The notes under the pieces: generated by a model | Told to the model about the DNA's origin: nothing | What the model saw: only the letters and a program-made list of their open reading frames with translations | The model's database searches: none | In this document: positions 1-64,000 of the stretch, piece by piece | How the letters are laid out: every line of letters begins with the position of its first letter | How positions within the stretch are numbered: the first letter of the stretch is position 1 | Program-made: the position numbers and the translations under genes | Assembly: GCA_963663865.1 (NCBI GenBank) | Contig: OY760686.1 | Span: 3,088,590-3,152,589, forward strand | DNA: 64,000 nucleotides | Direction: 5' to 3' | Source: Spirochaetota bacterium | GTDB lineage: Bacteria; Spirochaetota; UBA4802; UBA5550

Positions 1-160
1 ACCCCGCTTGAAAGGGCTCATTAGACAAAATAATGAATTTTTTCACCGAATTTGCTCATCCAGGGAAAATTCTCTTCGATTAATTTGATTTTCCTCCGCG
101 TTATTATTACTATCTCCCGCTGGGTTTACGGGATTAGTAATTTCCAGCGGAGGAAGAATC

Positions 161-1243
161 ATGAAGCAGATACAATCCGTAAGGGACCGCAGTTCGTTCG
201 GAAGAATATTCGACCGGGCTTTTTCCGACCGCAAGGTATTCATAAAGTGCCTGGACAGGAATGTTGAAGCAGGCTACTGCGGCTACAGTAAAGGCCTCAT
301 CTCGCTGACATCTCCGCTTGATATTCCCGTTCCGCTCAGGACAGTAATCTTCACAAGGTCCGGCGACAGCCTCATTTTTGCCCACGCGTCGCTATGTATG
401 TCAAAGGGAAACCGGCATTGCCTTAATCCCTCCCTTATTCAGATAATTACTTCGCCAAGGAGTGGCAAAAGAGAATATATCGAACATCAGAATGGGCGTA
501 CAGCCTTCGCGACAAATATACTTTCGTACAATGAGATTATCAGCAACATTGAAAACAGACGGGATATCATAGACGGCATAAGAAAACGAATATCATCAAG
601 CTCAACATGCCCGTTTAAGTACATGAAGCTTTATTTTGCAGAGCAAAATGATACTGACCCGAGGATGAACTTCTTCCAAACCGCTTCATCCCCAATCCAC
701 ATCAGAGACATTCGGACTGTCTTCAGCGACAATAATGGAAGCGACACTGCTTACTATCTCTCGCAGGTACACCCTTACGATCAGCTTCTCTCTTCTGACA
801 GGCGTTATGTATCGGAGATATCCTATCCAATAACATTCAGAGGCTTTTTCGCGTACGGCTACATTCAGGCAAACGACATTCACCCGATTGAAGCGGACAG
901 AATTAAACTCATAGCAAAACTTGCAGAATTCATCGAAAGCGCATTCCAGGAACATGGCATAGTCAAACAGCTGCCCGACATGATACCCCTGACTGACGTC
1001 TCAAAACTCGGAATCGGAATCAGCTTTCCGGAGATATCAAAGACAAACCACTGCAAAGAAAACACATCAGCGGCCCTTGAAGTGATTCTTCCAAAAAACA
1101 GACGAATTGCCCTCTCAGGCAGCATTAAGCACATTGACATTCTCGGAAACAGCCGTGTCAATGTAGGACTTCAAATAACCCGAATGAACAGATCAAGCCG
1201 GGATGTTTACGACCGGTTCCTTCGTTTTATGCGTATCGAGTAA
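161..1243 (+). CDS. hypothetical protein (360 aa), no recognisable motifs
   Basis: Longest ORF in region; only short ORFs on opposite strand; no family recognised by eye. Confidence 0.35.
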   Translation: MKQIQSVRDRSSFGRIFDRAFSDRKVFIKCLDRNVEAGYCGYSKGLISLTSPLDIPVPLRTVIFTRSGDSLIFAHASLCMSKGNRHCLNPSLIQIITSPRSGKREYIEHQNGRTAFATNILSYNEIISNIENRRDIIDGIRKRISSSSTCPFKYMKLYFAEQNDTDPRMNFFQTASSPIHIRDIRTVFSDNNGSDTAYYLSQVHPYDQLLSSDRRYVSEISYPITFRGFFAYGYIQANDIHPIEADRIKLIAKLAEFIESAFQEHGIVKQLPDMIPLTDVSKLGIGISFPEISKTNHCKENTSAALEVILPKNRRIALSGSIKHIDILGNSRVNVGLQITRMNRSSRDVYDRFLRFMRIE

Positions 1244-1359
1244 AAGCACTCTCCTTTCTTTGCTAAAGTCCGCATTAATTTGACACGACAATTAATTGAT
1301 GTGAGATGATTACAGGTCCGCAATATCGGCAGATTAATATTCCACCCCCGGAGAAAGAA

Positions 1360-2148
1360 ATGCATTCCCGTTCCATTCTATTTATATCAGCAGCGCTTAT
1401 TCTGTCGTGCTCATCCGTATCAAAACCGGTAGTGAAGGACAAACCGCTTCCTCCAAAAGCCCTTGCCGGACTCGATGCCTTTTTTGAAAGATCGCGCAAG
1501 GACCTGGCTTCCGCGATACAGGTTGTCGTTACAGAAGACATGGTCAAAAACCTGAGCCACCTGCAAAGGATGGATTCGGGAGGCAAAAAGTTCTACCTGC
1601 TTGAAAGAGAAAACATATCAAGAATGATTAAGTCTGTTACCAGGGAGATATACTCCGACTTCATATTAATCAACAAACATGGTACAATTATATACACGAG
1701 ACAAAATGACGATATTTTTTCTAAAAACGTGAGGACTTCTCTCAAGGAAACAAAGCTCAAGAACTGTTATGACGCTAAAGACCTTGATGTATATTACTCC
1801 GACATAACCGAGCTTGAAAGCTTTTCGGGGAAACCAGTACTTCTGATTTCATCAAAAGCCTCCGGCGGGCAGACTTTCCCAGGTATTTTTGCTCTTCAGA
1901 TCGATATTGACAGTATAAGGGAATACCTTAAACCCGGCGAGGAAATCGTTGGGATGGACGGGAATTACCGCCTTCCTCTTGACAGCAAGCTGAGAAACAG
2001 TCCCTATCCTCATTTCAGTCTGCTTGACATTGAAGGATGCAGAGACGGAGAAGCGCACCGCGTCTTAACCCCTGAAGACGTATCAATAGACTATCAATGC
2101 CGCAGGGACTCAAATCTTGAATGGATTGTGGTTAAGCACTCCCGATAG
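1360..2148 (+). CDS. putative lipoprotein, possibly Cache-like periplasmic domain
   Basis: ATG at 1360 preceded by GGAGA RBS; signal peptide MHSRSILFISAALILSCSS with lipobox LSC; rest unassigned. Confidence 0.5.
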   Translation: MHSRSILFISAALILSCSSVSKPVVKDKPLPPKALAGLDAFFERSRKDLASAIQVVVTEDMVKNLSHLQRMDSGGKKFYLLERENISRMIKSVTREIYSDFILINKHGTIIYTRQNDDIFSKNVRTSLKETKLKNCYDAKDLDVYYSDITELESFSGKPVLLISSKASGGQTFPGIFALQIDIDSIREYLKPGEEIVGMDGNYRLPLDSKLRNSPYPHFSLLDIEGCRDGEAHRVLTPEDVSIDYQCRRDSNLEWIVVKHSR

Positions 2149-2173
2149 TTTTCCACATAGATAAATCTCCAGA

Positions 2174-3448
2174 CTATACGATAATATTAAAATCGACCAG
2201 ATCCGCAATTATTGAATGAATATCGCTGAAAAGTCCAGGCAGTTTGTATTCATCATCCATTAAAGCCGCAACCTTCTGGCCGAGGTGCACAAGGACCTTC
2301 TCGTCAAGGGGCAAAGAGCCTCTGCTTATCATCCCGGAAAGCATGCCCGGGAATATCTGTGACAGCTCATGTCCATCGGCTATCACCGACTCTCTGACTC
2401 CTCTTGAAGCATAAACATCAGAATTGTCATCTCCTTCAGCGAAGGATATAATGTACTGGCCGGGGCGTATTCTCTCGTACTCAGAAGGATCGGACAACGG
2501 AGTTCTTATAATTACGATGTCTGAATTTGCAAGTATGTTGCCTGAGCTGGTCGCCATTCCCCCGGCGTTTTCAAAGGACAACATCTCCCTGCTGCTCTGG
2601 TCAAAGCCAAGAGTCTTTCCGAATCCCGCTTTTTCAAGGAGCGATGTCAGCTTCACCGCGGGAGTATCAAGCCCCAAAATCCCCACAGTGGCGGTTGACT
2701 GTTCAATCCTGTTTTTCTGCGACATTTTAATGACCATGGCAAGGATGTACACGGGCAGATCGTCCACATCTTTAATGAGTACAGGCTTGTTAAAATCACT
2801 CGCAAGCTGTTTAATTGTAAACAGATCGGTCTCATCAATATGAATCAGGCGTAGAGCGGAAAAATTTCCAGCCACAGCCCTGACTGAACGAACCAGATCT
2901 TCCGGATGGGTGTAGCTGAAGACAAGCGGAAAAGGCCTGAGTCCGGTAAATCGGCTTATAACAGCTGATTCTCTCTCCGCGATTGTATAATATCTGGCGA
3001 TATCATATTCAGCTTTCTCTCTGCTGGCTTCGAGAGCGGCTACTACTGCTACATTACGCGAAATTCCGGTTACTGCCGCACCGCCTGTTTTAATTTTTGA
3101 TAGCAGCAGTTCCGTTCCTCCGACCAGATTTATCTCATAATCAGATTCATGTTCTATAATGACGCCGGATTGTATTCGGAGAAGTCCTCCTTTAACTACA
3201 TCTTCAAGAACGTTGGTAATCTGAAGAGCAGTACATTCTCCTGTCTTTTCAAGATTATCAAGAAACACGTGAATATCGTCCGCGCCACTGTGAAGAAGCT
3301 CCATTTTGTAAATGAAAGCTTCGGAGTCCTCCATGACACATACAAGGTTTTTCAGACGTATATCCTTCTCCTGCATTTTCTGAATAAAACGCAGCATCGA
3401 ATTGGGGTTTCTCTTTATACTTACTTTCACATTGCTTATAAACTTCAT
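2174..3448 (-). CDS. ACT-domain protein with malic-enzyme-like Rossmann region (tentative)
   Basis: 424 aa ORF; N-terminal ACT-like segment, central Gly-rich GGTELL..GGAAVTG and VGILGLDTPAV nucleotide-binding-like motifs; assignment uncertain. Confidence 0.35.
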   Translation of the reverse strand: MKFISNVKVSIKRNPNSMLRFIQKMQEKDIRLKNLVCVMEDSEAFIYKMELLHSGADDIHVFLDNLEKTGECTALQITNVLEDVVKGGLLRIQSGVIIEHESDYEINLVGGTELLLSKIKTGGAAVTGISRNVAVVAALEASREKAEYDIARYYTIAERESAVISRFTGLRPFPLVFSYTHPEDLVRSVRAVAGNFSALRLIHIDETDLFTIKQLASDFNKPVLIKDVDDLPVYILAMVIKMSQKNRIEQSTATVGILGLDTPAVKLTSLLEKAGFGKTLGFDQSSREMLSFENAGGMATSSGNILANSDIVIIRTPLSDPSEYERIRPGQYIISFAEGDDNSDVYASRGVRESVIADGHELSQIFPGMLSGMISRGSLPLDEKVLVHLGQKVAALMDDEYKLPGLFSDIHSIIADLVDFNIIV

Positions 3449-4029
3449 AACGAACCGCCAATTAACCTTGAATAGCGGGCACCGGTATTTTCCGCTTTAC
3501 TCAATAATTCTAAAGGAACTTCGTTCAAACTGTCGGTATCAGGCAGAAGAATAAAATCTTCCAAACTGTATTCCGCATTGACGGTGTTAAAAAAATGCCT
3601 GACGGTCCGAACCGTTCCATCGAAAGCTCCACCATAAGATGAACCCGCTGTCGAGAACAAAATTCCTTTCTTTTTGGAGATAGCATTTCCATCACGCCTG
3701 GCCAGGTGCCACAACGGCTGTGTGCGGTCAATAATTGCTTTAAGGTGAGATGGGAGCCCTGAAAAATACACCGGGCTCGACAATGATATTAACTTTGACG
3801 ATTTGAGTAATGGATAAAGCTCATCCATCACGTCACTGTTTGTGCAGCCGAATTCTGTTTCACAAAAACGGCAGTCGGAACACGGCTCCGCCCGGTTGAT
3901 GTATGGATAAACTCTCGCGATAGAAATGCCGCATGATTCAAGCTTGTCCAAAAAACGGCTGTGTATTTCGGACGAAAAGCTTTCTTTAACGGGACTCCCA
4001 AACAGAGCTAAGACTTCTGGATTGGTCAT
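3445..4029 (-). CDS. iron-sulfur flavoprotein / NADPH-dependent FMN reductase family
   Basis: Flavodoxin-like LALFGSP start, Cys cluster CSDCRFCETEFGC, SLSSPVYFSGLPSHLKAIIDR motif typical of the FMN_red family. Confidence 0.6.
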   Translation of the reverse strand: MTNPEVLALFGSPVKESFSSEIHSRFLDKLESCGISIARVYPYINRAEPCSDCRFCETEFGCTNSDVMDELYPLLKSSKLISLSSPVYFSGLPSHLKAIIDRTQPLWHLARRDGNAISKKKGILFSTAGSSYGGAFDGTVRTVRHFFNTVNAEYSLEDFILLPDTDSLNEVPLELLSKAENTGARYSRLIGGSL

Positions 4030-4043
4030 TCAAGCTGAACCCG

Positions 4044-5069
4044 CTATTTAAGCCTCGTGAAAATCATCCTGCCTGCTGTGGTCTGCAGCACTGATGTCAC
4101 GACAACATCGACATCTTCATTAAGACGCCTTCTACCGTTTTCTACTACGACCATTGTCCCGTCATCAAGATAGCCGATAGCCTGATTCTGGTCCTTGCCC
4201 TCTTTTATCAGAGACACCTTCATATCTTCGCCCGGCAGTACTACCGGCTTGAGGGAGTTGGAAAGCTGATTGATATTGAGCACTTCGACTCCATGAAATT
4301 CGGCGACCTTGTTCAGGTTGAAATCGTTTGTGATAACTTTTGCGTTCATCATCTTTCCGAGGCGTACCAGCTTTGCGTCAACCTCCTGGACCTCCGGAAA
4401 ATCAATGTCGGAAATTTTCACCATTATAGATTGGTCTTTCTGCATTTTATTAAGTATGTCCAAACCCCGCCTGCCCCTGTTGCGGCGTATTGAATCGGCT
4501 GAATCGGCTATCATCTGGAGTTCATGAAGCACAAAGTTAGGTATCACAAGTATCCCTTCCAGAAATCCCGTGTCGCAGATGTCGGCAATCCTTCCATCAA
4601 TGATTACACTCGTATCAAGTATCTTATAGGAAAGCTGCCCGCTCTTTTCATCCACACGAACACCCGCGATACGGTCAAGGAAAACCAGCTCTTCTGAATT
4701 TATGAGAAAAAATAGCAGAAAAAAAGTAACGGCTGTCACGTATATTGAAAACACTGCAAGAGAAGAATACTCCGAGGCAAGCTGAGTAAATAAAGGAACA
4801 ACTGCGAGATTTGAAAGATATCCGGCTGCCAGTCCGGCTACAAGGCCGATAACGCCGGCGAGGGTTTTTCGCGCGGGGAAAGCGTGAGATATGTACTCAA
4901 AAAGTACAAGCAGCGAAAGCGATATAACCGACGCAGCCGCCGCTGCGACCACAGCTTTAATGGAACTATCTGAAAAGAACAGAGCGAATGCCGCCCCCAT
5001 GCTCAGAATAAACAGAATCCTCAGAATAATAATCATAAGTTGAATCTCCAGGATTATTTTTGAGCTCAC
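4044..5069 (-). CDS. YacL-like membrane protein with PIN and TRAM domains
   Basis: N-terminal multi-TM region, central PIN-like region, C-terminal TRAM-like beta region ([29 protein letters not shown]). Confidence 0.7.
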
Positions 5070-5142
5070 ATAATTCCAGACAAGGCCGCTCGCTTCTGCC
5101 TGGGAACAGACGATGCCCCGTCCTTCGTTCAGTACGCGGGTC

Positions 5143-5640
5143 TTATTCTGCTGTCTCTAATGTTGCGGAAAGGATTTCTGAAACGTAATTGCCGGCTTCT
5201 TCTATGTCAATGTCTTTTACAAGCGCCACCTCATGTACAATAAGCTGGTAGGCATTTTCGTAAAGCTTCCTCTCCATTATCGAGAGCTCCTTTACACAAC
5301 CTCTTCTAAAGAGATCCCTTGCAACCTCAGCCACGACAAATATCGATCCGCTTTTTACTTTATCTATGTTATTCTGATAACGAAGCTTCCAGTCATCTTC
5401 CTGAACAACGTTCTCCAGCTGCAGAATCTCGGTCACTTTCTTGAGATCACGTTTTGAGATGATGCCCCTTACTCCAATTTCATCAGCCTTTGTTACCGGG
5501 ATCATGACCTTCATTCCGCTGTTGTTTATGGTAACTACGTAATATTCAGTTCTTTTACCAAGAATAACTTTTTTCTCTATAGCTGATATTAATCCAACTC
5601 CATGCATTGGATAGACGATCTTGTCGCCAACATTGTACAT
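5143..5640 (-). CDS. carD: CarD/CdnL family RNA-polymerase-binding transcription regulator
   Basis: [19 protein letters not shown]-terminus typical of the CarD_CdnL_TRCF domain; GGAG RBS 8 nt upstream of this ATG; the longer track ORF adds an upstream extension. Confidence 0.8.
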
Positions 5641-5807
5641 TTTTTTCTCCGTTTTCTTTGTTGTTGCCATGCAAATCACCGCTATTATGTAATATTATCC
5701 GTACAGGCACATGAACACAAAATTACTAATGCTTTAGTGCATCACAGTTTTTTCAATTTTTCAAGAATAATATAAGACGTATTTAAAAACCTTGTATATA
5801 AAAGATA

Positions 5808-8189
5808 TTAGTCTGATTTAAGCCCCTCTTTTTCCAGATACCTATCCAGAACAGATTTCATTTTGAAGTGCTTGCCGTCACAGACTCCCCGGAAATATCC
5901 GCTGCTCGGCAGTGCGAGGTCGCAGTTCAGCTCCTTGCAGTCAGGTCCCGGGATTTTGCCAGTGTATTTACAGACACAGCTTGATGAAACACCTGAAGGC
6001 TTCGGGGAAAAAACAGGGTCTTTCATTGAGTTGTACACTTCTTTCATATAATCGGCCCATATCGGCGCCGCAACTCCTGCACCGGCCTGATGTCTGCCCA
6101 GCGACATAAACTGACGGTCATATCCAACCCAGACAACAGCTGCGACATCCGGGGTGAATCCGCAAAACCAGGCGTCTGTCCAGTTAGAAGTGGTCCCAGT
6201 CTTTCCAGCGGCGGGTTTAGTGAATCCGGACTTAATCCTGATCGACTCGGCAGCGGTGCCCCTGTCAACGACATCGCGCATCATCGACGTCATAATGAAG
6301 GCTACCTCCGGGGAAATAACCTGAATTGTGCCTTCGGCTTCCTTAACGGCTATGATACGCCCGACTTCTTCTTCGATGTTGGCAAGCTCATTTCCGTCCC
6401 GGTCAGTAACATACCTGACCGCGAAAGGAATAACATCACGCCCCCTGTTGGCATATACTGCGTAACCACCGGCCATCTCAAGGGGTGTAACCTCAGTGGT
6501 TCCGAGGGCAAGAGCAGGCCCCGGGCTGAAGCGCTCCGGTGGAACCTTGAGCATTTTTGCGGCAAAGTCAATTATTATGTCCGCTCCAATTATGTCGAAT
6601 ATTCGGACGGATATTATATTGATTGAAGACGCGAGGGCTCTTCTGAGAGACACCATGCCGGAGAACTCGCCTTCATAGTTTCCGGGAGCCCATGTGTCGC
6701 CCTGTGAATCAATATCGACTATCGGAGCATCCGGCAAAGTAGTAGCAACGTTTATTCTCTTTGATTCTATTCCCGCCCCGTAGACAAAGGGCTTAAATGA
6801 TGAGCCGGGCTGACGTCTCGCCTGGACTGCCCGGTTAAACTGATTTGAAACGCTGTATTCTGAACCGCCAATCATGGTGGTAATATATCCTGTGGAAGGT
6901 TCAACGGCAACCATGGCTCCCTCAACGTTCAGAGAAGTCGATATTCCCGAAACAGCAGACCTGAAGCTCTCAATTGATTCGGATGCGCCTGAATTATCCG
7001 TCAGCAGGGCCAATATATCTATGGAATCAAGGTAGCTGTCCACCATCTGCTTTTTGAAAACTGTTTCAATGTCGTTTCTGACGATGATGCCGGGCAGACT
7101 GAAAATCATTCTGAGATAGCTGTATGCAGAGAAGAGTCCCCGATTCAGCCCGCTATTATACATAGCATTCGCCTTTGAAGAAACCTCATTTTGCTTTTTT
7201 ACACCCTCGGTGAAAACCTTTTCGGCTATCTGCTGCCGTTTCAGATCAAGCGTTGTGTATACACTCAGTCCTTCATTATAGACGGTGTCATGACCAAACT
7301 GTGATATCAGTATCTGACGGACATAGTCAGTAAAGAATGGAGCCTTATCAGTTACCTGTGAGGCTGCTGTTCTGGTCGGATACTGGGTTTTCAGCGAATC
7401 AAGAAACGCGGGCCAGAACTCCTCGAAGACCTTTTCCCTCTGTTTTTCGGTGATAAATCCTGCATCAACCATTCTCGCCAGGGTGTCCTGGTTCTTATAA
7501 AATGCTTCGCGTGGATATCTGAGAGGAGAATAGCCATTGGGCTTAGAGGGCAAAGACGCCAGTATGGAACTTTCAGCAACGGTAAGATGCCTTACGTCCT
7601 TTTCGAAGAAGAACTCCGCGGCCGACGCGATACCGTGACATCCATGTCCGAGATATATCTGGTTGAAGTACATCTCAAGGATTTGTTCCTTGGAGAACCT
7701 CTTTTCTATCTGCAAAGCGAGAACAAATTCAAGTATCTTGCGGCCGATTGTCCTTTCACCGGTAGTGAAAAGCCGCTTCGCGAGCTGCTGCGTAATAGTT
7801 GATCCGCCCTGAACTACCGTTATTCTTCCAGACTTGACGCTTGCGACAAGGTTCTTCCCCATCGCTCGGATTATTGAGAGCGGCGATATACCGAAATGAT
7901 TGAAGAAATCCCTGTCTTCTGCCGCGAGAAAAGCATTTATAAGGCATTGAGGCAGGGCATCATAGGGAACAAGGTCGCGTTTTTCCTGAAAGAGTTCAGC
8001 TATTAACTCTCCGTGAACATCGTAAATTCGGGTGGGAACACTCGGCTGAAATTGTTTTAGATTGTCAATGCCGGCAAAGTTTTTTACCTGTGCGTTAATA
8101 TAGCCGGAGACAACACCGCCGGCTATTGACAGAATGATAATGGCTGCGATCATTCCTTTTTCAAGGGTGAAGTTCTTAAGTTTATTCAT
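5808..8189 (-). CDS. mrcA: class A penicillin-binding protein 1A (glycosyltransferase + transpeptidase)
   Basis: N-terminal TM; GT51 motifs EDRDFFNHFGISP and GGSTITQQLAKRLF; C-terminal transpeptidase with SSFKPF-type region. Confidence 0.9.
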   Translation of the reverse strand: MNKLKNFTLEKGMIAAIIILSIAGGVVSGYINAQVKNFAGIDNLKQFQPSVPTRIYDVHGELIAELFQEKRDLVPYDALPQCLINAFLAAEDRDFFNHFGISPLSIIRAMGKNLVASVKSGRITVVQGGSTITQQLAKRLFTTGERTIGRKILEFVLALQIEKRFSKEQILEMYFNQIYLGHGCHGIASAAEFFFEKDVRHLTVAESSILASLPSKPNGYSPLRYPREAFYKNQDTLARMVDAGFITEKQREKVFEEFWPAFLDSLKTQYPTRTAASQVTDKAPFFTDYVRQILISQFGHDTVYNEGLSVYTTLDLKRQQIAEKVFTEGVKKQNEVSSKANAMYNSGLNRGLFSAYSYLRMIFSLPGIIVRNDIETVFKKQMVDSYLDSIDILALLTDNSGASESIESFRSAVSGISTSLNVEGAMVAVEPSTGYITTMIGGSEYSVSNQFNRAVQARRQPGSSFKPFVYGAGIESKRINVATTLPDAPIVDIDSQGDTWAPGNYEGEFSGMVSLRRALASSINIISVRIFDIIGADIIIDFAAKMLKVPPERFSPGPALALGTTEVTPLEMAGGYAVYANRGRDVIPFAVRYVTDRDGNELANIEEEVGRIIAVKEAEGTIQVISPEVAFIMTSMMRDVVDRGTAAESIRIKSGFTKPAAGKTGTTSNWTDAWFCGFTPDVAAVVWVGYDRQFMSLGRHQAGAGVAAPIWADYMKEVYNSMKDPVFSPKPSGVSSSCVCKYTGKIPGPDCKELNCDLALPSSGYFRGVCDGKHFKMKSVLDRYLEKEGLKSD

Positions 8190-8314
8190 GCAGGCTTCTC
8201 TTACGCAGGGAAATATTCATGTTCAATGATGACAGAATAAAAAATGCCGTTATTAATCAACTATATTTTTCCGTTATTTCCCTCCCAGCAGCAGAGAATG
8301 GCGCTACCCTGGAA

Positions 8315-9472
8315 TTATTCTGACGGCCGGCCGGTTATTTCAACCGCAACTGTCTTTTCCGAGCCGTTTCTCCACAGAACAAGCCTGATCATGCTGCCTA
8401 TTTTCGTCTCGCCGATAACGCGTAGAAGATCCTTGTAGTTCTCAATCCTTTCGCCGCTTACTTCAAGTATCACATCGCCAACACGTATGCCGGCCTTATC
8501 CGCGGGACTCCCGGAAATCACCTCGCTAATAAAAGTACCCCTGACACTCTTCAGTCCAAGCTCTGCGGCTGTGCGCTCATTCAGCTCCATAATCCCCACT
8601 CCGAGGTATCCTCTCTTTACTTCCCTGTGGGTCTTAAGCTGGGCAAGAATTGAGCGGGCCGTGTTTACGGGAATGGCGAACCCTATCCCCATGTAACCTC
8701 CACTCTTTGAGTAAATCATCCTGTTAATACCGATCACTTCGCCATAGATGTTAATCAAGGGACCGCCTGAATTACCGGGATTTATGGACGCGTCTGTCTG
8801 GAGATGTGATGTCCCAAGCAGATCAACATCGCTGCGGCCCACCGCGCTTATAACGCCAACGGTGAAAGTCCGGTCCAGTCCGAAGGGATTTCCTATTGCT
8901 ATAGCCCAATCCCCCACATTAACCGTATCTGAGTCGCCAAAATAGACCGGTTTAAAGCTTTCATTCGAGGTAATCTTCAGCAAAGCAAGATCTGTACGCT
9001 TGTCGCCGCCTATGATTTTCGCCTCGTGATTTTTCTCATTGACCTTAACGAAAACCCTGTCAACTCCGTCTATAACGTGGTAGTTGGTACAGATATATCC
9101 ATCCCTGGATATGACAAAGCCGGTGCCAAGACCGGTTTTTTTCTGAACGCGGGATGGAGCGGAAAAATTCCCGAACCATGGATCGTTAAAAAACGGATGA
9201 GGCCTCACCCTTACAGTCTGCTCAGTCGTAATAAAGACAACACTTTCCCGGTACATCTCGAAAATCTGCCTGAATGCTGTCTGAAGTTCCACCGCCTGAG
9301 ATGTCTTCAGCTGTGACTTCATCGGAGATTCATCGGAGTTACCAAAGACACTCACTCCTCCGGAATCGTTTTTCTGGCAGGAGAACTGATTGAAAAACAG
9401 AAATCCAATAACAACTCCGGTAATCACTGGAAATATAAACCTGTATCTGTACCTGGAAAATGACATTATCAA
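8315..9472 (-). CDS. htrA: HtrA/DegP family periplasmic serine protease with PDZ domain
   Basis: Trypsin-like catalytic motifs (TNYHVI, DLALLKI, GNSGGPLIN) and C-terminal PDZ region. Confidence 0.85.
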   Translation of the reverse strand: MIMSFSRYRYRFIFPVITGVVIGFLFFNQFSCQKNDSGGVSVFGNSDESPMKSQLKTSQAVELQTAFRQIFEMYRESVVFITTEQTVRVRPHPFFNDPWFGNFSAPSRVQKKTGLGTGFVISRDGYICTNYHVIDGVDRVFVKVNEKNHEAKIIGGDKRTDLALLKITSNESFKPVYFGDSDTVNVGDWAIAIGNPFGLDRTFTVGVISAVGRSDVDLLGTSHLQTDASINPGNSGGPLINIYGEVIGINRMIYSKSGGYMGIGFAIPVNTARSILAQLKTHREVKRGYLGVGIMELNERTAAELGLKSVRGTFISEVISGSPADKAGIRVGDVILEVSGERIENYKDLLRVIGETKIGSMIRLVLWRNGSEKTVAVEITGRPSE

Positions 9473-9493
9473 CTCCGAAAAATAAGTTAAAAA

Positions 9494-9709
9494 TTATTCC
9501 TGAAAAACACTCTTCCTGTAACGCTTCTTTTCTCTGTCTTCTCCGCCGATTTTGTCCCTGAACTGCCTTCTGTCGTTGATAGAACCGTCTATCTCCACAA
9601 GGTCAATGTCAATTGACGCCGGCTCCCTCTTTTCTCCACAGGACGCTACAGGCAGAATCGCAAGAGCAATCATTATTGAGACCATTGATTGAAGATGTTG
9701 CCTCTTCAT
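9494..9709 (-). CDS. small putative lipoprotein
   Basis: 71 aa; signal peptide with lipobox VASC; ATG 2 nt after trxA stop suggests translational coupling. Confidence 0.35.
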   Translation of the reverse strand: MKRQHLQSMVSIMIALAILPVASCGEKREPASIDIDLVEIDGSINDRRQFRDKIGGEDREKKRYRKSVFQE

Positions 9710-9711
9710 GA

Positions 9712-10026
9712 TTACTGAAGCTTCTTTTTAAGAACTTCCTCAGGCTGAACACCAACCATTCGCTCAATCTCCTTTCCGTCTTTAAAAATAATCAATGTCG
9801 GAATGGAAGATATTCCCAGTTTCTGGGCGAGAGATGGAGATTCATCTGTATTGAGCTTGGCAATCTTTGCTGAAACAGCGCCGTCAGAAGCGAGTTTTTC
9901 AAGGATTGGAGTCTGCATTCGGCACGGGCCGCACCAGGGAGCCCAGAAATCGACCAATACAGTCCCGGAGTGCTTAAGCACCTCAGCTTCGTAGTTATTT
10001 TCGTTTATCTCTAGTAAAGCCATCAC
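9712..10026 (-). CDS. trxA: thioredoxin
   Basis: WAPWCGPCRM active site, 104 aa. Confidence 0.9.
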   Translation of the reverse strand: MMALLEINENNYEAEVLKHSGTVLVDFWAPWCGPCRMQTPILEKLASDGAVSAKIAKLNTDESPSLAQKLGISSIPTLIIFKDGKEIERMVGVQPEEVLKKKLQ

Positions 10027-10289
10027 ATCACCTCAGAATAATATTCCTGCCGGAAACAGTTCCCACAGTTTGCCAATCTTCACTCCTTCCGCCGGTATAT
10101 TTCAACAATTTTTTCCTATAAATGTTCTTAAAAAGCTGCATCTATCCTGCGATATCATATATAACACCCGGGTAAAAACAGCAACCCGGCAAAACGAAAC
10201 GTCATTTTATCGCTTCTTTACTCCTTTATGAATTTTAAGAATATGGACTTAATGCCGATAATAGTAACAGTTTAATCCGAGGTAACTAA

Positions 10290-10886
10290 ATGAAACTGGT
10301 CAACTCAGTATTTTTAATCTGCATAATATCAGCCGCAGCGTACGGACAGGCAACCGGCCCCCGCACACCTGCTGCTATCCCCGATGGTTACGGGAGCATA
10401 AAATGGGGCACCCCGCTCAGCAAGGCAAGGGAGGCTATTTCCGGGAAGCTGTACTACACGGACGACAAAACAGTAATCGTTTCAAAGGACGACGCGCTTG
10501 AGTACTATTACGGCTTTTTCTATACCGACCCGGCAAATACAGAAAAAGCTGTAGAAACAGCTGATGCCGGACAGGAGGCTGTCGATGAAGGCACGCTATA
10601 CTACGTTGCCCTCAAGTTCCCGTATCTTCGCCTTAATCAGGTCAGAGAAAAAATTGAGTCCAAATACGGCAAATCATCGCTCGAAAACATCAAAAAAAAC
10701 CGGGGTGCTGCAGCCTGGATGTCAGACAGTACTATTATTATCATGTGGGCAGATGAATACGAGGGAGAGCCTTTCTGCAGGCGGATCACCTATCTCTCGA
10801 GAGAAACAGCTAAAAAAGTCAACACCAACCAGGAGCGGGTATTCAACAAAACAGAAATAGATATTCTGAAAAAGCTGAATCCCTGA
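10290..10886 (+). CDS. secreted hypothetical protein
   Basis: N-terminal signal peptide MKLVNSVFLICIISAAAYGQ; no family recognised. Confidence 0.5.
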   Translation: MKLVNSVFLICIISAAAYGQATGPRTPAAIPDGYGSIKWGTPLSKAREAISGKLYYTDDKTVIVSKDDALEYYYGFFYTDPANTEKAVETADAGQEAVDEGTLYYVALKFPYLRLNQVREKIESKYGKSSLENIKKNRGAAAWMSDSTIIIMWADEYEGEPFCRRITYLSRETAKKVNTNQERVFNKTEIDILKKLNP

Positions 10887-10902
10887 CCCCCCCTTCACTT
10901 TT

Positions 10903-13900
10903 TTATAGATGTGTGATAAAAACCGGAATTAGTCCAATGCCCTCATCAATCCTGTCGAGGGCTTTTCCAATCACAGTGCCTATTTTATCAAACGAGTCAA
11001 TCTTTCCCCTGATGCCGCAGCCGGGAGTATCAGACGTCACAATGAGATCTCCTGGATTTACTGGTCCCTTCCTCGCGTCCACCTTGCACATGACCCTCCC
11101 CGCAAGAGCCACAGGATATGCCTTCTGCTCATCACCGGAGTTGTTGATTACAAGCATGGGATTTCCGGCTACAATACCGACAACAGACTGTGAGTAGGGC
11201 GCCGAAGAGCGCTTTAACGCCGATTTCCCTGAATCCGAAACGACAAGCAGGTCGCCCGGTGATATATACTCAGTTTCTTCAACAACGAACATCTCTACTA
11301 TGCTTGCCGGATATTGCCCCTTTCCGTCTCCTGTTATTTTTACCTGCCCATCGAAGACAGATCTTCCATTAACAAGAAGGGCATCGCCGTTACCCGCAAG
11401 ATTAACGCTTTTATCGTAGTCGGAAAGCCTTCCGAAGCCGTCGGCAACCAGGGAAAAACCGTGCTCACTGGAAAAAACTCCGCCCGCACCGAACCTTGAC
11501 AGACCGAGAACGCCGCAGCCGGAAACACCGTTTTCTCCACCAGCAGACTGCCCCCTTACACCAACAAAACCTCCGTGCCCCACTACACCGTAGCTCTGAA
11601 CAGTTTTCGTGCTGAGAATGCCTGCCACACCGGCTACCCCGATAGAACCTGCTTCTTTAGAGGCATTTTGCCCATATATTACGGCTGAGCCGTCAGACGG
11701 CGGCGTAATATCCGGAAATGCTTCATTCCTTTCCTGCTTGATGCTGATTGTTCCCGAATGGCTTTTAAACTCATGAAGCAGGGGAGCATAGTCATGGGTA
11801 TGTTCGAGTGGTTCCCTCCGGTCATAAAGCCTGGGGTCATTCCCCTGGACGGCGGTTCCCTCCTTGTTTTCACCCTGCTGTGCAAGCCTTACAATTCCGG
11901 GCGTTTTTTCCGTCGCGGGTTTCAGTCTTCTGTCGCTACCCTGAACAGCAACTCCTTTCTTCTCCTCGCCATCCTCGCCGAGTTCAACTATCCCCCTTGA
12001 AATAGTAGTAGCCTCTTTCAGACGGCGGTCATTTCCCTGTACGACAACACCGGCCGCGTCCTCTCCGTCCTCTGCAAGCTCAACTATTCCCGGCGACAGA
12101 GTTGAGGCTTTACGAAGCCTTTTGTCGCTTCCCTGAACAGCTGCAAATGGTGAAGAATCCCCATCAGAAGCGAATCTCATTATACCGGCAGAATCTTCTG
12201 TTGCGTCCTTAAGTCTTTTATCATTGCCCTGGACAACCACTCCCGGTCTGTCCTCTCCATCCTCTGCCAGTTCCACAATCCCTCTGGAACCAGTCGTAGC
12301 ATCCCTCAATCGGCGGTCATTGCCCTGTACAACAACACCGGCCGCGTCCTCTCCGTCCTCGGCAAGCTCGACTATTCCGGGAGATAATGTGGTTGAGGGC
12401 CTGAGTCTTTTGTCGCTTGCCTGAACTGCTGTTAAGGGCTTTTCGGTCCCGTCAGGGGCAAACTGCATAATTCCCTTAAAGGTCTCTGACGCGTCCTTTA
12501 ATCGACGATCGTTTCCCTGAACAACAACGCCGGCCGCGTCTTCACCGTCCTCAGCAAGCTCGACTATTCCCCTGGAACCCGTAGTAGCGTCCTTCAATCG
12601 GCGGTCATTGCCCTGTACAACAACGCCGGCCGCGTCCTCTCCGTCCTCAGCAAGCTCGACTATTCCCCTGGAACCCGTCGTGGCGTCTTTCAATCGGCGG
12701 TCATTGCCCTGTACAACAACGCCGGCCGCGTCCTCTCCGTCCTCAGCAAGCTCGACAATTCCCCTGGAACCCGTCGTGGCGTCTTTCAATCGGCGGTCAT
12801 TGCCCTGTATAGCTACACCTTCAGAGCTTTCTCCATCTTCAGCGAGCTCAACAATTCCCTTGAAAGCTGTTGACGCATCGCGAAGTCTCCTGTCATCGGC
12901 CTGTACAACACATCCTATTGTGTTTTCACCGTTTTTCGCGAGTTTTACAATACCGAAGCTGCTGTCCGTTGCCTTTTGAATCCTGCTGTCATTTCCGGTG
13001 ATGACAGCGCTCCCGGTATACAGGCCGTCCGGGCAGAGCTTTACGATTCCAAAAGTCGAATCGGTCGCTTCAGAAAGCCTTGAATCAGAGCCCTGTACAG
13101 CGGTTCCGGGCTGGGTCTCTCTGTCATAGGCAAGCCTTACAATGCCATTCTTTTCCTCAGTTGCGGGCTTGAGCCTTGAATCCGAACCCTGTACGGCTAT
13201 ACCGGCTGAGTTATCTCCGTCCTCTGCGAGCTGTACTATTCCCTTAAATATCGTTGTAGCATCACAAAGCCTTCTGTCGCTTCCCTGCACTGCCGTTCCC
13301 GGCGAATCTCCCCCATCGGCCGCCAGCTTAACGATGCCGGCCTGAAAGGTTGAAGCATATTGCGGCATTCCTGAAGCGTTGTGAGCGTGCGAATAGTCAA
13401 ACAAAGCAGCGAATATTTCTAAGGACGCCAGTTCAATCGAGAAACCACCAGCGGTATCCTTAGCTCCTCTTCCCTCAAACCTTATGTATCGGACAGGGCA
13501 TATTTCCATATTCCAGGAATATCTCTTCATCGGCTCCGCTTTGAATGATTTTTCCTCAAAAAGCGGAAGGAACAATTCCCCGTCTGTGCTGATATCGACG
13601 TTGAATTTTTCTGGGAAAAGCCCCGAAGAAGCCCCAATAATTATTCTGTTAACGTGATACACCGCGCCAAGATCAATGAGCAGTGTTTCCAGGCCGCTTT
13701 TACCTCTTGAGGGCGACCGCCAGACAAGGTCATGCGCTCCCCTGAACAGATTTTCAGCAGAAGTTTCGGCCGAGGCCGAATCAGCGGTCACTGCCGCAAC
13801 CCCCGATATCCCCCCCGAAAAAGATGCAATTTTACAAACAGCCTTTCCGTCTTCACGGGCATTGAGCCCCGTCACGTATAGCTTATAAAACCTGTACTGC

Positions 13901-14244
13901 ACCGGCGGAAGCGGAAGAATATAGGGACTTCCGCTGCATCTGTATGCAGACTCTGATTTAAGAACATGCCACAGACTGCCATCGGTACTCGCTTCTATTC
14001 TGAAGTCGCGCGGAAAAGACTTCTCTTCGGATGGGACCGGAGCGATCTCTATGCTGTCTATTACAGGCGAATCCTTAAGATCAATAACCACGTATTCAGG
14101 CCTGCCGTCAAAGCCCTCTGAAGTCTGCCAGAATCCGCCCTCTTTCAACAGATTGCCCGCGGAATGAGCCGCATCCGACTCGGACGAGAAGGAGTGTATT
14201 GATGACTGATACTTCTGAGCTCTGCTTATGTTTATAAATTTCAT
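10903..14244 (-). CDS. large repeat protein: two discoidin (F5/8 type C)-like domains + about 16 phage-tail-fibre-like 32-aa repeats + Gly-rich C-terminal domain; no signal peptide
   Basis: 1113 aa single ORF. Discoidin-like segments EYVVIDLKDSPVIDSIEIAPV... and LLIDLGAVYHVNRIIIG.... Repeats of form ATTGSRGIVELAEDGEDAAGVVVQGNDRRLKD resemble the ATxxxxGIVxLAT..E tail-fibre repeat. Confidence 0.8.
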   Translation of the reverse strand: MKFINISRAQKYQSSIHSFSSESDAAHSAGNLLKEGGFWQTSEGFDGRPEYVVIDLKDSPVIDSIEIAPVPSEEKSFPRDFRIEASTDGSLWHVLKSESAYRCSGSPYILPLPPVQYRFYKLYVTGLNAREDGKAVCKIASFSGGISGVAAVTADSASAETSAENLFRGAHDLVWRSPSRGKSGLETLLIDLGAVYHVNRIIIGASSGLFPEKFNVDISTDGELFLPLFEEKSFKAEPMKRYSWNMEICPVRYIRFEGRGAKDTAGGFSIELASLEIFAALFDYSHAHNASGMPQYASTFQAGIVKLAADGGDSPGTAVQGSDRRLCDATTIFKGIVQLAEDGDNSAGIAVQGSDSRLKPATEEKNGIVRLAYDRETQPGTAVQGSDSRLSEATDSTFGIVKLCPDGLYTGSAVITGNDSRIQKATDSSFGIVKLAKNGENTIGCVVQADDRRLRDASTAFKGIVELAEDGESSEGVAIQGNDRRLKDATTGSRGIVELAEDGEDAAGVVVQGNDRRLKDATTGSRGIVELAEDGEDAAGVVVQGNDRRLKDATTGSRGIVELAEDGEDAAGVVVQGNDRRLKDASETFKGIMQFAPDGTEKPLTAVQASDKRLRPSTTLSPGIVELAEDGEDAAGVVVQGNDRRLRDATTGSRGIVELAEDGEDRPGVVVQGNDKRLKDATEDSAGIMRFASDGDSSPFAAVQGSDKRLRKASTLSPGIVELAEDGEDAAGVVVQGNDRRLKEATTISRGIVELGEDGEEKKGVAVQGSDRRLKPATEKTPGIVRLAQQGENKEGTAVQGNDPRLYDRREPLEHTHDYAPLLHEFKSHSGTISIKQERNEAFPDITPPSDGSAVIYGQNASKEAGSIGVAGVAGILSTKTVQSYGVVGHGGFVGVRGQSAGGENGVSGCGVLGLSRFGAGGVFSSEHGFSLVADGFGRLSDYDKSVNLAGNGDALLVNGRSVFDGQVKITGDGKGQYPASIVEMFVVEETEYISPGDLLVVSDSGKSALKRSSAPYSQSVVGIVAGNPMLVINNSGDEQKAYPVALAGRVMCKVDARKGPVNPGDLIVTSDTPGCGIRGKIDSFDKIGTVIGKALDRIDEGIGLIPVFITHL
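11800..13360 (-). repeat. tandem array of about 16 x 96-bp coding repeats (core of near-identical units 12440-12830)
   Basis: Directly visible; consecutive 96-bp units e.g. 12596-12691 and 12692-12787 differ by only a few bases. Confidence 0.85.
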
Positions 14245-14283
14245 TTTTACTCCAGATTCTGAAAATAATTTGCGGCAGCTGTG

Positions 14284-14826
14284 CTATTGCGCCTTTAGCC
14301 GTATTCTCGGTTCAAAATAGCCGTCAGAGTTGTTTCCGTCTATTACAATCCTTGTTGGACTGACAATCAGGGTTCTTTGTCCATTTTTCTGCTTCACCAG
14401 CCTTCCCTTGAACAGAAAATAGGATGACTTTGTCTTAACGTACCCGGAAGTTATGTTTATGTATCTTGTCTGTGGAACCTTTTTCATCTCTGAAAGATTG
14501 ACCCTTATCGTCTGGTCATCTTCAAGCGTATAGATACCTCTAAAAACGAGAGCGTGAGTATTCAGCCTCAGCGTTATAACAGCCCTGTAATTTTTGTAGA
14601 ACCTGAACTCGTAGCCGTATCCGTCCGGATAAAAAAGCTGCCACACACCCCTTATTCCCTCAAAATCCAGTGGGATATTGTCTCCCTTATCCTCCGGTGC
14701 TTCTTCAACCAGAGGCTCAGTTTCAACTTCTTCAGCGGGCTTTTCCTTTATGCATGATGAAGCCGCAACAAAAATAAACAGAATTCCTGTTATTACAGCA
14801 AAGATATTCATTCGTCTTTTTAACAT
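14284..14826 (-). CDS. putative lipoprotein
   Basis: Signal peptide with lipobox (FVAASSC); 180 aa. Confidence 0.55.
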   Translation of the reverse strand: MLKRRMNIFAVITGILFIFVAASSCIKEKPAEEVETEPLVEEAPEDKGDNIPLDFEGIRGVWQLFYPDGYGYEFRFYKNYRAVITLRLNTHALVFRGIYTLEDDQTIRVNLSEMKKVPQTRYINITSGYVKTKSSYFLFKGRLVKQKNGQRTLIVSPTRIVIDGNNSDGYFEPRIRLKAQ

Positions 14827-14979
14827 GATTCCACCTTTGACAGGGCTGTTTCCAGCCGGGAAAGATTTATTTTACCGGGTAGACAGTCTGCTGCAGTTTT
14901 TTTTAATTTACTGATATGTCAATAATCATTTACAGCAGGTCATAACTTCAGGCAAATTTTCTGCCGAGACATCAATATG

Positions 14980-15008
14980 TTGACAAAATAGCGGTCTTTT
15001 ATTAAATT
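14980..15008 (+). promoter_or_regulatory. sigma70-like promoter of ssrA (TTGACA-N17-TAAATT)
   Basis: TTGACA at 14980-14985, 17-nt spacer, TAAATT at 15003-15008, 9 nt before tmRNA 5' GGGG. Confidence 0.5.
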
Positions 15009-15017
15009 GTATGTGCA

Positions 15018-15367
15018 GGGGACGATTTTGGTTTCGACTGCAATTGCTGGTCTTCAGTGGCATGCCGAGTATCCTGTCTTCTCGTAAAAAATGGCAGGAA
15101 TGATTTAACTGCAAACGACAACTTTGCACTAGCGGCTTAATCCCCGCTACGTCTCCGAAGGCTCCTGTCCTCTGGGATCTTCACGAGGCGTCATAATCAG
15201 AGGATAGCCAATGAACAGTCTCCCGGGTTCAGAGGTGAAATTTAAGGGAGAACGGCATGCAGGACGGTGCCTTTCCCGGCCCGCATACTGTAACAAAAGA
15301 ACAGGCTAAGCATGTAGAAGCTGTGGATTTGGATTGTAGGACGCGGGTTCGACTCCCGCCGTCTCCA
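15018..15367 (+). ncRNA. ssrA: tmRNA (transfer-messenger RNA), tag peptide ANDNFALAA
   Basis: 5' GGGGACGATTTTGGTTTCGAC and 3' GGACGCGGGTTCGACTCCCGCCGTCTCCA match conserved tmRNA acceptor/T-arm ends; internal reading frame GCAAACGACAACTTTGCACTAGCGGCTTAA gives ANDNFALAA then stop. Confidence 0.85.
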
Positions 15368-15379
15368 AGACTTAACTCC

Positions 15380-16021
15380 CTATTCCTCAAGAAATCCGGC
15401 TATATCCATAGTATCGGCAAACCTTCCGCCAACACGGCTAAGCAGGATTTTTTTTACTGAATCAGGAATGATTTCCTGGACATCCCTTGTTTCATTTTGT
15501 CTGTCCATGTAGATAATGTTGAGCTCAGAGTCAACTGCTACAAACATGCTGTACATATCAATGTATTGAAGTTCGGGAGAATAGAAACCGTCCACCTCAT
15601 AGATGACAAGAGCGTCGAGACCGCTGTCTGCCATGACTTTCATAAGAGCTTCGCGGTTCATTCTTAAAAAAAGATTAATAACACCTGTTGTTTTAAATTT
15701 CAAAAAGGATTTATTCTCAGAGTACTGGCAGAATTTTCCAAAAACAGCGTCGTACGAATAAACCGCTTCGGTCAGATTTTTGTCCTCAAGAAAGACAAAG
15801 GGCCTGCTCTCGCGGTATGCTCCCGCCCACTTCTGAAGCGAAAGCATTAGCTCCTCGCGCGGAAGCATTGTGCTTGCGGGGGTTCTCAATATTACACCGG
15901 CCTTGCTCACTGAAGAGAGCTTTGCCGAATCAGACAGCTCCTTCTTCACCCCGTAAGACGAACAACCGGCAGCAACCGAGAAAAGCACCGATACTATAAA
16001 TAATCGAAATAATGTTTTCAT
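15380..16021 (-). CDS. putative lipoprotein
   Basis: Signal peptide MKTLFRLFIVSVLFSVAAGCSS with lipobox. Confidence 0.5.
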   Translation of the reverse strand: MKTLFRLFIVSVLFSVAAGCSSYGVKKELSDSAKLSSVSKAGVILRTPASTMLPREELMLSLQKWAGAYRESRPFVFLEDKNLTEAVYSYDAVFGKFCQYSENKSFLKFKTTGVINLFLRMNREALMKVMADSGLDALVIYEVDGFYSPELQYIDMYSMFVAVDSELNIIYMDRQNETRDVQEIIPDSVKKILLSRVGGRFADTMDIAGFLEE

Positions 16022-16040
16022 TGTTTATTCCCTCTAATTT

Positions 16041-16841
16041 TCAATCAAGGAGGCCGAACACCTGTGGCGCTGCGTCCGTAAGGGCCCATGCGACAGGCTC
16101 ACTGGAAACACCGCCGTAATAATCGACCATGTTAAAATGCCCGAGCCAGGTTAAAAGATAAAAATCGATAAATGACGCAAAGAACAGGTCATTTTTTCTT
16201 GCAACGCCAGTCAACTCACTGAAATCGTTAGCTACCTCCTGAACCTGCGCTTTTTTTCTTCTGAGAAGCACATCCCTGAATATTGAGCGGTCCCGCTGCA
16301 GAAGTTCAGCCAGCTCATGGTCTGAAGGGAACAGCTCTTTCCATTCAACATCATTCCAGAAGGTTCTCATCAGTCTGCAATAGAGCAGACGCCGGTCGCC
16401 TTCAACACCGGAAACCTTCACTCGCCCCTTCGATTTCTCAATCAGGCCGCAGACCTTCATTATCATTGCCATCTGCCTGAGATATATATCGGCGAGGCAA
16501 TGGTCGATTTTTTCATGAGAAGAACACTGGCTGATAAAACTGTCGGCTGAAATACTGTAGTATTCATCCGGCAGAAGACATCCCCTGTCATGCGAACACT
16601 CCCTGCCGTCAGCAGTTGCCGCAATAAAACTACAGAGCCTTACGGCCAAGCAGTTCTCCGCTTCCGCCGGAGCCGAGTCCCGGTCTGAAACGATATAGGC
16701 GTGGTAGGAGGAAGCTGCGTCAAAACGCTCCATCACTGACGGCACAGCCGACTGCGACGGATAACAGGCAGAAAAATCCACTCCCGCGGTAAAAAAAGAC
16801 ATTTTTTTTCTTTTTGCTGTGATGTAGCCGTTATCTGACAT
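16041..16841 (-). CDS. hypothetical protein
   Basis: 266 aa ORF, Cys/His-rich central region, no family recognised. Confidence 0.45.
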   Translation of the reverse strand: MSDNGYITAKRKKMSFFTAGVDFSACYPSQSAVPSVMERFDAASSYHAYIVSDRDSAPAEAENCLAVRLCSFIAATADGRECSHDRGCLLPDEYYSISADSFISQCSSHEKIDHCLADIYLRQMAMIMKVCGLIEKSKGRVKVSGVEGDRRLLYCRLMRTFWNDVEWKELFPSDHELAELLQRDRSIFRDVLLRRKKAQVQEVANDFSELTGVARKNDLFFASFIDFYLLTWLGHFNMVDYYGGVSSEPVAWALTDAAPQVFGLLD

Positions 16842-17213
16842 TCAACCTTCCGCCGTTAAAAACCGAACATAATTATACAATGCGACAGGGAAGCGTCCGC
16901 CCTGCTATCGTGCAAGTCTGAAGCTTTCGCAACACTATACGAATTAATTAATTTAGTAAATTAATTTTTTATTTCTGACAAAATAATTTGCATATTTACT
17001 ATTAATCCTATTAATTCGATTACCATTAAACTTCCGGCGCTGCCTTTCCACTGCTGTGGATTAATAAAAAAAATTCAGACATCCCTAACAGCCTTGATCG
17101 CATGCGGTACAGGCTGAACGATATCTGAATCCGATTTACTTCAAACAGTACTATCACTGCACGTCTTAACTGTCTTGTTGATCAACGCCTATGAGTCAAC
17201 CAAATTTCTCCGC

Positions 17214-17921
17214 TTAACCCAACAATGCTGAAACCGCATCTCGCTGTATGTTCCCCTGCGTGGCAAGTGCGTTTGCAGGTGAACCGCCGATTGCAGCGCC
17301 TACAGCAGAAGCGGCCTCATAGGGGTTCTCAACATCTACGTTATAGGTCTCAACAGCTGAGGTCATAACAGCGGCCGCCTCTCCAGCCGCTGCCTCATAG
17401 GCGGAGTAGGTATCACCCAGACTGGACTCCAGATCAGCAAAAAACTCCGGGTTTGGCCTTTCGCCTGCCGCAAGTCCCGATGCCCCGAAACGCAGCGACA
17501 CAATGGCTGCTTCAGGTGAAGGTATATCGAAGCTCACCGATGCTGCCGCCGGCGACAAAGCAGGTATAACTATGGAGGTTCTTAACTCCGGAAGGTTCTC
17601 GGGAAGCTGGCTCGACGCCTCAGCAACCGCAGCAGAATCAAGCCTGCCCGTTCTTACAGCGTCAGCGGCTGCATTCTTCAGCTGTGAAGAAACCACTATA
17701 GCCCTCTGTACAATGCTCATGGAGGCCTGCGCGACACTGAGCGCCTCGCCTAAAGCCCTCTCAACAGAAAGCCTTGAAAGGATTGCCTGATTATAATCCC
17801 GCCCATTACCAGCCGAATCAGGCCCGACTGCAGCTGAAGCCGCGCTGGAACGTACAGGAGTTCTCGGACTGTTCAAAGCCCTCCGGGCAGAAACATCGCC
17901 AATATCCGTATTGATCTTCAT
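17214..17921 (-). CDS. Ala-rich protein with flagellin-like N- and C-termini (degenerate flagellin-like)
   Basis: N-terminus MKINTDIG resembles the flagellin MxINTN start. A.LSVAQASMSIVQRA resembles the end of the flagellin N-domain. C-terminal ...GNIQRDAVSALLG resembles the flagellin C-terminus. Only 235 aa. Confidence 0.45.
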   Translation of the reverse strand: MKINTDIGDVSARRALNSPRTPVRSSAASAAVGPDSAGNGRDYNQAILSRLSVERALGEALSVAQASMSIVQRAIVVSSQLKNAAADAVRTGRLDSAAVAEASSQLPENLPELRTSIVIPALSPAAASVSFDIPSPEAAIVSLRFGASGLAAGERPNPEFFADLESSLGDTYSAYEAAAGEAAAVMTSAVETYNVDVENPYEAASAVGAAIGGSPANALATQGNIQRDAVSALLG

Positions 17922-18001
17922 GTTACCCTCCCTGTGCCCGTAATAATAATAAGAACTGAAAATGCCAATGTCAAACTGAAATTTTCAGCTTTTTCGATTG
18001 C

Positions 18002-19582
18002 TCAGAAATTACAGCTTGCGCCGGCGTCAAAACGCCTGTCGTAAACACCTTTGCTGCTGTAAACCAGCTCTGCCCTGAGATTGCATGACAGAGAAGAATT
18101 GGCTTCGAGCACTATAAGGATTGCATTGATATTAAGAGCTTTTCTGAACATGCTTCCAGTGCTGACTGACCCGGCAAAGGGCGCCGGATTGAGAAATACA
18201 GGGTTATGGGCAGATGCTTCGACTCTGATATAGTCAAACCTCATTCGGACAAGCTCCGGTTCCGTCCACTTGAGCGCGCACCCTGCTGACCAGGCTGCCT
18301 CCGCCCCTCTCCTCTTCTGAAGGGATGAGCTCATTAACACGGACAGCCCCCGGCGGAAAAGCGCCGATCCTGAGAGCTTGAACTGATGTGAGACTGCCAG
18401 CCCATCCCCGTCAGTCACCAGGTGAACATATTTCATCTTCGCTGAAAATGATTCAGATTTGCGCTCAAGGAATGCCTCTTCCCGATGAGCAGAACGCAGA
18501 TATGCTGATTGCCCTGATGCGGAATTGTTTACTTCAGCTGAAGAACTCAGCCCGGCATTGAGTTTTCTCGAAAGCTTAAGAAGCAATGCCCCTTCATATC
18601 TCGCTGAGGGGGCGCCCGGATCGCTGCTGACGGGAGCGAAAAAGCCCTGCCTCATCCCTTCACCAGAGACGGACAACGTATAAAAGCCCGGGCTGATTAC
18701 AAGTCCCCCGGAAAACCCCAGGCTGTCCGAGCGTCCGGCGGCGCCTGACTCCTGCAGACGAAAGGCACATCCGGCCTCAAACCATGCGGTAAATGTTTTG
18801 TCGCTGTACCCGGCAAAGAGGCTTTCTCCTCCATAGCCCCAGTGAGCAGCGCTGCCGTCTCCGCTCCCGACTTGCATTTTTCTCATCGTGTAATCGAAAA
18901 CGCCTCCTCTCAGAAAGCACAGCTGAATAGAAAAGTTTTTTAAATACAACAGGGCCAGAACTATACCTGAGTCCAACAGCATGACCGGCTCAGTGTACTT
19001 TTCTGAGGGATTAAGCTTCGTATTGATACCCGATATTGATACGGTGGTACGCCCGCTGTCAAAGTCACCGCCGGGGAAATAGCGCCTCCTGCATGAAATA
19101 AATGGGTACAGGGCTATTCTGTTCTCATCTGTCCCGAACGAGATCCCGGCGGCAGCCCCGGCCATCAAATAGAGAGGATTAGCGGTGGCCGGGGCTGCGA
19201 TCACTGCAGAGCGGCCCGCCCTCCTGCGGGGCGAAAAAGCGTCAGCGCTGAAAAAGCTGCGTTTCCCGAGGATGAGCCCTGTTCCGGAGGAAACCGTGTA
19301 TCCGCCAAGAGCGATCTCAAAGCCGGGCAGCGCATCCCCCAGATAGAGGCTCCCCGCCCATGTCCTGTCAGCTTCTGAAGGGACATCGGCATAACCCGCG
19401 CTGAAATGCGAATCCTCCGATAGATTGAGCTTTACCAGAGACCTGAAATACTCCTTCTCTGACGCATCGTAATCTACATAGTCTCTCCTGAACTCCGTTT
19501 TAATGAGATACTCGGGATACCGCTCAGCCTCAGCACCTGCGGCTGCCAGAATAAGCGCTGCTGTTACAGATAGGAGGAACAC
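18002..19582 (-). CDS. putative outer-membrane beta-barrel protein
   Basis: Signal peptide, alternating amphipathic pattern, C-terminal Phe (ASCNF); 19-bp overlap with upstream gene. Confidence 0.5.
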   Translation of the reverse strand: MFLLSVTAALILAAAGAEAERYPEYLIKTEFRRDYVDYDASEKEYFRSLVKLNLSEDSHFSAGYADVPSEADRTWAGSLYLGDALPGFEIALGGYTVSSGTGLILGKRSFFSADAFSPRRRAGRSAVIAAPATANPLYLMAGAAAGISFGTDENRIALYPFISCRRRYFPGGDFDSGRTTVSISGINTKLNPSEKYTEPVMLLDSGIVLALLYLKNFSIQLCFLRGGVFDYTMRKMQVGSGDGSAAHWGYGGESLFAGYSDKTFTAWFEAGCAFRLQESGAAGRSDSLGFSGGLVISPGFYTLSVSGEGMRQGFFAPVSSDPGAPSARYEGALLLKLSRKLNAGLSSSAEVNNSASGQSAYLRSAHREEAFLERKSESFSAKMKYVHLVTDGDGLAVSHQFKLSGSALFRRGLSVLMSSSLQKRRGAEAAWSAGCALKWTEPELVRMRFDYIRVEASAHNPVFLNPAPFAGSVSTGSMFRKALNINAILIVLEANSSLSCNLRAELVYSSKGVYDRRFDAGASCNF

Positions 19583-20847
19583 AGATTTAACACCTTCTCC
19601 TTGACAGCTCCTTTGAGCCCGAGCTCATTCAGGCCGTTCCTCCTCTGCACCCGGGTTTTCCTCTGAAGTATATCAATAACCTCAAGCGCGTTGACAGGGT
19701 TAAGCCCGGCATTGAGCAGACCGGAAAAGAGCGAGCTCTTCTGATGCCCTGTCATCTCGCTTCGCCCGCTTTTTCTAAAGCTGCGACGCTTTTCACGCTC
19801 CGGCTTACGCTCCTTCTCAAAACCATAAGCATGGTTATAGAGAACGCCGATATCCCCCCCGTCCATGCCAAGCTGAATGAGAGCATCTTCACTGACAGGG
19901 CCTATCAGCCGCCTGTATTTGATTAGCCTCTCCCTGAAAAGCACCGGAACCGCTTCCATCCCCATTATCTCTTCATCGGAGCATGTCCGTATATCAACCT
20001 TCCGGGGCAGCTCTGCGTCCAGCTCTGTATTGAGCCCTGAATAGCTTAGTGAATCAAAGCTCCCGCCGCCGAAGCGGAGTGAAACACCGGCCGTATGCGT
20101 GCTTCCAAGATAGGGGTGCCTGAGCAGTGAATATGTAAAGGAAAGACTCGAGACGTTAACCTCAACTCCCAGGCCGTAGGACAATGTCTCCCTGGAATAT
20201 CCGGCCCTGAGCAGTATGTACTGCTGAATACGTACTGAGACTGTAAAGGTGTTGATATAGCCGTAAGCTGACGATGTGATGTTATACGAGGCGGCGAGGC
20301 CCTTAACCGGAACAAATGACGCGCCCGCGCTCCATTCCGGGGAGAGCAGAGAGCTTCCCTGGAAGGAACGAATGTTCTCACATGCCCCGGCAAGCACCAG
20401 CCTTCTTGACAGCGGGATATTGACGTAAGCGCTCAGGTCAGCCTCTCCCTCCAGGCCTCCATCCTCAAATTTCACCCAGGAATACCCCGCGCTTAGCCCG
20501 GCCGCCAAAAAACCGGCCGGCCGGAATCCCGCGCCGATGGAAATCTCATTTTCACGGTACCCTTCGGCTCCGAAGTTTTCCCACGAAAACAGAAAACCCG
20601 CTCCGGAAACCGGAAAGAGCGCCTGCATGTTTCCGCATAAAAGCCCTGTGCCGGTGTAAGGGCGCCCCCCTGCCATGCTGATGCGGGGCCCGGGCAGTCC
20701 CGCGCTGTACGAGGTATTGAGCACCGCTGATCCCGAGAATCCCTCTGAGGCGGCTACGGTATACGGGAACATGCCTTCAAAACAGGCAGGCCTGTACTCA
20801 AAGGCCGTCACGAGTGCGGCCGCCAGAACAAGCATGGAGACACTCAT
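19564..20847 (-). CDS. putative outer-membrane protein with C-terminal ComEA-like helix-hairpin-helix domain
   Basis: Start set at MSVSMLVLAAALVTA signal peptide; its ATG overlaps the upstream gene stop as ATGA. C-terminal VDIRTCSDEEIMGMEAVPVLFRERLIKYRRLIGPVSEDALIQLGMDGGDIG aligns by eye with the ComEA competence-protein helix-hairpin-helix domain. Confidence 0.5.
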   Translation of the reverse strand: MSVSMLVLAAALVTAFEYRPACFEGMFPYTVAASEGFSGSAVLNTSYSAGLPGPRISMAGGRPYTGTGLLCGNMQALFPVSGAGFLFSWENFGAEGYRENEISIGAGFRPAGFLAAGLSAGYSWVKFEDGGLEGEADLSAYVNIPLSRRLVLAGACENIRSFQGSSLLSPEWSAGASFVPVKGLAASYNITSSAYGYINTFTVSVRIQQYILLRAGYSRETLSYGLGVEVNVSSLSFTYSLLRHPYLGSTHTAGVSLRFGGGSFDSLSYSGLNTELDAELPRKVDIRTCSDEEIMGMEAVPVLFRERLIKYRRLIGPVSEDALIQLGMDGGDIGVLYNHAYGFEKERKPEREKRRSFRKSGRSEMTGHQKSSLFSGLLNAGLNPVNALEVIDILQRKTRVQRRNGLNELGLKGAVKEKVLNLCSSYL

Positions 20848-21857
20848 CTTTTCCGCCCGAGTACGATGAGAAACTTCTTCCTCTGGGCCCTTTTCCGCTC
20901 CCGGGATACAGCCTCTACCAGCACGGGATATATCCCGGCCGGCAGGGTCGCCACCGAAGGGCTCTCCCAGTAGAGACTGAAATATCCGGGGGCAATATCC
21001 CTGGCAAGGTCCGTGGAATAGAGCATCACTCCAGTCGATGAAAACACCCTCAATCTGAGGCTGCATTCCTCATTCACGAAGAGAGGCACCTCGACAGATG
21101 CGGTTGCCGCGTCCCTTCGCACGTTGATTCTGCCTTTTCTAAGCTTAAAAACATCTCCAGCTGGTTCTCCGGAGCTGATTATGTTTTCCCTGCCCGGTGT
21201 CTGAAACCTGGTTACGGCAAAATCAGCAGAGCTGTTGCAATCGGGAACCGGCAGGCGTGAAACAGAAAAGTGCCCCTTCAGGCCGTTAGCCCCTATATCA
21301 ATGCTGCTCTTCTGGACATCATCCGCTGCAGTCCATTGACCCGCGGCCGAGGCGCAGCGGATATAGCCTGTAACTGCTTTATTGGGAGTTCCGTCCATGT
21401 TTGAATACGCCGCAAAATCAATGATTCCGCCGTTTTCCGGATCGTCATCAGTATCTATAGAAACAACACCTTCCGAATTCCATAGAGCAGCAGAGTAGTT
21501 GGAACAGCTGACTTCCAGAATACCGTTTCCATTAATGTCGCCGCTCAGATCCGATTCAGTCGCTGAGGCGCCCTCGTGCATATAAACTACTATGAACCTG
21601 TCGTCCCAGGGTGTGTCCGGGCTGTCCTCACTGCGGATAGTGACTGGTTCCAGCGACAGCCGCATATTGCTGCCGTAGTAGCAGGTCACGAAGAGCGGAG
21701 AAACATCCATGCTCTCCCCCGGCCCGCCGGAAAAGCAAAGTTCAACCCAGTCGTTTTCCGTATTTGTTACGAACTCGTTGATTGACAGACCCGCCAGCGC
21801 TTCTTCACTGAAACAGACACACAGGACAAGGGCGATAAGGAGCAGTTTTGTTTTCAT
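20844..21857 (-). CDS. secreted lamin-tail-domain (LTD) protein with C-terminal Ig-like region
   Basis: Signal peptide; LSINEFVTNTENDWVELCFSG matches the LTD INE...DWVEL signature. Confidence 0.6.
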   Translation of the reverse strand: MKTKLLLIALVLCVCFSEEALAGLSINEFVTNTENDWVELCFSGGPGESMDVSPLFVTCYYGSNMRLSLEPVTIRSEDSPDTPWDDRFIVVYMHEGASATESDLSGDINGNGILEVSCSNYSAALWNSEGVVSIDTDDDPENGGIIDFAAYSNMDGTPNKAVTGYIRCASAAGQWTAADDVQKSSIDIGANGLKGHFSVSRLPVPDCNSSADFAVTRFQTPGRENIISSGEPAGDVFKLRKGRINVRRDAATASVEVPLFVNEECSLRLRVFSSTGVMLYSTDLARDIAPGYFSLYWESPSVATLPAGIYPVLVEAVSRERKRAQRKKFLIVLGRKR

Positions 21858-21944
21858 GACGCCTCCGTCAGTTAAACGGCCGGCGGAAGGCAGGAATAAA
21901 ATTTAAAAAAATAACTCGACATACTTCATGCCGGGTTTCTTCTG

Positions 21945-23093
21945 GTGCAAACGCCTAAAAAGTGTAATGGGATGAGCGGAAAGACAAAGACATTCATGGG
22001 TTCGAAGATTAGTCCGAGATATCTCGGCGCATTTGCTTCAGGAATCAGGGATATTATCGCGTCGTCAGACGACCGAAACCAGGCCCTGGCCCGCGTGTCC
22101 TCAGTCTCAGTTGAGGCCTTCGGACGCGAAATCAGCCCCACAGTTCTTGAAAAGCCGGACAGGCTTTCCATATCGTTCCTTGAACTGCTTGACCAGATCG
22201 TTTTTGAGATCAACGAAAATCAAAGCGATTCCGAAACAATAAAGGACTACATCGCCGAGAACCTCTTCAAAAGAGTGACTATCTTCAGCGAAGCGATGAC
22301 GGAAATCTCCGCTTACAGCAGGAGCCTGCAGTCCAGGCCGCTCAGCGTTGATGACACCCTCATAATATCACACTTCCGAATGAATGAATTTGTGCCGGAG
22401 CTGATTAACGAGTTTGCCGAAAACCCCGCGCTTCAGAAACACATTCTCAGAGCGCTGCTCCGTTTTAATCCTGATGAAACTGTATCCTTCATGTCAGAAA
22501 TAGCCTCAGGACCCTACTGCCCTGAGGCCCGGGCGACCGCGCTTGCTTCGCTGAAAAAGTCCTCCGCTGGAACGGAGATTCTCGCGTCCCTCGAAGAAAA
22601 CGGGAAGTCCTCGCTGCTCCGTTACGCTTCCCTTTTTAATGCCGCCAATATCCCCGGGAATATAAAGCCGTACACTCCTGAAACCTGCGCGTTCGCGTCA
22701 TATCTGATTGAAGCCGACAGCGCACTCATAAATGACATTCCGTCTCTCATCTGGTTTTGCGGGATTTTCGAGTCGTTCCCGGACGCGCCGGGAAACAGCG
22801 AGAACCCGAAATACTCGGGAATTTTCCGGGCCCTGACTCATGTCCTCGTTGAGCTTCCCCGAACGCTCCTCAAGGACGCAGTCAAGTCAGACATCGCGCT
22901 AACCGCGCTCACCTCCTTTATTGACTCGCTTCCGAGATCAGTATTCAGCAGAATAGCCGTAGCCCTTGACCCGCTGGGCAGCTCCTTTCATGACCCGGTA
23001 GGCGCTCTTGTCGAAAGCGGCAAAATAGTTTTGGACGGCCCGTCTTCCAACACGCTCAGCTACCTCATGCGTGACACCGCTTCCGCTTTTTAA
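21945..23093 (+). CDS. hypothetical protein (alpha-helical)
   Basis: 382 aa ORF; no family recognised. Confidence 0.45.
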   Translation: MQTPKKCNGMSGKTKTFMGSKISPRYLGAFASGIRDIIASSDDRNQALARVSSVSVEAFGREISPTVLEKPDRLSISFLELLDQIVFEINENQSDSETIKDYIAENLFKRVTIFSEAMTEISAYSRSLQSRPLSVDDTLIISHFRMNEFVPELINEFAENPALQKHILRALLRFNPDETVSFMSEIASGPYCPEARATALASLKKSSAGTEILASLEENGKSSLLRYASLFNAANIPGNIKPYTPETCAFASYLIEADSALINDIPSLIWFCGIFESFPDAPGNSENPKYSGIFRALTHVLVELPRTLLKDAVKSDIALTALTSFIDSLPRSVFSRIAVALDPLGSSFHDPVGALVESGKIVLDGPSSNTLSYLMRDTASAF

Positions 23094-23096
23094 TTC

Positions 23097-24743
23097 TTAA
23101 TCCCTTATATCAGCTTCGCCGCCGGCGCCCTCAACCTGGTCAACCCTGACCTTGACGAACCAGACCGGAGGCTTGCCCGCGCCGTGTGACATGTAGTAGC
23201 TTCTTTTCTTTACAGCCCTTGTAAAATCCGTTTTTATTATTCCGGGGATATCGGCTGCAGGAACATCAACGATCACCGGAACGGGGGCAATGCCGTACAT
23301 ACCCGCGGGATCATCTCTGAAATAGAACCCTGCGTAGATGTAGGCGCCTTCCCTTGCCCTCAGTGACGACAGCATCTTCGGTGTAGGAATCATTACCCGG
23401 AACGAAACCCTGCCGTCCGTAAGAAGCGCGCTTCCGGCTGCAGCCTGGCCCCTGCCGGCCTGTCCAAAGGCCCCGGTCACAATTTCCTTCAGATTGGTAA
23501 GCAATGGCCCCTTTTTTATAACCCGCCGGCCGGTCTGCTTCTCAAAGAGCTCCGGAAGGCTGTAAGGCCCGGCCGCCTCAGACCTCATCTCGCTCAGCGG
23601 CTCGAGCGCCTTTCCCATAGACGGATTGTATCTGTCGGGAACATATACTCCCCCTCTCCAGGAGGATGCAGGCCTTTCCGATCTGAATGCCCTGCCGTTC
23701 TGGAAGTATAGATACACCGGGCTTCCTGTTTCGGTGAAGGCCTTCTGGCTGTAGACGGCATAGATGTTTTTGCCGCGCGCTGACGCTGCAACCCTTTCGG
23801 GTATCTCGGCCCTGCTTCCAGTAAGGCTGCCCAGTGAAACTGCCCGCAGAGCGATGCCCTTCCCGGCGGCGCGGGCGGCCTCCTGTTCCGGGAAGCGGGC
23901 AGAGGGCATCTCCGAGTTTGTTATCAGAACAATGTGCTTAGCTGAACCTTTCCGCCATCGTACATTTCCGACCGCGTACCTGAGAGCAGAGACAAACGAA
24001 GAGGCGTCTGGCTTTCCGGATGGCTTCATGCCGGCAAGGGCCTGTCTGAGGGCGTGAAGAGTCGTATATGTCTTCACACCCGTGATATTTATGTTTTTCC
24101 CGGAAAAGGGAATCAACGTTACGCGGCAATCCATTCTGCGGGCATCTATTAAATCCGAAGCTGACGCAATCACAGCGGCCCTGACATCGCCCCACTCGCA
24201 GGAGATGTTCCATGAAAGATCAAGCAGAAAGGCAACGTCCGCGCTTCCGGCGTCATACCCTCGTTTTACAGCTGGATATGCCGTGAAGGCTTCGCGCACC
24301 TCGTTTTCGGCCAGCTCGAAGATATCTGAACCCGCTGAACTGATTCTGCTGAGCACACGCTTTTCTGGCACCGAATAGAGCACGCTCACAGACTCATATC
24401 CGCCGCGGGTTTTGTAGAGAGTTCCTGCGAGAACTGTGTCGATATATTTCCCCGCTGTCAATGCCTGAAGGTCATCAGAGGACAGCTTCTTTGCCGGATC
24501 AATCTTCAGTCTCTCCATGTCGAGTTCAATATCGCGTGAGGAGGTTACTCTGACATCGCGTGAAAGTAAAGCAGTAAGAGCAACCAGCCTTGCGAAATCC
24601 CGGGCTGTTTCTGCCGTAAGCTTTTCTGACGGATTCCCCGCCCTGTAGGGCAGCACAGCAGTCTCGGCAAAAAGGGCATGTGAGCCTAACACAAGAATCA
24701 AAGCTAATAAAACTGTTAGTCTCTTCATATTACTTAACATCAC
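23097..24743 (-). CDS. secreted von Willebrand factor A (vWA)-like domain protein
   Basis: Signal peptide; central VAFLLDLSWNIS...HIVLITNSE resembles vWA MIDAS/beta-strand pattern. Confidence 0.5.
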   Translation of the reverse strand: MMLSNMKRLTVLLALILVLGSHALFAETAVLPYRAGNPSEKLTAETARDFARLVALTALLSRDVRVTSSRDIELDMERLKIDPAKKLSSDDLQALTAGKYIDTVLAGTLYKTRGGYESVSVLYSVPEKRVLSRISSAGSDIFELAENEVREAFTAYPAVKRGYDAGSADVAFLLDLSWNISCEWGDVRAAVIASASDLIDARRMDCRVTLIPFSGKNINITGVKTYTTLHALRQALAGMKPSGKPDASSFVSALRYAVGNVRWRKGSAKHIVLITNSEMPSARFPEQEAARAAGKGIALRAVSLGSLTGSRAEIPERVAASARGKNIYAVYSQKAFTETGSPVYLYFQNGRAFRSERPASSWRGGVYVPDRYNPSMGKALEPLSEMRSEAAGPYSLPELFEKQTGRRVIKKGPLLTNLKEIVTGAFGQAGRGQAAAGSALLTDGRVSFRVMIPTPKMLSSLRAREGAYIYAGFYFRDDPAGMYGIAPVPVIVDVPAADIPGIIKTDFTRAVKKRSYYMSHGAGKPPVWFVKVRVDQVEGAGGEADIRD

Positions 24744-24950
24744 CTGGTTTTATTGGATAAATTTTTAATAGGCTATTATGCAGCAAATATCCCTGTCAAA
24801 CACCTTTCAGGCGGTTTCCATAGACGGCCGAAAAATGGAATCAATCCATTGCAAATGCCCGGGGCGGCTAAATATCCTCAATAAATTTTCTTGACACCCG
24901 GCCTAAAAGCACTATTCTGCTGGAATAAAACTCTTCAAAGGAGATATGAT

Positions 24951-25226
24951 ATGAGACGCATTCTCGCAATAATGACAGCCTGCGCGCTTGCCTTTGCAGT
25001 TGCAGCGTGCACAAAAAAACAAAAGGACATGACAATTGAAGATTTCGCTAAAATCGATCTCGAAGTAGCTGTTTCCGACCAGAAACCTGAAACAATCGAG
25101 ACAATTGCGAAAAAACACGGATACACAGCAGAACAGTACGAAGAATTCTCAAAGATAATCGAAAAGAGCTCTACTCTCCAGGAAAAGCTTGGAGATATTC
25201 GTCTCGGAGAGCAAAAGTCCGAGTAA
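24951..25226 (+). CDS. small lipoprotein
   Basis: AAGGAG RBS; MRRILAIMTACALAFAVAAC lipobox; upstream TTGACA-N17-TATTCT promoter at about 24886-24914. Confidence 0.45.
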   Translation: MRRILAIMTACALAFAVAACTKKQKDMTIEDFAKIDLEVAVSDQKPETIETIAKKHGYTAEQYEEFSKIIEKSSTLQEKLGDIRLGEQKSE

Positions 25227-25245
25227 CCTTGAGCGGCTGCAGCCG

Positions 25246-26085
25246 CTACACAGTTTCAATATCCATGAAAGCCGCGGCGTTTTTTCCGAAAATCATCGCG
25301 GCTGTCTCTTTTCCACACTGCTCAATTCCCTGTACATATCGTCCGGCGCGCAGAAGCGGGAAGTCGCTTCCGAAAAGCACCCTGTCAGAACCAGCCGTCT
25401 CAGCGGCCAGCATATAAATATTTTCGCTGTAAATATATGGGGTCGCGGCCGTATCGTAGACGCATGACTGAAGCGCCTCTTTCACCTCGGGCATCAGCTC
25501 GTAGAACACAAGCCCTCCGCCCCAGTGCGAAAGCATTATTCTGACGCCGGGGTATTTCCCGATTATCCTTATCGTTTCATTAAGGGCCGGATAATACTTT
25601 CCCGGATAGCTGTGGCCCACCGGTTCGTTGACATGGAGACACAGAGGAATATCAGCCTCGCCTGCTGACTCAATAAGCGTTTCCAGGCATTTCAGCACCT
25701 TCTCATCCATTCCAGCAGAGTACCAGGCTGCTTCTCCTACACCTGAAAGCCCCAGGTCTTTTGCCGCCCTTACGGCCTTTCTGACCACGCCCGAATCACT
25801 GGAAGACGGAACAGCTCCAAAAGGAATAAGGCGCCCGTCTTTATCCGCCATGGCGGCAAAGAACTCGTTCTGCTCCATACATACATTTAAGTCTGCCCAG
25901 GGGAAGCCCATCACGAAAGCCCTGCTTATTCCCGAATCGTTCAGATAACCTGATGCCTCATCGGCTGACGCCGTCTTTGCTGCCGGGTTTGAGTACAAAA
26001 TTGAGAAACCCGGATCGGACAGGTAATTATCCCGCCGCTCAATAACACCGCTTTGAAAAACATGAATGTGAGAATCAATTACCAT
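25246..26085 (-). CDS. amidohydrolase-2 family metal-dependent hydrolase (TIM barrel)
   Basis: Start MVIDSHIHVF (HxH metal motif) with GGAAG RBS; the 15-aa N-terminal extension in the track ORF is likely not translated. Confidence 0.65.
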   Translation of the reverse strand: MVIDSHIHVFQSGVIERRDNYLSDPGFSILYSNPAAKTASADEASGYLNDSGISRAFVMGFPWADLNVCMEQNEFFAAMADKDGRLIPFGAVPSSSDSGVVRKAVRAAKDLGLSGVGEAAWYSAGMDEKVLKCLETLIESAGEADIPLCLHVNEPVGHSYPGKYYPALNETIRIIGKYPGVRIMLSHWGGGLVFYELMPEVKEALQSCVYDTAATPYIYSENIYMLAAETAGSDRVLFGSDFPLLRAGRYVQGIEQCGKETAAMIFGKNAAAFMDIETV

Positions 26086-26244
26086 ATGTTCACTTCCCGA
26101 ATTTTTCATAAACCGTAATACATAGTACACTCTCTACAGCCTCACGGCAACACGATTTCCAGACCAGACAGCCTTTTTCGTTGACAACGCGCCGGGAAAC
26201 AGCTAAGATCTGCCTGTGTGACAGCATGAGTCAGGAGGCTGAAG

Positions 26245-27249
26245 GTGAATCCTATATTTCGAATTGAATGGCCCAGGGCGACACCTAAAGAGGTGATATT
26301 TATCGCGGTGCTGCTTCTGCTGCTCGTAATCATCTACTTCTTTGTTAAATACCTTCAGCTGCAGAACCGGAAGAAAGCAAGGGAAGACTCGCTTTTCCTG
26401 ATAAAGACGCGTCAGTTGGGGCTTTCAAGCTTTCAGATAAAGCTGCTTAACAACATGATTGAGATGCTTCAGCTTACCAGGCCTGACCGCATTCTCGCGG
26501 AGCCAGCTCTCTTCGAAAATTCGGCAGGCAAACTGCTAAGCTTTCTCAAGCAAAAACAGGAAGGGAGCTTTTCAATATCTTCGGTGTGCCGCGACCTGAC
26601 CATCGCCTACGAGAAGCTTTATCATCCGTCAAGCGCCAAAAAACCTCTGGAAAGGATACAGGACATTGAAGCTGATCGCCTTCTCTACTTTGTCGCCGAT
26701 GACAACAATGTCTACTTCGGCAAGATCATTGACACCGCCGAAGACAGCATCGTAGTAAGGATGTTCAGGTCCGCGAAGGAGCTTCAATTCCTTGAAACGG
26801 AATCCACAATGAAGGTTACAATCTGGCGGCTCGGCGACGCTGAATACTACTTCACCACAACAGGCATTCTCCGGGGTGACAGGCTTATAATGAAGGCCCC
26901 CGATGAGTTCACACGCGAGCAGGAATTCCGATATCCATATGTCGACACTATTCTGCTCTGCGAAATCAGCACGGAAGCCGACGACGGAGAAACACCTGAG
27001 AAGATCAGGGCAACCATTTTCAAGATCAACGAAAAGGAGTCTGTTATCAGGCTTAAGCAGACACTTGATTACAGCAGCGAATACATTCTTGAGTTTGAGC
27101 TCAGCGACTTTAAATTCACTATAAAGTCAAAAATCATCGCCAACCGATCAATATCGGAAGCGCATATTAATTACTACACTTTGAAGTTCGGTGAGATATC
27201 GCCGGCTGCGGTAAACGTTCTCAAAAACTATCTGATTGAGCACCTCTGA
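26245..27249 (+). CDS. membrane-anchored hypothetical protein
   Basis: N-terminal TM helix (VIFIAVLLLLLVIIYFFV) then soluble domain; PilZ-like features not convincing. Confidence 0.5.
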   Translation: MNPIFRIEWPRATPKEVIFIAVLLLLLVIIYFFVKYLQLQNRKKAREDSLFLIKTRQLGLSSFQIKLLNNMIEMLQLTRPDRILAEPALFENSAGKLLSFLKQKQEGSFSISSVCRDLTIAYEKLYHPSSAKKPLERIQDIEADRLLYFVADDNNVYFGKIIDTAEDSIVVRMFRSAKELQFLETESTMKVTIWRLGDAEYYFTTTGILRGDRLIMKAPDEFTREQEFRYPYVDTILLCEISTEADDGETPEKIRATIFKINEKESVIRLKQTLDYSSEYILEFELSDFKFTIKSKIIANRSISEAHINYYTLKFGEISPAAVNVLKNYLIEHL

Positions 27250-27269
27250 AACAACGCCGGCAACCGCGT

Positions 27270-28661
27270 TCAATCAGGCAGAATTTTCCCCGGATTCAAG
27301 ATTCCGTTCGGGTCAAAGGCGAGCTTGATCCGCCTCTGCAGCTCAATCTCGGCTTCAGTCATCATTATTGCCAGGTACTCCCTGCGGAGAGCCCCGATTC
27401 CGTGTTCACCGGTAATGCTTCCGCCAAGTTCAACAGCCCTTCTGTATATCTCCCGCTTGAGCTCTGGAATCATTAAGCTCCATTCGCTGTCGCCGATTGT
27501 ATCCTTCAGGATATCGATGTGCACATTGCCGTCGCCCGCGTGTCCGAACATTATTGAGCTGAGCCCTCTTGAAACAAGGTGCCTTTTCAGAGACTTCAAA
27601 AATACCGCTATTGACGCCCTCGGAACAGAACAGTCCTCGGCAAGGAATATGGGACTCCTGCTTTCAATCGCGTCCCTCGTGGAGCGCCTCGCCTTCCAGA
27701 GCCGGGCCTTATCCTCCTCTGTGCGGGCAATAAAGACGCTGTCCGGCTCGGCGCCGGCCGCCCTGACTATGCGGGCAATGTCGCTGTCAACTGCATCCTC
27801 TGTCGCGCCGTCCGCCTGAATCAACAGATGAGCCCCCGCGTCAGGGAAAAGGATATTCCCCCCGAGATACGAAGAAACCAGCCTGATGGCGTCATGTTCC
27901 ATAAACTCGACGGCGCATGGAACCACCCTGCTCCGGAGGATTGAGGTAACAGCGTCAACAGCCAGATCAAGCGATTGGAATGGAATAAGGACGTCATACA
28001 CAACAAGAGGCGCCGGAATCAGCCTCAGGTATATCTTTGTGACAACACCGAGCACACCTTCAGAGCCGACCAGCATGGCGGTCAGATTAAGGCCTGCCGC
28101 GTTTTTGACAATCTTGCCTCCTGTCCTTATTATATCCCCGCCCGGCAGAACAAATTCATGCCCGAGGATATAGGCTCCCGTAATACCGTACTTGACGGCG
28201 CGCGGCCCGCCGGCGTTCTCAGCCAGGTTGCCTCCAATGGAACACTTGTCAAGGCTAGCCGGATCAGGCGGATACATGAGCCCGTGCTTTAGCGCCTCTT
28301 TCTGAATATCGCCTGTTATCGCCCCGGGCTCAACCACAGCGACCATGTTCTCGCCGTCAATCTCGAGAATACGGCTCATTCTCTCAAGAGAAAGCACTAT
28401 CCCGCCATTAACCGCCACGGCCCCGCCCGTGACTCCGCTGCCGCCGCCTCTCGGAATGACCGGCACTTTGAAATCATTGCATATCTTCATCACAAGCGAA
28501 ACATCATCTGAATTGCGAGCAGCGACAACGGCATCGGGGGCCGAACTCAGGTTTGACGTCTTATCAGTACAGTAAGGCTCAATACCCGCCTCATCCGTAA
28601 ACAGGACATCTGCGTGAAGGGATTTCCTGAGCAGCTCTATGGCTTCTTTGACTCTATTCAT
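27270..28661 (-). CDS. FAD-linked oxidase (GlcD / D-lactate dehydrogenase family)
   Basis: FAD_binding_4 motifs (VIPRGGGSGVTGGAV) and C-terminal FAD-oxidase_C region ending KLAFDPNGILNPGK. Confidence 0.8.
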   Translation of the reverse strand: MNRVKEAIELLRKSLHADVLFTDEAGIEPYCTDKTSNLSSAPDAVVAARNSDDVSLVMKICNDFKVPVIPRGGGSGVTGGAVAVNGGIVLSLERMSRILEIDGENMVAVVEPGAITGDIQKEALKHGLMYPPDPASLDKCSIGGNLAENAGGPRAVKYGITGAYILGHEFVLPGGDIIRTGGKIVKNAAGLNLTAMLVGSEGVLGVVTKIYLRLIPAPLVVYDVLIPFQSLDLAVDAVTSILRSRVVPCAVEFMEHDAIRLVSSYLGGNILFPDAGAHLLIQADGATEDAVDSDIARIVRAAGAEPDSVFIARTEEDKARLWKARRSTRDAIESRSPIFLAEDCSVPRASIAVFLKSLKRHLVSRGLSSIMFGHAGDGNVHIDILKDTIGDSEWSLMIPELKREIYRRAVELGGSITGEHGIGALRREYLAIMMTEAEIELQRRIKLAFDPNGILNPGKILPD

Positions 28662-28995
28662 TTATATCATCTCCGTAACAGGGACATGAAGCGCTATCGG
28701 GTTTATTTTTCAAGGGGAAAACATGGGAGCCCACTCGATCTTCCGCAATGATATTACGTGATTTATAATTCAGATTGTCAGATTTTATAACATCAATTGC
28801 GAATAATATTTGATATTTTTTGCTTTTACTGCTGGAATGTTAGATGTATTTACTTCTTCGATTTATTGTTTACCTCGTTATACATATTACCGGCTTTAAA
28901 TTTAAACGAGTGTCCGGTTTTCTGAGCTATGCTCAGTTCACATCGTTAGACGAACTTAAAACATCCATAGTCAAAAAAACACTTGAGGGGGAGTT

Positions 28996-29628
28996 GTGAA
29001 CCTGTACAAAAACAAATACCGAGCAGAATCAGCGCGCCTGAAGGCATGGGACTATTCATCTAACGGTAGATATTATATTACGATTTGCGTGAATAATCAC
29101 GAATGTGTCTTCGGATATATTACAGCCAGAAAAATGGTCCTCTCGAATCTCGGAAAAAATGCAGAATCTTGTTGGCGTGAGATTCCTCATCATTTCCCAT
29201 TTGTGAAATTGGATGAATATGTTGTCATGCCAAATCATATACACGGCATCATCGTTATTGAAAAAACCGTGAAACACCGGAAACACGGGGAATCCGCGAA
29301 ACACGGGGAATCCGTAGAGACGCAAAATCTTGCGTCTCTACAATCGAACGTGTCGGAATCAAACGTGCCACCGTCGAACGTGTCGGTATCGAACATGCCA
29401 CCGTCGAATTTCGGCCCCCAATCAAAAAATATTGCATCGATCATACGCGGTTTTAAAATCGGTGTTACAAAATATGCGGTGAATAACAACATTCCATTTA
29501 AATGGCAACCCCGGTTTCATGATCACATCATACGCGATGAAAATGATTTAAACCGCATCCGCAAGTATATAATGAATAATCCATTAAATTGGGGACCACC
29601 CTCACGGCAGGGGAATATTTTCTCTTGA
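28996..29628 (+). CDS. IS200/IS605-type Y1 (HuH) transposase, REP-associated tyrosine transposase-like, with internal low-complexity repeat insertion
   Basis: HuH motif MPNHIHGIIVI, catalytic Tyr motif RKYIMNNPLNW, WQPRFHDHIIRDE signature; the segment between these motifs is encoded by direct repeats plus a palindrome. Confidence 0.7.
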   Translation: MNLYKNKYRAESARLKAWDYSSNGRYYITICVNNHECVFGYITARKMVLSNLGKNAESCWREIPHHFPFVKLDEYVVMPNHIHGIIVIEKTVKHRKHGESAKHGESVETQNLASLQSNVSESNVPPSNVSVSNMPPSNFGPQSKNIASIIRGFKIGVTKYAVNNNIPFKWQPRFHDHIIRDENDLNRIRKYIMNNPLNWGPPSRQGNIFS

Positions 29629-29672
29629 CTTTACACATAGCATTGTGTAATCTTATTGCAGAGGTAAATTAT

Positions 29673-29870
29673 ATGGCAACTAATTTAAATATCGATATGA
29701 AACTGTTAGATGAAGTTTATGAAATGGGAAATTTCAAAACTAAAAAGGAAGCAGTAAACGTTGCGCTTAAGGAGTATATCCAGAAGCATCGACAAAAAGA
29801 ATTGTTGAAATTTCTAAACAAAGTTGATTTTGATAAAGCCTATGATTACAAAAAAGCACGAAATAGATGA
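29673..29870 (+). CDS. vapB: type II antitoxin (VapB-like)
   Basis: 66 aa MATNLNIDMKLLDEVYEMGNFKTKKEAVNVALKEY...; stop overlaps PIN toxin start (ATGA). Confidence 0.65.
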   Translation: MATNLNIDMKLLDEVYEMGNFKTKKEAVNVALKEYIQKHRQKELLKFLNKVDFDKAYDYKKARNR

Positions 29871-30292
29871 CAAAATTCATCATAGACACCTCGGTATGGT
29901 CTGAAGCGCTCCGCCGAAAAAAGAATACTGTAAATTCTTCTGAAACTGTTGTCAGAAAGATTATAGAAAATGATGATGAGATTGTTATTTTAGGTATAAT
30001 TCTTCAGGAAATTCTAACCGGCATCTCAAATGAAAAATTATATAGAGAGATAAAAAACATTTTGGATGATTTTGTGTACTTAGATATTACAAAAAGTGAC
30101 TACATTTACGCCTCTGAGTTAAGCAATAAATGCAGATCAAAAGGTATTATTGCTGGATCAATTGATTTTTTAATTGCAAGCGCTGCAATCAGAAACGAAA
30201 TACAACTGGTAACTTTCGACAAAGACTTTTTCAACATAGGTAAACATTCCGATTTAAAAATTGTAGACTTAGATCGTTTTCTTGAAAATTAA
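29867..30292 (+). CDS. vapC: PIN-domain toxin VapC
   Basis: FIIDTSVW...D...TFDKDF acidic PIN signature, 141 aa. Confidence 0.85.
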   Translation: MTKFIIDTSVWSEALRRKKNTVNSSETVVRKIIENDDEIVILGIILQEILTGISNEKLYREIKNILDDFVYLDITKSDYIYASELSNKCRSKGIIAGSIDFLIASAAIRNEIQLVTFDKDFFNIGKHSDLKIVDLDRFLEN

Positions 30293-30666
30293 GGTAATTT
30301 ACAAGGCTTACCCGCGTCGTTCGGAGAACATCGCCTGGGACTTCGTCGATGTTGCGGCACCAGGCCGCCGCAACTTAAAAGAGCGCTATTGTCACAACCT
30401 CAGAAGGAGTATTTAACAAAACTTCAATACAATCAGGCGATGACAATACCGCTTCACGGATAACATCCCCCCGCCGCAAACGAAGAACAGTATATTTTGG
30501 AGACAGAGTACAATTATAACCCAAAGCTATTTACACAAAAGATCTGATACTCTCAAGTATTTCTTGACATGGGCGATTCTACATATAAATAAAATCTTAT
30601 AAATCAATTGTAATTTTCAACTTTCGTTCTGCGGGTCGACATTAAAAACAAACATTGGAGTTTTTT

Positions 30667-30930
30667 ATGAAAATACTTAATTTTATTTCTTTAACATTAT
30701 TACTTTTTTCATTATCTCATTGTGATATTAATGACGATGCAAACGATGTATGTTTTTCTCCAACACAAAATATTGATATTGCATATAAAGAGGGTTCAAT
30801 TGGATGTTCGTGTGATAAAAATGTTGATGAGGACATTTGTGTCGATGGAGCAGCATTAATGTGTAAAGTGGATAGATGGGTTGCAGTTGAAGATGGACCT
30901 TGCATGCCCTTACCTCCACAGCTTGAATAA
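30667..30930 (+). CDS. small secreted cysteine-rich protein
   Basis: GGAG RBS before ATG at 30667; signal peptide MKILNFISLTLLLFSLSHC; 8 Cys in mature part. Confidence 0.4.
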   Translation: MKILNFISLTLLLFSLSHCDINDDANDVCFSPTQNIDIAYKEGSIGCSCDKNVDEDICVDGAALMCKVDRWVAVEDGPCMPLPPQLE

Positions 30931-31222
30931 CAATATCATAAAACTTTTTATAATAGCTTTAATATAATTGCCTCAGTCCGTATTATCGAGGAGCCCCAAC
31001 CGCTTAACTGGAAGTGCCCCTCCGCCGACGAAGAACAGCTCTTCCGAGCAAAAGGACATTACCACCTCCCCGCCCATACAATTTCTTGAAACTTTTAAAA
31101 ATCTTTATATACATATTAAGTAATTTAAGATATAATAAACCTTAAATACCAAATCAGTCATATCTGCTTCTGTACAAAAAGCAAACAGCTGATTTTTAAC
31201 AAAAACCAATATGGAGGAAACT

Positions 31223-31582
31223 ATGCCTGAATTTGCCAATCCTTTCAGTGTAAAAAAAAGCGACAGAAAGCTGACTGACCAGGAACTGGTGAGGTCAATC
31301 AGACTCATGATAGCAGCAGAATACGAGGCCATTCAGCTCTATCAGCAGCTTGCCGAATCTACGGACAACAAGCTCGCTCAGCAGGTACTCATTGACATCG
31401 CCGACGAAGAGAAGGTGCACGCTGGAGAGTTCCTGCGTCTGCTTAAAGAATTAGACCCTCAGGAAGAGGAATTCTATAGGGAAGGCGCGCAGGAAGTCGA
31501 AGAGGAATTCCTCTCCGGCGGTGGACAATCCGGACAGAGCGGAACAGAGGACCTGGGAATAGGAAGCCTTAAAAACACATGA
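31223..31582 (+). CDS. ferritin-like protein (Flp), encapsulin cargo with C-terminal targeting peptide
   Basis: Rubrerythrin/ferritin-like ExxH motifs (EYEAIQLY, EEKVHAGEF); Gly-rich linker GGGQSGQSG; C-terminal DLGIGSLK matches the family-1 encapsulin cargo-loading peptide. Confidence 0.75.
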   Translation: MPEFANPFSVKKSDRKLTDQELVRSIRLMIAAEYEAIQLYQQLAESTDNKLAQQVLIDIADEEKVHAGEFLRLLKELDPQEEEFYREGAQEVEEEFLSGGGQSGQSGTEDLGIGSLKNT

Positions 31583-31598
31583 CATTGAGGAGGAAAAG

Positions 31599-32402
31599 AT
31601 GAATCTGCTAAGACAAAGCTTTGCCCCCATCAGTGAAAGCGGATGGGATGAAATAAACGGTCTCGCAAAAGAGACGCTGACTGCCAACCTTTCAGCGAGA
31701 AGATTCTGCGATGTTGAAGGCCCGTTTGGAATCAACTATACCGGCGTCAACCTCGGAAGGCTTGAAGTCCCTCAGGGCCAGAAGAAGGACGCTGTCCAGT
31801 ATGGAATCAACAGGGTGCTTCCTCTTGTAGAAGCCAGGGTGAGCTTCTCAGTAAATATCTGGGAACTCGACAATGTGGAACGCGGAGCGAAGGACATTGA
31901 ACTTGATGCCGTAGTTGAAGCGGCAAAGAAGATGGCCGCCTTTGAGGAAAGCGCCGTATACAACGGCCTTCCTGAAGCCGGCATTGAAGGACTTAACGGC
32001 TCAGCTGACGCTTCAAGGACAGTTGAGATGTCCCTCGAGAAGGACAGCGTCATTGACTCCATCAGCGAAGGACTCAGAATTATGCGAAGCAGCGGAATTG
32101 ACTCCGAGGCTAACCTTATTGTTAACCCGGAACTGTGGAAGTTTCAGGCGCGGATGTTCCCAGGCGGGAACCTCGGTGCTTCAATTAAAAAGCAAATTGG
32201 CGGTTCGATAATCTATTCCGATACTGTTAAGGGCGCGCTGCTTGTTTCAAACCGCGATGGCGACTTTGAACTCACAATCGGACAGGACTTTTCAGTAGGC
32301 TACCACAGCCACGATTCAGAGAAGGTCAACCTCTTCCTGAGCGAATCCTTCACTTTCAGAATAATAACGCCCGAAGCGCTTGTGGCATTTAAAATCAAGT
32401 AA
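31599..32402 (+). CDS. family 1 encapsulin shell protein (HK97 fold, linocin/CFP29-like)
   Basis: Strong similarity, aligned from memory, to Thermotoga maritima encapsulin (RSFAPLTE..W.EID, VDVEGP, LDNLERG, VSERGGDF.L..GQD..IGY, PEAL); 16 bp after cargo gene. Confidence 0.85.
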   Translation: MNLLRQSFAPISESGWDEINGLAKETLTANLSARRFCDVEGPFGINYTGVNLGRLEVPQGQKKDAVQYGINRVLPLVEARVSFSVNIWELDNVERGAKDIELDAVVEAAKKMAAFEESAVYNGLPEAGIEGLNGSADASRTVEMSLEKDSVIDSISEGLRIMRSSGIDSEANLIVNPELWKFQARMFPGGNLGASIKKQIGGSIIYSDTVKGALLVSNRDGDFELTIGQDFSVGYHSHDSEKVNLFLSESFTFRIITPEALVAFKIK

Positions 32403-32430
32403 GACTCGCCAAAGACTAAATATAAGAAAA

Positions 32431-32462
32431 AGCCCACGGTCTGAAAACCGCGGGCTTTTTTA
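32431..32462 (+). terminator. rho-independent terminator after encapsulin operon
   Basis: AGCCCACGG/CCGCGGGCT stem (8/9 bp), 8-nt loop, followed by TTTTTTT. Confidence 0.6.
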
Positions 32463-32505
32463 ATCGGATGTAAGCCGTCAGGCCGTAACCCCGGCATCCG
32501 TGTAA

Positions 32506-32823
32506 TTACTCTTTGTCCATGTGAGGGCACTTCTTATGTCCCTTTCCGTCACGGGCAGGCATTTTGTCTCCCATTCTCTCATTCCAGCAGAAAAGGGCTT
32601 CGCTCTTTTCGCCGCGCCCCTCATGCTTCTTGCAGACTCCCTCTACGGTCTCTCCGTCTCTGTCCTTAAAAGAGCAGGCATCTCCCGCTTTTTTTGACTC
32701 GCACGCCACAAAGGGATTGCCGTCAGAGCTCATTCCCTTCCCTTTCTTCGCTTCAGCGGGTGACCCGGTCAAATAGACAGCGGCAGCCGAAAACACGAAA
32801 GCCAGTACCAACAGCTTTTTCAT
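32506..32823 (-). CDS. small secreted Cys/Lys/His-rich protein (possible metal-binding)
   Basis: AAGGAG RBS, signal peptide MKKLLVLAFVFSAAAVYL, mature part rich in C, H, K, D/E. Confidence 0.45.
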   Translation of the reverse strand: MKKLLVLAFVFSAAAVYLTGSPAEAKKGKGMSSDGNPFVACESKKAGDACSFKDRDGETVEGVCKKHEGRGEKSEALFCWNERMGDKMPARDGKGHKKCPHMDKE

Positions 32824-33023
32824 AAAGCACACTCCTTGTTTTTATCCCAAACAGCCGTACAGCTGAATTCGGTCCGGCATATGACCTCGCGAACAGAAAA
32901 AGGTTCCATTTTTTGCTCTGTTTAAAGTATAAAACATTCAGCTGTATTTTTCCATTTTTTTAGGCATGATGGAGCCGCGGCTGCGACAATGTTTAACCGT
33001 GAACACAAAGAAAAGGGCCGGGA

Positions 33024-34199
33024 TTACCCTTTAACAGACATTCCGTCATAGAGGTACTTTTTCGTGGAAAAATACTCTTCTCCCTTGCCCGGGGCGACAT
33101 AGCATGCGCCTCCGATATTCGACCTTTCGGGAATGCGGCTGTCCCTCCCGACAAGGGTAATCCCTGAGAAAAGCGCTTTGGGATAATCGCTGTTTTTCAG
33201 AGAAACCACATCTGACCCTATATTCGCGTAGCTCCCGACATTGAAGTAGTCTTCCACATCCCCGTTTTCGTCGGGAACAGGAAAATTAGTCTTCTCATCA
33301 ACAATGGCCCTTGTAATTCTGGCTCCGGGGGCTATACGGGCAAAAGGCAATACTATTGAATCCTTTATAACGGACCTGGCGCCTATTTCAGCTCCCGGAT
33401 AGATGATTGAATTCTCAATCCGTCCGTCAATATGGCAGTTATCGGTTATGAAAGAGCTCGCTATCTCTGCATTCTCGCCAATAAAAGAGAAACCCTCTCT
33501 GTGAATCTTGCCTTCAAGCAGGTTCTGTTCAAACAGAAGCGAGGCAATCTCTCTGTTGTATATCACTTCACGGCTTGCTTCGTAGTACTCGGGAATATTT
33601 CTAAGTGGCCAGTACAGCGCGTCAAACTTTTCCTTCTTTATACCGCTATTAATAATAACATTGATAACCATCTCAAATATGTTTGGAGAATGGAGCTTAT
33701 CGTCTATGGCTTTTTTGATAACTTTCAATAAGGTCTTCTGTTTTGTCACAAGCATCTTGTAGGCCATTGACGCCTTTCCGTCAACGTTCAGAAGAAAGAG
33801 CGCAGAGTCGGCCTTTTTCTTCTTGAAACGTTCAATGATTCTTGAGAAGTCGATAACCGAAGGGCTGTCGCCATTGTAGATTATATAATATGGCGTATTG
33901 GTATCCATTATAAGGCGGTAGCAGAAATTAATGTCGGAAAACTTCTGGGCAACAACCCTGATTGAGGGAAAGCGTCCGCCCCCCGCGGTATACCTTTTGG
34001 TGTAGTCTGACAGTCCGTCCACAACATTACTGTAGATAATTGTACTCTGAGCATGGGACGCCGCCGAATTTCTGACGGTAAAATCTACAACCCGAAACCT
34101 TCCGCCAAACGGAATCATATAGCGGGACCTGCCCTCGGTCAGGGAGAGAAGAGAATCGTCCCGGGCCCCCGGGTAGGAAATAATGGTAAAGTAATCCAT
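33024..34199 (-). CDS. GlgC/GlgD-family nucleotidyltransferase-like protein with C-terminal left-handed beta-helix (GlgD-like, probably non-catalytic)
   Basis: MIPFGGRFRVVDFTVRNS matches ADP-glucose pyrophosphorylase core but Gly-rich GGxGxRL loop is absent; hexapeptide repeats at C-terminus. Confidence 0.5.
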   Translation of the reverse strand: MDYFTIISYPGARDDSLLSLTEGRSRYMIPFGGRFRVVDFTVRNSAASHAQSTIIYSNVVDGLSDYTKRYTAGGGRFPSIRVVAQKFSDINFCYRLIMDTNTPYYIIYNGDSPSVIDFSRIIERFKKKKADSALFLLNVDGKASMAYKMLVTKQKTLLKVIKKAIDDKLHSPNIFEMVINVIINSGIKKEKFDALYWPLRNIPEYYEASREVIYNREIASLLFEQNLLEGKIHREGFSFIGENAEIASSFITDNCHIDGRIENSIIYPGAEIGARSVIKDSIVLPFARIAPGARITRAIVDEKTNFPVPDENGDVEDYFNVGSYANIGSDVVSLKNSDYPKALFSGITLVGRDSRIPERSNIGGACYVAPGKGEEYFSTKKYLYDGMSVKG

Positions 34200-34306
34200 G
34201 AACCAGTCCTGTCAGCAAGAAATTTGCCCCCCATTGGTACAGCGGGCAGACCTGTACGAATTAAAATTATTCTTGCAGTAAAAATGCAATTAAAAAACAA
34301 TACAGC

Positions 34307-35833
34307 ATGAACAATAGAGTATTAACCATCATGCCCGCCTCTATCAGGGTGGAATTCGCGAAAGGTTCAATCCTTTCAGAAGTGATGAATGACGCCGGTT
34401 TTCCGGTCAACACGCCGTGCGGCGGGCGTGGAACCTGCGGAAAATGCGGAGTTCTTCTGAGCGGAACATTCGCGGACGTCTCCAGCCCGAACAATATTAT
34501 GACAACTACTGATGCCGAAACGCGGCTCTCCTGCAGAACCATTCTGCTGGGAGACTCCACGGTAACCGTAAAGACACCGTCAGCGCTTACGACAGGCCCG
34601 TCAAGCCGCACCGCAATTTCACACGCAGGCATTGCCGCAGATATAGGCACAACCGGCATACAGATTTCTTTTGTTGACCTCGATACCGGACAAATCCTTC
34701 AAACCCATTCATTTCTCAATCCCCAGCGCCGCTATGGGCACGATGTCATATCAAGGGCAGCGGCTTCACAAGATCCCGAGGTATCATCAAGGCTGTCCAC
34801 ACTGCTTCTTGATTCGTTAAAAAACACTCTTAACATGTTCGAACGCGGAAATTTTTTTTCAGGGGAGGATATAGCCGCAGCCGTGTTTTCAGGCAACACG
34901 TCCATGACAGCTTCGCTTGCAGGAATCAGCTTTTCAGGTATTGGGACATATCCCTACCACGCTCCGGCGCTTGACTTCCAGCTGCTGTCAAAGAGCTCAG
35001 CAGGGCTGCCGGAATCCTGCGAAGTCAGCTTACACCCCGCAGCTTCCGCGTTCATTGGCGGCGACATAACAGGCGGCATCGCATATCTCGAGAAGATTGG
35101 GCTGCCGGACAAATCATTCTTCTTCGACATCGGCACCAATGGAGAGATGGTGCTCTTCAGCAGCGGTGAATTCTACGCTGCCTCATGCGCCATGGGGCCC
35201 GCCCTCGAGGGAATGAACATATCATCGGGAATGACAGCCTCCGATGGAGCAATAACCAGAGTCACCCTCGCCGACGGCAAACTCAACTTCAGCGTAATCG
35301 GCGGCGGGGCGGCCTCGGGCATCGCAGGGAGCGGAATAATAGACCTTATGGCCATACTGCTGCAAGCCGGCATCATCAGCCGGGACGGGGCCTTTGCCCG
35401 ACAGGCACCGGCCGGGGCCGAAGAGATGTTCAGCAGGCTTAACGCGGGGAAATTCACTCTGACAGAGAATACAGGGCTTACACAGAAAGACATCCGCGCT
35501 GTTCAGCTTGCTAAAGGCGCAAGCCTTGCTTCGGCGGAAATGCTCCTTGCTGAATGCGGTATCTCCGCCGAAGAAATCAGTTCTGTATTCGTTGCCGGGG
35601 CATTCGGGGAGAACATCGACATGGAAAGCTTCCGGACCCTCAAGCTGCTGCCGGATTTCAGAAATGCAGAATACATTACCGCAGGAAACACCAGCCTAAA
35701 ATCCGCGGTGGAGTCACTGAAAGACAGAGCATTCCGGCACAGGGTTAAAGACATAGCTTCGCGCATGACGGTGATCGAGCTTTCTGCAAAGGCAGAATTC
35801 AACGACCTTTTCCTCAAATCTCTGAGCTTCTGA
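34307..35833 (+). CDS. 2Fe-2S ferredoxin + ASKHA ATPase fusion (RACo-like / DUF4445 family)
   Basis: N-terminal plant-type ferredoxin CGGRGTCGKCGV; C-terminal actin-like ATPase with Gly-rich phosphate loops (DIGTTGIQ, DIGTNGEM). Confidence 0.6.
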   Translation: MNNRVLTIMPASIRVEFAKGSILSEVMNDAGFPVNTPCGGRGTCGKCGVLLSGTFADVSSPNNIMTTTDAETRLSCRTILLGDSTVTVKTPSALTTGPSSRTAISHAGIAADIGTTGIQISFVDLDTGQILQTHSFLNPQRRYGHDVISRAAASQDPEVSSRLSTLLLDSLKNTLNMFERGNFFSGEDIAAAVFSGNTSMTASLAGISFSGIGTYPYHAPALDFQLLSKSSAGLPESCEVSLHPAASAFIGGDITGGIAYLEKIGLPDKSFFFDIGTNGEMVLFSSGEFYAASCAMGPALEGMNISSGMTASDGAITRVTLADGKLNFSVIGGGAASGIAGSGIIDLMAILLQAGIISRDGAFARQAPAGAEEMFSRLNAGKFTLTENTGLTQKDIRAVQLAKGASLASAEMLLAECGISAEEISSVFVAGAFGENIDMESFRTLKLLPDFRNAEYITAGNTSLKSAVESLKDRAFRHRVKDIASRMTVIELSAKAEFNDLFLKSLSF

Positions 35834-36061
35834 CGCAGTTCCCCCTCAAAACACAGCAGAATGAAACACGGCCCTTCACTTCCTTTGATTTGCCTGAGCC
35901 AATGGCACTAATTATTTACCAGATAATTAATATTTAATTGACATTAACAATATATGAGTGCATTGTTTCAGGCCGCAAACCTGTTAAACAGTTTCACGAT
36001 TCATTGATGACAGCCGCTCAGCCGGACTAAAGACTCTGCTCTTCTCAACTGGAGTATAACG

Positions 36062-38200
36062 ATGAAGCCTCTCGAAAAATTAACGCAGGTTGTAACCCCC
36101 CTCCCAAGAGGAGGGTTCCTTGTAGACACCCCGCGTGGATATATTCAGTTTGGGATTCCGCCAGAAACCATTAAAGACACAATGATGCTGCCGCAGGGAA
36201 CCCCGGGTGTTTTTGTCCTTCCTGTACACTTCTTCAACTGGATGAAGGGAATAAGCGTAGCTGAGCTTGAATTTCCGATATATTACAACTTTTTCATCCG
36301 AAAGAAAAAAACAGTGATAATCTGCCTGAAAAAAGAGACAGACAGGCTTATAAGCGTCCTGTCAGAGGCCCTCTTCGGACCCGACGAACCCGAGCTCAAA
36401 GATGATTACATTCCAGATTACACAGAAGTCCCTGACATAAAGCCGGAGATGGATTATTTCCGCACAATGGAGCTGAATGACGTGGTCGAATTTCGTCATT
36501 TCACCGACGGAAAATGCGATATTGACAATGTGAGTATCAGTATCGACAGCGCGGACAACTTCACTGTATCTATTGACGGTAATGTTATAGCCTTTGTGCC
36601 AGGAATTATCGAGTACAAACCAAGATATCTCATTGGAGAAAGGCTTGCCGAGCCATTCAAGCCGCCCCTGTTCGCGGTAACCTGTCTCGGTTCCAGCTCC
36701 GGATTCGATCCGTCGGCAAACACTTCCGGTTTTATTATATGGCTGAATCACCGTGGAATAATGATCGATCCTCCTGTTAATTCAACTGAATGGCTTCTTG
36801 ATTCTAACGTCAGCCCGAAACACATTGATTCAATTATTCTCACACACTGCCACGCCGATCACGACGCCGGCACATTCCAGAAGATACTTCAGGAAGAAAA
36901 GGTGACGGTGTATACGACAAAGACAATATTGAACAGCTTTCTCAGAAAGTACTCGGCGCTGACAGGAGTGGACAGTTCATTCCTCCTTAGACTTTTTACA
37001 TTCGTCCCTCTTGAACTGGGTAAGCCTTTTTTCATCAATGACGGATGTTTCGACTTTTTTTACACGCTTCACTCAATCCCGACCATCGGTTTCCGGCTGT
37101 CGTTTCAAAAAGACTCGCTCACCTACTCCTCCGATCACAATGCCGACCCCGAGCTTCACAAAAAGCTCCTCGATGAAGGCCGCATTTCGCGCAAGCGCTA
37201 TGACGAGCTTCAGGCTTTCCCCTGGGATTCAACTATCGTCTATCACGAATCAGGGGTTGCCCCCCTTCATACGCCTGTTGAGTACCTCAGTTCGCTCTCC
37301 GATGAAAAGAAAAAGAAAATCACTGTTTACCATATACCCGAGTCTTCTATTCCTGAAAAAGCAAAGTTGACTCCCGCCCGATTCGGAATTGAAAACACCT
37401 ACTATTTTAAAACAGAGACCTCTGACTTTGACGGAGCGTACCAGCTGCTGAACATTCTCAGGCATATTGACTTTGCCGAAGACATGCCTATCAGCAAGGC
37501 GCAGGACTTCCTTAATCTCGGGTTTACTGAGAATTTCAGCAAAGGGGCAAAGATCATTGAGAGCGGCACCGTAGGATCACGCTTTTTTATCATCCATTCG
37601 GGCAATGTCCTTATAAAAAGCAAAGACGGCAAATACACAAAGGTGTTGGGACCCTATGACTATTTTGGCGAAACTGCCCTTCTCATCAACGAGGAGAGAA
37701 CAGCTGACGTAACAGCGCTAACCGAGGTGGCCACCTATTCCATCAGAAAAGATAAATTTCTGTCCTTCATCAAAGGCACTGACTTTGAAAAGACATTGAG
37801 AAACCTTGCCAGAATACGAGACCTTGAAGCCTGGGAGACATTATCCTCAAGCCGCGCAATAACCTACTGCACCCCCACGCAGAGGAACCACCTTGAATCC
37901 ATTCTTGAACCGGCAGCCTTTCAGGCAGGACACTGCCTTATTGCAGAGGGTACTCTTATTGATTCAATCTACATTATCAGAGAGGGCCGAATAGCCATGC
38001 TCGAACAGGGAACACTTTCGCTGATGCTGCGCAAAGGCGACCTTGCTGGCTCCACGGCGGATTTCTACGAGCGCCGTCCGTCAAATGCAAGCTTCTACTG
38101 TGAAGACGATGTCAAACTCTACAGGATTCAGAGCGAGCACCTGTTTCCGTTTCTTGAAAAAAATCCGGGCCTCTATATGAAATTCAGATATTACTCTTAA
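36062..38200 (+). CDS. multidomain protein: N-terminal unknown domain + metallo-beta-lactamase-fold hydrolase + two cyclic-nucleotide-binding domains
   Basis: MBL motif ILTHCHADHDAG; two cNMP-binding-like modules (FGETALL...RTADV and RKGDLAGSTADFY). Confidence 0.65.
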   Translation: MKPLEKLTQVVTPLPRGGFLVDTPRGYIQFGIPPETIKDTMMLPQGTPGVFVLPVHFFNWMKGISVAELEFPIYYNFFIRKKKTVIICLKKETDRLISVLSEALFGPDEPELKDDYIPDYTEVPDIKPEMDYFRTMELNDVVEFRHFTDGKCDIDNVSISIDSADNFTVSIDGNVIAFVPGIIEYKPRYLIGERLAEPFKPPLFAVTCLGSSSGFDPSANTSGFIIWLNHRGIMIDPPVNSTEWLLDSNVSPKHIDSIILTHCHADHDAGTFQKILQEEKVTVYTTKTILNSFLRKYSALTGVDSSFLLRLFTFVPLELGKPFFINDGCFDFFYTLHSIPTIGFRLSFQKDSLTYSSDHNADPELHKKLLDEGRISRKRYDELQAFPWDSTIVYHESGVAPLHTPVEYLSSLSDEKKKKITVYHIPESSIPEKAKLTPARFGIENTYYFKTETSDFDGAYQLLNILRHIDFAEDMPISKAQDFLNLGFTENFSKGAKIIESGTVGSRFFIIHSGNVLIKSKDGKYTKVLGPYDYFGETALLINEERTADVTALTEVATYSIRKDKFLSFIKGTDFEKTLRNLARIRDLEAWETLSSSRAITYCTPTQRNHLESILEPAAFQAGHCLIAEGTLIDSIYIIREGRIAMLEQGTLSLMLRKGDLAGSTADFYERRPSNASFYCEDDVKLYRIQSEHLFPFLEKNPGLYMKFRYYS

Positions 38201-38212
38201 TCGGGGACCTTT

Positions 38213-39130
38213 TCAGGAAAGCAGACCATCCTCTACTACAACGAGGACGCCCCGTTCCATCAAACGCCGTACCGGCCCGTAGTCGGTCACTGGATTTCCT
38301 ATTATGCTGACGTACTCCAGAAACGGCATGTTTTCCAGAACAGAAATATCTTCTATCATATTAAAACTGATATCAAGCTCCTTGAGATTCTTTAACCCGC
38401 CGAGCGGATCAATATTTTCAATCCTGTTATCTGAAATATACAGAGACTCGAGTTCAATCAATTCCGCGATTGGACCTGTTCGTATGATCCCGTTGCCGGA
38501 TAAATTCAGGGCCGAAATATACGGGCACTTTTCCAAACCCTCCAGAGAGTTTATTCCATAATCAGACAGGTCGATTTCGCCGTCAAGGTTCAGCAAGTCC
38601 GCATCAGAGAGATCAATATCCAATCCGCCTACAAAGTACCTGTGCAGGGCCTCAAAAAAGCTGATTCCGTCATCTTCTTCATCCTCTTCAAAATACAAAT
38701 CGTCATCTTTAATATCTGAAGCTGCCTGCTCTGCATAGCCGAAGTCAGAGGCGGAATAGCTGAACGATTCCTCAAAAACTACCGGCTCGGCCTGGCTTTC
38801 ACCTGGCGAACCGGAAGGCAGATATAACGCTGCAAGCCTCGCCAGACCCTCCGAATCCGATTTTTCCATCAGCTCATCAGCTTTTTTATGAATAAATACA
38901 TATCTGTCAGGATGGAAACGCCTTACAGCGAGGCTGAAGAGCTTTTGAGCGCTGATATCATGACTGCTTTCATCCCCGGGAAGATAATATCGAAGCCTTC
39001 TAAAATCTTTTCGCTTGTAAGAAGCAATAATATCTATCGTGGTTTTCTTAAGGTATTCCGGTGTTACTCTGTTTTTAAGCTCTTTATAATAAAAATCGCC
39101 TGATTCTGAGAATTCAGCCATTAAGGACAT
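38213..39130 (-). CDS. cytoplasmic leucine-rich-repeat protein with degenerate N-terminal J-domain
   Basis: LRR units LxxLxLSxNxI x5-6 at C-terminus; AQKLFSLAVRRFHPDR resembles J-domain helix II + HPD; acidic linker; no signal peptide. Confidence 0.55.
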   Translation of the reverse strand: MSLMAEFSESGDFYYKELKNRVTPEYLKKTTIDIIASYKRKDFRRLRYYLPGDESSHDISAQKLFSLAVRRFHPDRYVFIHKKADELMEKSDSEGLARLAALYLPSGSPGESQAEPVVFEESFSYSASDFGYAEQAASDIKDDDLYFEEDEEDDGISFFEALHRYFVGGLDIDLSDADLLNLDGEIDLSDYGINSLEGLEKCPYISALNLSGNGIIRTGPIAELIELESLYISDNRIENIDPLGGLKNLKELDISFNMIEDISVLENMPFLEYVSIIGNPVTDYGPVRRLMERGVLVVVEDGLLS

Positions 39131-39165
39131 CCTCCATAAAAAAAACAGTAAAACCGGGAAGCCGG

Positions 39166-40149
39166 TTACTTTCGGGATTTTTTAAAAAAATCTTCGAACA
39201 GGTTCCTGTCAATTTTAATGAGCCTTGTCCGTATTTCAGTAAGATTTTCAAAGGAGTAGCTCTGAAACTCGAAGTAGTCAATGAGCCACAGGTACTTGTT
39301 TATAAGGCGGGGCACAACATTTGATTCCTCAATCTGGTCTCTGTTCATTCGCTGATAGTTCATTTCCAGCCTGTAAATATCGTCCTTAATGGATTCGACC
39401 TGCCTCTCCTGAAGGTTTTTTCTCACATAGAACACATCCTCAATAAATCCGTAGACAGGAATCCATTCCCTGACATCTCCCTGACCGGGACAACGGGCGA
39501 GGACAATCTCCTTAAGGCGGACTACCGGCTCGGCGGTTATCATGCTTAAATCAATATCAGAAGGATTTACAAAGAATGCTTCCTTAAAAAGCCACAGACT
39601 TTTGGGGATATCGCCTGTATGGAAAAAAGCTTCGCCAAGAATTGAAAGAAGCCTGGCATTGCTGTTATACGACCTGCCGGCATATTCGAGGGTCTCTATT
39701 GCCTTCTCATAATCGCCCAGCTTAAGAAAGCACTCGCCCAGGTTGAGAAGTAAATCAAAGTTGTCTGCGGTCTCTTCCTGATTCAGAAAAGCCTTTCGGT
39801 AATTTTCAGAGGCTCTGTAAAAAACATGTTTCATCGCGGCCCGATAGGCTGAAGAGTTATACATGCGGGATTCGGCCGCGTACTCTTCAAAAGCCTTCCA
39901 CTCCGCCATCAGGAAGTCAGCTGTTTTTTTTCCCTCAGGTAATGACTCAAACTCCGGCACCCGGTTCTGCCAGAAGCGGGACGTCCTGTAAGACTCTATC
40001 AGGCCCGGATAGTCAGGATTGGCGGACATCAGCCTGTCCAGCAGAAGCACGGCCTGCCCGAATCTGCCTTCCTCAATAAGCGAATAGACCTCTCCGGCTG
40101 AATTCAGCACCGGATCATCCGAAAATGTCATCTGACCATTATTATCCAT
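39166..40149 (-). CDS. TPR-repeat protein
   Basis: Multiple 34-aa helical repeats with W/L/G/Y/A/F/A/P pattern. Confidence 0.6.
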   Translation of the reverse strand: MDNNGQMTFSDDPVLNSAGEVYSLIEEGRFGQAVLLLDRLMSANPDYPGLIESYRTSRFWQNRVPEFESLPEGKKTADFLMAEWKAFEEYAAESRMYNSSAYRAAMKHVFYRASENYRKAFLNQEETADNFDLLLNLGECFLKLGDYEKAIETLEYAGRSYNSNARLLSILGEAFFHTGDIPKSLWLFKEAFFVNPSDIDLSMITAEPVVRLKEIVLARCPGQGDVREWIPVYGFIEDVFYVRKNLQERQVESIKDDIYRLEMNYQRMNRDQIEESNVVPRLINKYLWLIDYFEFQSYSFENLTEIRTRLIKIDRNLFEDFFKKSRK

Positions 40150-40150
40150 A

Positions 40151-42214
40151 TTACGATTTAAGCCTGATTAAGTTTCCCCAGCCTTCATTCACTTCCTGAT
40201 GTGTAAATACTATAACCTGTCTTTCGCCGGACACCCTTGCAATTTCCTCCCTGAGGCGCTCCGCCCTTTCTCCATCCATATACAGAAAAGGTTCATCCAG
40301 AATCAGAGGAAGGGGACATCCCGAGGAAGAGAGAAATTCCGTAAGTGCAATTTTCACAGAAAGCACCAGATTGTATGTCGCTGCAGGGTTTAACCTGTTA
40401 ATAAAACCGCTGCTTGCAAGCAGAGCGTCAACTGTTTTTTCATCTATTGAATCTTCGAGCGAACGCCCTGTTAACCCGTTATATATTTTGAAAGCACTCC
40501 CGACAAGACGGTCCAGATTCATCTTTTCCCTTGCATGAACCGTCTCAGCAAGACTGTCCAGAACAACCCTGAAAGCCCGTCGTCTCCTTATTGAGCTTTC
40601 AAGCCGATTCTCCAGGTATTCTTTTCTTTCTGTCAGAATACCCAGTTCGTCCGTCTTTTCATCTTCCGAGGCAATTTCCGCATCAATGCTGTCAACCAGT
40701 TTGCCCTTTTCGCGAACTGACCTTTCGGCTTCCGCAAGTTCTGACCGGACATCCCTTATACGCTGCTCAATCGCCGACGAATCAACTTCAGCGGACATAC
40801 CCTCGTTGACAGCAGAAAGGCCAGCCCGGATGTCAGCTGACAGCTTCCTGATTGAAGAGGTCAGCTTCCTGATTTCATTTACCATGCCATCCGCTTTCTC
40901 TTCAGCATCCAGAGCCTTCCTTGCCTTTTCAAGCTCGTTCATTCTTTCAGAATACTCTATAAAGTCTTCAAAATAGTGAACCAGAACTTCATAGAGCCCT
41001 CCCGGCCCGATATTATCTGAAGGCATGTCCTTTTTATCCAGCAGTTGACTGGCAAATTCAGCTTCAATCTCCCTGCCTCTTCTGCGAAGCCCCTCAATCC
41101 CCGGAGGCCCCGAACCGTTTTTCCACAGAAACCAGATAGCCGGGAAGAGCAAGACCGGAACCGCACCCATGACGGCTGTATGAAGTACATCAATTTTACC
41201 GAGAAGAAAACCCGAAAGAGCAAATCCCCCGGCTGCGAGAAAGATGAATGCTAAAAGTCCCGAAAAAAGACGTTTCTTAAGTAAGGCTCTTGAAGTCATT
41301 TCCTCAACGAGCTCATTATTTTCCCTGTATTCGTTAAACAGACCCTGCAGGTTATCAAGGCCTGTAACATCCCTGCCGCGGAACTGGCTGAAATTTTCAT
41401 CAATATCTTTTTCAATTTTTTTTGCAGTCGCCGCCCTGTCTTTCACAACCGCCAGCCTTTCCTCAACCGCCTTTAACTCTTTTTTCTGGTTTTCAACTTT
41501 TACCGCTTCATTATGAAAAGCTCGCAGCCGATCAATCACCTCATTAAGCCTTGAGATATCATCGTTGAGTCCGGCAATCTCCTGTTGAAGGACAGCCTTT
41601 TCTTTTTCAAGCTTTGTTGTTTTAAGCTGTTTGATACGAATGAGCTCACAATCTCTCTGAACGAGCTTGAGTTCCGACGCAAGCTCATCGTTAGCCTTAT
41701 CAATTCTTTTTTCACCTTTACCGCCAGAGGTAAACGAATCTAACAGCTTCTGATACAGCGATGAATAGCCATGATACTCCCCGGAGACGAGCGACCGGAC
41801 AGCATTGTAGTCAAGAATACCGGGCATGTTGAGTTCGGAAGCCGAAGGCATGAAACATGCGGTTGTATAGCTCCACCTGTCAATGCCGGCATCAAAAACA
41901 GCGCCATAGGCAGTGCACTCTGAAGGCAATGAAGCTTCAGACAAACAATCACCATCCTTCCAGCGCATCTTGAGGGCTGCCCCGTTCTCCTCTTTTTCAT
42001 GCATAAGTTCGATGTCCAGGCCAAGTGACTTCCAAACAGCTTCATCAAGCAGCCCGTCCCGGTCACGCCGCCAGATTGAGTCAATTAAGGACATTGCAAT
42101 GAGCGTCTTGCCGGAGCCGTTCCCGCCCTTTATTACGGAAAGCCCCCTGTCAGGTTCAAGTACGGCGTCTTCCGAAAGAAATTTACTTTTTATCACGCAT
42201 CTGCCGTACCGCAA
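40151..42214 (-). CDS. SMC/Rad50(SbcC)-like ABC ATPase with central transmembrane hairpin (SbcE/YhaN-like)
   Basis: Walker A GGNGSGKT at N-terminus, long coiled-coil, central hydrophobic hairpin LFSGLLAFIFLAAGGFALSGFLLG...AVMGAVPVLLFPAIWFLW, C-terminal signature/Walker B/D-loop LPLILDEPFLYMD...VIVFTHQ. Confidence 0.7.
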   Translation of the reverse strand: MRYGRCVIKSKFLSEDAVLEPDRGLSVIKGGNGSGKTLIAMSLIDSIWRRDRDGLLDEAVWKSLGLDIELMHEKEENGAALKMRWKDGDCLSEASLPSECTAYGAVFDAGIDRWSYTTACFMPSASELNMPGILDYNAVRSLVSGEYHGYSSLYQKLLDSFTSGGKGEKRIDKANDELASELKLVQRDCELIRIKQLKTTKLEKEKAVLQQEIAGLNDDISRLNEVIDRLRAFHNEAVKVENQKKELKAVEERLAVVKDRAATAKKIEKDIDENFSQFRGRDVTGLDNLQGLFNEYRENNELVEEMTSRALLKKRLFSGLLAFIFLAAGGFALSGFLLGKIDVLHTAVMGAVPVLLFPAIWFLWKNGSGPPGIEGLRRRGREIEAEFASQLLDKKDMPSDNIGPGGLYEVLVHYFEDFIEYSERMNELEKARKALDAEEKADGMVNEIRKLTSSIRKLSADIRAGLSAVNEGMSAEVDSSAIEQRIRDVRSELAEAERSVREKGKLVDSIDAEIASEDEKTDELGILTERKEYLENRLESSIRRRRAFRVVLDSLAETVHAREKMNLDRLVGSAFKIYNGLTGRSLEDSIDEKTVDALLASSGFINRLNPAATYNLVLSVKIALTEFLSSSGCPLPLILDEPFLYMDGERAERLREEIARVSGERQVIVFTHQEVNEGWGNLIRLKS

Positions 42215-43314
42215 AGCCAGTCCTCCAAATATATTTCATCGGATTTGATCAGTTTTAACGCTGAACAAACCTCTTCTTCCAGATTTACGTCCTCAGCAAG
42301 CCTTCTATCAACTGCAGCATAGAGGTCTCTTTCAATACAGTCCCGGCTGCCTGTTTCAGCAAGAAGAGCTCCAATCATCGGGATAGTCCTGTCTTCAAGC
42401 CTGAAGCCGCGGCAGAACTCCCCGATTTTTTTAAAAGTTTCTTCGCTTATCGGAAACTGCCTCACGCCTTCCAATATCACTGTGATTAAATCTTTTTCCG
42501 AGGATGAAGCCGCAAGTGACTCAATGATCTCCGTCGCGTTAAAAAGCCCGCTGCAGTTAAAAACCTCCTCCCTCAGCCTGACGCTGTTTACCGGCAGCCT
42601 CTTGAGCGCGGTCACTCCGCGCTCAGCGTTTATACAAAACGATACGACATATCTGTCGCCTCTTTCATCAGGCTTAACCGCCTCAGGACTCCCGGGATAT
42701 ACAGCCACTATTGAGTCAAACACCTTGAACATTTTAAAACTGTGATTCGACCCGAGGGCGTAAAATTCCATATCTGAAAGTCTGAACCCTGCCCGGGTTC
42801 TCTCCCTCTGGAAGTCGAAATTAAACAAACCCAGATGAAACCCGTCTGCCCCATTATCCCTCGGGGCGCACGCCGGGTTGTACTCGTCTGCCGAAGGAAC
42901 GCCGTAAATATTCAGAATCTGCCCCTGCTTCTCAAATCTGAACGGCCTTGGACAGACAGAATTTGCAAAGACGCATCCAGCGTTAAGGCTGTAAACAAAG
43001 GGTGCCGGCCGGCCGTCCGCCCCCTTCTCTCTTTTTCCCGGACAGTACGCGACAAGGACACCTTCTCCTGCAAGTTTTCCGAAAGCGGCCCTTACCTCAT
43101 CCTGCAGAGAACCGGCCGGGTCAGCGCTGTCAAACAGATCTCCAGCAAGGAGTAACACGTCATATTCTTCAGCAAGATGAGCGATGCGTTGAAAGGTTTC
43201 CATTCTCACTTCAGCGCTTATACCCGTCTGAGTGCAGTCAAGCCCCAGATGAAGGTCTGACGCAAGCATAATCCTGATATCTTCGGACTGTCCGTTCAAT
43301 ACGGGAACCTCCAT
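42193..43314 (-). CDS. calcineurin-like metallophosphoesterase, SbcD/Mre11-like nuclease (SbcF/YhaO-like)
   Basis: Start set at MEVPV; phosphoesterase motifs IMLASDLHLG and LLLAGDLFDS; 22-bp overlap with downstream ATPase gene. Confidence 0.7.
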   Translation of the reverse strand: MEVPVLNGQSEDIRIMLASDLHLGLDCTQTGISAEVRMETFQRIAHLAEEYDVLLLAGDLFDSADPAGSLQDEVRAAFGKLAGEGVLVAYCPGKREKGADGRPAPFVYSLNAGCVFANSVCPRPFRFEKQGQILNIYGVPSADEYNPACAPRDNGADGFHLGLFNFDFQRERTRAGFRLSDMEFYALGSNHSFKMFKVFDSIVAVYPGSPEAVKPDERGDRYVVSFCINAERGVTALKRLPVNSVRLREEVFNCSGLFNATEIIESLAASSSEKDLITVILEGVRQFPISEETFKKIGEFCRGFRLEDRTIPMIGALLAETGSRDCIERDLYAAVDRRLAEDVNLEEEVCSALKLIKSDEIYLEDWLCGTADA

Positions 43315-43437
43315 ATATATATTTATATTAACAGGGGCATTCACAGCTCCGGCAATATTTTTATTGACAAATACCCCTGAAAACAGGCCTCTACTCAAAG
43401 AGCAGATAATACACACAAAAACCGAGATATTAACAAC

Positions 43438-44463
43438 ATGGAACAAAATAGCAGAAACAAAAATAGATATCAATTCAAATACTTTAATACAGCCGGCAGA
43501 ATAGCACTTATTTTTTTAGCCGGCTTCTCTCTTTACCTTTTCATATCAACCGCAATGATAATATTCCTGACCAGACCCGCGAAGGAAGTGAAAATACCTG
43601 ATATAATCGGAGAACAGTTCACTGATATTTACAACAGCCTCCAGAGAAAAGGGCTTAAAGCCGATGTCAGCTTTTCAGATGTACATGATATTGACAACGG
43701 AATAATTCTCAATCAAAATCCGCAGGCCGGCAAAATAGTTCCAGAAGGCTCATCAATAAATCTGCTCGTCAGCAGAAGCTCTTTCCGGATTGACGTGCCC
43801 AACCTGGTCGGCGCTGAACTGCCGGTTGCTGTCAACAGGCTTCAGAACCTTCACTATCACGACAAGAGCATATCAATCTGTACGGGCGCCGTTTCGTATA
43901 TACCCAGCGATAAAAGCGCTGAAAATATCGTAATTGCTCAAAGTCCGGCTGCTGGAGAGAAAATAACGCCGGACAGAAAGGTAAACCTTCTTGTTTCAGC
44001 CGGCAAAACAGGTAACGATATGACCATGCCGGAAGTAACAGGCCAGTCGATTCACCTGTGTTACAATTTGCTCGCGGCAAAGGGCGTTTCAGTGCTTCAG
44101 GAAATAGTTCCCGTCTACAACATCGCCCAAAGCGGACAGGTTGCCTACCAGAAACCCGCTGCGGGAGCCCGGCTTACTGAAGGATACAATGTTGTCCTGG
44201 GAGTCAGCCTTTACGCATTAAAGGGGCACCCCTATACCGCTTATGAGAACTTCACATTTACACTGCCGGCCAATTCAGGCGAAGGAACATATCAGGTTGT
44301 CGTTGAAGACAACAGTTCGACAAGGACTATTTATTCCGCAAAGTTGACGTCAGGCGGCAAAATATCTGCTGTGTTCAAAAGGACAGGCAACGCAAAAATC
44401 ACAGTAATGAAAGACAAAAAGAGCATACAGGTAATCGGAATCAATGTTGATGAATACAAATAA
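43438..44463 (+). CDS. membrane-anchored PASTA-domain protein (3 PASTA repeats, no kinase domain)
   Basis: N-terminal TM helix then three about 65-aa repeats with P(D/N)(I/L)(I/V)G...A...L..G PASTA pattern. Confidence 0.6.
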   Translation: MEQNSRNKNRYQFKYFNTAGRIALIFLAGFSLYLFISTAMIIFLTRPAKEVKIPDIIGEQFTDIYNSLQRKGLKADVSFSDVHDIDNGIILNQNPQAGKIVPEGSSINLLVSRSSFRIDVPNLVGAELPVAVNRLQNLHYHDKSISICTGAVSYIPSDKSAENIVIAQSPAAGEKITPDRKVNLLVSAGKTGNDMTMPEVTGQSIHLCYNLLAAKGVSVLQEIVPVYNIAQSGQVAYQKPAAGARLTEGYNVVLGVSLYALKGHPYTAYENFTFTLPANSGEGTYQVVVEDNSSTRTIYSAKLTSGGKISAVFKRTGNAKITVMKDKKSIQVIGINVDEYK

Positions 44464-45127
44464 ACAGAATCCAGTAAAGATATCTCCTTCCATAATCGCG
44501 TCTGATCTAACCGTAATGGGAGAAACAGTCCGAAGCATGGATCCGGGAATAATTGACCTGCTTCACATGGATGTCATGGATGGAGTTTTTGTTCCGAACC
44601 TGACTTTCGGTCCGTCATATATCCATTCGCTTTCCGGTAAAACATCTATTCCTCTGGATGTGCATCTTATGATAGAAAAGCCCGAAAACAGCATTGATGA
44701 ATATATCGCCCTCAGCCCCTGGTGCATAACGATACACTACGAAAGCACGAGATTTCCGGCCAGAATTATGCAGAAAGTACGCGAAAATGGTATAAAGAGC
44801 GCTGTATCAATCAACCCGGCTACCCCTGTAGAAGCTATTTTTGATATCATTCCATTTGCAGACATGGTCCTCATAATGTCAGTCGATCCTGGGTTTTATG
44901 GACAGAAGTTCATGCTTCCGGCTCTTAAGCGTATCAAAACCCTTAAAGCTCACATCGCGGCCAACAAACCGGAAACACTCATCCAGGTAGACGGCGGTAT
45001 AAACCTTGATAATATCAAAAAAGTAACAGAAGCCGGCGCTGATATAGTTGTTGCCGGTGGTTCAGCCTTTTCCGGCGGTGATGTAAATACTAACGTCAGG
45101 GCCCTCAAGGAAGCAGCGCAATCTTAA
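44444..45127 (+). CDS. rpe: ribulose-phosphate 3-epimerase
   Basis: [29 protein letters not shown] motifs; exact start uncertain (overlaps upstream gene by 20 nt). Confidence 0.85.
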
Positions 45128-45212
45128 TAATTTGAGCAACACTCACATTAATGTTGACAAAATAAACACCTTAAAAATACTTTACTCCCTAAATATACTT
45201 GGAGGTACAGAC

Positions 45213-45476
45213 GTGGCGGTTAAAATACGCTTGCAGCGATTTGGAACAAAGAAAAGACCGTTCTACCGCGTAGTTGCAGTAGACAGCAGACAGAAGCGGG
45301 ACGGCGGAGTAATAGAGTACATCGGAAAGTATCAGCCGATTGTCAGCGGACAGCAGTTTGATATAGATGAAGAAAAAGTGCTGAAATGGCTCGGCGTCGG
45401 AGCTCAGCCAACAGATACAATGCTCGACCTTCTGAAAAAAAACGGGATCTGGAAAAAGCACACGGCTTCTAACTAA
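45213..45476 (+). CDS. rpsP: 30S ribosomal protein S16
   Basis: GTG start 8 nt after GGAGG; [26 protein letters not shown] canonical S16 N-terminus; promoter-like TTGACA at 45161. Confidence 0.9.
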
Positions 45477-45493
45477 TCTATCAGGGGGCGGTA

Positions 45494-45730
45494 ATGGACT
45501 GCAAAGAGCTTGTTTTATTCATGGTTAAGTCTCTTGTTGACAACCCGGATCAGGTTGAAATTAATGAAATAGAGGGCGAAAAGTCCACTATTCTTGAATT
45601 GAAAGTCACCCGGGAAGATATAGGAAAGGTTATTGGAAAGCACGGGCGGATTGCCAGAGCAATTAGAACGATAATTAATGCCTCGGCCACTAAAACAGGT
45701 AAAAGGGTAGTTTTGGAAATCCTGGATTGA
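45494..45730 (+). CDS. KH-domain RNA-binding protein (YlqC/UPF0109 family)
   Basis: VIGKHGRIARAIRTI KH GxxG motif; conserved position after rpsP. Confidence 0.8.
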   Translation: MDCKELVLFMVKSLVDNPDQVEINEIEGEKSTILELKVTREDIGKVIGKHGRIARAIRTIINASATKTGKRVVLEILD

Positions 45731-46260
45731 ACGGTAATAACGAATATCTCAGAATAGCGAGAATCACAGGCGCCCATTCCCTGAAGGGTGCACTTAAGAT
45801 TCAGTTACATACTGACAATCCGGAAAGATTCAGTCCTGGTGAAGTTATTTTTCTTGAAATAGGCGGCAGCTTTACCAGGTATCAGATTGAGGGTTTCAAC
45901 CTTAATCCCGGCAGCAATTCAATTTTGAAGCTTGAAGGATTGAATAACCGGACAGATGCCGAACAGCTGAAGGGAATTGAGATTTTTATCACCAGAGAGC
46001 AGGCTGAAGCGACAAGAAACCTGCTGGGTGATGATTCATTCTACTATTACGACCTCATTGATTGCGAGGTCATGATCAACGGAAAGCTTTTCGGCAGGGT
46101 ACTCGACCTGATGGAAGCTGGATCCGGACAGATACTGATTGTCAAGGGTATTCAGGGAAGACGCTTTATGATTCCCTTTGTTAAAGAGATTGTAAATACA
46201 GACCTGATTAACAGCAGGAGGCTGATTGTAACACCTCCAGAGGGACTGCTTGAAGTTTAA
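45727..46260 (+). CDS. rimM: ribosome maturation factor RimM
   Basis: RIARITGAHSLKGALKIQ N-terminal RimM motif plus PRC barrel; conserved synteny. Confidence 0.85.
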   Translation: MNGNNEYLRIARITGAHSLKGALKIQLHTDNPERFSPGEVIFLEIGGSFTRYQIEGFNLNPGSNSILKLEGLNNRTDAEQLKGIEIFITREQAEATRNLLGDDSFYYYDLIDCEVMINGKLFGRVLDLMEAGSGQILIVKGIQGRRFMIPFVKEIVNTDLINSRRLIVTPPEGLLEV

Positions 46261-46945
46261 CATTTTGACCCTGTTCCCGGATTTTTTTGATTCGCCGTTA
46301 AAGTCCAGTCTTATCGGGAAGGCGGCAGAGTCCGGCATAATTGAGTTCAATATTGTTGATATCCGAAACTATTCGGAAGATAAACACCGCAGATGTGATG
46401 ATTATCCCTACGGGGGCGGTTGCGGAATGGTAATGACACCCGGGCCTGTATTCGGTGCAATGGAAGCGCTGAGTGGGCCTTCGAGGGTGATACTGGCTTC
46501 AGCAAGCGGGAAGCCTTTGAACCAGTCTCTTGTAAGAGAGCTCTGTACAGAAGAGGCGATCACGGTTATATGCGGGCATTACGAGGGTATTGATCAGCGT
46601 GTAATCGAAAAATATGTGGACGACGAGATATCCATAGGCGATTATGTACTGTCGGGCGGTGAATATGCTGCTCTTGTAATAGCGGATTCTGTGAGCAGGT
46701 TTGTACCGGGATTTATGTCCAACACCGCCTCTCTCGAAGATGAAAGCTATGAGAATGGCCTTCTCGAGTACCCGCAGTACACAAGGCCGGAGGAAATTAA
46801 CGGCCTCAAAGTGCCCGAAGTGCTGCTTAGCGGGCATCACGAGAAGATTGAGAAGTGGCGAAGCACTAAGAGACTTGATAAAACAAGGGATGTTAGGCCC
46901 GATTTATATAAAAATTTCATACTGAAACAAATAACAGGAGATTAA
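46250..46945 (+). CDS. trmD: tRNA (guanine37-N1)-methyltransferase
   Basis: [13 protein letters not shown] start, SPOUT fold motifs, synteny. Confidence 0.9.
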
Positions 46946-46950
46946 AGAAA

Positions 46951-47376
46951 ATGGACATCATCCAGGCAATAGAAAAGGAACTGACCATCAATGACAGGCA
47001 GGTAAATTTTGAAATTGGCGATACCGTTAAGGTTCACTACAAAATCATTGAGGGAAACCGTGAGCGTATTCAGATATTCGAAGGAATAGTAATAGCTATT
47101 GATGGGAAAGGAACAAACAAGACCTTTACCGTCAGAAAGATTTCCTTTGATGTAGGTGTTGAAAGAATTTTCCCGCTCAATTCCACCAAGATTGCCGATC
47201 TTGAAGTTGTCCGAAAAGGCAAAGTCAGGCGAGCTAAGCTTTATTTCCTCCGTGAAAGAACCGGTAAATCTGCCAAGCTCAAGGAAAGAAGAATGGCTTC
47301 TCCGGCGAAAAAAAGCGTCGAGAAAGCTGAGCCTGTACAATCTGAAGCGGCTGAGGCTTCAACGGATCAGGCATAA
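46951..47376 (+). CDS. rplS: 50S ribosomal protein L19 (with short C-terminal extension)
   Basis: [30 protein letters not shown] canonical L19. Confidence 0.9.
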
Positions 47377-47383
47377 TTAACGG

Positions 47384-48079
47384 GTGATGTCTTCATCATC
47401 GAGTCTACTAAAAAAGGCGGTAACCGAAGGTTCCGCCTTTTCTCTTATTCCTGATTTCTCTATTGAGTTAGAACTCGCTAATGCCGGATATTCGCGGATT
47501 GCGGGCATAGACGAAGCAGGCAGAGGGGCGCTTGCCGGCCCTCTCGCGGTAGGAATATGCATGTTCCCGGCAGAAATGTTTATATCCCCCCCCCATGAAT
47601 TAAATCAGGTAGACGACTCAAAAAAGCTTACTCCAACGCAGAGAGAGTTTTGTTTCAAAACTGTCGCTAATATGGCTGAATACTACAGGACTGAATTCAT
47701 TTGCCATGGAGAGGTTGACCGCTTTAATGTTAACGGCGCTACAGGTGAAGCGATCAGGCGTATAGTTGATTCGATGAAGATTAAACCCGACATTTTGTTA
47801 ATTGACGGAAATATGAAATTTGACCTGCCCGTCCATTCTATCTCTATTAAGTCAGGAGATAAAAAATCACTGTCTATTGCAGCCGCTTCGATTGCCGCAA
47901 AATTCCAGAGAGATCTGACAATGGAAAGGCTTGATACACTTTTCCCATGCTATGGATTTTCAAAACACAAGGGTTACGGAACCTCCAGTCATTTCAAAGC
48001 GATTTGCGAAATGGGCGCTTCGGCGATTCACCGCAGGTCATATGAACCAATAAAAAGCATGAATACGCGGGGTGAATAG
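47384..48079 (+). CDS. rnhB: ribonuclease HII
   Basis: IAGIDEAGRGALAGPLAVG catalytic motif. Confidence 0.85.
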   Translation: MMSSSSSLLKKAVTEGSAFSLIPDFSIELELANAGYSRIAGIDEAGRGALAGPLAVGICMFPAEMFISPPHELNQVDDSKKLTPTQREFCFKTVANMAEYYRTEFICHGEVDRFNVNGATGEAIRRIVDSMKIKPDILLIDGNMKFDLPVHSISIKSGDKKSLSIAAASIAAKFQRDLTMERLDTLFPCYGFSKHKGYGTSSHFKAICEMGASAIHRRSYEPIKSMNTRGE

Positions 48080-48085
48080 TCTGCA

Positions 48086-49084
48086 ATGGATTTAACCGGG
48101 CGAATCAGCGCTTCTTCCAGTGACATAACTTTCAGCCGCCTTAACACAGGTGACATTCTGAGTGCAAAAATTATCGCCAGGAATTCGTCCACTGACGTTA
48201 CTCTTGAGATCGGAGGTCAGCGCATAAGGGCAAACTTTCCGGAAGGCGTGCCGTCAGGAAACAGCTTAACACTGATACTAAAGGAAAAAACTTCCGGCTA
48301 TTACCATTTCGGCGTTTACAGGCAAAACATATCTTCAGCTTTCTCAGAAGCATTTGGGATTAATGGCGGGAACCCACTTTTTTCAGCGCCCTACTCCTCA
48401 ATCCAGCAGCTTGCACAATACGTTTCCAGTGGAGCAATATCACCCTTTTATGTTTTTTCAATTCTTTCGGGTAAGAAACCAAACCACTCGGCCTGCAGAG
48501 AGATTGCTAAACTGTTAAATGTCCTGCTTAATGCCGGTTTTCCGTCTAAAAGCCTGGCACCACTTGCCGGAGCTGTCAATACCCGGACATTGACAGCTTT
48601 AAAAAACCGGACCGGTTTCCCCGATTTTTCTCATTCGGTGACTGATAATATCTTCGATATCGATGATATTATCAGTGATATCGAGTCCATTGAGAGCGAG
48701 AAGCACAGAAAACGTCTTATTTCCCTTTTTCTTCAACTTACACAAGAAAACAGCGAAGATGCCCTGTTGATCCGGAACGCCGATGAGTTTATCCCGGTCA
48801 AACTGTTGAGTAACAATGCTGAGTCCATATTACTGTCTGTCGAGTTCAGCGCTATTGGAGAAATAGACATACTTGCGGTCAAAACCTCGACAGGTATTTC
48901 CGCATCAATTATTTGCGACTGCGGAGAAGATATACTTTCAGATCTAAAAAAAATTGCTGTTGCTTTTCCTTTTAAGAATTGCAAAATAGACACTAAAATA
49001 GTTAATAGACAGCTATTTAAGGATAAATTGATTGAAATTATTTCTGATATAAGAACAAATAGCCTTGTTAACATAAAGGTCTGA
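48086..49084 (+). CDS. hypothetical protein (YlqG-position)
   Basis: 332 aa; occupies position of ylqG in Firmicutes-like rnhB-ylqG-ylqH arrangement. Confidence 0.5.
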   Translation: MDLTGRISASSSDITFSRLNTGDILSAKIIARNSSTDVTLEIGGQRIRANFPEGVPSGNSLTLILKEKTSGYYHFGVYRQNISSAFSEAFGINGGNPLFSAPYSSIQQLAQYVSSGAISPFYVFSILSGKKPNHSACREIAKLLNVLLNAGFPSKSLAPLAGAVNTRTLTALKNRTGFPDFSHSVTDNIFDIDDIISDIESIESEKHRKRLISLFLQLTQENSEDALLIRNADEFIPVKLLSNNAESILLSVEFSAIGEIDILAVKTSTGISASIICDCGEDILSDLKKIAVAFPFKNCKIDTKIVNRQLFKDKLIEIISDIRTNSLVNIKV

Positions 49085-49100
49085 TAGCGGAGATTATTTC

Positions 49101-49382
49101 TTGAAAACAGGTTTTGCCTTAACGTATGACGGGATCGTACCGCGGATAGCCGCATCAGCTGAGGGTGAGCTTGTTTCGCGCATGCTTGAGCTCGCTCGAA
49201 CCCATGACATCCCTGTATTAGAAGATCCGGATCTGGCTGAGTCGCTTTCAGTGCTCAACACAGGCGAAAGCATTCCTGAGGAGCTTTATATAGCTGTATC
49301 AGAGATACTCGCACAGTGCTATCAGATAAACAAAAAATTCAGAGACAAAATGAACCTCATAGGACTGCATAATAATGCCTGA
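49101..49382 (+). CDS. FlhB C-terminal domain paralogue (EscU/YscU/HrcU family, YlqH-like)
   Basis: 93 aa; ...THDIPVLEDPDLAESL...IPEELYIAVSEILAQCY resembles FlhB C-terminal autocleavage-domain fold. Confidence 0.6.
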   Translation: MKTGFALTYDGIVPRIAASAEGELVSRMLELARTHDIPVLEDPDLAESLSVLNTGESIPEELYIAVSEILAQCYQINKKFRDKMNLIGLHNNA

Positions 49383-50538
49383 GTTTAGAAAAATTCCAGT
49401 TGAAGAGCTTAAACCCGGTATGATCTACGATCAGCCGCTTTATGTCGACAAAAGCAATGTTCTTGTCGCCGCCAACGTGGCTGTCCGCGAAAGCGATATA
49501 AAAAAGCTGATGACCTGGGGTGTCTCTGAGATTGAGACAGAAGGTTCACTCATCACCAACACGTCAGGACAGTCATCATCTGACAGAGAAAGACGTATTA
49601 TTCAGGATTACAACGAATTAATCAAAAAACGCAAACAGCTTATAAGCGTCCATCTTAAGGCCAGAAAGGCGGTTGAGGATGCCCATAGTGCCATCAGAAA
49701 ACAGTCGCGCATCTCACTTACCGATATTGAGTCAGCCGTTGAAGATATTATTGCCCTTCTCAAGGAAAACAGCAACGTTTTCCTTTTTCTGTACGGCCTT
49801 GATGAAGGAAAGGATTATATCATTACACACTCGGTAAACGTAACCTTTTACTCCCTGATAATGGGAATCGCGCTTAAATACTCCGATTCCTCGCTAAAAA
49901 CACTCGGGATTGGAACTATGCTTATTGATGCCGGCATGATAAAGATGCCGGTCTATATTACTCACAAGCAGTCCAATCTCTCAGAGCAGGAATACAAACA
50001 GATAAAAACACATCCTCTTCACGGCTACAAGTCCATAAGGGACCTCGGAGACATACCTGAAAAAGCAGCGGAGATATCTCTTCAGCACCATGAGCAATTT
50101 GACGGCAAGGGTTATCCCCGTGGCCTTAAGGGAAATGAAATAAGCGAATATGCTCGCATAGCCGCGATAGCAGACAGCTACGAAGCACAGATTTCCAAAA
50201 GAAGCTACCGACAGAAGGTCTATTTTTACCAGGCTATGCGCAATCTCCTTTCAAGCGGAGTGAACAAGTTTGACCCGGTCATTCTAAGAATCTTCCTTTC
50301 ATGCCTGTCTGTGTATCCTATCGGATCGCTTGTAGAGCTCAGTGATTCTACAATTGGAATAGTTATCGGTTCAGCTCCGGAGAAACCGCTTCGTCCAATT
50401 ATTAAGCTGGTCTTTGACGCTCAGCGGGACAGGGTCTCCGGCACACTCATTGTCAACCTTATTGACAACACTTCACTCTATATCGTCCGTGCTCTTGACG
50501 AGACAGAAGCTGGAATAAACATCTTCGACGTACTTTAA
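49375..50538 (+). CDS. HD-GYP domain protein (putative c-di-GMP phosphodiesterase)
   Basis: HD motif and HHEQFDGKGYPRGL signature. Confidence 0.8.
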   Translation: MPEFRKIPVEELKPGMIYDQPLYVDKSNVLVAANVAVRESDIKKLMTWGVSEIETEGSLITNTSGQSSSDRERRIIQDYNELIKKRKQLISVHLKARKAVEDAHSAIRKQSRISLTDIESAVEDIIALLKENSNVFLFLYGLDEGKDYIITHSVNVTFYSLIMGIALKYSDSSLKTLGIGTMLIDAGMIKMPVYITHKQSNLSEQEYKQIKTHPLHGYKSIRDLGDIPEKAAEISLQHHEQFDGKGYPRGLKGNEISEYARIAAIADSYEAQISKRSYRQKVYFYQAMRNLLSSGVNKFDPVILRIFLSCLSVYPIGSLVELSDSTIGIVIGSAPEKPLRPIIKLVFDAQRDRVSGTLIVNLIDNTSLYIVRALDETEAGINIFDVL

Positions 50539-50595
50539 TTTTAACCAGAATCAGCCCCCGTTCGTTTAACTTCTATACTTTTTTAGCGGGGGATA

Positions 50596-50964
50596 ATGGT
50601 GCGTAGCAATTCAAGAGCCGCAGGCGCCGCAGGCGAAAATGCCGCGGCAGATTTCCTTAGAACAGCCGGCTGCATAATTCTTGAGCAGAATTTCCGCAAT
50701 GGGAAACACGGAGAGATTGATATTATTGCTTCACTGGGCAATCTGATTATCTTCGTAGAGGTAAAGTCAAGAAACAGCGGACACTACGGCGGCGCTCTCT
50801 ATTCTATAGGAGCCGGCAAACGCCGCTCTCTGGTCAAAACCGCGACAGCCTATCTTGTCAACAAACGCCCGTCCCTGCCGCCCGATATTGTATTCAGATT
50901 TGATCTGATATCAGTAAACGGCAACGAAATTCTTTGGATAGAAGATATTATCAGAAACAGGTAG
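50596..50964 (+). CDS. YraN family endonuclease (UPF0102)
   Basis: GAAGENAAADFL...GEIDIIA...LIFVEVK pattern of YraN. Confidence 0.75.
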   Translation: MVRSNSRAAGAAGENAAADFLRTAGCIILEQNFRNGKHGEIDIIASLGNLIIFVEVKSRNSGHYGGALYSIGAGKRRSLVKTATAYLVNKRPSLPPDIVFRFDLISVNGNEILWIEDIIRNR

Positions 50965-50971
50965 GCGTTGT

Positions 50972-52354
50972 TTAATTATCGTCTGAGCTGTATTCACGAA
51001 TAATTCGGGAAGCCTCTGAAATCAGAGTCTCATTTACATTTACAGACGGGTCGTCAAGAACAAGCTCCAGAAGTTCATGCAGAACTTTACCGATAACAGG
51101 GCCGGGCTTCAAGCCGAAAAGCTCCATGATTTCATTGCCATTGATATTAAGATCACGGACAGTTATTGCGTTTGCCTCATCTATGGCCCTTCCGATACGC
51201 TGTTGCAGCTTTAGAATAGGGAAAGGCATACCCTCTCTTGAGCCGTTTCCTTTCCTGTCAGCAAGCCTTAGTTGAAAAAGTTCGTCAAGATTCTCCACTC
51301 CGACTTTGCGCATAAATCGCCTGACGGCGCCATCAGTCCATTCGTCAGTATAATGGAACATGTGATTAAACACGAGATTTACGACTTTTTCTACCTCGTC
51401 ATTGGAATACTTAAGACACCTCATAATCTTCTTAACCATTTTGGCTCCTACAACCTCATGGTTATAGAAAGTTGCCTCACCGTCCGGGCCCTGTCTTCTT
51501 GTAGGGACCTTTCCTATATCGTGCAGAAGTGCAGCCAGCCTGATCAACGGATTGTCCTTTGGCGCTGCATCGCACGAATATACGCTGTGATGGTATATAT
51601 CATATATATGAAAGCGGTTCTGTCCAACTTCATAAGCATGATATAGCTCCGGCAGGAATATCTCCATGAGTCCGGAACGCCTCATGTACTCAAGCCCTCT
51701 TGAGGGCTTTTCAGTCGTTAAAAGCTTATTAAGTTCATCACGTACACGCTCTGCTGAAACCCTTCGTGATACATCAAGGGCACCGGAGATAGCCTTGAAA
51801 GTCTCATCCTCAATTTTGAAATTAAGCTTTGAAGCAAACCTGCAGGCTCTGTAAGGCCTTAGGCCGTCTTCATTAAAGCGCTCAGCCGGATTTCCGATTG
51901 TCCTGATAATTCCGCTTCTCAGGTCATCCATCCCTCCGACATGGTCGATAATCTCCGATTTTAGAACATCATACGCGAGCCCATTAATGGTGAAATCTCT
52001 TCGTGAAACATCGACCTCAAGAGAGTCCGAGAAAGAAACGGTATCAGGCCTTCTGCCGTCGGCATAATTCCCGTCCGACCTGTATGTTGTCACTTCGTAT
52101 GAGCTTCCATCCTGGAGTATTGAAACCGTTCCGTGTTTAATGCCTGTCGGTGCAACACGCTTGAAAAGCCTTGTAATCTGCTCAGGCCTTGCGTTGGTTG
52201 CGAAATCGTAGTCGTAGCATTCGATTCCAAGCAGCAGATCCCTGACAGAGCCTCCGACAAGGTAACACTGAAATCCTGCACCACTGAAACGGTCCGCAAT
52301 CGATACGACTGTATTTCTGATGGAGTCCGGTATATTTGAAATTATATCATTCAT
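50972..52354 (-). CDS. cca: CCA tRNA nucleotidyltransferase / poly(A) polymerase family with HD domain
   Basis: N-terminal Pol-beta nucleotidyltransferase GGSVRDLLLG, D.D motif, C-terminal HD (LLHDIGK). Confidence 0.8.
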   Translation of the reverse strand: MNDIISNIPDSIRNTVVSIADRFSGAGFQCYLVGGSVRDLLLGIECYDYDFATNARPEQITRLFKRVAPTGIKHGTVSILQDGSSYEVTTYRSDGNYADGRRPDTVSFSDSLEVDVSRRDFTINGLAYDVLKSEIIDHVGGMDDLRSGIIRTIGNPAERFNEDGLRPYRACRFASKLNFKIEDETFKAISGALDVSRRVSAERVRDELNKLLTTEKPSRGLEYMRRSGLMEIFLPELYHAYEVGQNRFHIYDIYHHSVYSCDAAPKDNPLIRLAALLHDIGKVPTRRQGPDGEATFYNHEVVGAKMVKKIMRCLKYSNDEVEKVVNLVFNHMFHYTDEWTDGAVRRFMRKVGVENLDELFQLRLADRKGNGSREGMPFPILKLQQRIGRAIDEANAITVRDLNINGNEIMELFGLKPGPVIGKVLHELLELVLDDPSVNVNETLISEASRIIREYSSDDN

Positions 52355-52527
52355 TTGTTCTGGTCCCTTAATGCCTTCTCCGAAGATTCAGCCTCATCGT
52401 GATTAGCAAGCGCTGTTATAAGAGTCTGCTGAGCAGAGGCTGCCGGAAAAGTCCTGAAGCGCGGTCATGTCCATACGGCATTTTCGTTTTTCAGATAATA
52501 GACTTTCCCCGAAGGAGCAGCCTGGCG

Positions 52528-54240
52528 TCAAGGAGCTTTTGCACTATTTTCTGATATGATTTCAGTGCCAGCATATGGCCTTGCTGATTTCCTGTCAGAG
52601 AGTTTTGACTCGTGATTATACGGTGTTCCGGGTCGATATGTGTCGTAGGCGCTGACAGCAAAATAATAAAGCACTGTGTTCCTGAGCAATGGATAGGCCA
52701 GTAAACCCCGACTGTCTGCCCTTAGATTCTCTTCAATAACACGGTTGTCAAGCGACAGGTAGATATAATCTCCCTTTTGATAGGTATTATCAATCTTCTT
52801 TCCGTTTGCGAATGTGATAATCCCCTCATATCTGTCCGTTGATGTGCTGTAGTAAAGCCTGTAGCCCCCGATATCATAGTCAGTATTCTTTTTCCAGCGC
52901 AGTAAAACATTTTCATCACCGGCGGAAACAACCTCAAAAAACATCGGCGCCCCCGGCGGTAAATCCGGCTGGTACTTAAGCCTTATGTTTGACAGCTCGG
53001 GCGCACTTTTTCCGTCGGGTGAAACAGCAAGATTTGCTCTCCACTGATAATATCGTCCCCTCAGAGGTTTTTTATCCTCCCCAACCGTTTTAAAAATCTC
53101 TTTCTGACTGTTGGAGATACGGTACCACCTGGGTTGATTGTCTTTCTCAGCGAACAGGCTGTCTGATGTGCGAAATTCCATCCAGATAAAGGTTCCATCC
53201 GGTAATTTCTCATCCCAATCAAAAGAGACGACCCTGGTTCCAAAGTCATTAAATGAATATACCGGGCTTGTTACGGTTCCGCCGGCATTTTTGGGCTCCC
53301 TGCCATTTAGTTTCCGTGGAGCAAAAGCTGTTGTTTTTATCTGATATCTTTCTGCTGAAACAGCAAGAGGCTGAAGGCTTATTTTCAACTCATCAATAAG
53401 ACCGCAAAACCCCCTGCCGATTATAGCCGGAGGAAAATCTCTGTTGATAACAGCCTGATCTGATACAACTCCAAATCTCGGCGTGTAAGGCGCGGTGTCA
53501 GGTGTGCCGTCCGCAGTTAAATATTGAGTTTCCTGTTCTTTCCCGTCAAGGTACGAAGACAGCCTTCCGTCAGACCGGTCAAAACTCAAAACATAATGGT
53601 ACCATTTATCCGCATGAATCGAAGTGACTCCGTGATGCTCTACATTCTTTTTAAATCCGCTTTTATCCTCAAATATACCATAAAAACCGCTAAATACTCT
53701 ACCTCTGTGGAGCTTAATTTCTATCCCCTGAATACTTCCGTTTAGTGATCCAAGACGTGAAAAGATAACCGCGCCATCCCGGATAGTACTCGGATTAATT
53801 CTAAATTCTACAGTGAAAGACCCAAGATCGCCTGAATTGCCAAGCCACAGGCTTGCCTCGGGCTTTAGTACAACTTCATGATCGTCTCTATAGAAAAGTG
53901 CACATCCGCTGCCATGGGCCCCCTTTGCCTTCGTAAAACTGTATTCCGCCGATAGTACCTGATATCGTGATGTATCATCATGATGCAACGTGACAGGCTC
54001 CCCGTCAAAGGACAGTGACATATCAAGAACGCCCGATTCATACTGCTTTCCATAAGATATATCAGAAACAGTATATCGGACAGAATCGCTTTGGCCTCCT
54101 GCAGCCTGAATCCCGTTGAGACCGCTCTGAGGGACCCGGGCGAAGTGAACTGTGCAGGCTTTCCCATCCTCCGCAGCAGGATAAAGGGGAGACGCGAAAG
54201 GCATACCCCATAGTATAATAAGTATTAAAACCCTGCGCAT
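52528..54240 (-). CDS. secreted protein with concanavalin/LamG-like jelly-roll and FN3-like regions
   Basis: Start set at MRRVLILIILWGMPFASPL (signal peptide) to avoid overlap with rpiB; beta-rich, weak LamG-like pattern. Confidence 0.45.
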   Translation of the reverse strand: MRRVLILIILWGMPFASPLYPAAEDGKACTVHFARVPQSGLNGIQAAGGQSDSVRYTVSDISYGKQYESGVLDMSLSFDGEPVTLHHDDTSRYQVLSAEYSFTKAKGAHGSGCALFYRDDHEVVLKPEASLWLGNSGDLGSFTVEFRINPSTIRDGAVIFSRLGSLNGSIQGIEIKLHRGRVFSGFYGIFEDKSGFKKNVEHHGVTSIHADKWYHYVLSFDRSDGRLSSYLDGKEQETQYLTADGTPDTAPYTPRFGVVSDQAVINRDFPPAIIGRGFCGLIDELKISLQPLAVSAERYQIKTTAFAPRKLNGREPKNAGGTVTSPVYSFNDFGTRVVSFDWDEKLPDGTFIWMEFRTSDSLFAEKDNQPRWYRISNSQKEIFKTVGEDKKPLRGRYYQWRANLAVSPDGKSAPELSNIRLKYQPDLPPGAPMFFEVVSAGDENVLLRWKKNTDYDIGGYRLYYSTSTDRYEGIITFANGKKIDNTYQKGDYIYLSLDNRVIEENLRADSRGLLAYPLLRNTVLYYFAVSAYDTYRPGTPYNHESKLSDRKSARPYAGTEIISENSAKAP

Positions 54241-54253
54241 TTTATCTCCTGAA

Positions 54254-54682
54254 TCATTCGAGTTCCATAATTTTGTTAACTCTTTTCTCGTGCCTGCCTC
54301 CATCAAAGGGAGTATCAAGCCACCTTCTGACTATGCTGAAAGCGAGATCTTCTCCGATAACCCTTGCTCCCAGGGCAAGAACGTTTGAATTGTTATGCCG
54401 TTTAGCCATTTCAGCCATAAACTCATTAAAGCACAGGGCAGCCCTGATGCCCTTTACCTTGTTGGCAGCTATTGATATTCCTATTCCCGTACCGCAGATT
54501 ACAATTCCACAATCCGCCTTGCCTTCCGTTACAAGCCTCCCAACCTCGGCTGCATAATCTGGATAATCACATGATTCATTTGAATATGTACCGGCATCAA
54601 GAAACTCACATTCATCAAAGTTCTCCACAATCCTGGTTTTTAAATGGATACCGGCATGATCTGATCCGATGGCTATCTTCAT
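54254..54682 (-). CDS. rpiB: ribose-5-phosphate isomerase B
   Basis: MKIAIGSDHAG...CGTGIGISIAANK motifs. Confidence 0.85.
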   Translation of the reverse strand: MKIAIGSDHAGIHLKTRIVENFDECEFLDAGTYSNESCDYPDYAAEVGRLVTEGKADCGIVICGTGIGISIAANKVKGIRAALCFNEFMAEMAKRHNNSNVLALGARVIGEDLAFSIVRRWLDTPFDGGRHEKRVNKIMELE

Positions 54683-55159
54683 TTTTAACTCCTATACTTG
54701 AAATCAGACTACTTAAGCACCAGATTTTCATTTTCATATCTATTATTCAAACAGTTTATACGCCATATAATCATAATCCCGGAATTTTGCTATTTATAAA
54801 TGATTTCCGCATCTCATATTTGATTTTTTAAATGACCTGATGTGGAAAGTATAAACAAAAACCTACGATATAATTCGATATTTTTTTTGTTTTTTTATAA
54901 CCTGCGCTATAAAGTTATCAACAGATTACCAAAGTGAACATATTTAGTTTTTTGCACTGTATTTTCAACTTAGGTATCGATAGCATTATTAGAAACAGTA
55001 TCGGCACTATTCACAAATATTCCAACGACTTATCTTCTGATTGGATGAGCAGTTAAATGCTTATGTCTCATTCGTTTTCTTTCTGGATTCATCTTCAAAT
55101 CAGTCTGATTCAAATGAAATGAAATTAATTAACTCAATTAATTAACTGAAAATTTTTGA

Positions 55160-55200
55160 TTGTTGATAATGTTGATAACTTTGTTGATAAGTTGATAAGT
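55160..55200. repeat. four tandem TTGATAA / TTATCAAC(A/T) repeats (DnaA-box-like), a fifth copy at 54915-54923
   Basis: gattgttgataatgttgataactttgttgataagttgataag read directly; reverse complement gives TTATCAACA x3 and TTATCAACT, one mismatch from TTATCCACA. Confidence 0.6.
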
Positions 55201-55252
55201 AGGTATTGACAAATATTGCGATGAACTTACGTGGTCAAATTTCTATTACATT

Positions 55253-56017
55253 TTATCTGTTATTGAATATCCGCAAAGATCCCTTTAAAACGAGATCCGG
55301 CTCATTGATTACTTTAAAGGACATTGACGCAGCCAAAAAAAGGCCGTATCCACCTGTGACTACAATTTTCATTTCACTTCCGTATAAAAGCCTTATTTTC
55401 GAACAAACCCCCTCCATCATAGCGCCCCATCCATAAAAAATTCCTGCTCTAATCCCACTATAAGTGTTTTTTCCGATCAAATCAACAACCTCGGTGAGTT
55501 CTATGTCAGTGGGTAGATTTGCATCTATACAAAGGACCTTTAATGATGTACCTATTCCGGGTATTATCAGGCCCCCCGGGTAAAAACCGCTCTTTTCAAC
55601 AACATCCACCGTAATGGCTGTTCCAGCATCAATTATTATTGCAGAACCATGAGTACTATAGCATTCTTCAACAGCAGCAAGACGGTCATTCCCCAGTTTT
55701 TCCGGATTATCGTAACCATTTATTATGCTTGTTTTGCTGTCATGTGTGATTTCATATATAAGACCGCGATTCAGTCCAAGTTCGTTTTTGACATATTGCA
55801 AGAAATTCTTTTTTACGCTGCAAACAACAATACCGTGGATTCCACTTAGATCTGATCCATAATTTAATTTAAGCTCATTAACAAAAAGGGAAACAGCTTT
55901 CCCAGGACTGTCATTGAAGTAATATACATTTTTCCTGGAGATGGTTCCGTCTACAGTAAATTCCCCTGCTTTTAAAGAGGTATTCCCGGCATCAAGGACT
56001 ACAATCATATTACCCAC
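55253..56017 (-). CDS. coaX: type III pantothenate kinase
   Basis: MIVVLDAGNTSLK start and ASKHA motifs typical of CoaX. Confidence 0.85.
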   Translation of the reverse strand: MGNMIVVLDAGNTSLKAGEFTVDGTISRKNVYYFNDSPGKAVSLFVNELKLNYGSDLSGIHGIVVCSVKKNFLQYVKNELGLNRGLIYEITHDSKTSIINGYDNPEKLGNDRLAAVEECYSTHGSAIIIDAGTAITVDVVEKSGFYPGGLIIPGIGTSLKVLCIDANLPTDIELTEVVDLIGKNTYSGIRAGIFYGWGAMMEGVCSKIRLLYGSEMKIVVTGGYGLFLAASMSFKVINEPDLVLKGSLRIFNNR

Positions 56018-56261
56018 CTCGATATTTTTGCAACTTTCTGATTCATCCCTGTGTCGTTAATAGTGACATTACAGTTAGGGATATTTATATGTTAATTACT
56101 TCAATCGTTCTTTTATCAATTGTTTTGTGCGGCATTTTTGGATTCATGTTGCTAAGGTCGATCGCGGCCTGTAAATAATTATTTGCGTTTATTTGAAAAC
56201 ACTGATTGACTCATTTAATATTTTATTTTACTTTAAGCTATTATTTTTACTGGTGAATTAA

Positions 56262-56612
56262 ATGCAAAATGTTACCACTATAGCCTCAGCCGCTGCTCAA
56301 GTTCTTATGACTGTAATCCCTATTGTTGGGATTGTAATGGGATCACTCGTTGTTTTTTTCTATTTGCTCTGGCATCACAGGCAAAAGATGTTCATGATTG
56401 AAAAGGGAATATACAGAAAAATCGAGTTTGACATATCGACCTTCAGCCTTTTCACAGGGCTGCTGCTCATGAGTATTGGCGGCAGTCTGGTTGTATTTTT
56501 TATAATTAAATCTGGTTTTTCATATGGAGTTTTAAGCGGATTGATTCCATTTGCGATCGGATTAAGTCAGATAGTTTTTTTTGTGGTCAGATTAAGGGTA
56601 CATCATAAATAA
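56262..56612 (+). CDS. small membrane protein (2-3 TM helices)
   Basis: Hydrophobic segments; immediately upstream of ECF sigma gene. Confidence 0.45.
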   Translation: MQNVTTIASAAAQVLMTVIPIVGIVMGSLVVFFYLLWHHRQKMFMIEKGIYRKIEFDISTFSLFTGLLLMSIGGSLVVFFIIKSGFSYGVLSGLIPFAIGLSQIVFFVVRLRVHHK

Positions 56613-56616
56613 AACA

Positions 56617-57186
56617 ATGATTGTTGACAGCCTTTCTGATGAAAGCATTATCCGAAAAATATTACTGGGAGAGACAGCCCTTTTTAAGCTGATTGTAGAA
56701 AGATATCAGCAGAGAATCTTCCGGATGGGTATGAGGTTTTTTAAAAATCAGGATGAAGCCATGGATTTTACCCAGGACACCCTGATTCTCTGTTACAGGA
56801 AACTTGATACTTACAGGGGGCTTTCACCGTTCAAATACTGGATTTTGAAGGTTGCCTACAATGCAGGAATTAACAAGTTGAAATCAACAGTGATTGACAC
56901 CAGCCTGCCAGAGCAAAACGAACCTGTTGACATTTCAATGAAAGATCCTCAAAAGGAATACGCTGCCTCTGAATCGAGACGTATTATCCACGAGGCTATT
57001 AACACATTGCCGGAAAAATACCGTTTGTGTATAACCATGTTCTTCTTTGACGGCTTGAAGTTCAGGGAGATCAGTAAAATTACAGGCTATCCGGTAAATA
57101 CGATCAAATCGCATGTTTCAAGAGCCAAGCAACAGTTAAGAGCTTATCTGAAGGGTGCTGACATGGAGGAAACAGATGAGATGTAG
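56617..57186 (+). CDS. ECF-type RNA polymerase sigma-70 family factor
   Basis: Region 2 and region 4 helix-turn-helix motifs (F...D..QDT, GL.F.EISKITGYPVNTIKSHVSRA). Confidence 0.8.
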   Translation: MIVDSLSDESIIRKILLGETALFKLIVERYQQRIFRMGMRFFKNQDEAMDFTQDTLILCYRKLDTYRGLSPFKYWILKVAYNAGINKLKSTVIDTSLPEQNEPVDISMKDPQKEYAASESRRIIHEAINTLPEKYRLCITMFFFDGLKFREISKITGYPVNTIKSHVSRAKQQLRAYLKGADMEETDEM

Positions 57187-57634
57187 AACGGCAATGACTA
57201 TTTATGACAATCTCGACAATCACCGGGAGATACCCTTATCACTGAGCCATCATTTAAAAAATTGCCTGAACTGTAGTCAGGAAATATACTTAACTCAGAC
57301 AGTGATTGAGGACGGTGTACGGGAAGAGTCAATCGCATGCGAAGTTGATGTAACACGATCTGTCATGAATATAATTGAATTGAGTGAAAATCATGCAAAA
57401 TGCGGAATCTCCGGTTTAAAATGGATGTCTACGGGCATTCTGATACTGGGAAGCATCGTTTTCATTTCTTTTTCCAAGAACTTCACAATTTTACAGGATA
57501 TTTTCAGCTTCAACATTGAATTACCGCTATACATCGTGCTTGGCGTGGCGATTTCTCTCTATACTTCCTTTTTCGCCGGAACACATTTAAACTACATCAA
57601 TACCGACAAAATATCAAAATTTATAGAACGATGA
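57176..57634 (+). CDS. putative zinc-binding (ZAS-type) anti-sigma factor with C-terminal TM helices
   Basis: GGAGG RBS before ATG 57176; HLKNCLNC = HxxxCxxC ZAS motif; overlaps sigma gene end. Confidence 0.55.
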   Translation: MRCRTAMTIYDNLDNHREIPLSLSHHLKNCLNCSQEIYLTQTVIEDGVREESIACEVDVTRSVMNIIELSENHAKCGISGLKWMSTGILILGSIVFISFSKNFTILQDIFSFNIELPLYIVLGVAISLYTSFFAGTHLNYINTDKISKFIER

Positions 57635-57662
57635 GGACGGCCTTTGCCGTCCCCACTATACT
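57635..57662 (+). terminator. possible bidirectional terminator hairpin between anti-sigma gene and pckG
   Basis: GGACGG-cctttg-CCGTCC hairpin at 57635-57652 followed by moderately T-rich tract. Confidence 0.35.
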
Positions 57663-57665
57663 TTA

Positions 57666-59576
57666 TTATTCAAAATATTCAGGCTTGATTACGCCCATTC
57701 CAAAATGAAGTTTCGCTGAAATAAGACGATCCTTAACTTCTTTTAGAATTATATAAAACTTATCCGGTATAGATTTTTCAATAATGTACGCAGCTTCAAT
57801 TCTATCCATCTTTGCGATATAACTGTCTGCTCTTATAGAGAACTGTCTGTCATATTCCTCTCTTGAGTATTTTTTCCCGAGAAGAACATCGAATAATGTC
57901 TCCACATCGTCGTATTTGGGTATATACCCAAGGGGTGTCTCAAGTGCAGTATACTCCCCATGTACACGTCCTTCCATCCACATGAGCCATACCTTTTTGT
58001 CCAGCTTGCCGTTTAAAAACTTTCCTGATTCCTGAAGAAAATAGTTCGTTGCGAATATAAGAGGGCGACTTGAGAGCATCTGGCCGAATTTGAAATGGCT
58101 ATTAATATACTGGCCAAGAGGCACTGAAAGAAAATCCAGGTTGGCCATTGGCGACAGCTCCCTTACTCCAGCCTTTCCAATTGTCGCTGCGGTTGTCTCA
58201 GATTCAATGGTAGCTCCAATAAAGACACCATGATCCCAATCAAAACTCTGACAAACTGGAACTGATGTATCGGAATCTCTACCGCCATAGATTATTGCCT
58301 GAAGCGGCACACCCTGCGGATTATTGAGCATTGAATCACAATTTTCGAGTTCCTCTATCCTGACAGTATATCTGGCATTTTTATGGGCTGGTGGAATTTC
58401 AGCACCCGCGTGATTTTTCTTCCCTTTTTCCCAGATACCGCTAAAATTTACGCCTTTGTCCGGGATGTCCTTCCCCATTCCGAGCCAGTAAGGACTTCCG
58501 TCGTTTACAAGGATGTTGGAAAAAATCAACTCTCTCGGTGAAGTTAATGTTTTATAGATTACCGGATCATCCTGTGGATTAACATCCTCAATAATTCCAA
58601 AAATTCCGTGCTCGACATTTGCGGCAAATGCATTTCCATCAGCGCCTTTTCTTATGTACGCAATATCATCACCAACAATAAGCTGACCGGGAATCATCGC
58701 GGTAGAAGTTTTTCCGCAGGCACTTGGGTAGGCACCGGCAAAATATGTTGTTCGGTCTTTCCCTTCCGGTCTTGCACCCATTATAAACATGTGTTCAGCA
58801 AGCCAGTCTTCATGGTTTGATTTGTATATTGCCAGTCTAAGTGCAAGTTTTTTCAGCCCGAGACTGTTTCCTGCATATTGATTGTTTATTGTATATACAA
58901 TACCGCCTTCTGTATCAATATAAATCCGCCGCTTGTCCAGATTAGCTGAATTGCCATTTTCATCAAGCTTCCCCGAGGAATGAACAAAGGTGAAAAAAGA
59001 GTTGGAACCGTTAAGGTTTTTGAACTGTTGATATCCGGTTCTATAAAGCAAATCTTCACTATGAGCCACATAAAAAGAATCAGTCAGCTGAAGAGCACAT
59101 AAGGAAAAGGGAGAATTAACAGGACCAAGGCAAAAAAATCTGATTATGCACTCTTTTCCTTCCATCATGCCGTCCATTATATCATGGACCTCTTTGTTGC
59201 CAGTTTCAACATCAACGGTTTTAATTCCGCTGGCAAGAATTGTACCAGGCTTTACCATAATACAGGTATTGTTTTTATCACGTCCTTGATCGTTAATTCC
59301 GTCAAAGTGGACAGTATGCCCCTCAATATTGAGATTCTTTTCCTCTCCTGCTCTAATTGCCCCATCTCTCACATACGCAATATCTTCAGCACTATCCGAA
59401 ATCACAGTAACCTTGTCAGGCCTTAAAAGTCTGACATACTTATCGATGATCCTTTCAATCTCCGGATTTTTCAGATACTTAATCTTTTGTAAATCTCCGT
59501 CCCAAATAAACCCCTTGCCTATATTCAACGCAGTTACCCCCTGTATTTTGTATTCAAGCAAAGACTGACGGTACAA
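57666..59576 (-). CDS. pckG: phosphoenolpyruvate carboxykinase (GTP)
   Basis: GTP-PEPCK P-loop/kinase-1a AYPSACGKT motif, 636 aa. Confidence 0.9.
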   Translation of the reverse strand: MYRQSLLEYKIQGVTALNIGKGFIWDGDLQKIKYLKNPEIERIIDKYVRLLRPDKVTVISDSAEDIAYVRDGAIRAGEEKNLNIEGHTVHFDGINDQGRDKNNTCIMVKPGTILASGIKTVDVETGNKEVHDIMDGMMEGKECIIRFFCLGPVNSPFSLCALQLTDSFYVAHSEDLLYRTGYQQFKNLNGSNSFFTFVHSSGKLDENGNSANLDKRRIYIDTEGGIVYTINNQYAGNSLGLKKLALRLAIYKSNHEDWLAEHMFIMGARPEGKDRTTYFAGAYPSACGKTSTAMIPGQLIVGDDIAYIRKGADGNAFAANVEHGIFGIIEDVNPQDDPVIYKTLTSPRELIFSNILVNDGSPYWLGMGKDIPDKGVNFSGIWEKGKKNHAGAEIPPAHKNARYTVRIEELENCDSMLNNPQGVPLQAIIYGGRDSDTSVPVCQSFDWDHGVFIGATIESETTAATIGKAGVRELSPMANLDFLSVPLGQYINSHFKFGQMLSSRPLIFATNYFLQESGKFLNGKLDKKVWLMWMEGRVHGEYTALETPLGYIPKYDDVETLFDVLLGKKYSREEYDRQFSIRADSYIAKMDRIEAAYIIEKSIPDKFYIILKEVKDRLISAKLHFGMGVIKPEYFE

Positions 59577-59839
59577 CCGTATTTAGTATTTTCTGGAATG
59601 AACAAAGCGCACGAGAAAAAAAGATGTAAAGAGCAGGAATTATTTAATAACTTTTACTTCATGATTTTTTATTATCAAGCATAAAATAAATTTTAAACCT
59701 TTTTATTGAGCTTGTGTGATTTTGTTATTTCAATTCTATATATTATTTTTATGACTTTACACATCAATTGTATTTATGAACTTATGAATATTAAGTATAT
59801 TACAGATTAAAACTTATTCATTCTACTACAGGTGCTGCC

Positions 59840-60490
59840 ATGGAAGAATTGTTAGATTATATAATTGAAATACTGATGCCTCAAAGTGATTTTGTTCTTT
59901 ATATGTTTCTGCTTGTTTCAGCAATTCTTGAAAACATTATACCTCCAATCCCGGGTGATACGATTACGGCATTCGGCGCATTTCTTGCCGGTTCAGGGCG
60001 CCTGGGTTATGTTCAGGTTTTTTTAATTACAACTGCCGGAAGTGTTATCGGTTTTATGACGCTATTCTACTTTGGTAGAAAGCTCGAAAGACAGCATTTT
60101 ATTGAACGTGACTACCGTTTTTTTTCAGCGGCAAGTATAGTCAAGGCTGAGAATTGGTTCAGACGATACGGATACTTTGTTGTACTGATAAATAGATTCA
60201 TTCCTGGCATTAGATCCGTTGTTTCTCTCGTCTCTGGAATTTCCGGCTTAAAACCCGCTTATGTCCTTATCGTAAGTACAATCAGCGCTTCTATATGGAA
60301 TCTGATATGGATACAGGGTGGTTTTTTAATTGGAAGCGAGTGGAAATTGATCAAACAGAAAGTTAATAGCGTGCTTGAAAGCTACAGTTATTTTTTTATT
60401 ATTTTCGCGGCCTCTTTGTTTGCACTATTCGTTGTCTACAGAATGATAAGATTTTTTCTAAATAGAAATTTTTCCAGGAAGAACAAATAG
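59840..60490 (+). CDS. DedA/TVP38 family membrane protein
   Basis: IPPIPGDTITAFGAFLAGSG core motif, multiple TM. Confidence 0.7.
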   Translation: MEELLDYIIEILMPQSDFVLYMFLLVSAILENIIPPIPGDTITAFGAFLAGSGRLGYVQVFLITTAGSVIGFMTLFYFGRKLERQHFIERDYRFFSAASIVKAENWFRRYGYFVVLINRFIPGIRSVVSLVSGISGLKPAYVLIVSTISASIWNLIWIQGGFLIGSEWKLIKQKVNSVLESYSYFFIIFAASLFALFVVYRMIRFFLNRNFSRKNK

Positions 60491-60529
60491 AGCATTAACT
60501 ACAATTTTATACATTAGAACAAATCTCAT

Positions 60530-62017
60530 TTACCCCTTCTGGAGATTATCCCATTTTTCCCGAAGAGAAGTAGATATTTTTTTAAATTCTTCCCTGTTAT
60601 TGATTCCGAATGAAGCCAGTATGTCTTCATCCAGATAGTCATAATGATACTTTCTTGTTTCAATTCCGCAAATCATATTTGCCAGATAAACGGCATTGAC
60701 AACATCGCGATAATCCGGTCTACTTCTAAGCGGATCGTGATGACATTTAATTACCTCAACAAGGTATTCAGGGAAATTCCATCTTGACGCTATAAGTTCG
60801 CCTATTGCGCTATGGCTTATACCAATGGAAATTTCCTCCATAACCGTAGATGTAACGATTTTTCTATTTTTTACGGTTTCAGCTATTCTCTCAACCAGTT
60901 TAATATCTGTAGAAAGCAGCACTATCTTACCAAGATCATGAAGCAATCCGCCTATATAGGCGTTATCGCTTAGGCTGCTCTTTTTTTTAATCGAAGCTAT
61001 TATTCGTGCATAGAAGGCTGTTTTATTGCAATGTCCCCAGATCTCTTCGAAATTATCGTACCTCTGAGATAGTATCCTGCGGGAATTGCTTGCGAGGAGT
61101 ATAGAATACAGATTTTTCAAACCTATCGTCTTTACAGCATCAATCACCGTTTCCATTCGCCTTGATGAAACGAAACCGGCTGTATTTGAAAGCTTTATCA
61201 CATCAGCAACCAGAGCCGGATCCATCATAACCTTCTCGCAGATAATTTCAATGCTCGAATCAGGATCAAAACACATTTCCATTAAATCCAGTATATGTTC
61301 CGGAAATGTCGGAATTCCCTCAATACTGCTAATTATATCATTCTTAATTTGGCCAGTCCATTCTGGCGGTCTTAGATTTGAGGGAATTGTTAAAGCCGTC
61401 ACGGTGATTTTACCATCTGATGATATTGAGAAAAGGTCGGGATGAATACCCATATTCTTCAGGAACAGGATCGTGAGAACAATTCCAAGCCCGGCCCCCT
61501 CGCTGTCATCCTCTATCTCATCATAAGCCTCTGTAAAATCACTGAATTGTTTAGCCTTTTGTATTCTAAAGTTAATCCTGTTGAGTTCTTCAGGAATTAT
61601 CGGGCAATTGTTTTCTATATGAACTTTGAGGTCATTGTTATTAAACTCAAAAAAGACTTTAACATAATAGTCGCTGTTAGTTAAATCATCCTTTAATAAC
61701 TCAAACTCTCCTATAACTTCTTTTTTAAATCGCGCCATCCCGTTGAAGTAATCTTCCGGATTTCTTATATCAAGAGAATTTCTTGCAAAGAACACCCTCT
61801 TGCCATTTGCTTTGATTGCGTTTACTACCAATTCACGCAATATAGTCACAACTGAATTCAGAAGGAAAATATGATCCATTCTGGACAAACATTTAGCCAC
61901 AATACTGCCAATCGCCATTAAAATAGATGCGTCAGCGAACCTGAAGGACAGTGTCACTGGAATAGCTGCATCGATACGGCTAAATATTTCTCGTTTCTTT
62001 TCTTTATCCATAGTCAC
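60530..62017 (-). CDS. GHKL ATPase (SpoIIAB/RsbW-like) fused to HDOD domain signalling protein
   Basis: N-terminal ELVVNAIKA ... DSEGAGLGIVL (GHKL N and G boxes); C-terminal HDOD with GLLHDLGKIVL and HH motif; 17 bp downstream of lexA. Confidence 0.55.
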   Translation of the reverse strand: MTMDKEKKREIFSRIDAAIPVTLSFRFADASILMAIGSIVAKCLSRMDHIFLLNSVVTILRELVVNAIKANGKRVFFARNSLDIRNPEDYFNGMARFKKEVIGEFELLKDDLTNSDYYVKVFFEFNNNDLKVHIENNCPIIPEELNRINFRIQKAKQFSDFTEAYDEIEDDSEGAGLGIVLTILFLKNMGIHPDLFSISSDGKITVTALTIPSNLRPPEWTGQIKNDIISSIEGIPTFPEHILDLMEMCFDPDSSIEIICEKVMMDPALVADVIKLSNTAGFVSSRRMETVIDAVKTIGLKNLYSILLASNSRRILSQRYDNFEEIWGHCNKTAFYARIIASIKKKSSLSDNAYIGGLLHDLGKIVLLSTDIKLVERIAETVKNRKIVTSTVMEEISIGISHSAIGELIASRWNFPEYLVEVIKCHHDPLRSRPDYRDVVNAVYLANMICGIETRKYHYDYLDEDILASFGINNREEFKKISTSLREKWDNLQKG

Positions 62018-62034
62018 ACTATCACAAATAAGTC

Positions 62035-62679
62035 TTAATATGAGCGTATTACCGCAGCGAGTTTACCCAGAATTATGAGGTTTTCGACTATAATCGGGCT
62101 ATAATATCGGTTCATGGGCAGCAGAACAGGTTTTTCACCGCTCAAATCAATCTCTTTTAGCGTGGCCTCTTCATCAATCAAAGCAGCAACAATTTCCCCA
62201 TCGTCAGCAGTATTCTGTTTCCTTATCACTGCGATATCACCATCAAGGATTCCGCCTTCAATCATGGAATCTCCCCTGACATGAAGGGCAAACAAATCTC
62301 CGCCAGGCAAAAACGACCGGGAAAGTTTTATATAATCCTCAATATTTTCGTCTGCAATAACAGGCGCACCTGCTGCAATCCTACCCAGAAGCGGTATATT
62401 AACAATCGAATCCTCACCGGCGTCAGAATCAGAGCTTCCGTTCTCAACTATCACAATAGCCCTGGACTTCCCCTGCTCTGTCTTAATACAACCTTTCTTT
62501 TCAATCGCTTTAATATGATCATAAGCGCCTTTAACAGTTATGCCAAAATGATCACCGATCTCTCTAACAGTTGGCGGGAATCCGCAGTCTTTAATTGACT
62601 GCCTGATATAGTCAAATATGGCTTCCTGTTTTGCAGTTAACGCTCGAGCTTTTAACCTGCACTCTGTGGCTTTATTCAT
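62035..62679 (-). CDS. lexA: LexA repressor (S24 peptidase)
   Basis: N-terminal winged helix-turn-helix (LTAKQEAIFDYI...TVREIGDHFGI), cleavage site region, catalytic GDSM ... K; start at MNKATE with GGAG RBS. Confidence 0.8.
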   Translation of the reverse strand: MNKATECRLKARALTAKQEAIFDYIRQSIKDCGFPPTVREIGDHFGITVKGAYDHIKAIEKKGCIKTEQGKSRAIVIVENGSSDSDAGEDSIVNIPLLGRIAAGAPVIADENIEDYIKLSRSFLPGGDLFALHVRGDSMIEGGILDGDIAVIRKQNTADDGEIVAALIDEEATLKEIDLSGEKPVLLPMNRYYSPIIVENLIILGKLAAVIRSY

Positions 62680-62710
62680 TTGTTCACTCCTGAATATAAA
62701 TACTCCTCCT

Positions 62711-62739
62711 ATAATACCCAACGCATTAGTAGATGTCAA
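62711..62739 (-). promoter_or_regulatory. near-consensus sigma70 promoter of lexA (TTGACA-N17-TATTAT)
   Basis: Minus-strand TTGACA (62739-62734), 17-nt spacer, TATTAT (62716-62711), about 30 nt upstream of lexA ATG. Confidence 0.45.
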
Positions 62740-63068
62740 CATATATTAAGTACTCATTAAAGCTCAGGAGATATATTTAGAAATTATTATTTGAATAAAA
62801 TCATTATCGATGTTTATTCAGAAATTGGCCTGCGGGTTAAGTAAAGCATTAATTGCTCTATTTTTTTATCCTGTTATTTTTTTTCAATATTTTCTGTTTT
62901 GTATTCTTTATATAGAATATGTAATTTTGTTTATTTTCAACTTTTTTAACTGTAATTTTTTTTTATATAAATTCAAAGTGACATTTCTTTAATATTATTT
63001 ATTTTAAGTCAATGCCCTTGAGTCGTTGAGGTATCACACATTTTTTGGAGACCAATTTTTTTTACACC

Positions 63069-63908
63069 ATGACCAATGAACAAATAATTGCCAGTTATTA
63101 CAGATTTCTGAGTGTATCTCCCGACTCTACTGACAGGGCAATAACTGTTGCATACAAGAAACTTGCTTTAAAATATCACCCAGACAAGAATCCCGAAAGG
63201 GTCGACTGGGCTAACAAGGTTATGTCAGAATTAAACACGGCATACTCTGCAATAATGACACATAGATTTACATCCGAATCCGGGAAAACTGACCTCCCAA
63301 AAAAGGAAAGCGCTCAGACTGTAAAGAAAGAATCAGTTAAAAAACAAATGCTTCATCCAGATGAAGCGCTCAGGCTCTTCGTTAAGTACAGAGAGTCAGT
63401 TAACGAATCTCTTTACAGATATTTTCAATATAGCCTTTACAATCTACCAAGAAGAGAATCAATATCTAATCAGGCTATTTTCTCACGGATTGTTTTTAAC
63501 CTCAGGAAATGCTATCATAACGTAAAGCGCCTTATAGAGTTAACCACAGATCAGGAGATATCCGATCACTGTCATGTTTTTATTAAAATGATATTTCTTT
63601 TTTATAAAGCCTCAGAATGTCTCAATATCAACGATTCATACAGAAATATTCTTGATGTAAAGGCTTTCAGGGAATACCGATCAGCAGATGAATTTTTACA
63701 TCACGCACAGAAGGAGTTGTTCTATGACCGCCACAATCGCGGGGTTCTCAAAAGACAGAATGTAGCAACTAATCTGACAAAGGCACTAACTGGATTTAAC
63801 TCTGTTCTGACAGGGCATCCTCAGTCTAGCTGGACAGTGGAAGCAGATATCAAATTCGAATATACTAAAACTTTGACCGCATACTACGATCTGTTCTTCC
63901 CCATATAA
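63069..63908 (+). CDS. J-domain (DnaJ-like) protein with unrelated C-terminal domain
   Basis: AYKKLALKYHPDKNPER J-domain HPD motif; track ORF begins at an upstream TTG, ATG at 63069 preferred. Confidence 0.6.
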   Translation: MTNEQIIASYYRFLSVSPDSTDRAITVAYKKLALKYHPDKNPERVDWANKVMSELNTAYSAIMTHRFTSESGKTDLPKKESAQTVKKESVKKQMLHPDEALRLFVKYRESVNESLYRYFQYSLYNLPRRESISNQAIFSRIVFNLRKCYHNVKRLIELTTDQEISDHCHVFIKMIFLFYKASECLNINDSYRNILDVKAFREYRSADEFLHHAQKELFYDRHNRGVLKRQNVATNLTKALTGFNSVLTGHPQSSWTVEADIKFEYTKTLTAYYDLFFPI

Positions 63909-64000
63909 TTTGTTTACTAACCGACTAATTTAACCGAAAATGAAATTATTATGAAATACAAATATAAATTTACAGCACTCTGCACATTAATCCTGGTAAC

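Follow-up and report, generated by a model that had tools for sequence, protein, structure and literature searches.

A probable trimeric fibre made of phage tail-fibre modules and discoidin domains, encoded by a conserved stand-alone gene of Leptospirales-type spirochaetes

The repeat of the T4 fibre proteins gp34 and gp12 is a trimeric, mixed alpha-beta fibrous domain of solved structure that forms the shaft in T4, and it is recognised by a conserved Gly that opens a beta-strand, followed by an [IV]-x-x-L-A strand (PMC5537660). In trimeric phage and pyocin fibres such as T4 gp37 and the R-pyocin fibre, one Fe ion lies on the trimer axis with three HxH motifs as its ligands (PMC6116203). Domain D4 of phi29 gp12 is an auto-chaperone (PMC13317679, PMC4690869), which aids trimer formation in phi29 (PMC13317679). 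Phage-derived fibres that bacteria have kept are known mainly from tailocins and injection systems, where they are patchy, fast-evolving and clustered. Here, phage-type building blocks are found in a single stand-alone gene, which combines a conserved shaft with a variable lectin head and is kept across a spirochaete lineage that includes the agent of leptospirosis.

The gene lies at 10903..14244 on the minus strand of the window (the whole 64-kb stretch of DNA that was analysed) and encodes 1113 amino acids plus a stop codon. No in-frame start lies upstream of its ATG, which is preceded by a good ribosome-binding site, GGAG, at a distance of 7 nt. From the N- to the C-terminus, the protein comprises two discoidin domains, an HxH motif, 16 repeats of 32 aa, a second HxH motif, a Gly-rich segment and a predicted gp12-type auto-chaperone domain. 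The first-pass annotation had described a 1113-aa ORF with two discoidin domains, about 16 copies of a 32-aa repeat and a Gly-rich C-terminal domain. Our ORF call and the Pfam matches to F5_F8_type_C in two stretches agree with this, and the repeat count is exactly 16 at constant spacing. The Gly-rich domain was also found, yet it is composite and consists of an HxH linker (aa 808-860), a segment with 24% Gly (aa 861-975) and a folded domain of 138 aa (aa 976-1113). An NCBIfam scan of the protein gave no match above threshold. When the whole protein was searched against PDB sequences, the sole match was an engineered tandem MtrB/TRAP chain (E 0.0075), which was rejected as repeat periodicity matching repeat periodicity. 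Further Pfam matches were dropped, namely Fibrinogen_BP (below threshold in relatives), XRCC1_N and Laminin_N (overlapping the stronger discoidin match), and BDV_P10, DUF5907 and others (weak).

The 16 tandem repeats span aa 296-807 (11824..13359, minus strand) and have the consensus ATTxxKGIVELAEDGEDxxGVAVQGNDRRLKD. The G-I/V-V/M anchors recur at a constant spacing of 32 residues, and the motif G-I/V-V/M-x-L/F-A is present in 16/16 repeats, a regularity far beyond chance. At the DNA level, TRF reported periods of 96, 192 and 288 nt. Repeats 7-9 are identical as protein (DNA identity 94/96 and 86/96), and repeats 10-12 and 13-15 represent a duplicated three-repeat block with the 288-nt period. 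The repeats are also the most conserved region of the family, with pairwise identities of 0.63-0.72 compared to 0.40 for the discoidin domains.

The repeats had been likened to those of phage tail fibres, and this likeness was confirmed by several comparisons. They matched the PHROG tail families phrog_910 (6.5e-13), phrog_1197 (1.2e-8) and phrog_972, which is of the gp34 type (1.5e-5). The only tblastn match among 50,697 GenBank phage genomes was gp34 of RB16 (4e-4), so that no closer relative exists in those genomes; aligned pairwise, the repeats keep the register of RB16 gp34 (4e-14 with composition correction turned off). In viral contigs, tail-fibre proteins contain the same unit in 1-2 copies per protein, followed by the same His motif as found here. 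No match to cell-wall-binding repeats was found. The Pfam model Phage_fiber_2 (PF03406, threshold 22 bits) did not match the 1113-aa protein, and relatives scored 17.1 and 10.4 bits. The repeats lack the conserved Ser/Thr-Pro ('VTP') that precedes the axial helix and show V-Q-G-N-D-R-R-L at this position, indicating a variant of the gp34/gp12 repeat and not a canonical copy. Judged by these alignments, the 32-aa repeat is a short version of the fibrous repeat of T4 gp34 and gp12.

An HxH motif is located at each end of the array. The first, H286-A-H288 (13381..13389, minus strand), lies just ahead of the repeats and does not vary among 29 aligned members of the family. The second, H815-T-H817 (11794..11802, minus strand), lies within 'NDPRLYDRREPLEHTHDYAPLLHEFKSHSG', and H815, H817, H824 and H829 are all invariant in the family. 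At the position of this second motif, the unit in the viral fibre proteins closes with 'NDSRLSDARTPxxHG..H'. By analogy with the phage and pyocin fibres, we infer that both motifs are putative metal sites on a trimer axis.

The Gly-rich segment (aa 861-975; 11320..11664, minus strand) carries motifs of the type GVxGxxxxGxxGV and forms a module with the domain that follows, a combination found in many bacterial proteins. AF2 predicted no fold for this segment as a monomer (aa 800-1113, 14-sequence alignment, pLDDT 37). The last 152 aa, modelled with 81 diverse sequences, reached a pLDDT of 88.4, and a Foldseek search with the predicted structure returned matches to the gp12-type fold in both the PDB and BFVD. 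The best PDB match to the profile of the C-terminal domain (aa 976-1113; 10906..11319, minus strand) was again gp12 (E 0.043; hhalign 71%), in an alignment that spans the gp12 cleavage site. The corresponding Pfam family, Peptidase_G2 (PF11962), did not match the 1113-aa protein, and weak matches were obtained for 5/14 family members (best 1e-4) and 11/60 superfamily members (best 1.8e-5). At the level of the predicted fold, the C-terminal domain is thus of the phi29 gp12 auto-chaperone (Peptidase_G2) type, with weak support from sequence. Its subfamily comprises 19,369 cluster representatives at E<=1e-3, which are mostly cellular, and the cluster entries of superfamily members are annotated as 'hypothetical protein' only. 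The domain had no tblastn match in the 50,697 GenBank phage genomes; a scan of IMG/VR yielded 5 loci, and the one whose context was examined is not clearly phage. This module of a Gly-rich segment and a chaperone domain is a very large family (>19,000 cluster representatives) without a Pfam model of its own and merits description.

The domain contains a degenerate form of the auto-cleavage motif, P-A-S981-I-V-E984-M-F (11287..11310, minus strand), which aligns with S691/D692-F-A-E695-Y-F of phi29 gp12 (the slash marks the scissile bond) and with the superfamily consensus A-D-C-A-E-x-F. Indeed, the solved cleaved gp12 fragment 3gqh begins with DFAEYFE. Here, the Asp of the motif is replaced by S981, and the Glu (E984) and the Phe are kept. 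The residue counts of the family at the position of the Asp are N 62, G 29, S 9 and D 2, and the wider superfamily has D in 123/137 members. The motif is degraded further in four relatives with eight repeats (P0131, P0139, P0149 and P0186; e.g., DCIARYF), in which the Glu is lost too. Because the Asp is not conserved in the family, the chaperone domain is probably retained as an uncleaved C-terminal cap. This conclusion is soft, since it draws on the catalytic roles that Xiang et al. reportedly assigned to phi29 D692 and E695 in 2009.

At the other end of the protein are two discoidin (F5/8 type C, CBM32-like) domains, at aa 1-145 (13810..14244, minus strand) and aa 146-290 (13375..13809, minus strand). 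Pfam F5_F8_type_C (PF00754) matched in two stretches with 4.9e-20 and 72.4 bits (gathering cut-off 28.2), the best stretch in domain 1 being aa 20-139, and PF22633 scored 38.4 bits (cut-off 27.8). When the family profile was compared with the PDB, aa 1-290 matched tandem discoidin/CBM32 structures (BF3579, neuropilin b1b2, CBM32); these matches started at residue 1 or 11 and, like those of Pfam, also covered domain 2. The two domains are the least conserved region of the family, with mean pairwise identities of 0.40 and 0.41.

As the discoidin domain begins at about residue 1-20, there is no room for a leader peptide. By a simple hydropathy measure, which was used rather than SignalP, the maximum over 12 residues in the first 60 aa was 0.1, compared to 2.5-2.9 in three neighbouring genes with signal or lipoprotein peptides. 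No hydrophobic N-terminal segment was detected by hydropathy in 120 + 87 homologues, the maximum across the 120 family members being 1.78. The proposed lack of a signal peptide therefore stands, and a cryptic one, sought by hydropathy, was not found. A large repetitive protein with lectin domains, encoded next to envelope proteins, might be taken for an ordinary adhesin that is exported via Sec or as a lipoprotein, by type I (RTX) secretion or as a trimeric autotransporter, and whose export signal was overlooked. This explanation is largely refuted and very improbable: the N-termini lack hydrophobic segments whereas the three neighbouring controls score clearly, the start codon is already the most upstream possible, and the C-terminus is predicted to be a folded phage chaperone domain. 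Moreover, the 1113-aa protein contains no GG.G.D match that would indicate GGxGxDxUx RTX nonapeptide repeats, no RTX Pfam match, and no YadA-type anchor or other export domain according to Pfam or NCBIfam.

The first-pass annotation saw no phage or tailocin genes nearby, and Pfam scans of the 30 other ORFs in the 64-kb window likewise revealed no phage, tailocin or injection-system genes. Nor did gene calling with Pfam families around five homologous loci reveal tail, sheath, tube or baseplate genes; the remaining homologous loci were compared solely for homologues of the window's genes. Around the fibre gene, a housekeeping synteny is conserved in 84 loci and includes a convergent gene for a secreted 198-aa protein, thioredoxin, HtrA and PBP1. 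Across the lineage, envelope proteins (the secreted 198-aa protein, a lipoprotein, HtrA and PBP1) are the most frequently conserved neighbours. Downstream of the fibre gene, distant relatives show the same order, with the convergent 198-aa gene and thioredoxin. The frequent adjacency of the 198-aa gene probably reflects synteny and not function, because this gene moves with thioredoxin in rearranged loci. Upstream neighbours are not universal and come in two different sets in different subclades, so that none of them could be named as a partner gene; in about 25 loci, the fibre gene is preceded by a homologue of the 180-aa upstream gene.

A tmRNA gene is located at 15018..15367, 770 bp from the fibre gene. 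Since tmRNA genes are common integration sites, this proximity could suggest a recently acquired prophage remnant, i.e., a true orphan fibre. However, islands integrate at the 3' end of ssrA, whereas the fibre gene is on its 5' side, and its GC content (0.48-0.53) is unremarkable for the window (0.37-0.55). Together with the gene order that recurs in distant relatives and orthologues across the whole lineage, synteny and distribution refute a recent acquisition, to which we attach practically no weight.

More than 385 homologues were found at 50-60% identity, with full coverage and near-constant length. The gene is present in at least 185 species genomes, all of them Spirochaetota MAGs, and every homologue named by source is from a Leptospirales-type spirochaete. 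An orthologue with eight repeats occurs throughout the genus Leptospira, in every clade sampled, including L. interrogans, L. noguchii, L. kirschneri, L. santarosai, L. weilii and saprophytic species. The Leptospira-type query P0131 is about 40% identical to the present protein over about 63% of the query, and the 838-aa P0316 of L. interrogans shares 52% identity with P0131 along its full length. Five eight-repeat relatives that were read directly all contain two discoidin domains, repeats, HxH, the Gly-rich segment and the C-terminal domain, and the Leptospira relatives have no signal peptide by hydropathy. The number of repeats is about 8 in Leptospira and 13-16 in the present lineage. In L. 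interrogans, the orthologue is on chromosome II near the partition locus, beside parA-parB, metF and an HTH_36 gene. The databases call the Leptospira orthologues 'discoidin domain-containing protein' or 'carbohydrate-binding protein'; neither the fibre nature nor the chaperone domain is annotated, and we found no literature on the function of the family or of the Leptospira orthologue. By these comparisons, the gene is an old, vertically inherited, fixed and conserved chromosomal gene of Leptospira and its uncultured relatives. The view of the gene as an orphan standing alone, taken to mean a stray fibre or one captured recently, was not borne out, given its presence in at least 185 species, the synteny and the orthologue across Leptospira. 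The suggested link to contractile injection systems is likewise unsupported: such genes are not nearby, no N-terminal region for attachment to a baseplate was recognised, and the gene is found throughout the lineage, not in patches.

The protein is not a component of an adjacently encoded phage or tailocin. It might instead be supplied in trans, as the receptor-binding fibre of a tailocin, an extracellular contractile injection system, a gene-transfer agent or a prophage encoded elsewhere. All three non-lectin modules are phage-type, and particle proteins that leave the cell by lysis normally have no signal peptide. Nevertheless, we regard this as improbable, considering the lack of tail, sheath, tube and baseplate genes in the window and around the five homologous loci, the housekeeping synteny, and the absence of a closer phage relative than RB16 gp34. 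Particle fibres evolve fast and as mosaics, quite the reverse of the lineage-wide occurrence with conserved length and shaft seen here. Furthermore, no N-terminal region for docking to a baseplate or tail was recognised, as the discoidin domain starts from residue 1, although such regions are diverse.

Alternatively, the protein could be an intracellular fibre or scaffold, or be active solely after lysis, with its discoidin domains bound to an internal or self ligand. No signal peptide was found in the >200 homologues examined, secretion genes are not linked to the gene, and the position in L. interrogans beside parA-parB and the HTH_36 gene at the chromosome II partition locus would also fit. 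On the other hand, the matched discoidin/CBM32 structures are extracellular or glycan-binding (neuropilins, coagulation factors, CBM32 modules of glycoside hydrolases), phage-fibre modules are built for extracellular stability, and the commonest conserved neighbours are envelope proteins. None of these points is decisive, and we consider an intracellular role unlikely but with an appreciable chance of being correct.

We rather favour a self-assembling homotrimeric fibre of phage tail-fibre modules, encoded by a fixed, vertically inherited gene of Leptospirales-type spirochaetes. The gp34/gp12-type repeats, shared with the viral-contig fibres, most likely indicate a homotrimer with six lectin domains at one end, and trimerisation is deduced from three separate modules, each of which is homologous to a trimeric part of phages. 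According to this model, the C-terminal domain, gp12-like at fold level, would set three chains in register; the Gly-rich segment and the 16 repeats would then zip N-terminally into an intertwined shaft, with the HxH triplets flanking the array binding metal on the three-fold axis as in T4 gp37 and R-pyocin. The chaperone domain would stay in place, uncleaved, as the C-terminal cap. The two discoidin/CBM32-type domains per chain, six per trimer, would form the ligand-binding head, the fastest-evolving part as opposed to the most conserved shaft. The weakest step is the last one, in which the fibre would act as an extracytoplasmic glycan-binding fibre or adhesin that leaves the cell by a route free of Sec signals. 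An extracellular location is an assumption, because the protein carries no export signal and the gene is not linked to any export system. It should be noted that a classical phage fibre has its receptor-binding tip beside the chaperone domain, whereas the lectin domains are at the opposite end here; the Gly-rich domain could be where binding really takes place.

Possibly, the protein represents a novel adhesin class. More tentatively, and with some doubt, a phage fibre may have been domesticated at the root of the Leptospirales-type spirochaetes as a free-standing trimeric lectin-fibre organelle with a permanent, uncleaved gp12-type cap and a signal-less exit. Such an organelle might attach to glycans of the own envelope, of neighbouring cells or biofilm matrix, or of host tissue in pathogenic Leptospira, or mask phage receptors, with a shaft tuned in whole-repeat steps. 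If surface-exposed, the fibre would qualify as an adhesin or antigen candidate in pathogenic Leptospira and would raise the question of signal-less export in spirochaetes.

Compared with known systems, the repeats share register and key residues with T4 gp34 and gp12, [KD]-A-T-x-x-x-x-G-[IV]-x-x-[LI]-A...E/G...[VI]-x-x-x-x-x-L. They differ in the length of the unit (32 aa, compared to 33-47 aa in phage), in 'VQGNDRRL' in place of the phage 'AVTPxxL', and in the 16 uninterrupted tandem copies as opposed to a few; in addition, the protein has no virion-attachment N-terminus, and its gene is chromosomal, stand-alone and lineage-wide. The C-terminal domain resembles phi29 gp12 D4 (Peptidase_G2, PF11962; MEROPS/Pfam) in predicted fold, but the identity is only 19% and below the Pfam threshold, and the Asp after the scissile bond of gp12 is Ser here and Asn, Gly or Ser in the family. 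As in R-type pyocin, P2-type and T4 gp37 fibres, HxH motifs, known here from sequence, are located within a fibrous shaft; here they are at both array ends and family-invariant. The lectin-like binding domain of those fibres is C-terminal, whereas the lectin domains are N-terminal here. Two consecutive F5/8-type-C domains also occur in neuropilin b1b2 and the CBM32s of bacterial glycoside hydrolases, but here the pair is fused to a phage-type fibre instead of an enzyme or receptor and has no signal peptide. Leptospira proteins of the P0316 type have the same architecture, with about 8 repeats compared to 16 and a different genomic location.

The fibre gene (10903..14244, minus strand) encodes a protein of 1113 aa; its ATG is the furthest-upstream start possible and has a GGAG 7 nt 5' of it. 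As the first-pass annotation had claimed, the protein contains two discoidin domains: Pfam identified two F5/8-type-C domains (4.9e-20; 72.4 bits versus a cut-off of 28.2), and aa 1-290 of the profile of the fibre-gene family, i.e., its homologues in Spirochaetota, matched tandem discoidin/CBM32 structures. The estimate of about 16 copies of a 32-aa repeat proved accurate, since a G-I/V-V/M anchor occurs 16 times with a spacing of exactly 32 residues (aa 296-807). Tandem Repeats Finder detected periods of 96, 192, and 288 nt in the gene, repeats 7-9 are identical in protein (DNA identity 94/96 and 86/96), and a three-repeat block is duplicated (repeats 10-12 and 13-15). The array is followed by a His-rich linker, a Gly segment (aa 861-975, 24% Gly), and a terminal domain of 138 aa, in agreement with the Gly-rich C-terminal region described at first.

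No hydrophobic stretch was found in the first 60 residues of the fibre protein. The 12-residue hydropathy maximum was 0.1, whereas three control genes nearby, whose products do carry signal or lipoprotein peptides, reached 2.5-2.9, confirming that a signal peptide is absent. A classically secreted adhesin was rejected, as the protein has no signal, RTX motif or anchor; an intracellular protein is a less likely but plausible alternative. The reported lack of phage or tailocin genes nearby also held, as none of the 30 other ORFs in the window was phage-like. These ORFs encode housekeeping or unknown proteins (PBP1, HtrA, thioredoxin, PEPCK, CCA-adding enzyme, and others).

When compared with PHROGs, the repeats matched tail-fibre families, namely phrog_910 'tail collar fiber' (6.5e-13), phrog_1197 (1.2e-8), and phrog_972 'tail fiber proximal subunit' (1.5e-5). 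The sole tblastn match in 50,697 GenBank phage genomes was gp34 of the T4-like phage RB16, whose repeats (KTATETRRGIARLATTAEVN...VIVTPKKL) can be aligned in register to the fibre-protein repeats (DATTGSRGIVELAEDGEDAAGVVVQGNDRRLK). The T4 gp34/gp12 repeat is the solved 'mixed alpha-beta fibrous domain' of a trimeric fibre, in which the conserved Gly marks the start of a beta-strand (PMC5537660). The exact repeat variant of the fibre protein is present in IMG/VR viral contigs (e.g., 'ASTTVKGIVELATDGESTAGVVVQGNDSRLSNARTPSSHG..H'), with only 1 or 2 copies each in proteins of 800-2000 aa, one of these proteins being read as tailspike-like. The similarity to phage tail fibres had therefore been noted correctly. 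Two features are unusual in comparison to the phage repeat: 16 copies follow one another without interruption, and 'VQGNDRRL' stands in place of 'AVTPxxL'.

The array is flanked by HxH motifs, H286-x-H288 directly before it and H815-x-H817, together with H824 and H829, directly after it. All six histidines are invariant in 29/29 aligned family members. In fibres and spikes of T4 (gp37), P2, and R-pyocins, a single iron ion sits on the trimer axis, coordinated by three HxH motifs (PMC6116203). Given this role in phage fibres and their position at both array ends, the motifs would fit a three-fold shaft pinned at each end.

Pfam gave no match for the C-terminus of the fibre protein and weak Peptidase_G2 matches in a few relatives. 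In a search of 1.84 billion representatives, the C-terminal 314 aa matched 19,369 clusters (E<=1e-3), and the overlap with most of them was limited to the last ~135-270 residues. The superfamily consensus reads ...ADCAExF...EPGTVMV...AYDKRVAGVVSGAG...GKVYCKVDA... followed by GDLLTTSxTPGHAMKA...GKAL...GLIPILVALQ. Members of this very large family with a Gly-rich and gp12-like chaperone module (proteins P0133-P0269; alignments A3-A6) are about 200 to 2900 aa long; the ten that were read have no signal peptide, and Pfam matches were confined to weak Peptidase_G2 in 11/60 and other domains in a few. The domain gave no tblastn match in 50,697 GenBank phage genomes; among 2.9 million IMG/VR contigs, only 5 were picked up by a pattern-based scan.

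Modelling of aa 962-1113 from an 81-sequence alignment was confident (pLDDT 88.4, pTM 0.83). The modelled fold resembles the phage-type chaperone of gp12, the Bacillus phage phi29 appendage; the next matches were trimeric phage capsid-decoration proteins. A Foldseek search, proposed in the first-pass annotation, gave concordant results in PDB and BFVD. This gp12 was also the best PDB match of the C-terminal sequence profile (hhalign probability 71%), and both the profile and hhalign alignments span its cleavage site, where DFAEYFE is the start of the solved cleaved fragment. Domain D4 of gp12 has been described as an auto-chaperone, which helps the trimer to form and is subsequently removed (PMC13317679; PMC4690869). 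The Asp of D-x-A-E-x-F is kept in 123/137 sequences of the wider superfamily, but the fibre-gene family has Asn (62), Gly (29), Ser (9), or Asp (2) at this position. The window protein is among the nine with Ser (A-S981-I-V-E984-M-F), and the 8-repeat relatives examined, the Leptospira-type sister form, have also lost the Glu. Xiang et al. 2009 reportedly assigned catalytic roles to gp12 D692 and E695. We infer that the C-terminal domain still nucleates the trimer, probably without being cleaved off in the manner of gp12.

The best-supported reading, drawn from sequence and predicted structure, is a homotrimeric fibre of phage-type modules. The trimer would be nucleated from the C-terminal gp12-type domain, the 16 gp34/gp12-type repeats would form the shaft, and six lectin domains would lie at the N-terminal end. 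From T4 fibre dimensions, the shaft may roughly measure tens of nanometres.

More than 385 homologues of the fibre protein are present in the protein database, and every named one comes from a Spirochaetota MAG. The best 120 have 47-62% identity and are 991-1130 aa long, most with 13-16 repeats by a crude count. Searching one genome per species (185,579 species) yielded 185 matches, all in uncultured Spirochaetota/Leptospirales. Of 84 loci, about 55 have a convergent gene directly downstream that encodes a secreted protein of ~200 aa, and 43 have thioredoxin within 10 kb; the upstream genes vary with subclade. The Pfam-annotated neighbours included no phage genes. The sister form with about 8 repeats (835-867 aa), annotated solely as 'discoidin domain-containing' or 'carbohydrate-binding protein', occurs in L. 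interrogans (108 member sequences, 170 contigs), L. noguchii, L. kirschneri, L. santarosai, L. weilii, many saprophytic species, and MAGs of Leptonema and Leptospiraceae. The L. interrogans gene (L102/L103 10001..12517) is located on a ~350-kb replicon between parA-parB-HTH_36 and metF, upstream of a haem-biosynthesis cluster; with gaps of 27 and 11 nt to its neighbours, the arrangement looks operon-like. Within the 16-repeat family, mean identity is lowest in the discoidin domains (0.40) and highest in the repeats (0.63-0.72). This distribution and regional conservation are the hallmark of an old host gene, passed on vertically, whose shaft is conserved and whose head varies. Considering the 185 species, the recurring neighbours, and the Leptospira form, it is not an 'orphan' phage gene, one of the possibilities raised at first. 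It is unlikely that the protein serves in trans as the fibre of a tail-like particle, as the gene is conserved lineage-wide in housekeeping synteny and the N-terminus is a lectin.

The tmRNA gene ssrA (15018..15367, plus strand; tag peptide ANDNFALAA) lies 770 bp from the fibre gene, and a ~550-bp gene-free gap at the matching place in the related locus L001 (7661-8213) suggests that it may be syntenic there too. Synteny refutes the reading of the fibre gene as the remnant of a recent prophage next to the tmRNA gene. The convergent neighbour (10290..10886, plus strand) encodes a 198-aa protein that bears a signal peptide and matches no Pfam family; in rearranged loci, its homologue travels with thioredoxin. 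Upstream of the fibre gene, a 180-aa lipoprotein-like ORF (MLKRRMNIFAVITGILFIFVAASSC...; 14284..14826, minus strand) is separated from it by 39 nt that contain no terminator-like site, so co-transcription of the two is possible. In some relatives (e.g., L001), genes for an alpha/beta-hydrolase and a 129-aa membrane protein are located between them, both absent from the window. A run of seven ORFs without Pfam match (15380..23093; 213-526 aa) comprises 15380-16021, 16041-16841, 17214-17921, 18002-19582, 19564-21066, 20844-21857, and 21945-23093; a VWA-domain protein (23097-24743) comes next. In 10-21 related loci, several of these recur close to the fibre gene. Two further sites encode putative surface or binding proteins: an LRR protein (305 aa) adjoins a TPR protein (327 aa) at 38213..40149 (minus strand), and a Laminin_G_3 (concanavalin-like lectin) domain is part of a 596-aa protein at 52528..54318 (minus strand). 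The GC content of 54001..64000 is 0.37-0.39 versus 0.43-0.55 in the rest, but this part is not obviously foreign because it encodes PEPCK and an HDOD/HD protein.

We found no literature on the fibre-gene family. Each module is of a known kind, namely discoidin, gp34/gp12 repeat, HxH, and gp12 auto-chaperone fold. By strict criteria, the fibre protein belongs neither to Pfam Phage_fiber_2 nor to Peptidase_G2, and in contrast to phi29 gp12 it has no cleavage Asp. What is new is the combination: a phage-type fibre bearing lectin domains at the N-terminus, a single repeat arrayed 16-fold, a chaperone cap that is probably non-cleaving, and fixation as a stand-alone core gene in a bacterial lineage.

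Follow-up and report, generated by a model that had tools for sequence, protein, structure and literature searches.

Arrays of tandem repeats within the coding sequence of fibre and surface proteins are commonly taken to generate variation. The locus described here, in an uncultured Spirochaetota bacterium, raises the question of whether an array of this kind must change its length often, or whether it can be a stable part of a conserved gene. An earlier note on the same DNA had taken the first view and proposed a hypervariable, recombination-prone locus. What we found is the opposite balance: recombination acts on the array, yet 16 units are held over dozens of species and by strains that occur together. 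We therefore describe the locus as capable of recombination, not as hypervariable. Throughout, the window means the whole stretch of 64,000 nucleotides that was analysed.

The repeat array and its homogenised centre

The gene (10903-14244, minus strand, stop codon at 10903-10905) was delimited from the list of open reading frames and its translation, and codes for a 1113-aa fibre-like protein. Its translation contains 16 units of 96 bp (32 aa), all in a single phase and without gaps, at 11803-13338 (minus strand, aa 303-814); the limits of 11800-13360 given by the earlier note for 96-bp tandem coding repeats were therefore accurate. The family consensus of the central units is GIVELAEDGEDxpGVAVQGNDRRLKDATTssK, and the best-conserved positions, G1, Q18, D21 and R23, are (nearly) invariant in almost every unit. 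Chance could not plausibly produce 16 in-phase units that hundreds of homologues retain.

Near-identity at the nucleotide level has a much narrower extent. Tandem Repeats Finder located a period-96 array at 12491-12809 (3.3 copies, 94% matches, no indels, score 547), with period-192 and period-288 rows overlapping it. Together with the difference matrix and maps, this delimits a homogenised tract on the minus strand that takes in the 3' half of unit 6, units 7 and 8, and part of unit 9, and that includes the longest exact period-96 match, 68 bp starting at 12593. The pair chosen as an example in the earlier note (12596-12691 against 12692-12787) does differ at a single position out of 96 when read in the note's register; when the register follows the codons (units 7 and 8), there are 4 differences in 96 nucleotides, all four synonymous. 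In the note's register, the neighbouring pairs showed 10 and 27 differences and the remaining adjacent pairs 36 to 58. Near-identity applies to ca. 3.3 units only, less than the title of the note implied; the other ca. 12 units differ at 27 to 58 of 96 nucleotides. Units 11 and 14, which are not adjacent, also belong to the similar group, with 7 to 15 differences from units 7 and 8. An older, three-unit (288-bp) higher-order periodicity is discernible at 11963-12667 (minus strand; Tandem Repeats Finder period 288, 2.4 copies, 77% matches, and the unit matrix). Within it, units 10 and 13 are of the “GIMxFA” type and units 8, 11 and 14 are alike, and the F-type signature is found at unit positions 10 and 13 throughout the family.

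Domains on either side of the shaft

The N-terminal region (aa 1-302, 13339-14244, minus strand) contains two discoidin (F5/8 type C, CBM32-like) domains, recognised by Pfam, AlphaFold and Foldseek. Pfam PF00754 matched over two stretches (E = 4.9e-20, 72.4 bits against a curated cut-off of 28.2), the AlphaFold pLDDT of this region is 80 to 93, and Foldseek retrieved tandem discoidin/CBM32 structures such as neuropilin b1b2 and ZmpB CBM32-1/2 at E of ca. 1e-13, single CBM32 modules giving TM values of 0.73 to 0.77. Such domains suggest that the protein may bind sugars or act in adhesion. Neither an N-terminal hydrophobic signal sequence or signal peptide nor a recognisable anchor was found in the 1113-aa protein.

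Immediately ahead of the shaft lies an H-x-H motif (aa 286-288, 13381-13389), with H286 and H288 present in at least 90% of the sequences. The AlphaFold monomer gives each shaft unit two short strands and one helical turn, at low confidence (pLDDT 55 to 65). After the shaft, a region at aa 815-975 (11320-11802, minus strand; pLDDT mostly <50) is marked by invariant columns, namely an H-x-H-x-Y motif (HTHDY, 11788-11802), H824 and H829, followed by a glycine-rich stretch whose structure is poorly predicted. The shaft repeats were matched by PHROG tail-fibre profiles (phrog_910, E = 6.5e-13; phrog_1197, E = 1.2e-8; phrog_972, E = 1.5e-5; and phrog_2952). The shafts to which these profiles belong (910 is “tail collar fiber protein” and 972 “tail fiber protein proximal subunit”) resemble that of the window in their short, beta-rich G-I-V-x-L-A repeats, and the window's shaft is flanked by H-x-H motifs, which in solved phage fibres bind metal on the trimer axis. 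They differ in that the window gene is outside any phage or tail gene cluster, has a gapless 32-aa period over 16 units, and carries putative sugar-binding domains at its N terminus. By analogy with phage fibres, the protein would be a homotrimer.

The C-terminal beta domain (aa 976-1113, 10906-11319, minus strand; pLDDT 84 to 97) resembles by Foldseek the auto-chaperone, or Peptidase_G2, domain of phi29 gp12. Its PDB matches, at E values of 1e-4 to 1e-3, included 3gqh (E = 9.2e-4, TM(target) 0.56) and 3suc (E = 1.1e-3), both phi29 gp12, 6qyy (phi29 gp8.5) and phage capsid decoration proteins. Matches in BFVD reached E = 3e-13 and included tail and tail-fibre proteins as well as a “preneck appendage protein barrel” (E = 1e-10, TM(target) 0.66). 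PF11962 gave no match at E <= 1 in the window's own protein, whose C-terminal domain reaches no Pfam threshold; it was sub-threshold in 17 of 41 family members (best E = 6.7e-5), and two fragments bear a precomputed PF11962 label. Used as a query against PDB sequences, the C-terminal part returned nothing as a single sequence and only an insignificant ankyrin match as a profile, while a search of a 5.8-billion-protein set with this domain returned almost solely fragments of the same family. The predicted model gives the last 140 aa a fold similar to that of the phi29 pre-neck appendage auto-chaperone (PF11962, PDB 3gqh/3suc), and in a weak hhalign alignment (16% probability) the family motif N-I-V-E-x-F-E falls on the region of the S691/D692 cleavage site, D-F-A-E-Y-F-E. 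The two proteins differ in that the window has S-I-V-E-M-F-V at this point and lacks the Pfam match, and in that a repeat shaft precedes the domain instead of an enzymatic beta-helix. A putative motif resembling a cleavage site, SIVEMF, occupies aa 981-986 (11287-11304); E984 and F986 are kept in at least 90% of the family. The domain may be self-cleaving. With phage tail-fibre profiles matching the repeats and phage fibre and appendage domains matching the C terminus, the fibre-type nature attributed to the protein by the earlier note is supported.

Solved structures gave no accepted match to the repeat by sequence. TALE-like repeats (BurrH, PDB 4cj9) were hit by the array profile at E = 1e-11, and their 33-aa repeats share an I-V-x-I-A...G-G...A-V pattern with the array; BurrH repeats are helical, whereas the window model predicts strand-strand-turn per 32-aa unit. 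Because the low-confidence alignment has to open an insertion in each repeat and the predicted model lacks such helices, this match was set aside as a coincidence of periodicity. A hit to tandem-fused TRAP (MtrB) chains at E of ca. 1e-3 looks like noise from repeats and composition.

An ordinary chromosomal gene

The fibre gene is an ordinary chromosomal gene outside any prophage. It sits among housekeeping genes in the window and in the eight other loci examined, with a thioredoxin gene adjoining it in most of them. A second conserved neighbour is a convergent ORF of 198 aa with an N-terminal signal-like sequence (10290-10886, plus strand), whose homologues are directly downstream and convergent in all seven loci compared (35 to 52% identity, E <= 1e-46); searches of Pfam, PHROG and the PDB with it gave no match. 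Promoter and terminator scans gave no more matches than shuffled sequence.

An alternative is that the gene supplies the tail fibre to a prophage, or to a phage-derived particle (tailocin, contractile injection system or gene transfer agent) whose other genes lie elsewhere in the genome, and that it does not code for a free-standing cellular fibre. The phage-like repeats and C-terminal domain would fit, as would the missing signal peptide, which phage fibres also lack, and some phage-derived particles have their fibre genes apart from the main cluster. However, no PHROG match was found in the 10 neighbours of the gene and no phage-type Pfam match among the other window ORFs scanned, the remainder of the window being housekeeping; the shaft found no match by tblastn in 50,697 phage genome records; the chromosomal setting is kept in every locus examined; and the putative sugar-binding domains are N-terminal, where phage fibres usually have their attachment domain. 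We regard this alternative as quite unlikely and favour a cellular fibre. A comparable system is that of the MAT fibre proteins of Bdellovibrio bacteriovorus, a 21-member family encoded on the chromosome outside prophages. They form trimeric fibres like those of phage tails, vary in their adhesive domains and in fibre length, and have a signal peptide, a conserved N-terminal domain and an S74 chaperone, the C-terminal chaperone being self-cleaving in some (PMC10769870). The window gene is likewise chromosomal, non-prophage and phage-tail-fibre-like; unlike MAT proteins, its product has no signal peptide, MAT N-terminal domain or S74 chaperone, its putative sugar-binding domains are N-terminal, and it is a single conserved gene.

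Relatives of the fibre gene are present in 214 species-representative genomes, and all 80 loci listed come from uncultured spirochaete-type genomes or bins. The family, widespread in environmental Spirochaetota, is uncharacterised and labelled only “discoidin domain-containing protein”. It joins parts of phage fibres and putative sugar-binding heads in one protein. The JGI metagenome contigs scanned for close relatives yielded only L087, a distant C-terminal relative whose ORFs had no PHROG matches, and no further strains of the window's species.

Sixteen units in both strains of the window's species

Three contigs, of which at least two come from one sample, represent two strains of the window's species. 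The second contig is 100% identical to the window over 23,342 nt, beyond which the window extends, and encodes the identical protein (P0001); by this identity the two contigs agree on the array. The third contig belongs to a co-occurring sister strain, in which the gene differs at 65 of 3342 positions (1.9%), as scattered SNPs with no indel, and retains the same 16 units in the same register. Between the strains, the dN/dS of the fibre gene is 0.05. In the window, units 7 and 8 are separated by a dS of 0.18 with dN of 0, more than the dS of 0.073 between the strains, and in the sister strain they still show four differences. At seven of the eight strain SNPs in units 7, 8, 9 and 11, both alleles exist in a paralogous unit, something fairly often expected at synonymous sites under a shared amino-acid constraint.

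These data bear on two readings. The first is that of a true hypervariable, contingency-type locus, in which slippage or RecA-mediated exchange would change the unit number frequently and give many fibre lengths. The substrate for it is present, as the 68-bp exact match and the ca. 320 bp at 94% identity are longer than the 44- to 62-bp deletion junctions of relatives (see below), and groups with the same flanks in other species span 12 to 18 units. Nevertheless, unit number and register are identical in two strains at a dS of 0.07 and on the identical second contig, the closest units are already further apart than the strains, 16 units are held in more than 40 species, and a 96-bp in-frame unit cannot turn the gene on or off. 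Frequent length change in the window's species thus appears very unlikely, and in this genome the array belongs to the gene as a stable and functional component.

The second reading is that the array was misassembled, by collapse or expansion, and that its true count is not 16. The earlier note had flagged a likely collapse site, and for relatives this holds: of the 80 contigs, 11 start within or near the array and 3 have N runs, and one lineage has 2 to 6 copies of an identical unit, with counts that depend on the assembly. In short-read metagenome assemblies, contigs often break at the array and its repeats are liable to be miscounted. For the window itself, collapse is unlikely, since the two identical contigs and the sister strain agree on 16 units, which is also the mode of the family, and adjacent units are distinguishable by at least 1 to 4 nt, the longest exact repeat being those 68 bp. 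Judging by their names (ctg...l) and sizes (0.43, 1.39 and 3.16 Mb), the contigs would also come from long-read assembly. A wrong count of either kind seems to us highly improbable.

Unit number and recombination across relatives

Comparison of copy number in related genomes, which the earlier note had suggested as a check, revealed both variation and constraint. Several related species differ in unit number, and the length differences among homologues come in whole 32-aa units, just as predicted. However, 16 is the mode across a clade whose proteins are just 50 to 60% identical: 83 of 120 proteins, 42 of the 64 complete species genes (range 8 to 20) and 10 of the 11 genes on contigs >500 kb have this number, which, together with the sister strain, does not support the term hypervariable. 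Distant relatives with the same architecture have mostly 7 to 8 units. As a side observation, the units of 8-unit relatives are placed unreliably on the 16 positions, with the exception of the last unit and the “LCP” unit. End units show positional orthology between species, and losses map to central positions 5 to 15, with a single exception that probably reflects a miscount.

Evidence of recombination is concentrated in the centre of the array. Near-identical unit pairs are restricted to positions 6 to 14 and occur in 20 of the 41 species having 16 units, i.e., the central units have been homogenised independently in these species. Strongly homogenised arrays on long contigs still hold 16 units. 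In relatives, there are also clean in-frame alleles that lack one or three units on otherwise nearly identical DNA, with deletion junctions of 52, 44 and 62 bp of identical sequence, and one 15-unit allele was found in 10 contigs from several samples, the contigs differing by SNPs. The allele pairs have 13 against 16 units (L084/L012) and 15 against 16 units (L085/L007 and L089/L078). All these deletion alleles come from short-read metagenome assemblies, and some could for this reason be assembly errors. Of the recombination that had been proposed, unit-deletion alleles and homogenised centres are thus visible in the family, but the window's lineage has kept its 16 units.

It could be argued that unit number is fixed in each lineage, that only copy-neutral gene conversion is real, and that the shorter alleles of relatives are short-read artefacts. 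Counts other than 16 on otherwise identical flanks do all derive from short-read assemblies, shorter variants are far commoner than longer ones, as collapse predicts, and the genes on long contigs almost all have 16 units. On the other hand, the junction identities are below the final k of MEGAHIT given in the contig names (k141, k127), which in the assembly graph would be expected to count against collapse, although the SPAdes pair L084/L012, with k not recorded, falls outside this argument. Moreover, the 15-unit allele recurs with SNP differences, a 14-unit gene is on a 685-kb contig, and the arrays of species with 9, 10, 12 and 20 units cannot be products of collapse because their units are distinct and not identical. 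We consider strict fixation unlikely and retain occasional gain and loss of units as part of the preferred explanation.

A shaft of selected length?

Our overall explanation, which we think is probably right, is that of a phage-tail-fibre-like chromosomal protein with a 16-unit shaft, in which the central units can recombine and their number is held by selection. Its anatomy, family distribution, deletion alleles and between-strain stability were shown. In an uncultured, Leptospirales-like member of the Spirochaetota, the region would code for the shaft of this protein, the predicted order being two discoidin/CBM32 sugar-binding domains, 16 units of 32 aa between H-x-H motifs, and a C-terminal domain like the self-cleaving trimerisation chaperone of phi29 gp12; in the homotrimeric fibre, unit number would set fibre length. 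The end units (1 to 5, 15 and 16) would be position-specific and orthologous between species, and the central units (6 to 14) interchangeable copies of a single consensus. Homologous recombination among the latter, whether by gene conversion, unequal exchange or slippage, would occasionally homogenise them and occasionally delete or duplicate whole units.

Shaft length is a likely selected trait, since 16 units are held although the recombination machinery acts on the array; the distribution of counts suggests that selection keeps the number at 16 in the window's clade and may keep it at ca. 8 in more distant relatives. A wider scenario, which we put forward tentatively and at somewhat less than even chances, is that a fibre gene of phage origin was taken over by a large clade of free-living spirochaetes, where it is now a cellular gene passed on vertically. 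It would encode a trimeric sugar-binding fibre whose shaft is a selected “ruler” (16 units here, ca. 8 in sister clades), constant despite repeated gene conversion of the central units and recurring deletion alleles.

Among the bacterial coding repeats that vary in copy number, the tandem repeat loci of Mycobacterium tuberculosis are described as phase-variable (PMC12817950). Genes of this kind share with the window in-frame tandem units, recombination between similar units, gain and loss of whole units, and difficulty of assembly. The window family differs in that its unit number keeps to a mode of 16, between strains as well as over deep divergence, and in that its array is only partly exchangeable. 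The most recent homogenisation in the window's genome (units 6 to 9, ca. 320 bp) would be older than the split from the co-occurring strain. GC content is slightly raised in units 7 and 8, and the GC3 of the whole array equals that of its flanks.

The fibre-like protein and its relatives

The ORF at 10903-14244 (minus strand, 1113 aa) codes for a protein of fibre type, as the earlier note had assumed, and several of its parts resemble those of phage fibres. At the N-terminus there are two F5/8 type C (discoidin) domains (Pfam), modelled by AlphaFold with pLDDT values of 80-93 and matching tandem discoidin/CBM32 structures in Foldseek. The repeats of the shaft matched PHROG tail-fibre families (phrog_910, E=6.5e-13, and also 972, 1197 and 2952) but found no match when solved structures were searched by sequence. 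In the low-confidence monomer model of the shaft, each unit consists of two short strands and a helical turn, which was reason enough to dismiss a TALE-like reading suggested by the periodic match of an HMM to BurrH, a helical protein. Conserved H-x-H motifs flank the shaft (H286/H288 before it; H815/H817, plus H824 and H829, after it). The final ~140 aa have a confident, phage-like fold (pLDDT 84-97) that resembles the C-terminal fragment of phi29 gp12 (3gqh, 3suc), phi29 gp8.5 and phage capsid decoration proteins, and the viral models matched there include a “preneck appendage protein barrel” and several tail or tail-fibre proteins (E down to 3e-13). Sub-threshold Pfam matches to Peptidase_G2 were found in 17 of 41 family members, and none, even sub-threshold, in the protein of the window. 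In a weak profile alignment (16% probability), the family motif N-I-V-E-x-F-E, present here as S-I-V-E-M-F (aa 981-986), falls on the region of the S691/D692 cleavage site of phi29 gp12. No signal peptide was visible in the N-terminal sequence.

There are 383 relatives at E <= 1e-5, the best 120 of which are 47-62% identical to the fibre protein; a few of these 120 come with a source name, which is always Spirochaetota or Spirochaetes. Relatives are encoded by 214 species-representative genomes, and the 80 loci listed all belong to uncultured spirochaete-type genomes or unnamed bins.

Structure of the repeat array

Sixteen consecutive gapless units of 32 aa (96 bp), anchored on a recurring G-I-V-x-L motif, span 11803-13338 on the minus strand (aa 303-814), and thus the earlier coordinates for the repeats proved accurate. 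Tandem Repeats Finder detected a period-96 array at 12491-12809 inside the ORF (3.3 copies, 94% matches, 0 indels), overlapped by rows of period 192 and 288, the last of which is the trace of an older arrangement in threes, where positions 10 and 13 hold F-type units. The near-identity claimed for consecutive units holds for the pair given as an example (12596-12691 and 12692-12787), with 1 difference in 96 nt in the register used then and 4 in codon register (units 7 and 8). However, it is a local feature, since the adjacent pairs beside this one have 10 and 27 differences and the remaining ones 36-58. Units 11 and 14, though non-adjacent, group with units 7 and 8 (7-15 differences). Difference maps place the homogenised tract between the 3' half of unit 6 and the first two thirds of unit 9, and the longest exact match at period 96 is 68 bp. 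Opposite the repeats there is a plus-strand ORF of 123 aa (12608-12979), which is most likely no gene but a consequence of the sequence being repetitive and poor in stop codons.

Conservation of unit number

The locus had been described as likely hypervariable, which overstates its variability. When copy number was compared in related genomes, 16 was the commonest count, found in 83 of the 120 best proteins (15 units in 18, 14 in 13, 13 in five and 12 in one) and in 42 of 64 complete species-representative genes (15 in nine, 14 in three, 8-12 in eight, and 18 and 20 in one each). Several of the 9-, 10-, 12- and 20-unit arrays are real, being made of distinct units. On contigs of >500 kb, 10 of 11 genes had 16 units and one had 14. 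In all homologues the units stay in one 32-aa phase. Units 1-4, 10, 15 and 16 carry position-specific signatures common to different species, and units 6-9 and 11-14 have one common consensus. Inferred losses map to positions 5-15, with the sole exception of P0046, a homologue of 1109 aa, which is probably a missed-anchor count. Similarly, among the 41 species whose genes have 16 units, only positions 6-14 contain pairs with <=10 differences in 96 nt; such pairs occur in 20 species, in differing combinations. Some loci on long contigs have very long exact repeats yet 16 units, e.g., L023 (221 bp) and L022 (151 bp). At greater distance there is a sister group of far higher diversity, known from the representatives of 50%-identity clusters (P0172-P0203, 770-870 aa). 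Its proteins share the architecture (discoidin pair, repeats and C-terminus) but have mostly only ~7-8 units, and an expansion of the central units may have given rise to the clade with 16.

Unit loss and gain

The predicted capacity for recombination was confirmed in the relatives. Within allele groups, defined by N- and C-terminal domains both at least 99.5% identical, unit numbers vary (for example, 18/15/13/12, 16/15/13, 16/14, 16/13 and 16/15), and the variants have lost or duplicated units cleanly and in register, leaving chimeric units at the junctions, i.e., length does change in the 32-aa steps anticipated. Three allele pairs could be compared at the DNA level. Compared with L012 (16 units), L084 (13 units) has one SNP in ~10 kb and a 288-bp deletion with 52 bp of identity at the junction. 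The sole in-gene difference between L085 (15 units) and L007 (16 units) is a deletion of 96 bp, whose junction measures 44 bp. A deletion of the same size, but with a junction of 62 bp, and one SNP in the gene separate L089-L092 (15 units) from L078 (16 units), and this 15-unit allele was seen in 10 of the contigs read, from several samples. We infer that the deletion alleles of the last two pairs, assembled with MEGAHIT, are real and not collapsed because the junctions are shorter than the k-mers in the contig names (k141, k127). This argument leaves out L084 and L012, SPAdes contigs with k unrecorded, where the case rests on the clean 288-bp deletion amid almost identical DNA.

The array of the window offers the substrate for such deletions, as its 68-bp exact match exceeds their junctions, but no unit deletion was recorded in its own lineage (two strains, one represented by the window and ctg38309l, the other by ctg38462l). 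Over 23,342 nt, the window matches the ENA contig ctg38309l (429,589 bp) at 100% identity; it outruns the end of this contig and so belongs to another one, of 3.16 Mb, with the same protein. The co-occurring sister strain (ctg38462l, 1.39 Mb, same sample) shows 65 differences over the 3342 nt of the fibre gene (flank 97.7% identical) and has the same 16 units with no indel. The 25 array SNPs between the strains are evenly spread, and units 7 and 8 of the sister strain are still 4 sites apart. Between strains, dS is 0.073 and dN/dS 0.05 (NG86), while units 7 and 8 have a dS of 0.18 and a dN of 0; therefore, the last homogenisation is older than the strain split, and the array has been under purifying selection since. 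In units 7, 8, 9 and 11 (12283-12762), both alleles of seven of the eight inter-strain SNPs also occur at the corresponding position of a paralogous unit, which could be due to short gene-conversion tracts or just to limited synonymous choices.

The best-supported mechanism would be a phage-derived, sugar-binding trimeric fibre that keeps a shaft of 16 units as the central ones undergo concerted evolution. Within it, we infer the fibre state and cellular location of the protein, its putative self-cleavage and selection on shaft length.

Assembly of the array

Assembly collapse, which the earlier note had suspected, is unlikely in the window. In relatives, short-read metagenome assemblies break systematically at the array. 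Eleven of the 80 species-representative contigs start within or near the array (L050, L052, L054, L059, L060, L062, L069, L073, L075, L076 and L079), seven of them at query residues 295-297, in its first unit, and three have N runs inside it (L030, L061 and L068). One lineage shows an identical unit in 2, 5 or 6 copies depending on the assembly, and L018 has a 395-bp exact duplication. All these cases are probably assembly-limited.

Genomic setting

A tblastn search against 50,697 phage genomes gave no match, no PHROG family was matched by 10 neighbouring ORFs, and the other window ORFs scanned with Pfam had no phage-type match. Where neighbours could be identified, they were genes such as thioredoxin, HtrA, PBP1A and CarD, and housekeeping genes also surround the fibre gene in 8 other loci. 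The gene is chromosomal and conserved by vertical descent, and although made up of phage fibre parts it does not encode the fibre of a prophage. Directly downstream, a convergent secreted ORF of ~200 aa was present in all seven loci compared (35-52% identical), with thioredoxin beyond it in most. In the window, this ORF (10290-10886, plus strand, 198 aa) has a signal-like N-terminus and a stop codon 16 bp from that of the fibre gene; it had no match in Pfam, PHROG or PDB, and may be a functional partner of the fibre protein.

The fibre gene has a tmRNA gene (15018-15368, plus strand, tag ANDNFALAA) ~0.8 kb upstream, and the distance is 0.8-4.5 kb in the window and 5 of 12 loci scanned (L003, L006, L012, L023 and L088). 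In the region 2070-5227 of L088, the sister strain, a 2.8-kb insertion missing from the window (alkaline phosphatase and YibE_F) abuts the tmRNA 3' end, which looks like a classic island insertion site. On this side of the tmRNA in the window there are seven consecutive ORFs (15380-24743, 213-526 aa) without any Pfam or PHROG match, and after them comes a protein with a VWA domain that weakly matches LIC10012_N. An encapsulin shell gene (31599-32402, plus strand; Linocin_M18, E=2.7e-77) has, ~2 kb upstream, tandem repeats of 15-30 bp (29280-29408) inside an ORF with no family match (28996-29628). Finally, GC content falls to 0.37-0.40 at 54001-64000 (0.41-0.55 in the remaining window), where the ORFs scanned match ordinary cellular families (PEP carboxykinase, HDOD and DnaJ).

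Follow-up and report, generated by a model that had tools for sequence, protein, structure and literature searches.

Three genes of the minus strand, here called g1, g2 and g3, form a translationally coupled and strongly conserved module of uncultured Spirochaetota. They encode a secreted acidic protein, an outer-membrane barrel with a ComEA-type tail and a probable second barrel, respectively. The best reading of the set, to which we give a probability of about 0.4, is a two-barrel conduit resembling PorV/SprA, with a built-in ComEA-like DNA-handling module and with g1 anchored to it. Its task may be to carry DNA, or else a surface protein, through the outer membrane. The parts are recognisable, one being a PorV/PorP-like barrel and the other a module like ComEA. 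In line with the earlier suggestion, the literature searched gave no description of their combination.

The window is the whole stretch of 64,000 nucleotides that was analysed. g1 (20844-21857, minus strand, as are all genes described here) has a GGAGG ribosome-binding site and codes for 337 residues beginning with a signal peptide. g2 (19564-20847; 427 residues) starts on the stop codon of g1, its ATG and the TGA of g1 forming an ATGA overlap at 20844-20847. GGAGAAGG stands ahead of the GTG start codon of g3 (18002-19582; 526 residues), which falls within the final part of g2. The two genes thereby overlap by 19 nucleotides (19564-19582), and the g3 product terminates in SCNF. A gap of 80 nucleotides separates g3 from g4 (17214-17921), which encodes an alanine-rich protein of 235 residues. 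Read from the sequence, these coordinates, the ATGA junction, the 19-nucleotide overlap and the 80-nucleotide gap are the same as in the earlier note.

Relatives were collected as 8-kb loci from GTDB species representatives. The loci were found with a hand-made degenerate DNA pattern (GY..E..Y..H..LG.TH); a search of genome contigs with alignment A1 found no relative. Neighbourhood conservation, which had been proposed as a check, was clear for the three genes. The counts were 73 loci for g2, 70 for g3 and 61 for g1; the order was invariable and the genes lay on a single strand, so that they are kept together in 61 to 73 loci. The hosts of the triad are uncultured Spirochaetota, representing about 70 species genomes. 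At the g1/g2 junction, -4 nucleotides is the commonest state across the loci. g2 and g3 overlap by 13 to 22 nucleotides in most of them, 19 nucleotides being the commonest value and also the one observed in locus L002. The linkage of g1, g2 and g3 is far above chance. Around the module, neighbours are variable, and no nuclease, ComEC, DprA or pilus gene was conserved beside it in the 8-kb loci. Neither the window nor the 8-kb loci contained T9SS-like genes, and nothing resembling SprA turned up close to the module.

The g1 product is a Sec-exported, very acidic protein made of tandem beta-sandwiches, with a basic Ig-like domain at its C-terminus. The signal peptide (residues ~1-22) is cleaved after the sequence ALA. 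It is followed by the N-domain (residues 23 to ~232, nt 21162-21791), which is very acidic and carries a DETDxTGDxNGNGxxD loop, and by the basic C-domain (residues ~233-337, nt 20847-21161). The AF2 model (pLDDT 90.4, pTM 0.86) displays two beta-sandwich domains in tandem. With a net charge of -21 and a pI of 4.1, the N-domain is expected to be a poor direct binder of DNA. Its loop has the appearance of a calcium-binding one. None of the 279 homologues of g1 is annotated, and all source names seen were "hypothetical protein". The protein had been taken for a lamin-tail-domain (LTD) protein. The LTD profile (PF00932) matched neither g1 nor any of 44 relatives at E ≤ 0.01, and appeared below threshold only in 4 of 75 relatives (best E 0.018), which weakens this assignment. 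Among the same 75 relatives, CHU_C was found in 14, with a best E of 4.1e-5 and all matches under the curated cut-off, and FlgD_ig in two, also below threshold.

The N-terminal part of g2 (20074-20847) comprises a signal peptide (residues 1-15), a 14-stranded barrel and a beta-signal-like end, GSTHTAGVSLRF. The beginning of the mature protein is conserved (FEYRP..G.FPY) and could form a plug. In the structural model, the 14 predicted strands lie between residues 55 and 258. The fold belongs to the FadL/PorV class, with PorV among the top structural matches, which places g2 with the 14-stranded FadL-family barrels. These data agree with the earlier view of g2 as an outer-membrane beta-barrel. 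At the level of profiles, the Toluene_X, PorV and PorP_SprF models matched neither g2 nor any of 60 relatives, and PorV_fam gave an E of 0.23 against g2. A link to PorP/SprF could be drawn transitively, since g2 connects to the barrel-HhH protein of the distant locus L094 (6e-11), and this protein by BLAST to the PorP_SprF-matching protein of that locus (1.7e-18). The g2 family is large: at E ≤ 0.001 its profile retrieved 1,003 cluster representatives.

The barrel is followed by a ComEA-type helix-hairpin-helix (HhH) module (19813-20010, residues ~280-345; KVDIRTCSDEEIMGMEAVPVLFRERLIKYRRLIGPVSEDALIQLGMDGGDI) whose hairpin glycines are degenerate. Then, after a Lys/Arg-rich linker, comes a C-terminal four-helix module (19567-19755, residues ~365-427; helices 367-379, 384-396, 399-408 and 413-422). 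The HHH_3 model (PF12836) found no match in the window g2, used whole or as its C-terminal 146 residues, even at E ≤ 10. At the level of the family, the homology is nevertheless firm. HHH_3 was present in 58 of 60 aligned g2 relatives (best 3.5e-11), and in relative P0002 (E 5e-10) it covers the residues aligned with the g2 module. The NCBIfam comEA models matched 33/60 (TIGR01259) and 28/60 relatives, and the g2 family profile matched the ComEA structures 8dss (1.4e-6) and 8dfk, as well as EEPD1. In ComEA-type modules, two G-h-G hairpins make the contacts with DNA phosphates. At each hairpin, the G-h-G motif remains in a single one of the 60 family members; the window g2 has MEAVPV and QLGMD at these positions. 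Thus, the ComEA-like HhH previously noticed by eye at the g2 C-terminus stands as a homology of the family, while the window protein itself goes unmatched and the G-h-G motif is lost in 59/60. The tail is basic, with a family mean net charge of +10.8 and a pI of 9.4, the one indirect sign of a non-specific binding of dsDNA. The four-helix module may be a degenerate second HhH, because it sits where distant relatives have a second HHH_3 domain. In FadL and PorV, which have even-stranded barrels, both termini are periplasmic. Therefore, the HhH tail, placed after the last strand of an even-stranded barrel, should face the periplasm.

g3 is probably an outer-membrane barrel and the partner of g2, as judged from its sequence. 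It has a signal peptide, a GGYTVSSGTGL motif (GNYxxxFGxGLL in the family) and a C-terminal Phe. All of 48 g3 relatives begin with a hydrophobic leader; 32 of them end in F, and 45 in one of F, Y, W, L or I. These outer-membrane hallmarks fit with the earlier description of g3 as a probable barrel ending in Phe. Strands could not be counted by hydrophobic alternation, a method that proved unsuitable as it gave 6 segments for the 14 strands of g2 used as a control. Pfam and PDB sequence searches returned no match for g3, apart from PDB matches to designed toroid repeat proteins that were dismissed as compositional, and a word-based homologue search with g3 found only itself. Paralogy of g2 and g3 is not claimed, the hhalign value of 73% reflecting generic barrel similarity alone.

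Related operons were observed in distant phyla. In loci of Ignavibacteria, Chlorobiaceae, Gemmatimonadota and Deferribacteres, a barrel-only g2 homologue is followed by an HhH + barrel protein, with overlaps of 4 to 8 nucleotides. In the FCB group, these "signal peptide + HhH + barrel" proteins have about 650 residues and directly follow the g2-like barrels. Elsewhere, the small barrel of distant relatives is equipped with two strong HHH_3 domains (E ~1e-35), and the large protein encoded downstream has a further one. Profile comparison identifies g3 as homologous to the barrel part of the ~650-residue proteins: with 9 diverse sequences, hhalign gave 98.5% and E 2.1e-15 over 432 columns, while with a 3-sequence alignment the match was not significant (6.8%, E 0.005). 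This homology points to a core consisting of an old pair of barrels, always accompanied by a ComEA-type HhH on one or the other subunit. Judging from the profile matches, the HhH is kept over large distances and switches between the two barrel genes across phyla. On genomic grounds, such shuffling speaks strongly for the two barrels acting as a single machine. g1 also has distant counterparts, since in distant operons the proteins encoded ahead of barrel-HhH genes match its profile (7.5e-17 and 7.5e-14 with HMMER; hhalign 97.7%). BLAST links the C-domains of these upstream proteins, one of which has a FlgD_ig match, and one g1-like protein upstream of a barrel-HhH gene has a Pfam LTD match. 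The LTD protein and the 747-residue protein of locus L088 were out of reach of HMMER profiles built from g1 and g3. The distant barrel-HhH relatives showed faint matches to UPF0164 and were also matched by the PsbU and GspK models. PsbU and GspK contain extracytoplasmic HhH folds that have no role in DNA binding.

In the two-barrel conduit that we favour, the small barrel g2 would dock on the larger barrel g3, and g3 would be the conduit. Comparable dockings are those of PorV on SprA and of BamG on BamA. At the periplasmic mouth, the HhH modules would bind a polyanionic polymer crossing the outer membrane, most likely DNA, in the manner of ComEA. Where g1 is present, its basic C-terminal domain would keep it on the complex, in the way that PorP/SprF barrels retain proteins with a type B CTD. 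We infer the complex of g1, g2 and g3 from gene coupling and domain shuffling only; DNA handling by it is plausible. Several observations weigh against a role in DNA: G-h-G is lost in the spirochaete clade and HHH_3 finds no match in the window g2, HhH folds outside the cytoplasm can lack such a role (PsbU, GspK), genes for a nuclease, ComEC, DprA or a pilus are not conserved beside the module, and the N-domain of g1 is strongly acidic. With ComEA itself, the periplasmic DNA receptor and ratchet of natural transformation, g2 shares an HHH_3-type module in a basic context and a predicted periplasmic location. In contrast to ComEA, which is soluble or anchored in the inner membrane, HhH modules of the g2 type are fused to or encoded with outer-membrane barrels, G-h-G is degenerate in the spirochaete clade, and ComEC and pilus genes are not nearby. 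Passage of DNA across the outer membrane without a pilus is documented in Bacteroidota. In Riemerella anatipestifer it takes place via an outer-membrane barrel helped by an HhH protein (RA0C_RS04920/04915, RA0C_RS02645; PMC8459023), and in B. thetaiotaomicron DdbCD of the Ddb locus imports DNA (PMC12478041). As in the present module, a surface protein and an outer-membrane barrel are found in one operon, together with a periplasmic HhH protein. The likeness seen is one of layout: the Bacteroidota barrels are TonB-dependent with CarboxypepD_reg-type domains and their HhH protein is separate, whereas here a FadL-like barrel is combined with an unclassified large one. A bolder proposal is that the barrel pair takes DNA through the outer membrane without any pilus, as a translocon common to Spirochaetota and much of the FCB group, in which g3 and its kin would be the pore, g2 and its kin a PorV-like gate and the HhH a built-in ComEA ratchet. 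We hold this to be rather unlikely as it stands; if true, it would offer a candidate route for DNA through the outer membrane in bacteria that have neither type IV pili nor the PilQ secretin. More generally, should the machine handle DNA, it would be a testable candidate for such passage where competence pili are lacking.

The barrels PorV and PorP/SprF of the T9SS provide the other close comparison. Like them, g2 has its gene immediately downstream of one for a secreted protein, whose C-terminal Ig-like domain shows weak CHU_C/FlgD_ig similarity. It also has a larger barrel as its partner, the role that SprA plays for PorV, and possesses a periplasmic anchoring element, as PorP does in PorE, which ties it to peptidoglycan (PMC9143113). 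The differences are that the link to PorV/PorP_SprF is transitive only, without a profile match in g2 and 60 relatives, that the host is a spirochaete, that the partner barrel has ~500 residues as compared to ~2,400 for SprA, that a fused ComEA-type HhH takes the periplasmic place of the OmpA-like PorE, and that the barrel pair occurs also without a cargo gene. The module could accordingly serve T9SS-like display or secretion of proteins, with no role in DNA handling: the cargo would be g1, recognised and held at its C-terminal Ig-like domain by a PorP/SprF-like g2, with g3 as a translocon or co-anchor and the HhH tail as no more than a tether. We consider this possible but on the doubtful side. 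It would account for the sub-threshold CHU_C (14/75) and FlgD_ig (2/75) matches among g1 relatives, for the FlgD_ig matches of g1-like upstream proteins in distant operons, for the BLAST link (1.7e-18) of a g2-type barrel to a PorP_SprF-matching protein and for PorV as a top structural match of g2. The acidity of g1 and its calcium-binding-like loop are found in many surface adhesins, and the genes of type B CTD proteins adjoin those of the 14-stranded PorP-like barrels that anchor them (PMC9143113, PMC12618676). However, display leaves unexplained why a ComEA-type HhH is retained and shuffled between barrels, the T9SS is restricted to the FCB group according to the literature, and a gene like SprA was not observed near the module. 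Moreover, in Ignavibacteria and Chlorobiaceae loci the barrel pair lacks an adjacent g1-like gene, so that display of a cargo cannot be the core function. Should it prove true, the PorP/type-B-CTD principle of anchoring would extend beyond the FCB group.

Three further readings were weighed. The two barrels and the basic periplasmic tail might link the outer membrane to a periplasmic structure such as peptidoglycan or, in spirochaetes, the flagellar sheath region, with g1 as a structural partner at the surface or in the periplasm. The degenerate HhH hairpins of spirochaetes would suit such a tether, as would the faint UPF0164 matches of the barrel-HhH relatives. In addition, the FadL-like Treponema pallidum proteins TP0548, TP0859 and TP0865 have presumptively periplasmic, helical C-terminal extensions, believed to serve protein contacts (PMC8407342). 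Yet the pair also exists in non-spirochaetes devoid of periplasmic flagella, distant relatives keep canonical HHH_3 domains, and profile searches with g2 and 60 relatives detected no peptidoglycan-binding domain, making this explanation unlikely. Compared by description, the T. pallidum proteins, which belong to UPF0164, differ in that their extension is a TPR-like three-helix bundle and not an HhH, and no partners of the g1 or g3 type are reported. That g2 acts as a FadL-type importer of fatty acids or aromatic compounds, the other genes being unrelated passengers, is very improbable: Toluene_X is absent from g2 and 60 relatives, g2 is strictly coupled in translation to g1 and g3, and an HhH tail has no place in the lateral diffusion of hydrophobic molecules. 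Finally, the earlier note had proposed that an outer-membrane protein exposes its ComEA domain and, along with an LTD protein, may fix extracellular DNA in a biofilm. Although the g2 family does show true HhH homology and one distant operon includes a true Pfam LTD protein, we give hardly any credence to this option. In g2, strand 14 and the beta-signal precede the tail, and the termini of FadL-type barrels, which are even-stranded, are periplasmic; this predicted position argues against surface anchoring of biofilm DNA. In addition, the N-domain of g1 bears a net charge of -21 and LTD is matched below threshold only. Separately, a possible kinship with the bipartite FadL-like vaccine candidates of T. 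pallidum deserves direct comparison.

The four genes had been described as one operon. This applies to g1, g2 and g3, whose order, strand and overlaps are kept, but g4 is a separate transcription unit, having its own promoter and losing synteny with the module. In the g3/g4 gap lies a sigma-70-like promoter on the minus strand (TTGACA-17-TATTAT, 17974-17946), which marks the unit boundary and matches in 11 of 12 positions. Among the promoter-like sites scanned, only this one is noteworthy; the remaining promoter-like and terminator-like sites were no commoner than in shuffled sequences. A search with Rfam showed a tmRNA only. The idea that g4 resembles flagellin is not sustained, since no flagellin profile matched: g4 had no Pfam or NCBIfam match, nor any PDB sequence match, even at E ≤ 10. 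It adjoins g3 only in L001, a 98%-identical relative. In locus L015, g4 is grouped on the opposite strand with homologues of 16041-16841 and 15380-16021, the genes that lie downstream of g4 in the window.

ORF calling placed four genes on the minus strand, at the positions claimed by the earlier note: g1 (20844-21857, 337 aa), g2 (19564-20847, 427 aa), g3 (18002-19582, 526 aa, GTG start) and g4 (17214-17921, 235 aa). The junctions were then read directly in the sequence. As had been described, the stop of g1 and the start of g2 overlap as ATGA (20844-20847), the first 19 nt of g3 lie within g2 (19564-19582), and 80 nt separate g3 from g4. The start of g2 was taken as the ATG overlapping the g1 stop codon; a longer upstream ORF was not used. 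GGAGG precedes the ATG of g1, and a ribosome-binding site, GGAGAAGG, lies upstream of the g3 start. Inside the g3/g4 gap is TTGACA-17-TATTAT (11/12; 17974-17946, minus strand), which is the best promoter-like site found in this region and is directly followed by the ribosome-binding site of g4. None of the four products gave a significant match in Pfam or NCBIfam, and neither the isolated g2 C-terminus nor the isolated g1 N-domain matched these collections even at E ≤ 10. Given this lack of direct annotation, all further inference on g1-g3 was based on relatives.

A word-based search with g2 returned only two relatives. The first is 98% identical and belongs to a 1.39-Mb contig (L001) having the same gene order as the window. 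The second, 32% identical, is carried by a 3.2-kb metagenome contig that retains the end of g1 (44% identity), g2 and g3 (25% identity, E = 9e-27), again with a 19-nt g2/g3 overlap. An exhaustive g2 profile search (E ≤ 0.001) gave 1,003 cluster representatives, 78 of them below 1e-30 and mostly full-length (~430 aa). A degenerate DNA pattern, designed from invariant residues of the g2 barrel, was run on a collection of species-representative genomes. It matched 85 stretches, the majority from MAGs labelled Spirochaetota, Spirochaetia or Leptospirales, with no named cultured strain among them. Clustering of the ORFs in 8-kb loci showed that the three genes are kept together across relatives, the counts being 73 loci for g2, 70 for g3 and 61 for g1. 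The g1-g2-g3 order on a single strand is invariable in these loci. In the majority of them, the g1/g2 junction is -4 nt and g2 and g3 overlap by 13-22 nt. Any other neighbour of the triad occurs in at most 17 loci. g4 adjoins g3 only in L001; in another locus, L015, it is grouped on the opposite strand with homologues of its two downstream neighbours in the window (16041-16841, 266 aa, and 15380-16021, 213 aa, both minus strand). Therefore, the four-gene operon of the earlier note has to be reduced to a unit of three genes.

The commonest single-copy extra neighbour is a divergent HEAT-like protein of 370 aa. Its window homologue (21945-23093, plus strand) is a 382-aa protein with a weak HEAT_2 match and without a signal peptide, divergent from the triad; homologues with 25-35% identity are upstream and divergent of the triad in 15 loci.

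In the AF2 model of g2, calculated on 60 relatives (mean pLDDT 89.7), a leader helix precedes 14 beta strands, which lie between residues 55 and 258. Helices follow at 291-340 and, beyond a linker that is rich in Lys and Arg and poorly ordered, four more span 367-422. From profile comparisons, the helical region is of ComEA type at the family level. HHH_3, the Pfam profile for ComEA-type helix-hairpin-helix (HhH), matches 58 of the 60 relatives, the comEA NCBIfam models match 33/60 and 28/60, and the family profile matches EEPD1 and the ComEA structures 8dss and 8dfk. Thus, the ComEA-like C-terminus previously proposed for g2 is supported by the family, whereas only two members, including the copy in the window, give no HHH_3 match. 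The first hairpin of the window copy reads MEAVPV, and the G-h-G hairpin signature is kept, at each hairpin, in only 1 of 60 spirochaete family members. Barrel-only homologues stop exactly at GSTHTAGVSLRF, the motif closing strand 14 of g2. The tail is therefore an appendage following the beta-signal of an even-stranded barrel. Both termini of FadL/PorV-type barrels are on the periplasmic side, and the g2 tail should likewise be periplasmic. Because of this predicted location, the anchoring of DNA at the cell surface, also suggested by the earlier note, is unlikely. Its charge is basic: averaged over the family, the tail has a net charge of +10.8, and its pI is 9.4.

For g3, no Pfam or PDB sequence match was found. 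Members of its family have signal peptides, and the last residue is F, Y, W, L or I in 45 of 48. Profile-profile alignment of this family with nine of the large proteins of non-spirochaete loci that combine HhH with a barrel (described below) reached a probability of 98.5% (E = 2.1e-15, 432 columns) and included a common GNYxxxFGxGL motif. By this homology, the ancestral core consists of a small FadL-like barrel and a large probable barrel, the ComEA-type module being carried by the large one, the small one or both, depending on the lineage. Such a shifting place is classic evidence of two barrel proteins acting together.

At greater distance, the g2 profile matches proteins of 480-545 aa that contain the same barrel, with faint Toluene_X, PorV, TraF_2 and UPF0164 signals, and two strong HHH_3 domains (E ~1e-35). 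Their contigs carry an operon of the same kind as that of the window. In L088-L090, the order is a Pfam-LTD (lamin tail domain) protein, a small gene, the barrel-HhH protein, a 747-aa HHH_3 protein and a FadL-type barrel. UPF0164 is a FadL-like family of Treponema. L088, the longest of these three contigs, has a further pair (7606-9644, plus strand), in which the gene of a 324-aa LTD and FlgD_ig protein overlaps by 4 nt the next gene, which encodes a 355-aa UPF0164 barrel. A beta-sandwich protein having an Ig-like domain at its C-terminus is therefore paired with a FadL-type barrel more than once. In L094-L096, a 516-aa protein weakly matching FlgD_ig immediately precedes the barrel-HhH gene, and in L096 a barrel two genes further upstream matches PorP_SprF. 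In L091 and L093, the barrel-HhH protein is followed by a large protein with HhH at its start. Loci from non-spirochaete genomes (Ignavibacteria, Chlorobiaceae, Gemmatimonadota, Calditrichota and a Deferribacteres-labelled MAG) encode a g2 homologue that consists of the barrel alone, 270-340 aa long (profile E 1e-15 to 1e-32). The next gene, in most of these loci, overlaps it by 4-8 nt and encodes a 590-685-aa protein comprising a signal peptide, HhH and a long C-terminal region with an outer-membrane beta-signal at its end.

A divergent secreted protein of ~290-308 aa is conserved beside the barrel pair in Ignavibacteria, Chlorobiaceae and Deferribacteres-labelled loci (minus strand: L048 3465-4379, L037 1540-2421, L021 3182-4081, L073 326-1252; plus strand: L049 3549-4421, L018 3125-4006, L085 3121-3981). 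The mature end of the Ignavibacteria and Chlorobiaceae copies starts with QELN..V.VN. This neighbour might play the role of the spirochaete g1. The small barrel of two MAGs from Gemmatimonadota is preceded by a gene (L017 138-1139, plus strand; L052 5212-7065, minus strand) whose product ends with ...GVVLGG(I/K)L, resembling the conserved C-terminal ...V(L/V)GRK(L/F) of g1-like proteins, which suggests that these MAGs may have the three-gene form as well.

The g1 protein itself has 279 detectable homologues, none annotated. In its AF2 model (pLDDT 90.4, pTM 0.86), two beta-sandwich domains follow a signal peptide. Sub-threshold Pfam signals were obtained in 75 relatives for CHU_C (14), LTD (4) and FlgD_ig (2); CHU_C is the type B T9SS C-terminal domain (CTD). 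The g1 profile matches the protein preceding the barrel-HhH gene in L094 (7.5e-17; hhalign 97.7%) and in L093 (7.5e-14), and BLAST links the C-terminal domains of these two proteins to that of the L088 Pfam-LTD protein. As to the earlier assignment of g1 as an LTD protein, hhalign of g1 with the L088 LTD protein itself reached only 50-71%. On these comparisons, "LTD" and "T9SS-like CTD" are leads rather than memberships. In the N-domain, which is strongly acidic (net charge -21, pI 4.1), many Asp and Asn residues are invariant, some of them in a DETDxTGDxNGNGxxD loop; the C-domain is basic (+9, pI 10).

In solved complexes, FadL-like barrels are accessory subunits docked on large barrels, as PorV on SprA and BamG on BamA. 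The observations themselves establish the architecture of the module and its conservation. Because of the precedents, and because PorV and BamG are among the top structural matches of g2, we infer that g2 and g3 would form a docked accessory/large pair in which g3 is the conduit. A ComEA-type module has as its best-supported role to bind, without sequence specificity, DNA that enters the periplasm. Since this module, on the periplasmic side, is the one feature that the barrel pair never loses, DNA handling is ranked first, with a probability of about 0.4. Pilus-independent passage of DNA via outer-membrane barrels occurs in Riemerella, where the HhH protein is separate (PMC8459023), and the related Ddb locus is a further precedent (PMC12478041). 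Against DNA handling, the hairpins of the spirochaete clade are degenerate, no competence or nuclease genes lie nearby, and g1 is acidic. Moreover, some extracytoplasmic HhH folds have no DNA role, and PsbU and GspK models also match the distant relatives.

Type B CTD proteins are encoded beside, and anchored by, 14-stranded PorP/SprF barrels, which PorE ties to the wall (PMC9143113; PMC12618676). The main rival, somewhat less probable than DNA handling, is a T9SS-like display module of this kind. This model fits g1-g2 well and leaves unexplained the lineages with the barrel pair but without g1, as well as the retention of HhH. DNA handling and display would be compatible if g1 were an accessory surface subunit. 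The arrangement had been noted as undescribed; indeed, no description of the module was found in the literature searched on FadL/barrel with ComEA/HhH, T9SS/PorV in Spirochaetota and Bacteroidota outer-membrane DNA uptake. By description, the nearest spirochaete parallel is that of the bipartite FadL-like proteins of Treponema pallidum with helical periplasmic extensions (PMC8407342). The module combines known kinds, a PorV/PorP-type barrel and a ComEA-type module, with a genuine possibility of its being a new machine.

None of the products of g4, 16041-16841 and 15380-16021 could be given a function. The last of these has a lipoprotein-like leader (...AAGCSS), and a homologue of the 266-aa protein comes after g3 in L077. 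Between 15380-16021 and 14284-14826 (minus strand) sits a tmRNA gene (15018-15367, plus strand; ARAGORN; Rfam 201 bits) with the tag peptide ANDNFALAA. In L001, the homologues of these two flanking genes are ~3.3 kb apart, and genes for an alkaline phosphatase and a YibE_F protein lie between them; the window and L001 thus differ by an indel adjoining the tmRNA gene. On the other side of the triad, 23097-24743 (minus strand) encodes a 548-aa secreted VWA-domain protein weakly matching the LIC10012 family of Leptospira, which fits the spirochaete origin of the window. Finally, 10903-14244 (minus strand) encodes a 1,113-aa protein with two N-terminal F5/8 type C (discoidin) domains, then ~20 near-identical repeats of ~30 aa (GIVELAEDGEDAAGVVVQGNDRRLKDATT...) and, C-terminally, a Gly-rich region; conservation of the repeats at the protein level is unusually strong.

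Follow-up and report, generated by a model that had tools for sequence, protein, structure and literature searches.

The closest described counterparts of the locus reported here fall into two groups. One is the encapsulin of T. maritima (TmEnc, PDB 3DKT/7K5W) with its Flp/EncFtn cargo, a two-gene system in which the cargo gene precedes the shell gene and whose source is a cultured isolate. The other comprises the EncFtn decamers of R. rubrum (5DA5), P. furiosus (5N5E), and M. xanthus (EncB/EncC, 7S5C and 7S8T), whose subunits consist of two long helices carrying an E...Y and an E-x-x-H motif. In the R. rubrum protein, E32, Y39, E62, and H65 belong to the di-iron ferroxidase centre, and mutants in these residues have reduced or no ferroxidase activity (PMC11202242). 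In P. furiosus, EncFtn and shell form a single fusion protein; in M. xanthus, EncB and EncC are loaded into a T=3 shell. [quoted passage not shown]

The window, i.e., the whole stretch of 64,000 nucleotides that was analysed, comes from an uncultured metagenome bacterium, unlike TmEnc, and is identical (100%) to a contig in an ENA metagenome (ERZ21862645 ctg38309l, our locus L005). It contains a cargo gene followed by a shell gene that, judged from their sequences, most probably form a self-contained two-gene family-1 encapsulin operon with an EncFtn/Flp cargo for iron oxidation and storage, a reading to which we give a probability of roughly 93%. All sequence-testable defining features of such a system are present, and its nearest characterised relatives are the TmEnc/EncFtn systems. 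An earlier note on this DNA had proposed a complete family-1 operon with ferritin-like cargo, and had called it a known type of system; the comparisons described below bear out both statements, and the coordinates given in the note are right throughout.

The shell gene, encA (31599-32402, forward strand), has the Shine-Dalgarno sequence GAGGAGG at 31587-31593, read from the sequence 5 nt before its ATG at 31599, and encodes a T. maritima-like family-1 encapsulin shell protein of 267 aa with a predicted HK97 fold. The protein matches Pfam Linocin_M18 (PF04454) with an E-value of 2.7e-77 and 259.9 bits (cutoff 24.3), residues 1-252 lying on positions 1-253 of the 253-position model, and NCBIfam encap_f1 (NF041155) with 246.6 bits (cutoff 100), residues 4-264 lying on positions 1-261 of 261. 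Against TmEnc (7k5w/3dkt), residues 1-265 of the 267 align with residues 1-264 at an E-value of 2.5e-56, with 36% identity over 262 columns and gaps of one or two residues only, as expected if the reading of the earlier note were correct. By homology, i.e., by full-length alignment to solved HK97-fold encapsulins with no large indels, the HK97 fold, defined by its A-domain, P-domain, and E-loop, is assigned. A further 22 T=1-type family-1 shells of solved structure and the same size class match at E-values below 1e-39, whereas the larger solved shells of T=3 and T=4 type reach only 1e-9 to 1e-4; because the T=1 shells match best, a T=1 60-mer is predicted.

At the residue level, Arg79 and Trp87 of TmEnc are conserved as R80 and W88. 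The second of these is the flavin-stacking tryptophan, at a position where only about 10% of Linocin_M18 sequences have Trp (PMC8086157). Beyond the modest overall identity of 36%, the shell differs from TmEnc at the five-fold pore, where His187 and Tyr188 are replaced by a gap and a Gly, and its pore properties may therefore differ from those of TmEnc.

The cargo gene, encFtn/flp (31223-31582, forward strand), runs from an ATG at 31223 to a stop codon at 31580-31582 and encodes a protein of 119 aa, an encapsulated ferritin-like protein and, by homology, a two-helix ferroxidase subunit. An alternative in-frame ATG at 31211 sits within the Shine-Dalgarno sequence GGAGG. Given the position of this GGAGG (31213-31217, read from the sequence 5 nt before the ATG at 31223) and the homologues that start with MPDF or MPEF, 31223 is taken as the real start. 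The protein scores 113.4 bits against NCBIfam EncB_fam (NF058679; cutoff 90), residues 1-116 lying on positions 1-117 of the 117-position model, and 34.5 bits against Pfam Rubrerythrin, above the cutoff of 22.8; its scores lie under the cutoffs of TIGR04535 (96.2 bits vs 125) and Pfam EncFtn-like (23.9 bits vs 27). Among solved structures, the protein is closest to EncFtn decamers, namely P. furiosus EncFtn (5n5e, 9.4e-17) and M. xanthus EncC (7s8t, 2.5e-15), while the match to R. rubrum EncFtn is weak (E 0.056). In HMMER alignments, the Glu and Tyr of helix 1 and the ExxH of helix 2 align with those of P. furiosus EncFtn and M. xanthus EncC. The cargo residues E33, Y40, E63, and H66 have a spacing identical to that of E32/Y39/E62/H65 in R. 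rubrum, a correspondence mapped by spacing rather than by direct alignment. By these homologies, the cargo is an encapsulated ferritin (EncFtn/Flp) in which the ferroxidase residues are kept. For shell and cargo alike, the assignment to a family lies far above chance level. The window pairs a free cargo of the P. furiosus/M. xanthus sequence type with a TmEnc-like shell of T=1 type, unlike the fused cargo of P. furiosus and the T=3 shell of M. xanthus.

The cargo protein is laid out as a part matched by the family model (residues 1-97), a linker (residues 98-109), and a putative targeting peptide (residues 110-119), and its C-terminus reads ...EEEFLSGGGQSGQSGTEDLGIGSLKNT. This agrees with the usual build of encapsulated ferritins, in which a structured domain of about 100 aa leads into a disordered linker of 10-40 aa and then the targeting peptide. 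The linker, SGGGQSGQSGTE (31514-31549, forward strand), is rich in Gly, Ser, and Gln, is predicted to be flexible, and varies in sequence among homologues, both of its flanks being conserved. The targeting (cargo-loading) peptide, DLGIGSLKNT (31550-31579, forward strand), is assigned from its consensus core and its conservation: it includes LGIGSLK, the core of the published consensus SDGSLGIGSLKRS (PMC8346489), and D[LI][GS]IGSL[KR] is kept in the cargo genes of all 14 other encapsulin loci described below. The Gly/Ser-rich linker and the DLGIGSLK ending that had been noticed earlier are thus both in place, and the ending agrees with the family-1 profile. Among the open reading frames of the 64-kb window, none other than encFtn/flp has a C-terminus resembling a targeting peptide, which leaves it as the sole cargo gene of this kind.

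The gap between the cargo stop codon and the shell start is exactly 16 bp, the distance that had been reported in the earlier note, and the strong terminator mentioned there is also found. It lies at 32426-32461, where an A-run, a GC-rich hairpin, and a T-run are detected by a terminator scan on both strands; the hairpin has a dG of -20.6 kcal/mol (z -3.0 vs shuffles) and is followed by the T-run. Owing to the A-run on its other side, the terminator is bidirectional and serves the convergent gene at 32506-32823 as well. Cotranscription of cargo and shell genes is inferred from the 16-bp spacing, the Shine-Dalgarno sequence of each gene, and the single terminator after both. A candidate sigma-70-type promoter, TATACA-17-TATAAT (10/12), is located at 31108-31136 on the forward strand, about 87 nt before the cargo start. 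It was found by consensus scan only and is tentative, since the region is AT-rich and holds 13 promoter-like sites where 3.5 would be expected. Upstream of encFtn in the window, nothing resembling a Fur or PerR operator rose above chance; the best Fur-box match (11/19) was equalled or exceeded in 467 of 500 shuffles; iron-responsive regulation of this operon is accordingly only putative. In contrast, the two Deferribacteraceae loci have a Fur-box-like site ahead of their encFtn-encA pair.

Selection was assessed by comparison with L004, the sequence of a sibling strain present in the same sample, which is colinear with the window at 96.4% identity. Between the two strains, the shell gene shows 35 synonymous codon changes and 1 non-synonymous change, and the cargo gene 6 and 2, respectively; neither gene contains a stop or a gap in either strain. 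The cargo-shell pair is clearly under purifying selection, which is strong on the shell. Antisense open reading frames over the operon were considered as well and were dismissed in view of this purifying selection on both genes.

Hundreds of shell homologues are present in databases. The nearest, at 59-67% identity, come from Deferribacteraceae, Denitrovibrio, Treponemataceae, and other Spirochaetota, and the nearest named ones are from Deferribacteres and Treponemataceae, at 62-65% identity. The encFtn-encA pair recurs in five other lineages, and the sample of other encapsulin loci used here comprises 14: two from Deferribacteraceae (L001, L002), one from KSB1 (L003), ten from Treponemataceae (L014-L023), and one further locus (L024). 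In these pairs, a cargo gene of 118-121 aa stands directly before a shell gene of 266-268 aa, with a conserved tail and a variable linker. The uncharacterised pairs of Deferribacteraceae, Denitrovibrio acetiphilus, Treponemataceae, and other Spirochaetota are the closest sequences to the window operon (shell 59-67%, cargo 77-80% identity) and share with it the gene order, the gene lengths, and a DLGIGSL[KR] tail. Their neighbourhoods are unlike that of the window, consisting instead of genes for a TonB receptor, AraC, and GGDEF proteins, of MCP, SIMPL, and PIN genes, or of transposases and thrS-infC, and when six neighbours in the window were compared with the other encapsulin loci, none had a counterpart there (0/6), i.e., no synteny was seen beyond the two genes. 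The pairs in L014, L015, and L024 adjoin PIN or transposase genes. These varied neighbourhoods in related lineages, often with toxin-antitoxin or transposase genes, fit a pair of genes that spreads horizontally as one unit.

A working model of the compartment can be drawn by analogy. Its account of particle assembly, T number, cargo loading, and iron mineralisation is taken from characterised homologues, the locus itself supplying the sequence features and homologies on which the analogy is built. The cargo and shell genes would be transcribed together. Two-helix EncFtn/Flp subunits would pair, and a di-iron ferroxidase centre would be formed at the dimer interface from E33, E63, and H66, with Y40 nearby; the cargo dimers would then associate into a ring-shaped decamer. 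During assembly, DLGIGSLKNT, held on its flexible Gly/Ser linker, would dock in a hydrophobic cleft that the shell protein presents on its interior side, and the 267-aa HK97-fold shell protein would self-assemble around the cargo into a predicted T=1 particle that has 60 subunits and measures about 24 nm. Fe(II) entering through the shell pores would be oxidised by the cargo and laid down as a ferric mineral inside the shell. As a result, iron would be stored, and Fenton-active Fe(II) would be kept from peroxide.

The genomic setting of the operon invites other explanations. A low-GC islet extends over approximately 28600-31200, with a GC content of 31-43% against about 50% on either side. It holds genes for a RAYT-like HUH transposase (28996-29628; REP_Tyr_transpos 54.7 bits, under the cutoff of 80), VapB (29673-29870; VapB_antitoxin 64.9 bits), and VapC (29867-30292; VapC 96.7 bits), so the mobile islet that had been recognised earlier beside the operon is indeed there. 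A search for REP-like repeats tied to the RAYT gene gave only one two-copy direct repeat, which brackets the small lipoprotein gene described below and has no further copies in the window. Such an islet 300 bp upstream, together with the HK97 fold that encapsulins share with phage capsids, could mean that the shell gene is what remains of an HK97-type prophage capsid gene and not a cellular encapsulin gene. However, no PHROG family is matched by the shell at E <= 0.01, the gene calls nearby include no terminase, portal, or protease, and a prophage remnant is rejected on these two grounds. Moreover, both curated encapsulin models and encapsulins of solved structure align along the whole length of the shell, it is directly preceded by a dedicated cargo gene with a targeting peptide, and the operon has a host-like GC content of about 50%, unlike the islet. 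The prophage explanation therefore retains almost no probability. Another possibility is that both genes are intact and the system is nonetheless decaying or non-functional cargo of the islet. In its favour, the RAYT and VapC genes of the islet align to the sibling strain with 17 gaps and 1 gap, respectively, consistent with frameshifts, and the gene calls in that strain are shorter (for RAYT, 167 aa with no Pfam match; for VapC, a 72-aa PIN fragment); the PIN and transposase genes beside the encapsulin pairs of L014, L015, and L024 point the same way. Against this stand the purifying selection and the intact frames reported above, the host-like GC content of the operon, and the fact that no islet gene is common to the other encapsulin loci, and we consider this explanation extremely improbable. 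A functional, cellular encapsulin operon that happens to lie beside a mobile islet remains the preferred reading.

The second set of alternatives concerns two small proteins encoded on either side of the operon, both of which we place outside the system. The earlier note described them as Cys/His/Lys-rich secreted proteins and suggested that they could be metal-related. Signal peptides are present in both, and the stated composition holds for the downstream protein; the upstream one is of a different character. The latter is a putative acidic, Cys-rich lipoprotein of 87 aa (30667-30930, forward strand), encoded within the low-GC islet where the local GC content is about 32%, and the two copies of an imperfect direct repeat (30450-30490 and 31000-31038) stand on either side of its gene. 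Its mature form is rich in Cys and Asp (pI 4.05), with 7 Cys, 3 Lys, and no His. Four homologues at 44-56% identity and one identical copy were found, and across the family 25 alignment columns are invariant, six Cys beyond the signal region among them.

The downstream protein, encoded convergently (32506-32823, reverse strand), is a secreted, Lys-rich protein of 105 aa with one copy of a widespread, unannotated four-Cys module and 122 HMMER hits. In its mature form it contains 5 Cys, 3 His, 14 Lys, and 4 Met, and it ends in the tail GHKKCPHMDKE. The module (PPxVxAC..K..GD.CSF..RDG....G.C......L.C) is 35-45 aa long and occurs in tandem 1-7 times per protein in more than 100 secreted proteins. 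The core of the module is predicted to form a small beta fold stabilised by disulfides, for which the antifungal protein NFAP2, of fungal origin, is the closest counterpart. The protein itself has no Pfam or NCBIfam match, nor was any Pfam family found among the scanned members of its family, in which the four Cys alone are conserved and the His/Cys tail is not.

That both of these proteins are accessory metal-handling parts of the encapsulin system is suggested by their position as immediate neighbours of the operon, by the terminator that the downstream gene shares with it, by the tail and the Cys, His, and Met content of the downstream protein, and by the retention of both genes in the sibling strain. 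The distribution of the two families argues otherwise. Across the 14 encapsulin loci of five lineages, tblastn gave no match to either protein at E <= 0.1 except one chance-level match of 38 aa; neither is found within 6 kb of encFtn-encA in the Deferribacteraceae and Treponemataceae loci or in L024, 13 of the 14 loci extending for roughly 6 kb to one side or both, nor on the 3.4-kb KSB1 contig. Conversely, none of the eight loci that carry homologues of the small proteins (L006-L013) contains an encapsulin or EncFtn gene, seven of these eight spanning only 0.55-2 kb; among them are L006 and L007, the two loci with DNA for the upstream family. The co-occurrence sample is modest (14 encapsulin loci and 8 small-protein loci), and within it the Cys-rich proteins and encapsulins were never found together (0/14 and 0/8). 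Neither protein matches a Pfam, NCBIfam, PHROG, or PADLOC family, metal-binding families included, and both are exported, whereas encapsulins are cytoplasmic. The unconserved tail of the downstream protein and the acidic, His-free nature of the upstream one, whose gene lies in the islet between its own direct repeats, further weaken the idea. With the proteins lacking from the other encapsulin loci, and encapsulins lacking from the loci of their own homologues, the proposed role as metal-related partners is unsupported, and the accessory-partner idea is largely refuted by absent co-occurrence; we regard it as highly improbable. A narrower version, in which the downstream protein alone is functionally tied to the encapsulin in this particular species, e.g., as an extracytoplasmic metal-handling or antimicrobial partner, is rated marginally higher and is still very unlikely.

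The two-gene encapsulin reading has direct consequences for annotation, which is where the value of the finding mainly lies. Annotations of the flanking small proteins should not link them to the encapsulin. The operon belongs to a well-known, standard type of iron-storage nanocompartment, and the locus adds one more example, from an uncultured lineage, with all of the canonical features. Labelling it as a nanocompartment for iron storage and oxidative stress is safe.

Two strains from a single ENA sample (ERZ21862645) were assembled as separate long contigs of 429 kb and 1.39 Mb, the former being identical to the window over the 6.3-kb stretch compared. Positions 24882-40000 of the window share 96.4% nucleotide identity with the colinear contig of the sibling strain (L004). 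The low-GC islet upstream of the encapsulated-ferritin cargo gene (encFtn) and encapsulin shell gene (encA) contains an open reading frame for a RAYT-like HUH transposase (28996-29628, plus strand), which carries an HUH motif (NHIHG) and does not reach curated cutoffs. A 30-nt tandem duplication within it (29344-29403) produces a low-complexity SNV/PPSN insert, and alignment with the sibling strain shows 17 gaps, the corresponding gene call there being 167 aa. The islet also encodes a VapB-VapC type II toxin-antitoxin pair (29673-30292, plus strand) whose genes overlap by 4 bp; VapC aligns with its sibling counterpart with one gap, and the sibling gene is called as a 72-aa PIN fragment.

The small acidic putative lipoprotein encoded at 30667-30930 (plus strand), regarded in the earlier note as a possible metal-related neighbour of the encapsulin, has conserved Cys residues and the signature CYSPTQN...GCSCD...W.AVEDGPCMP. 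Database searching recovered four homologues with 44-56% identity, in addition to one identical copy. Because the gene is flanked by an imperfect direct repeat (30450-30490 and 31000-31038; core CCGCCG..ACGAAGAACAG), with no further copies elsewhere within the window, an independently inserted cassette is suggested.

The only Rfam family detected in the window at the gathering threshold is tmRNA (RF00023, 201 bits; 15018-15368, plus strand), with the tag peptide ANDNFALAA, and no tRNA genes were found there by ARAGORN. On the minus strand, a gene at 33024-34199 encodes a GlgD/GlgC-like protein of 391 aa with a hexapeptide-repeat C-terminus. Its NCBIfam score of 91 bits, far below all cutoffs (237-470), combined with strong purifying selection (25 synonymous versus 2 non-synonymous changes), marks the product as a divergent, putative sugar-nucleotidyltransferase-like protein.

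In the Deferribacteraceae homologues, a Fur-box-like site (GATAAAAATTATCCTTTTC) lies upstream of encFtn at ~5510-5530 in L001 and ~5545-5565 in L002, matching the Fur consensus at 15/19 and 14/19 positions and being equalled or bettered by 1/500 and 10/500 shuffles, respectively. In contrast, no such site occurs upstream of encFtn in the window, suggesting that the same operon is under different regulation in the two settings. PIN-domain or transposase genes also lie a short way upstream of encFtn-encA in other lineages, at the Treponemataceae loci L014/L015 (3511-4081) and at a further encapsulin locus, L024 (750-4983), the remaining neighbourhood being unrelated in each case. The recurrence of such genes beside the pair within otherwise unrelated surroundings fits horizontal movement of the two-gene encFtn-encA pair.
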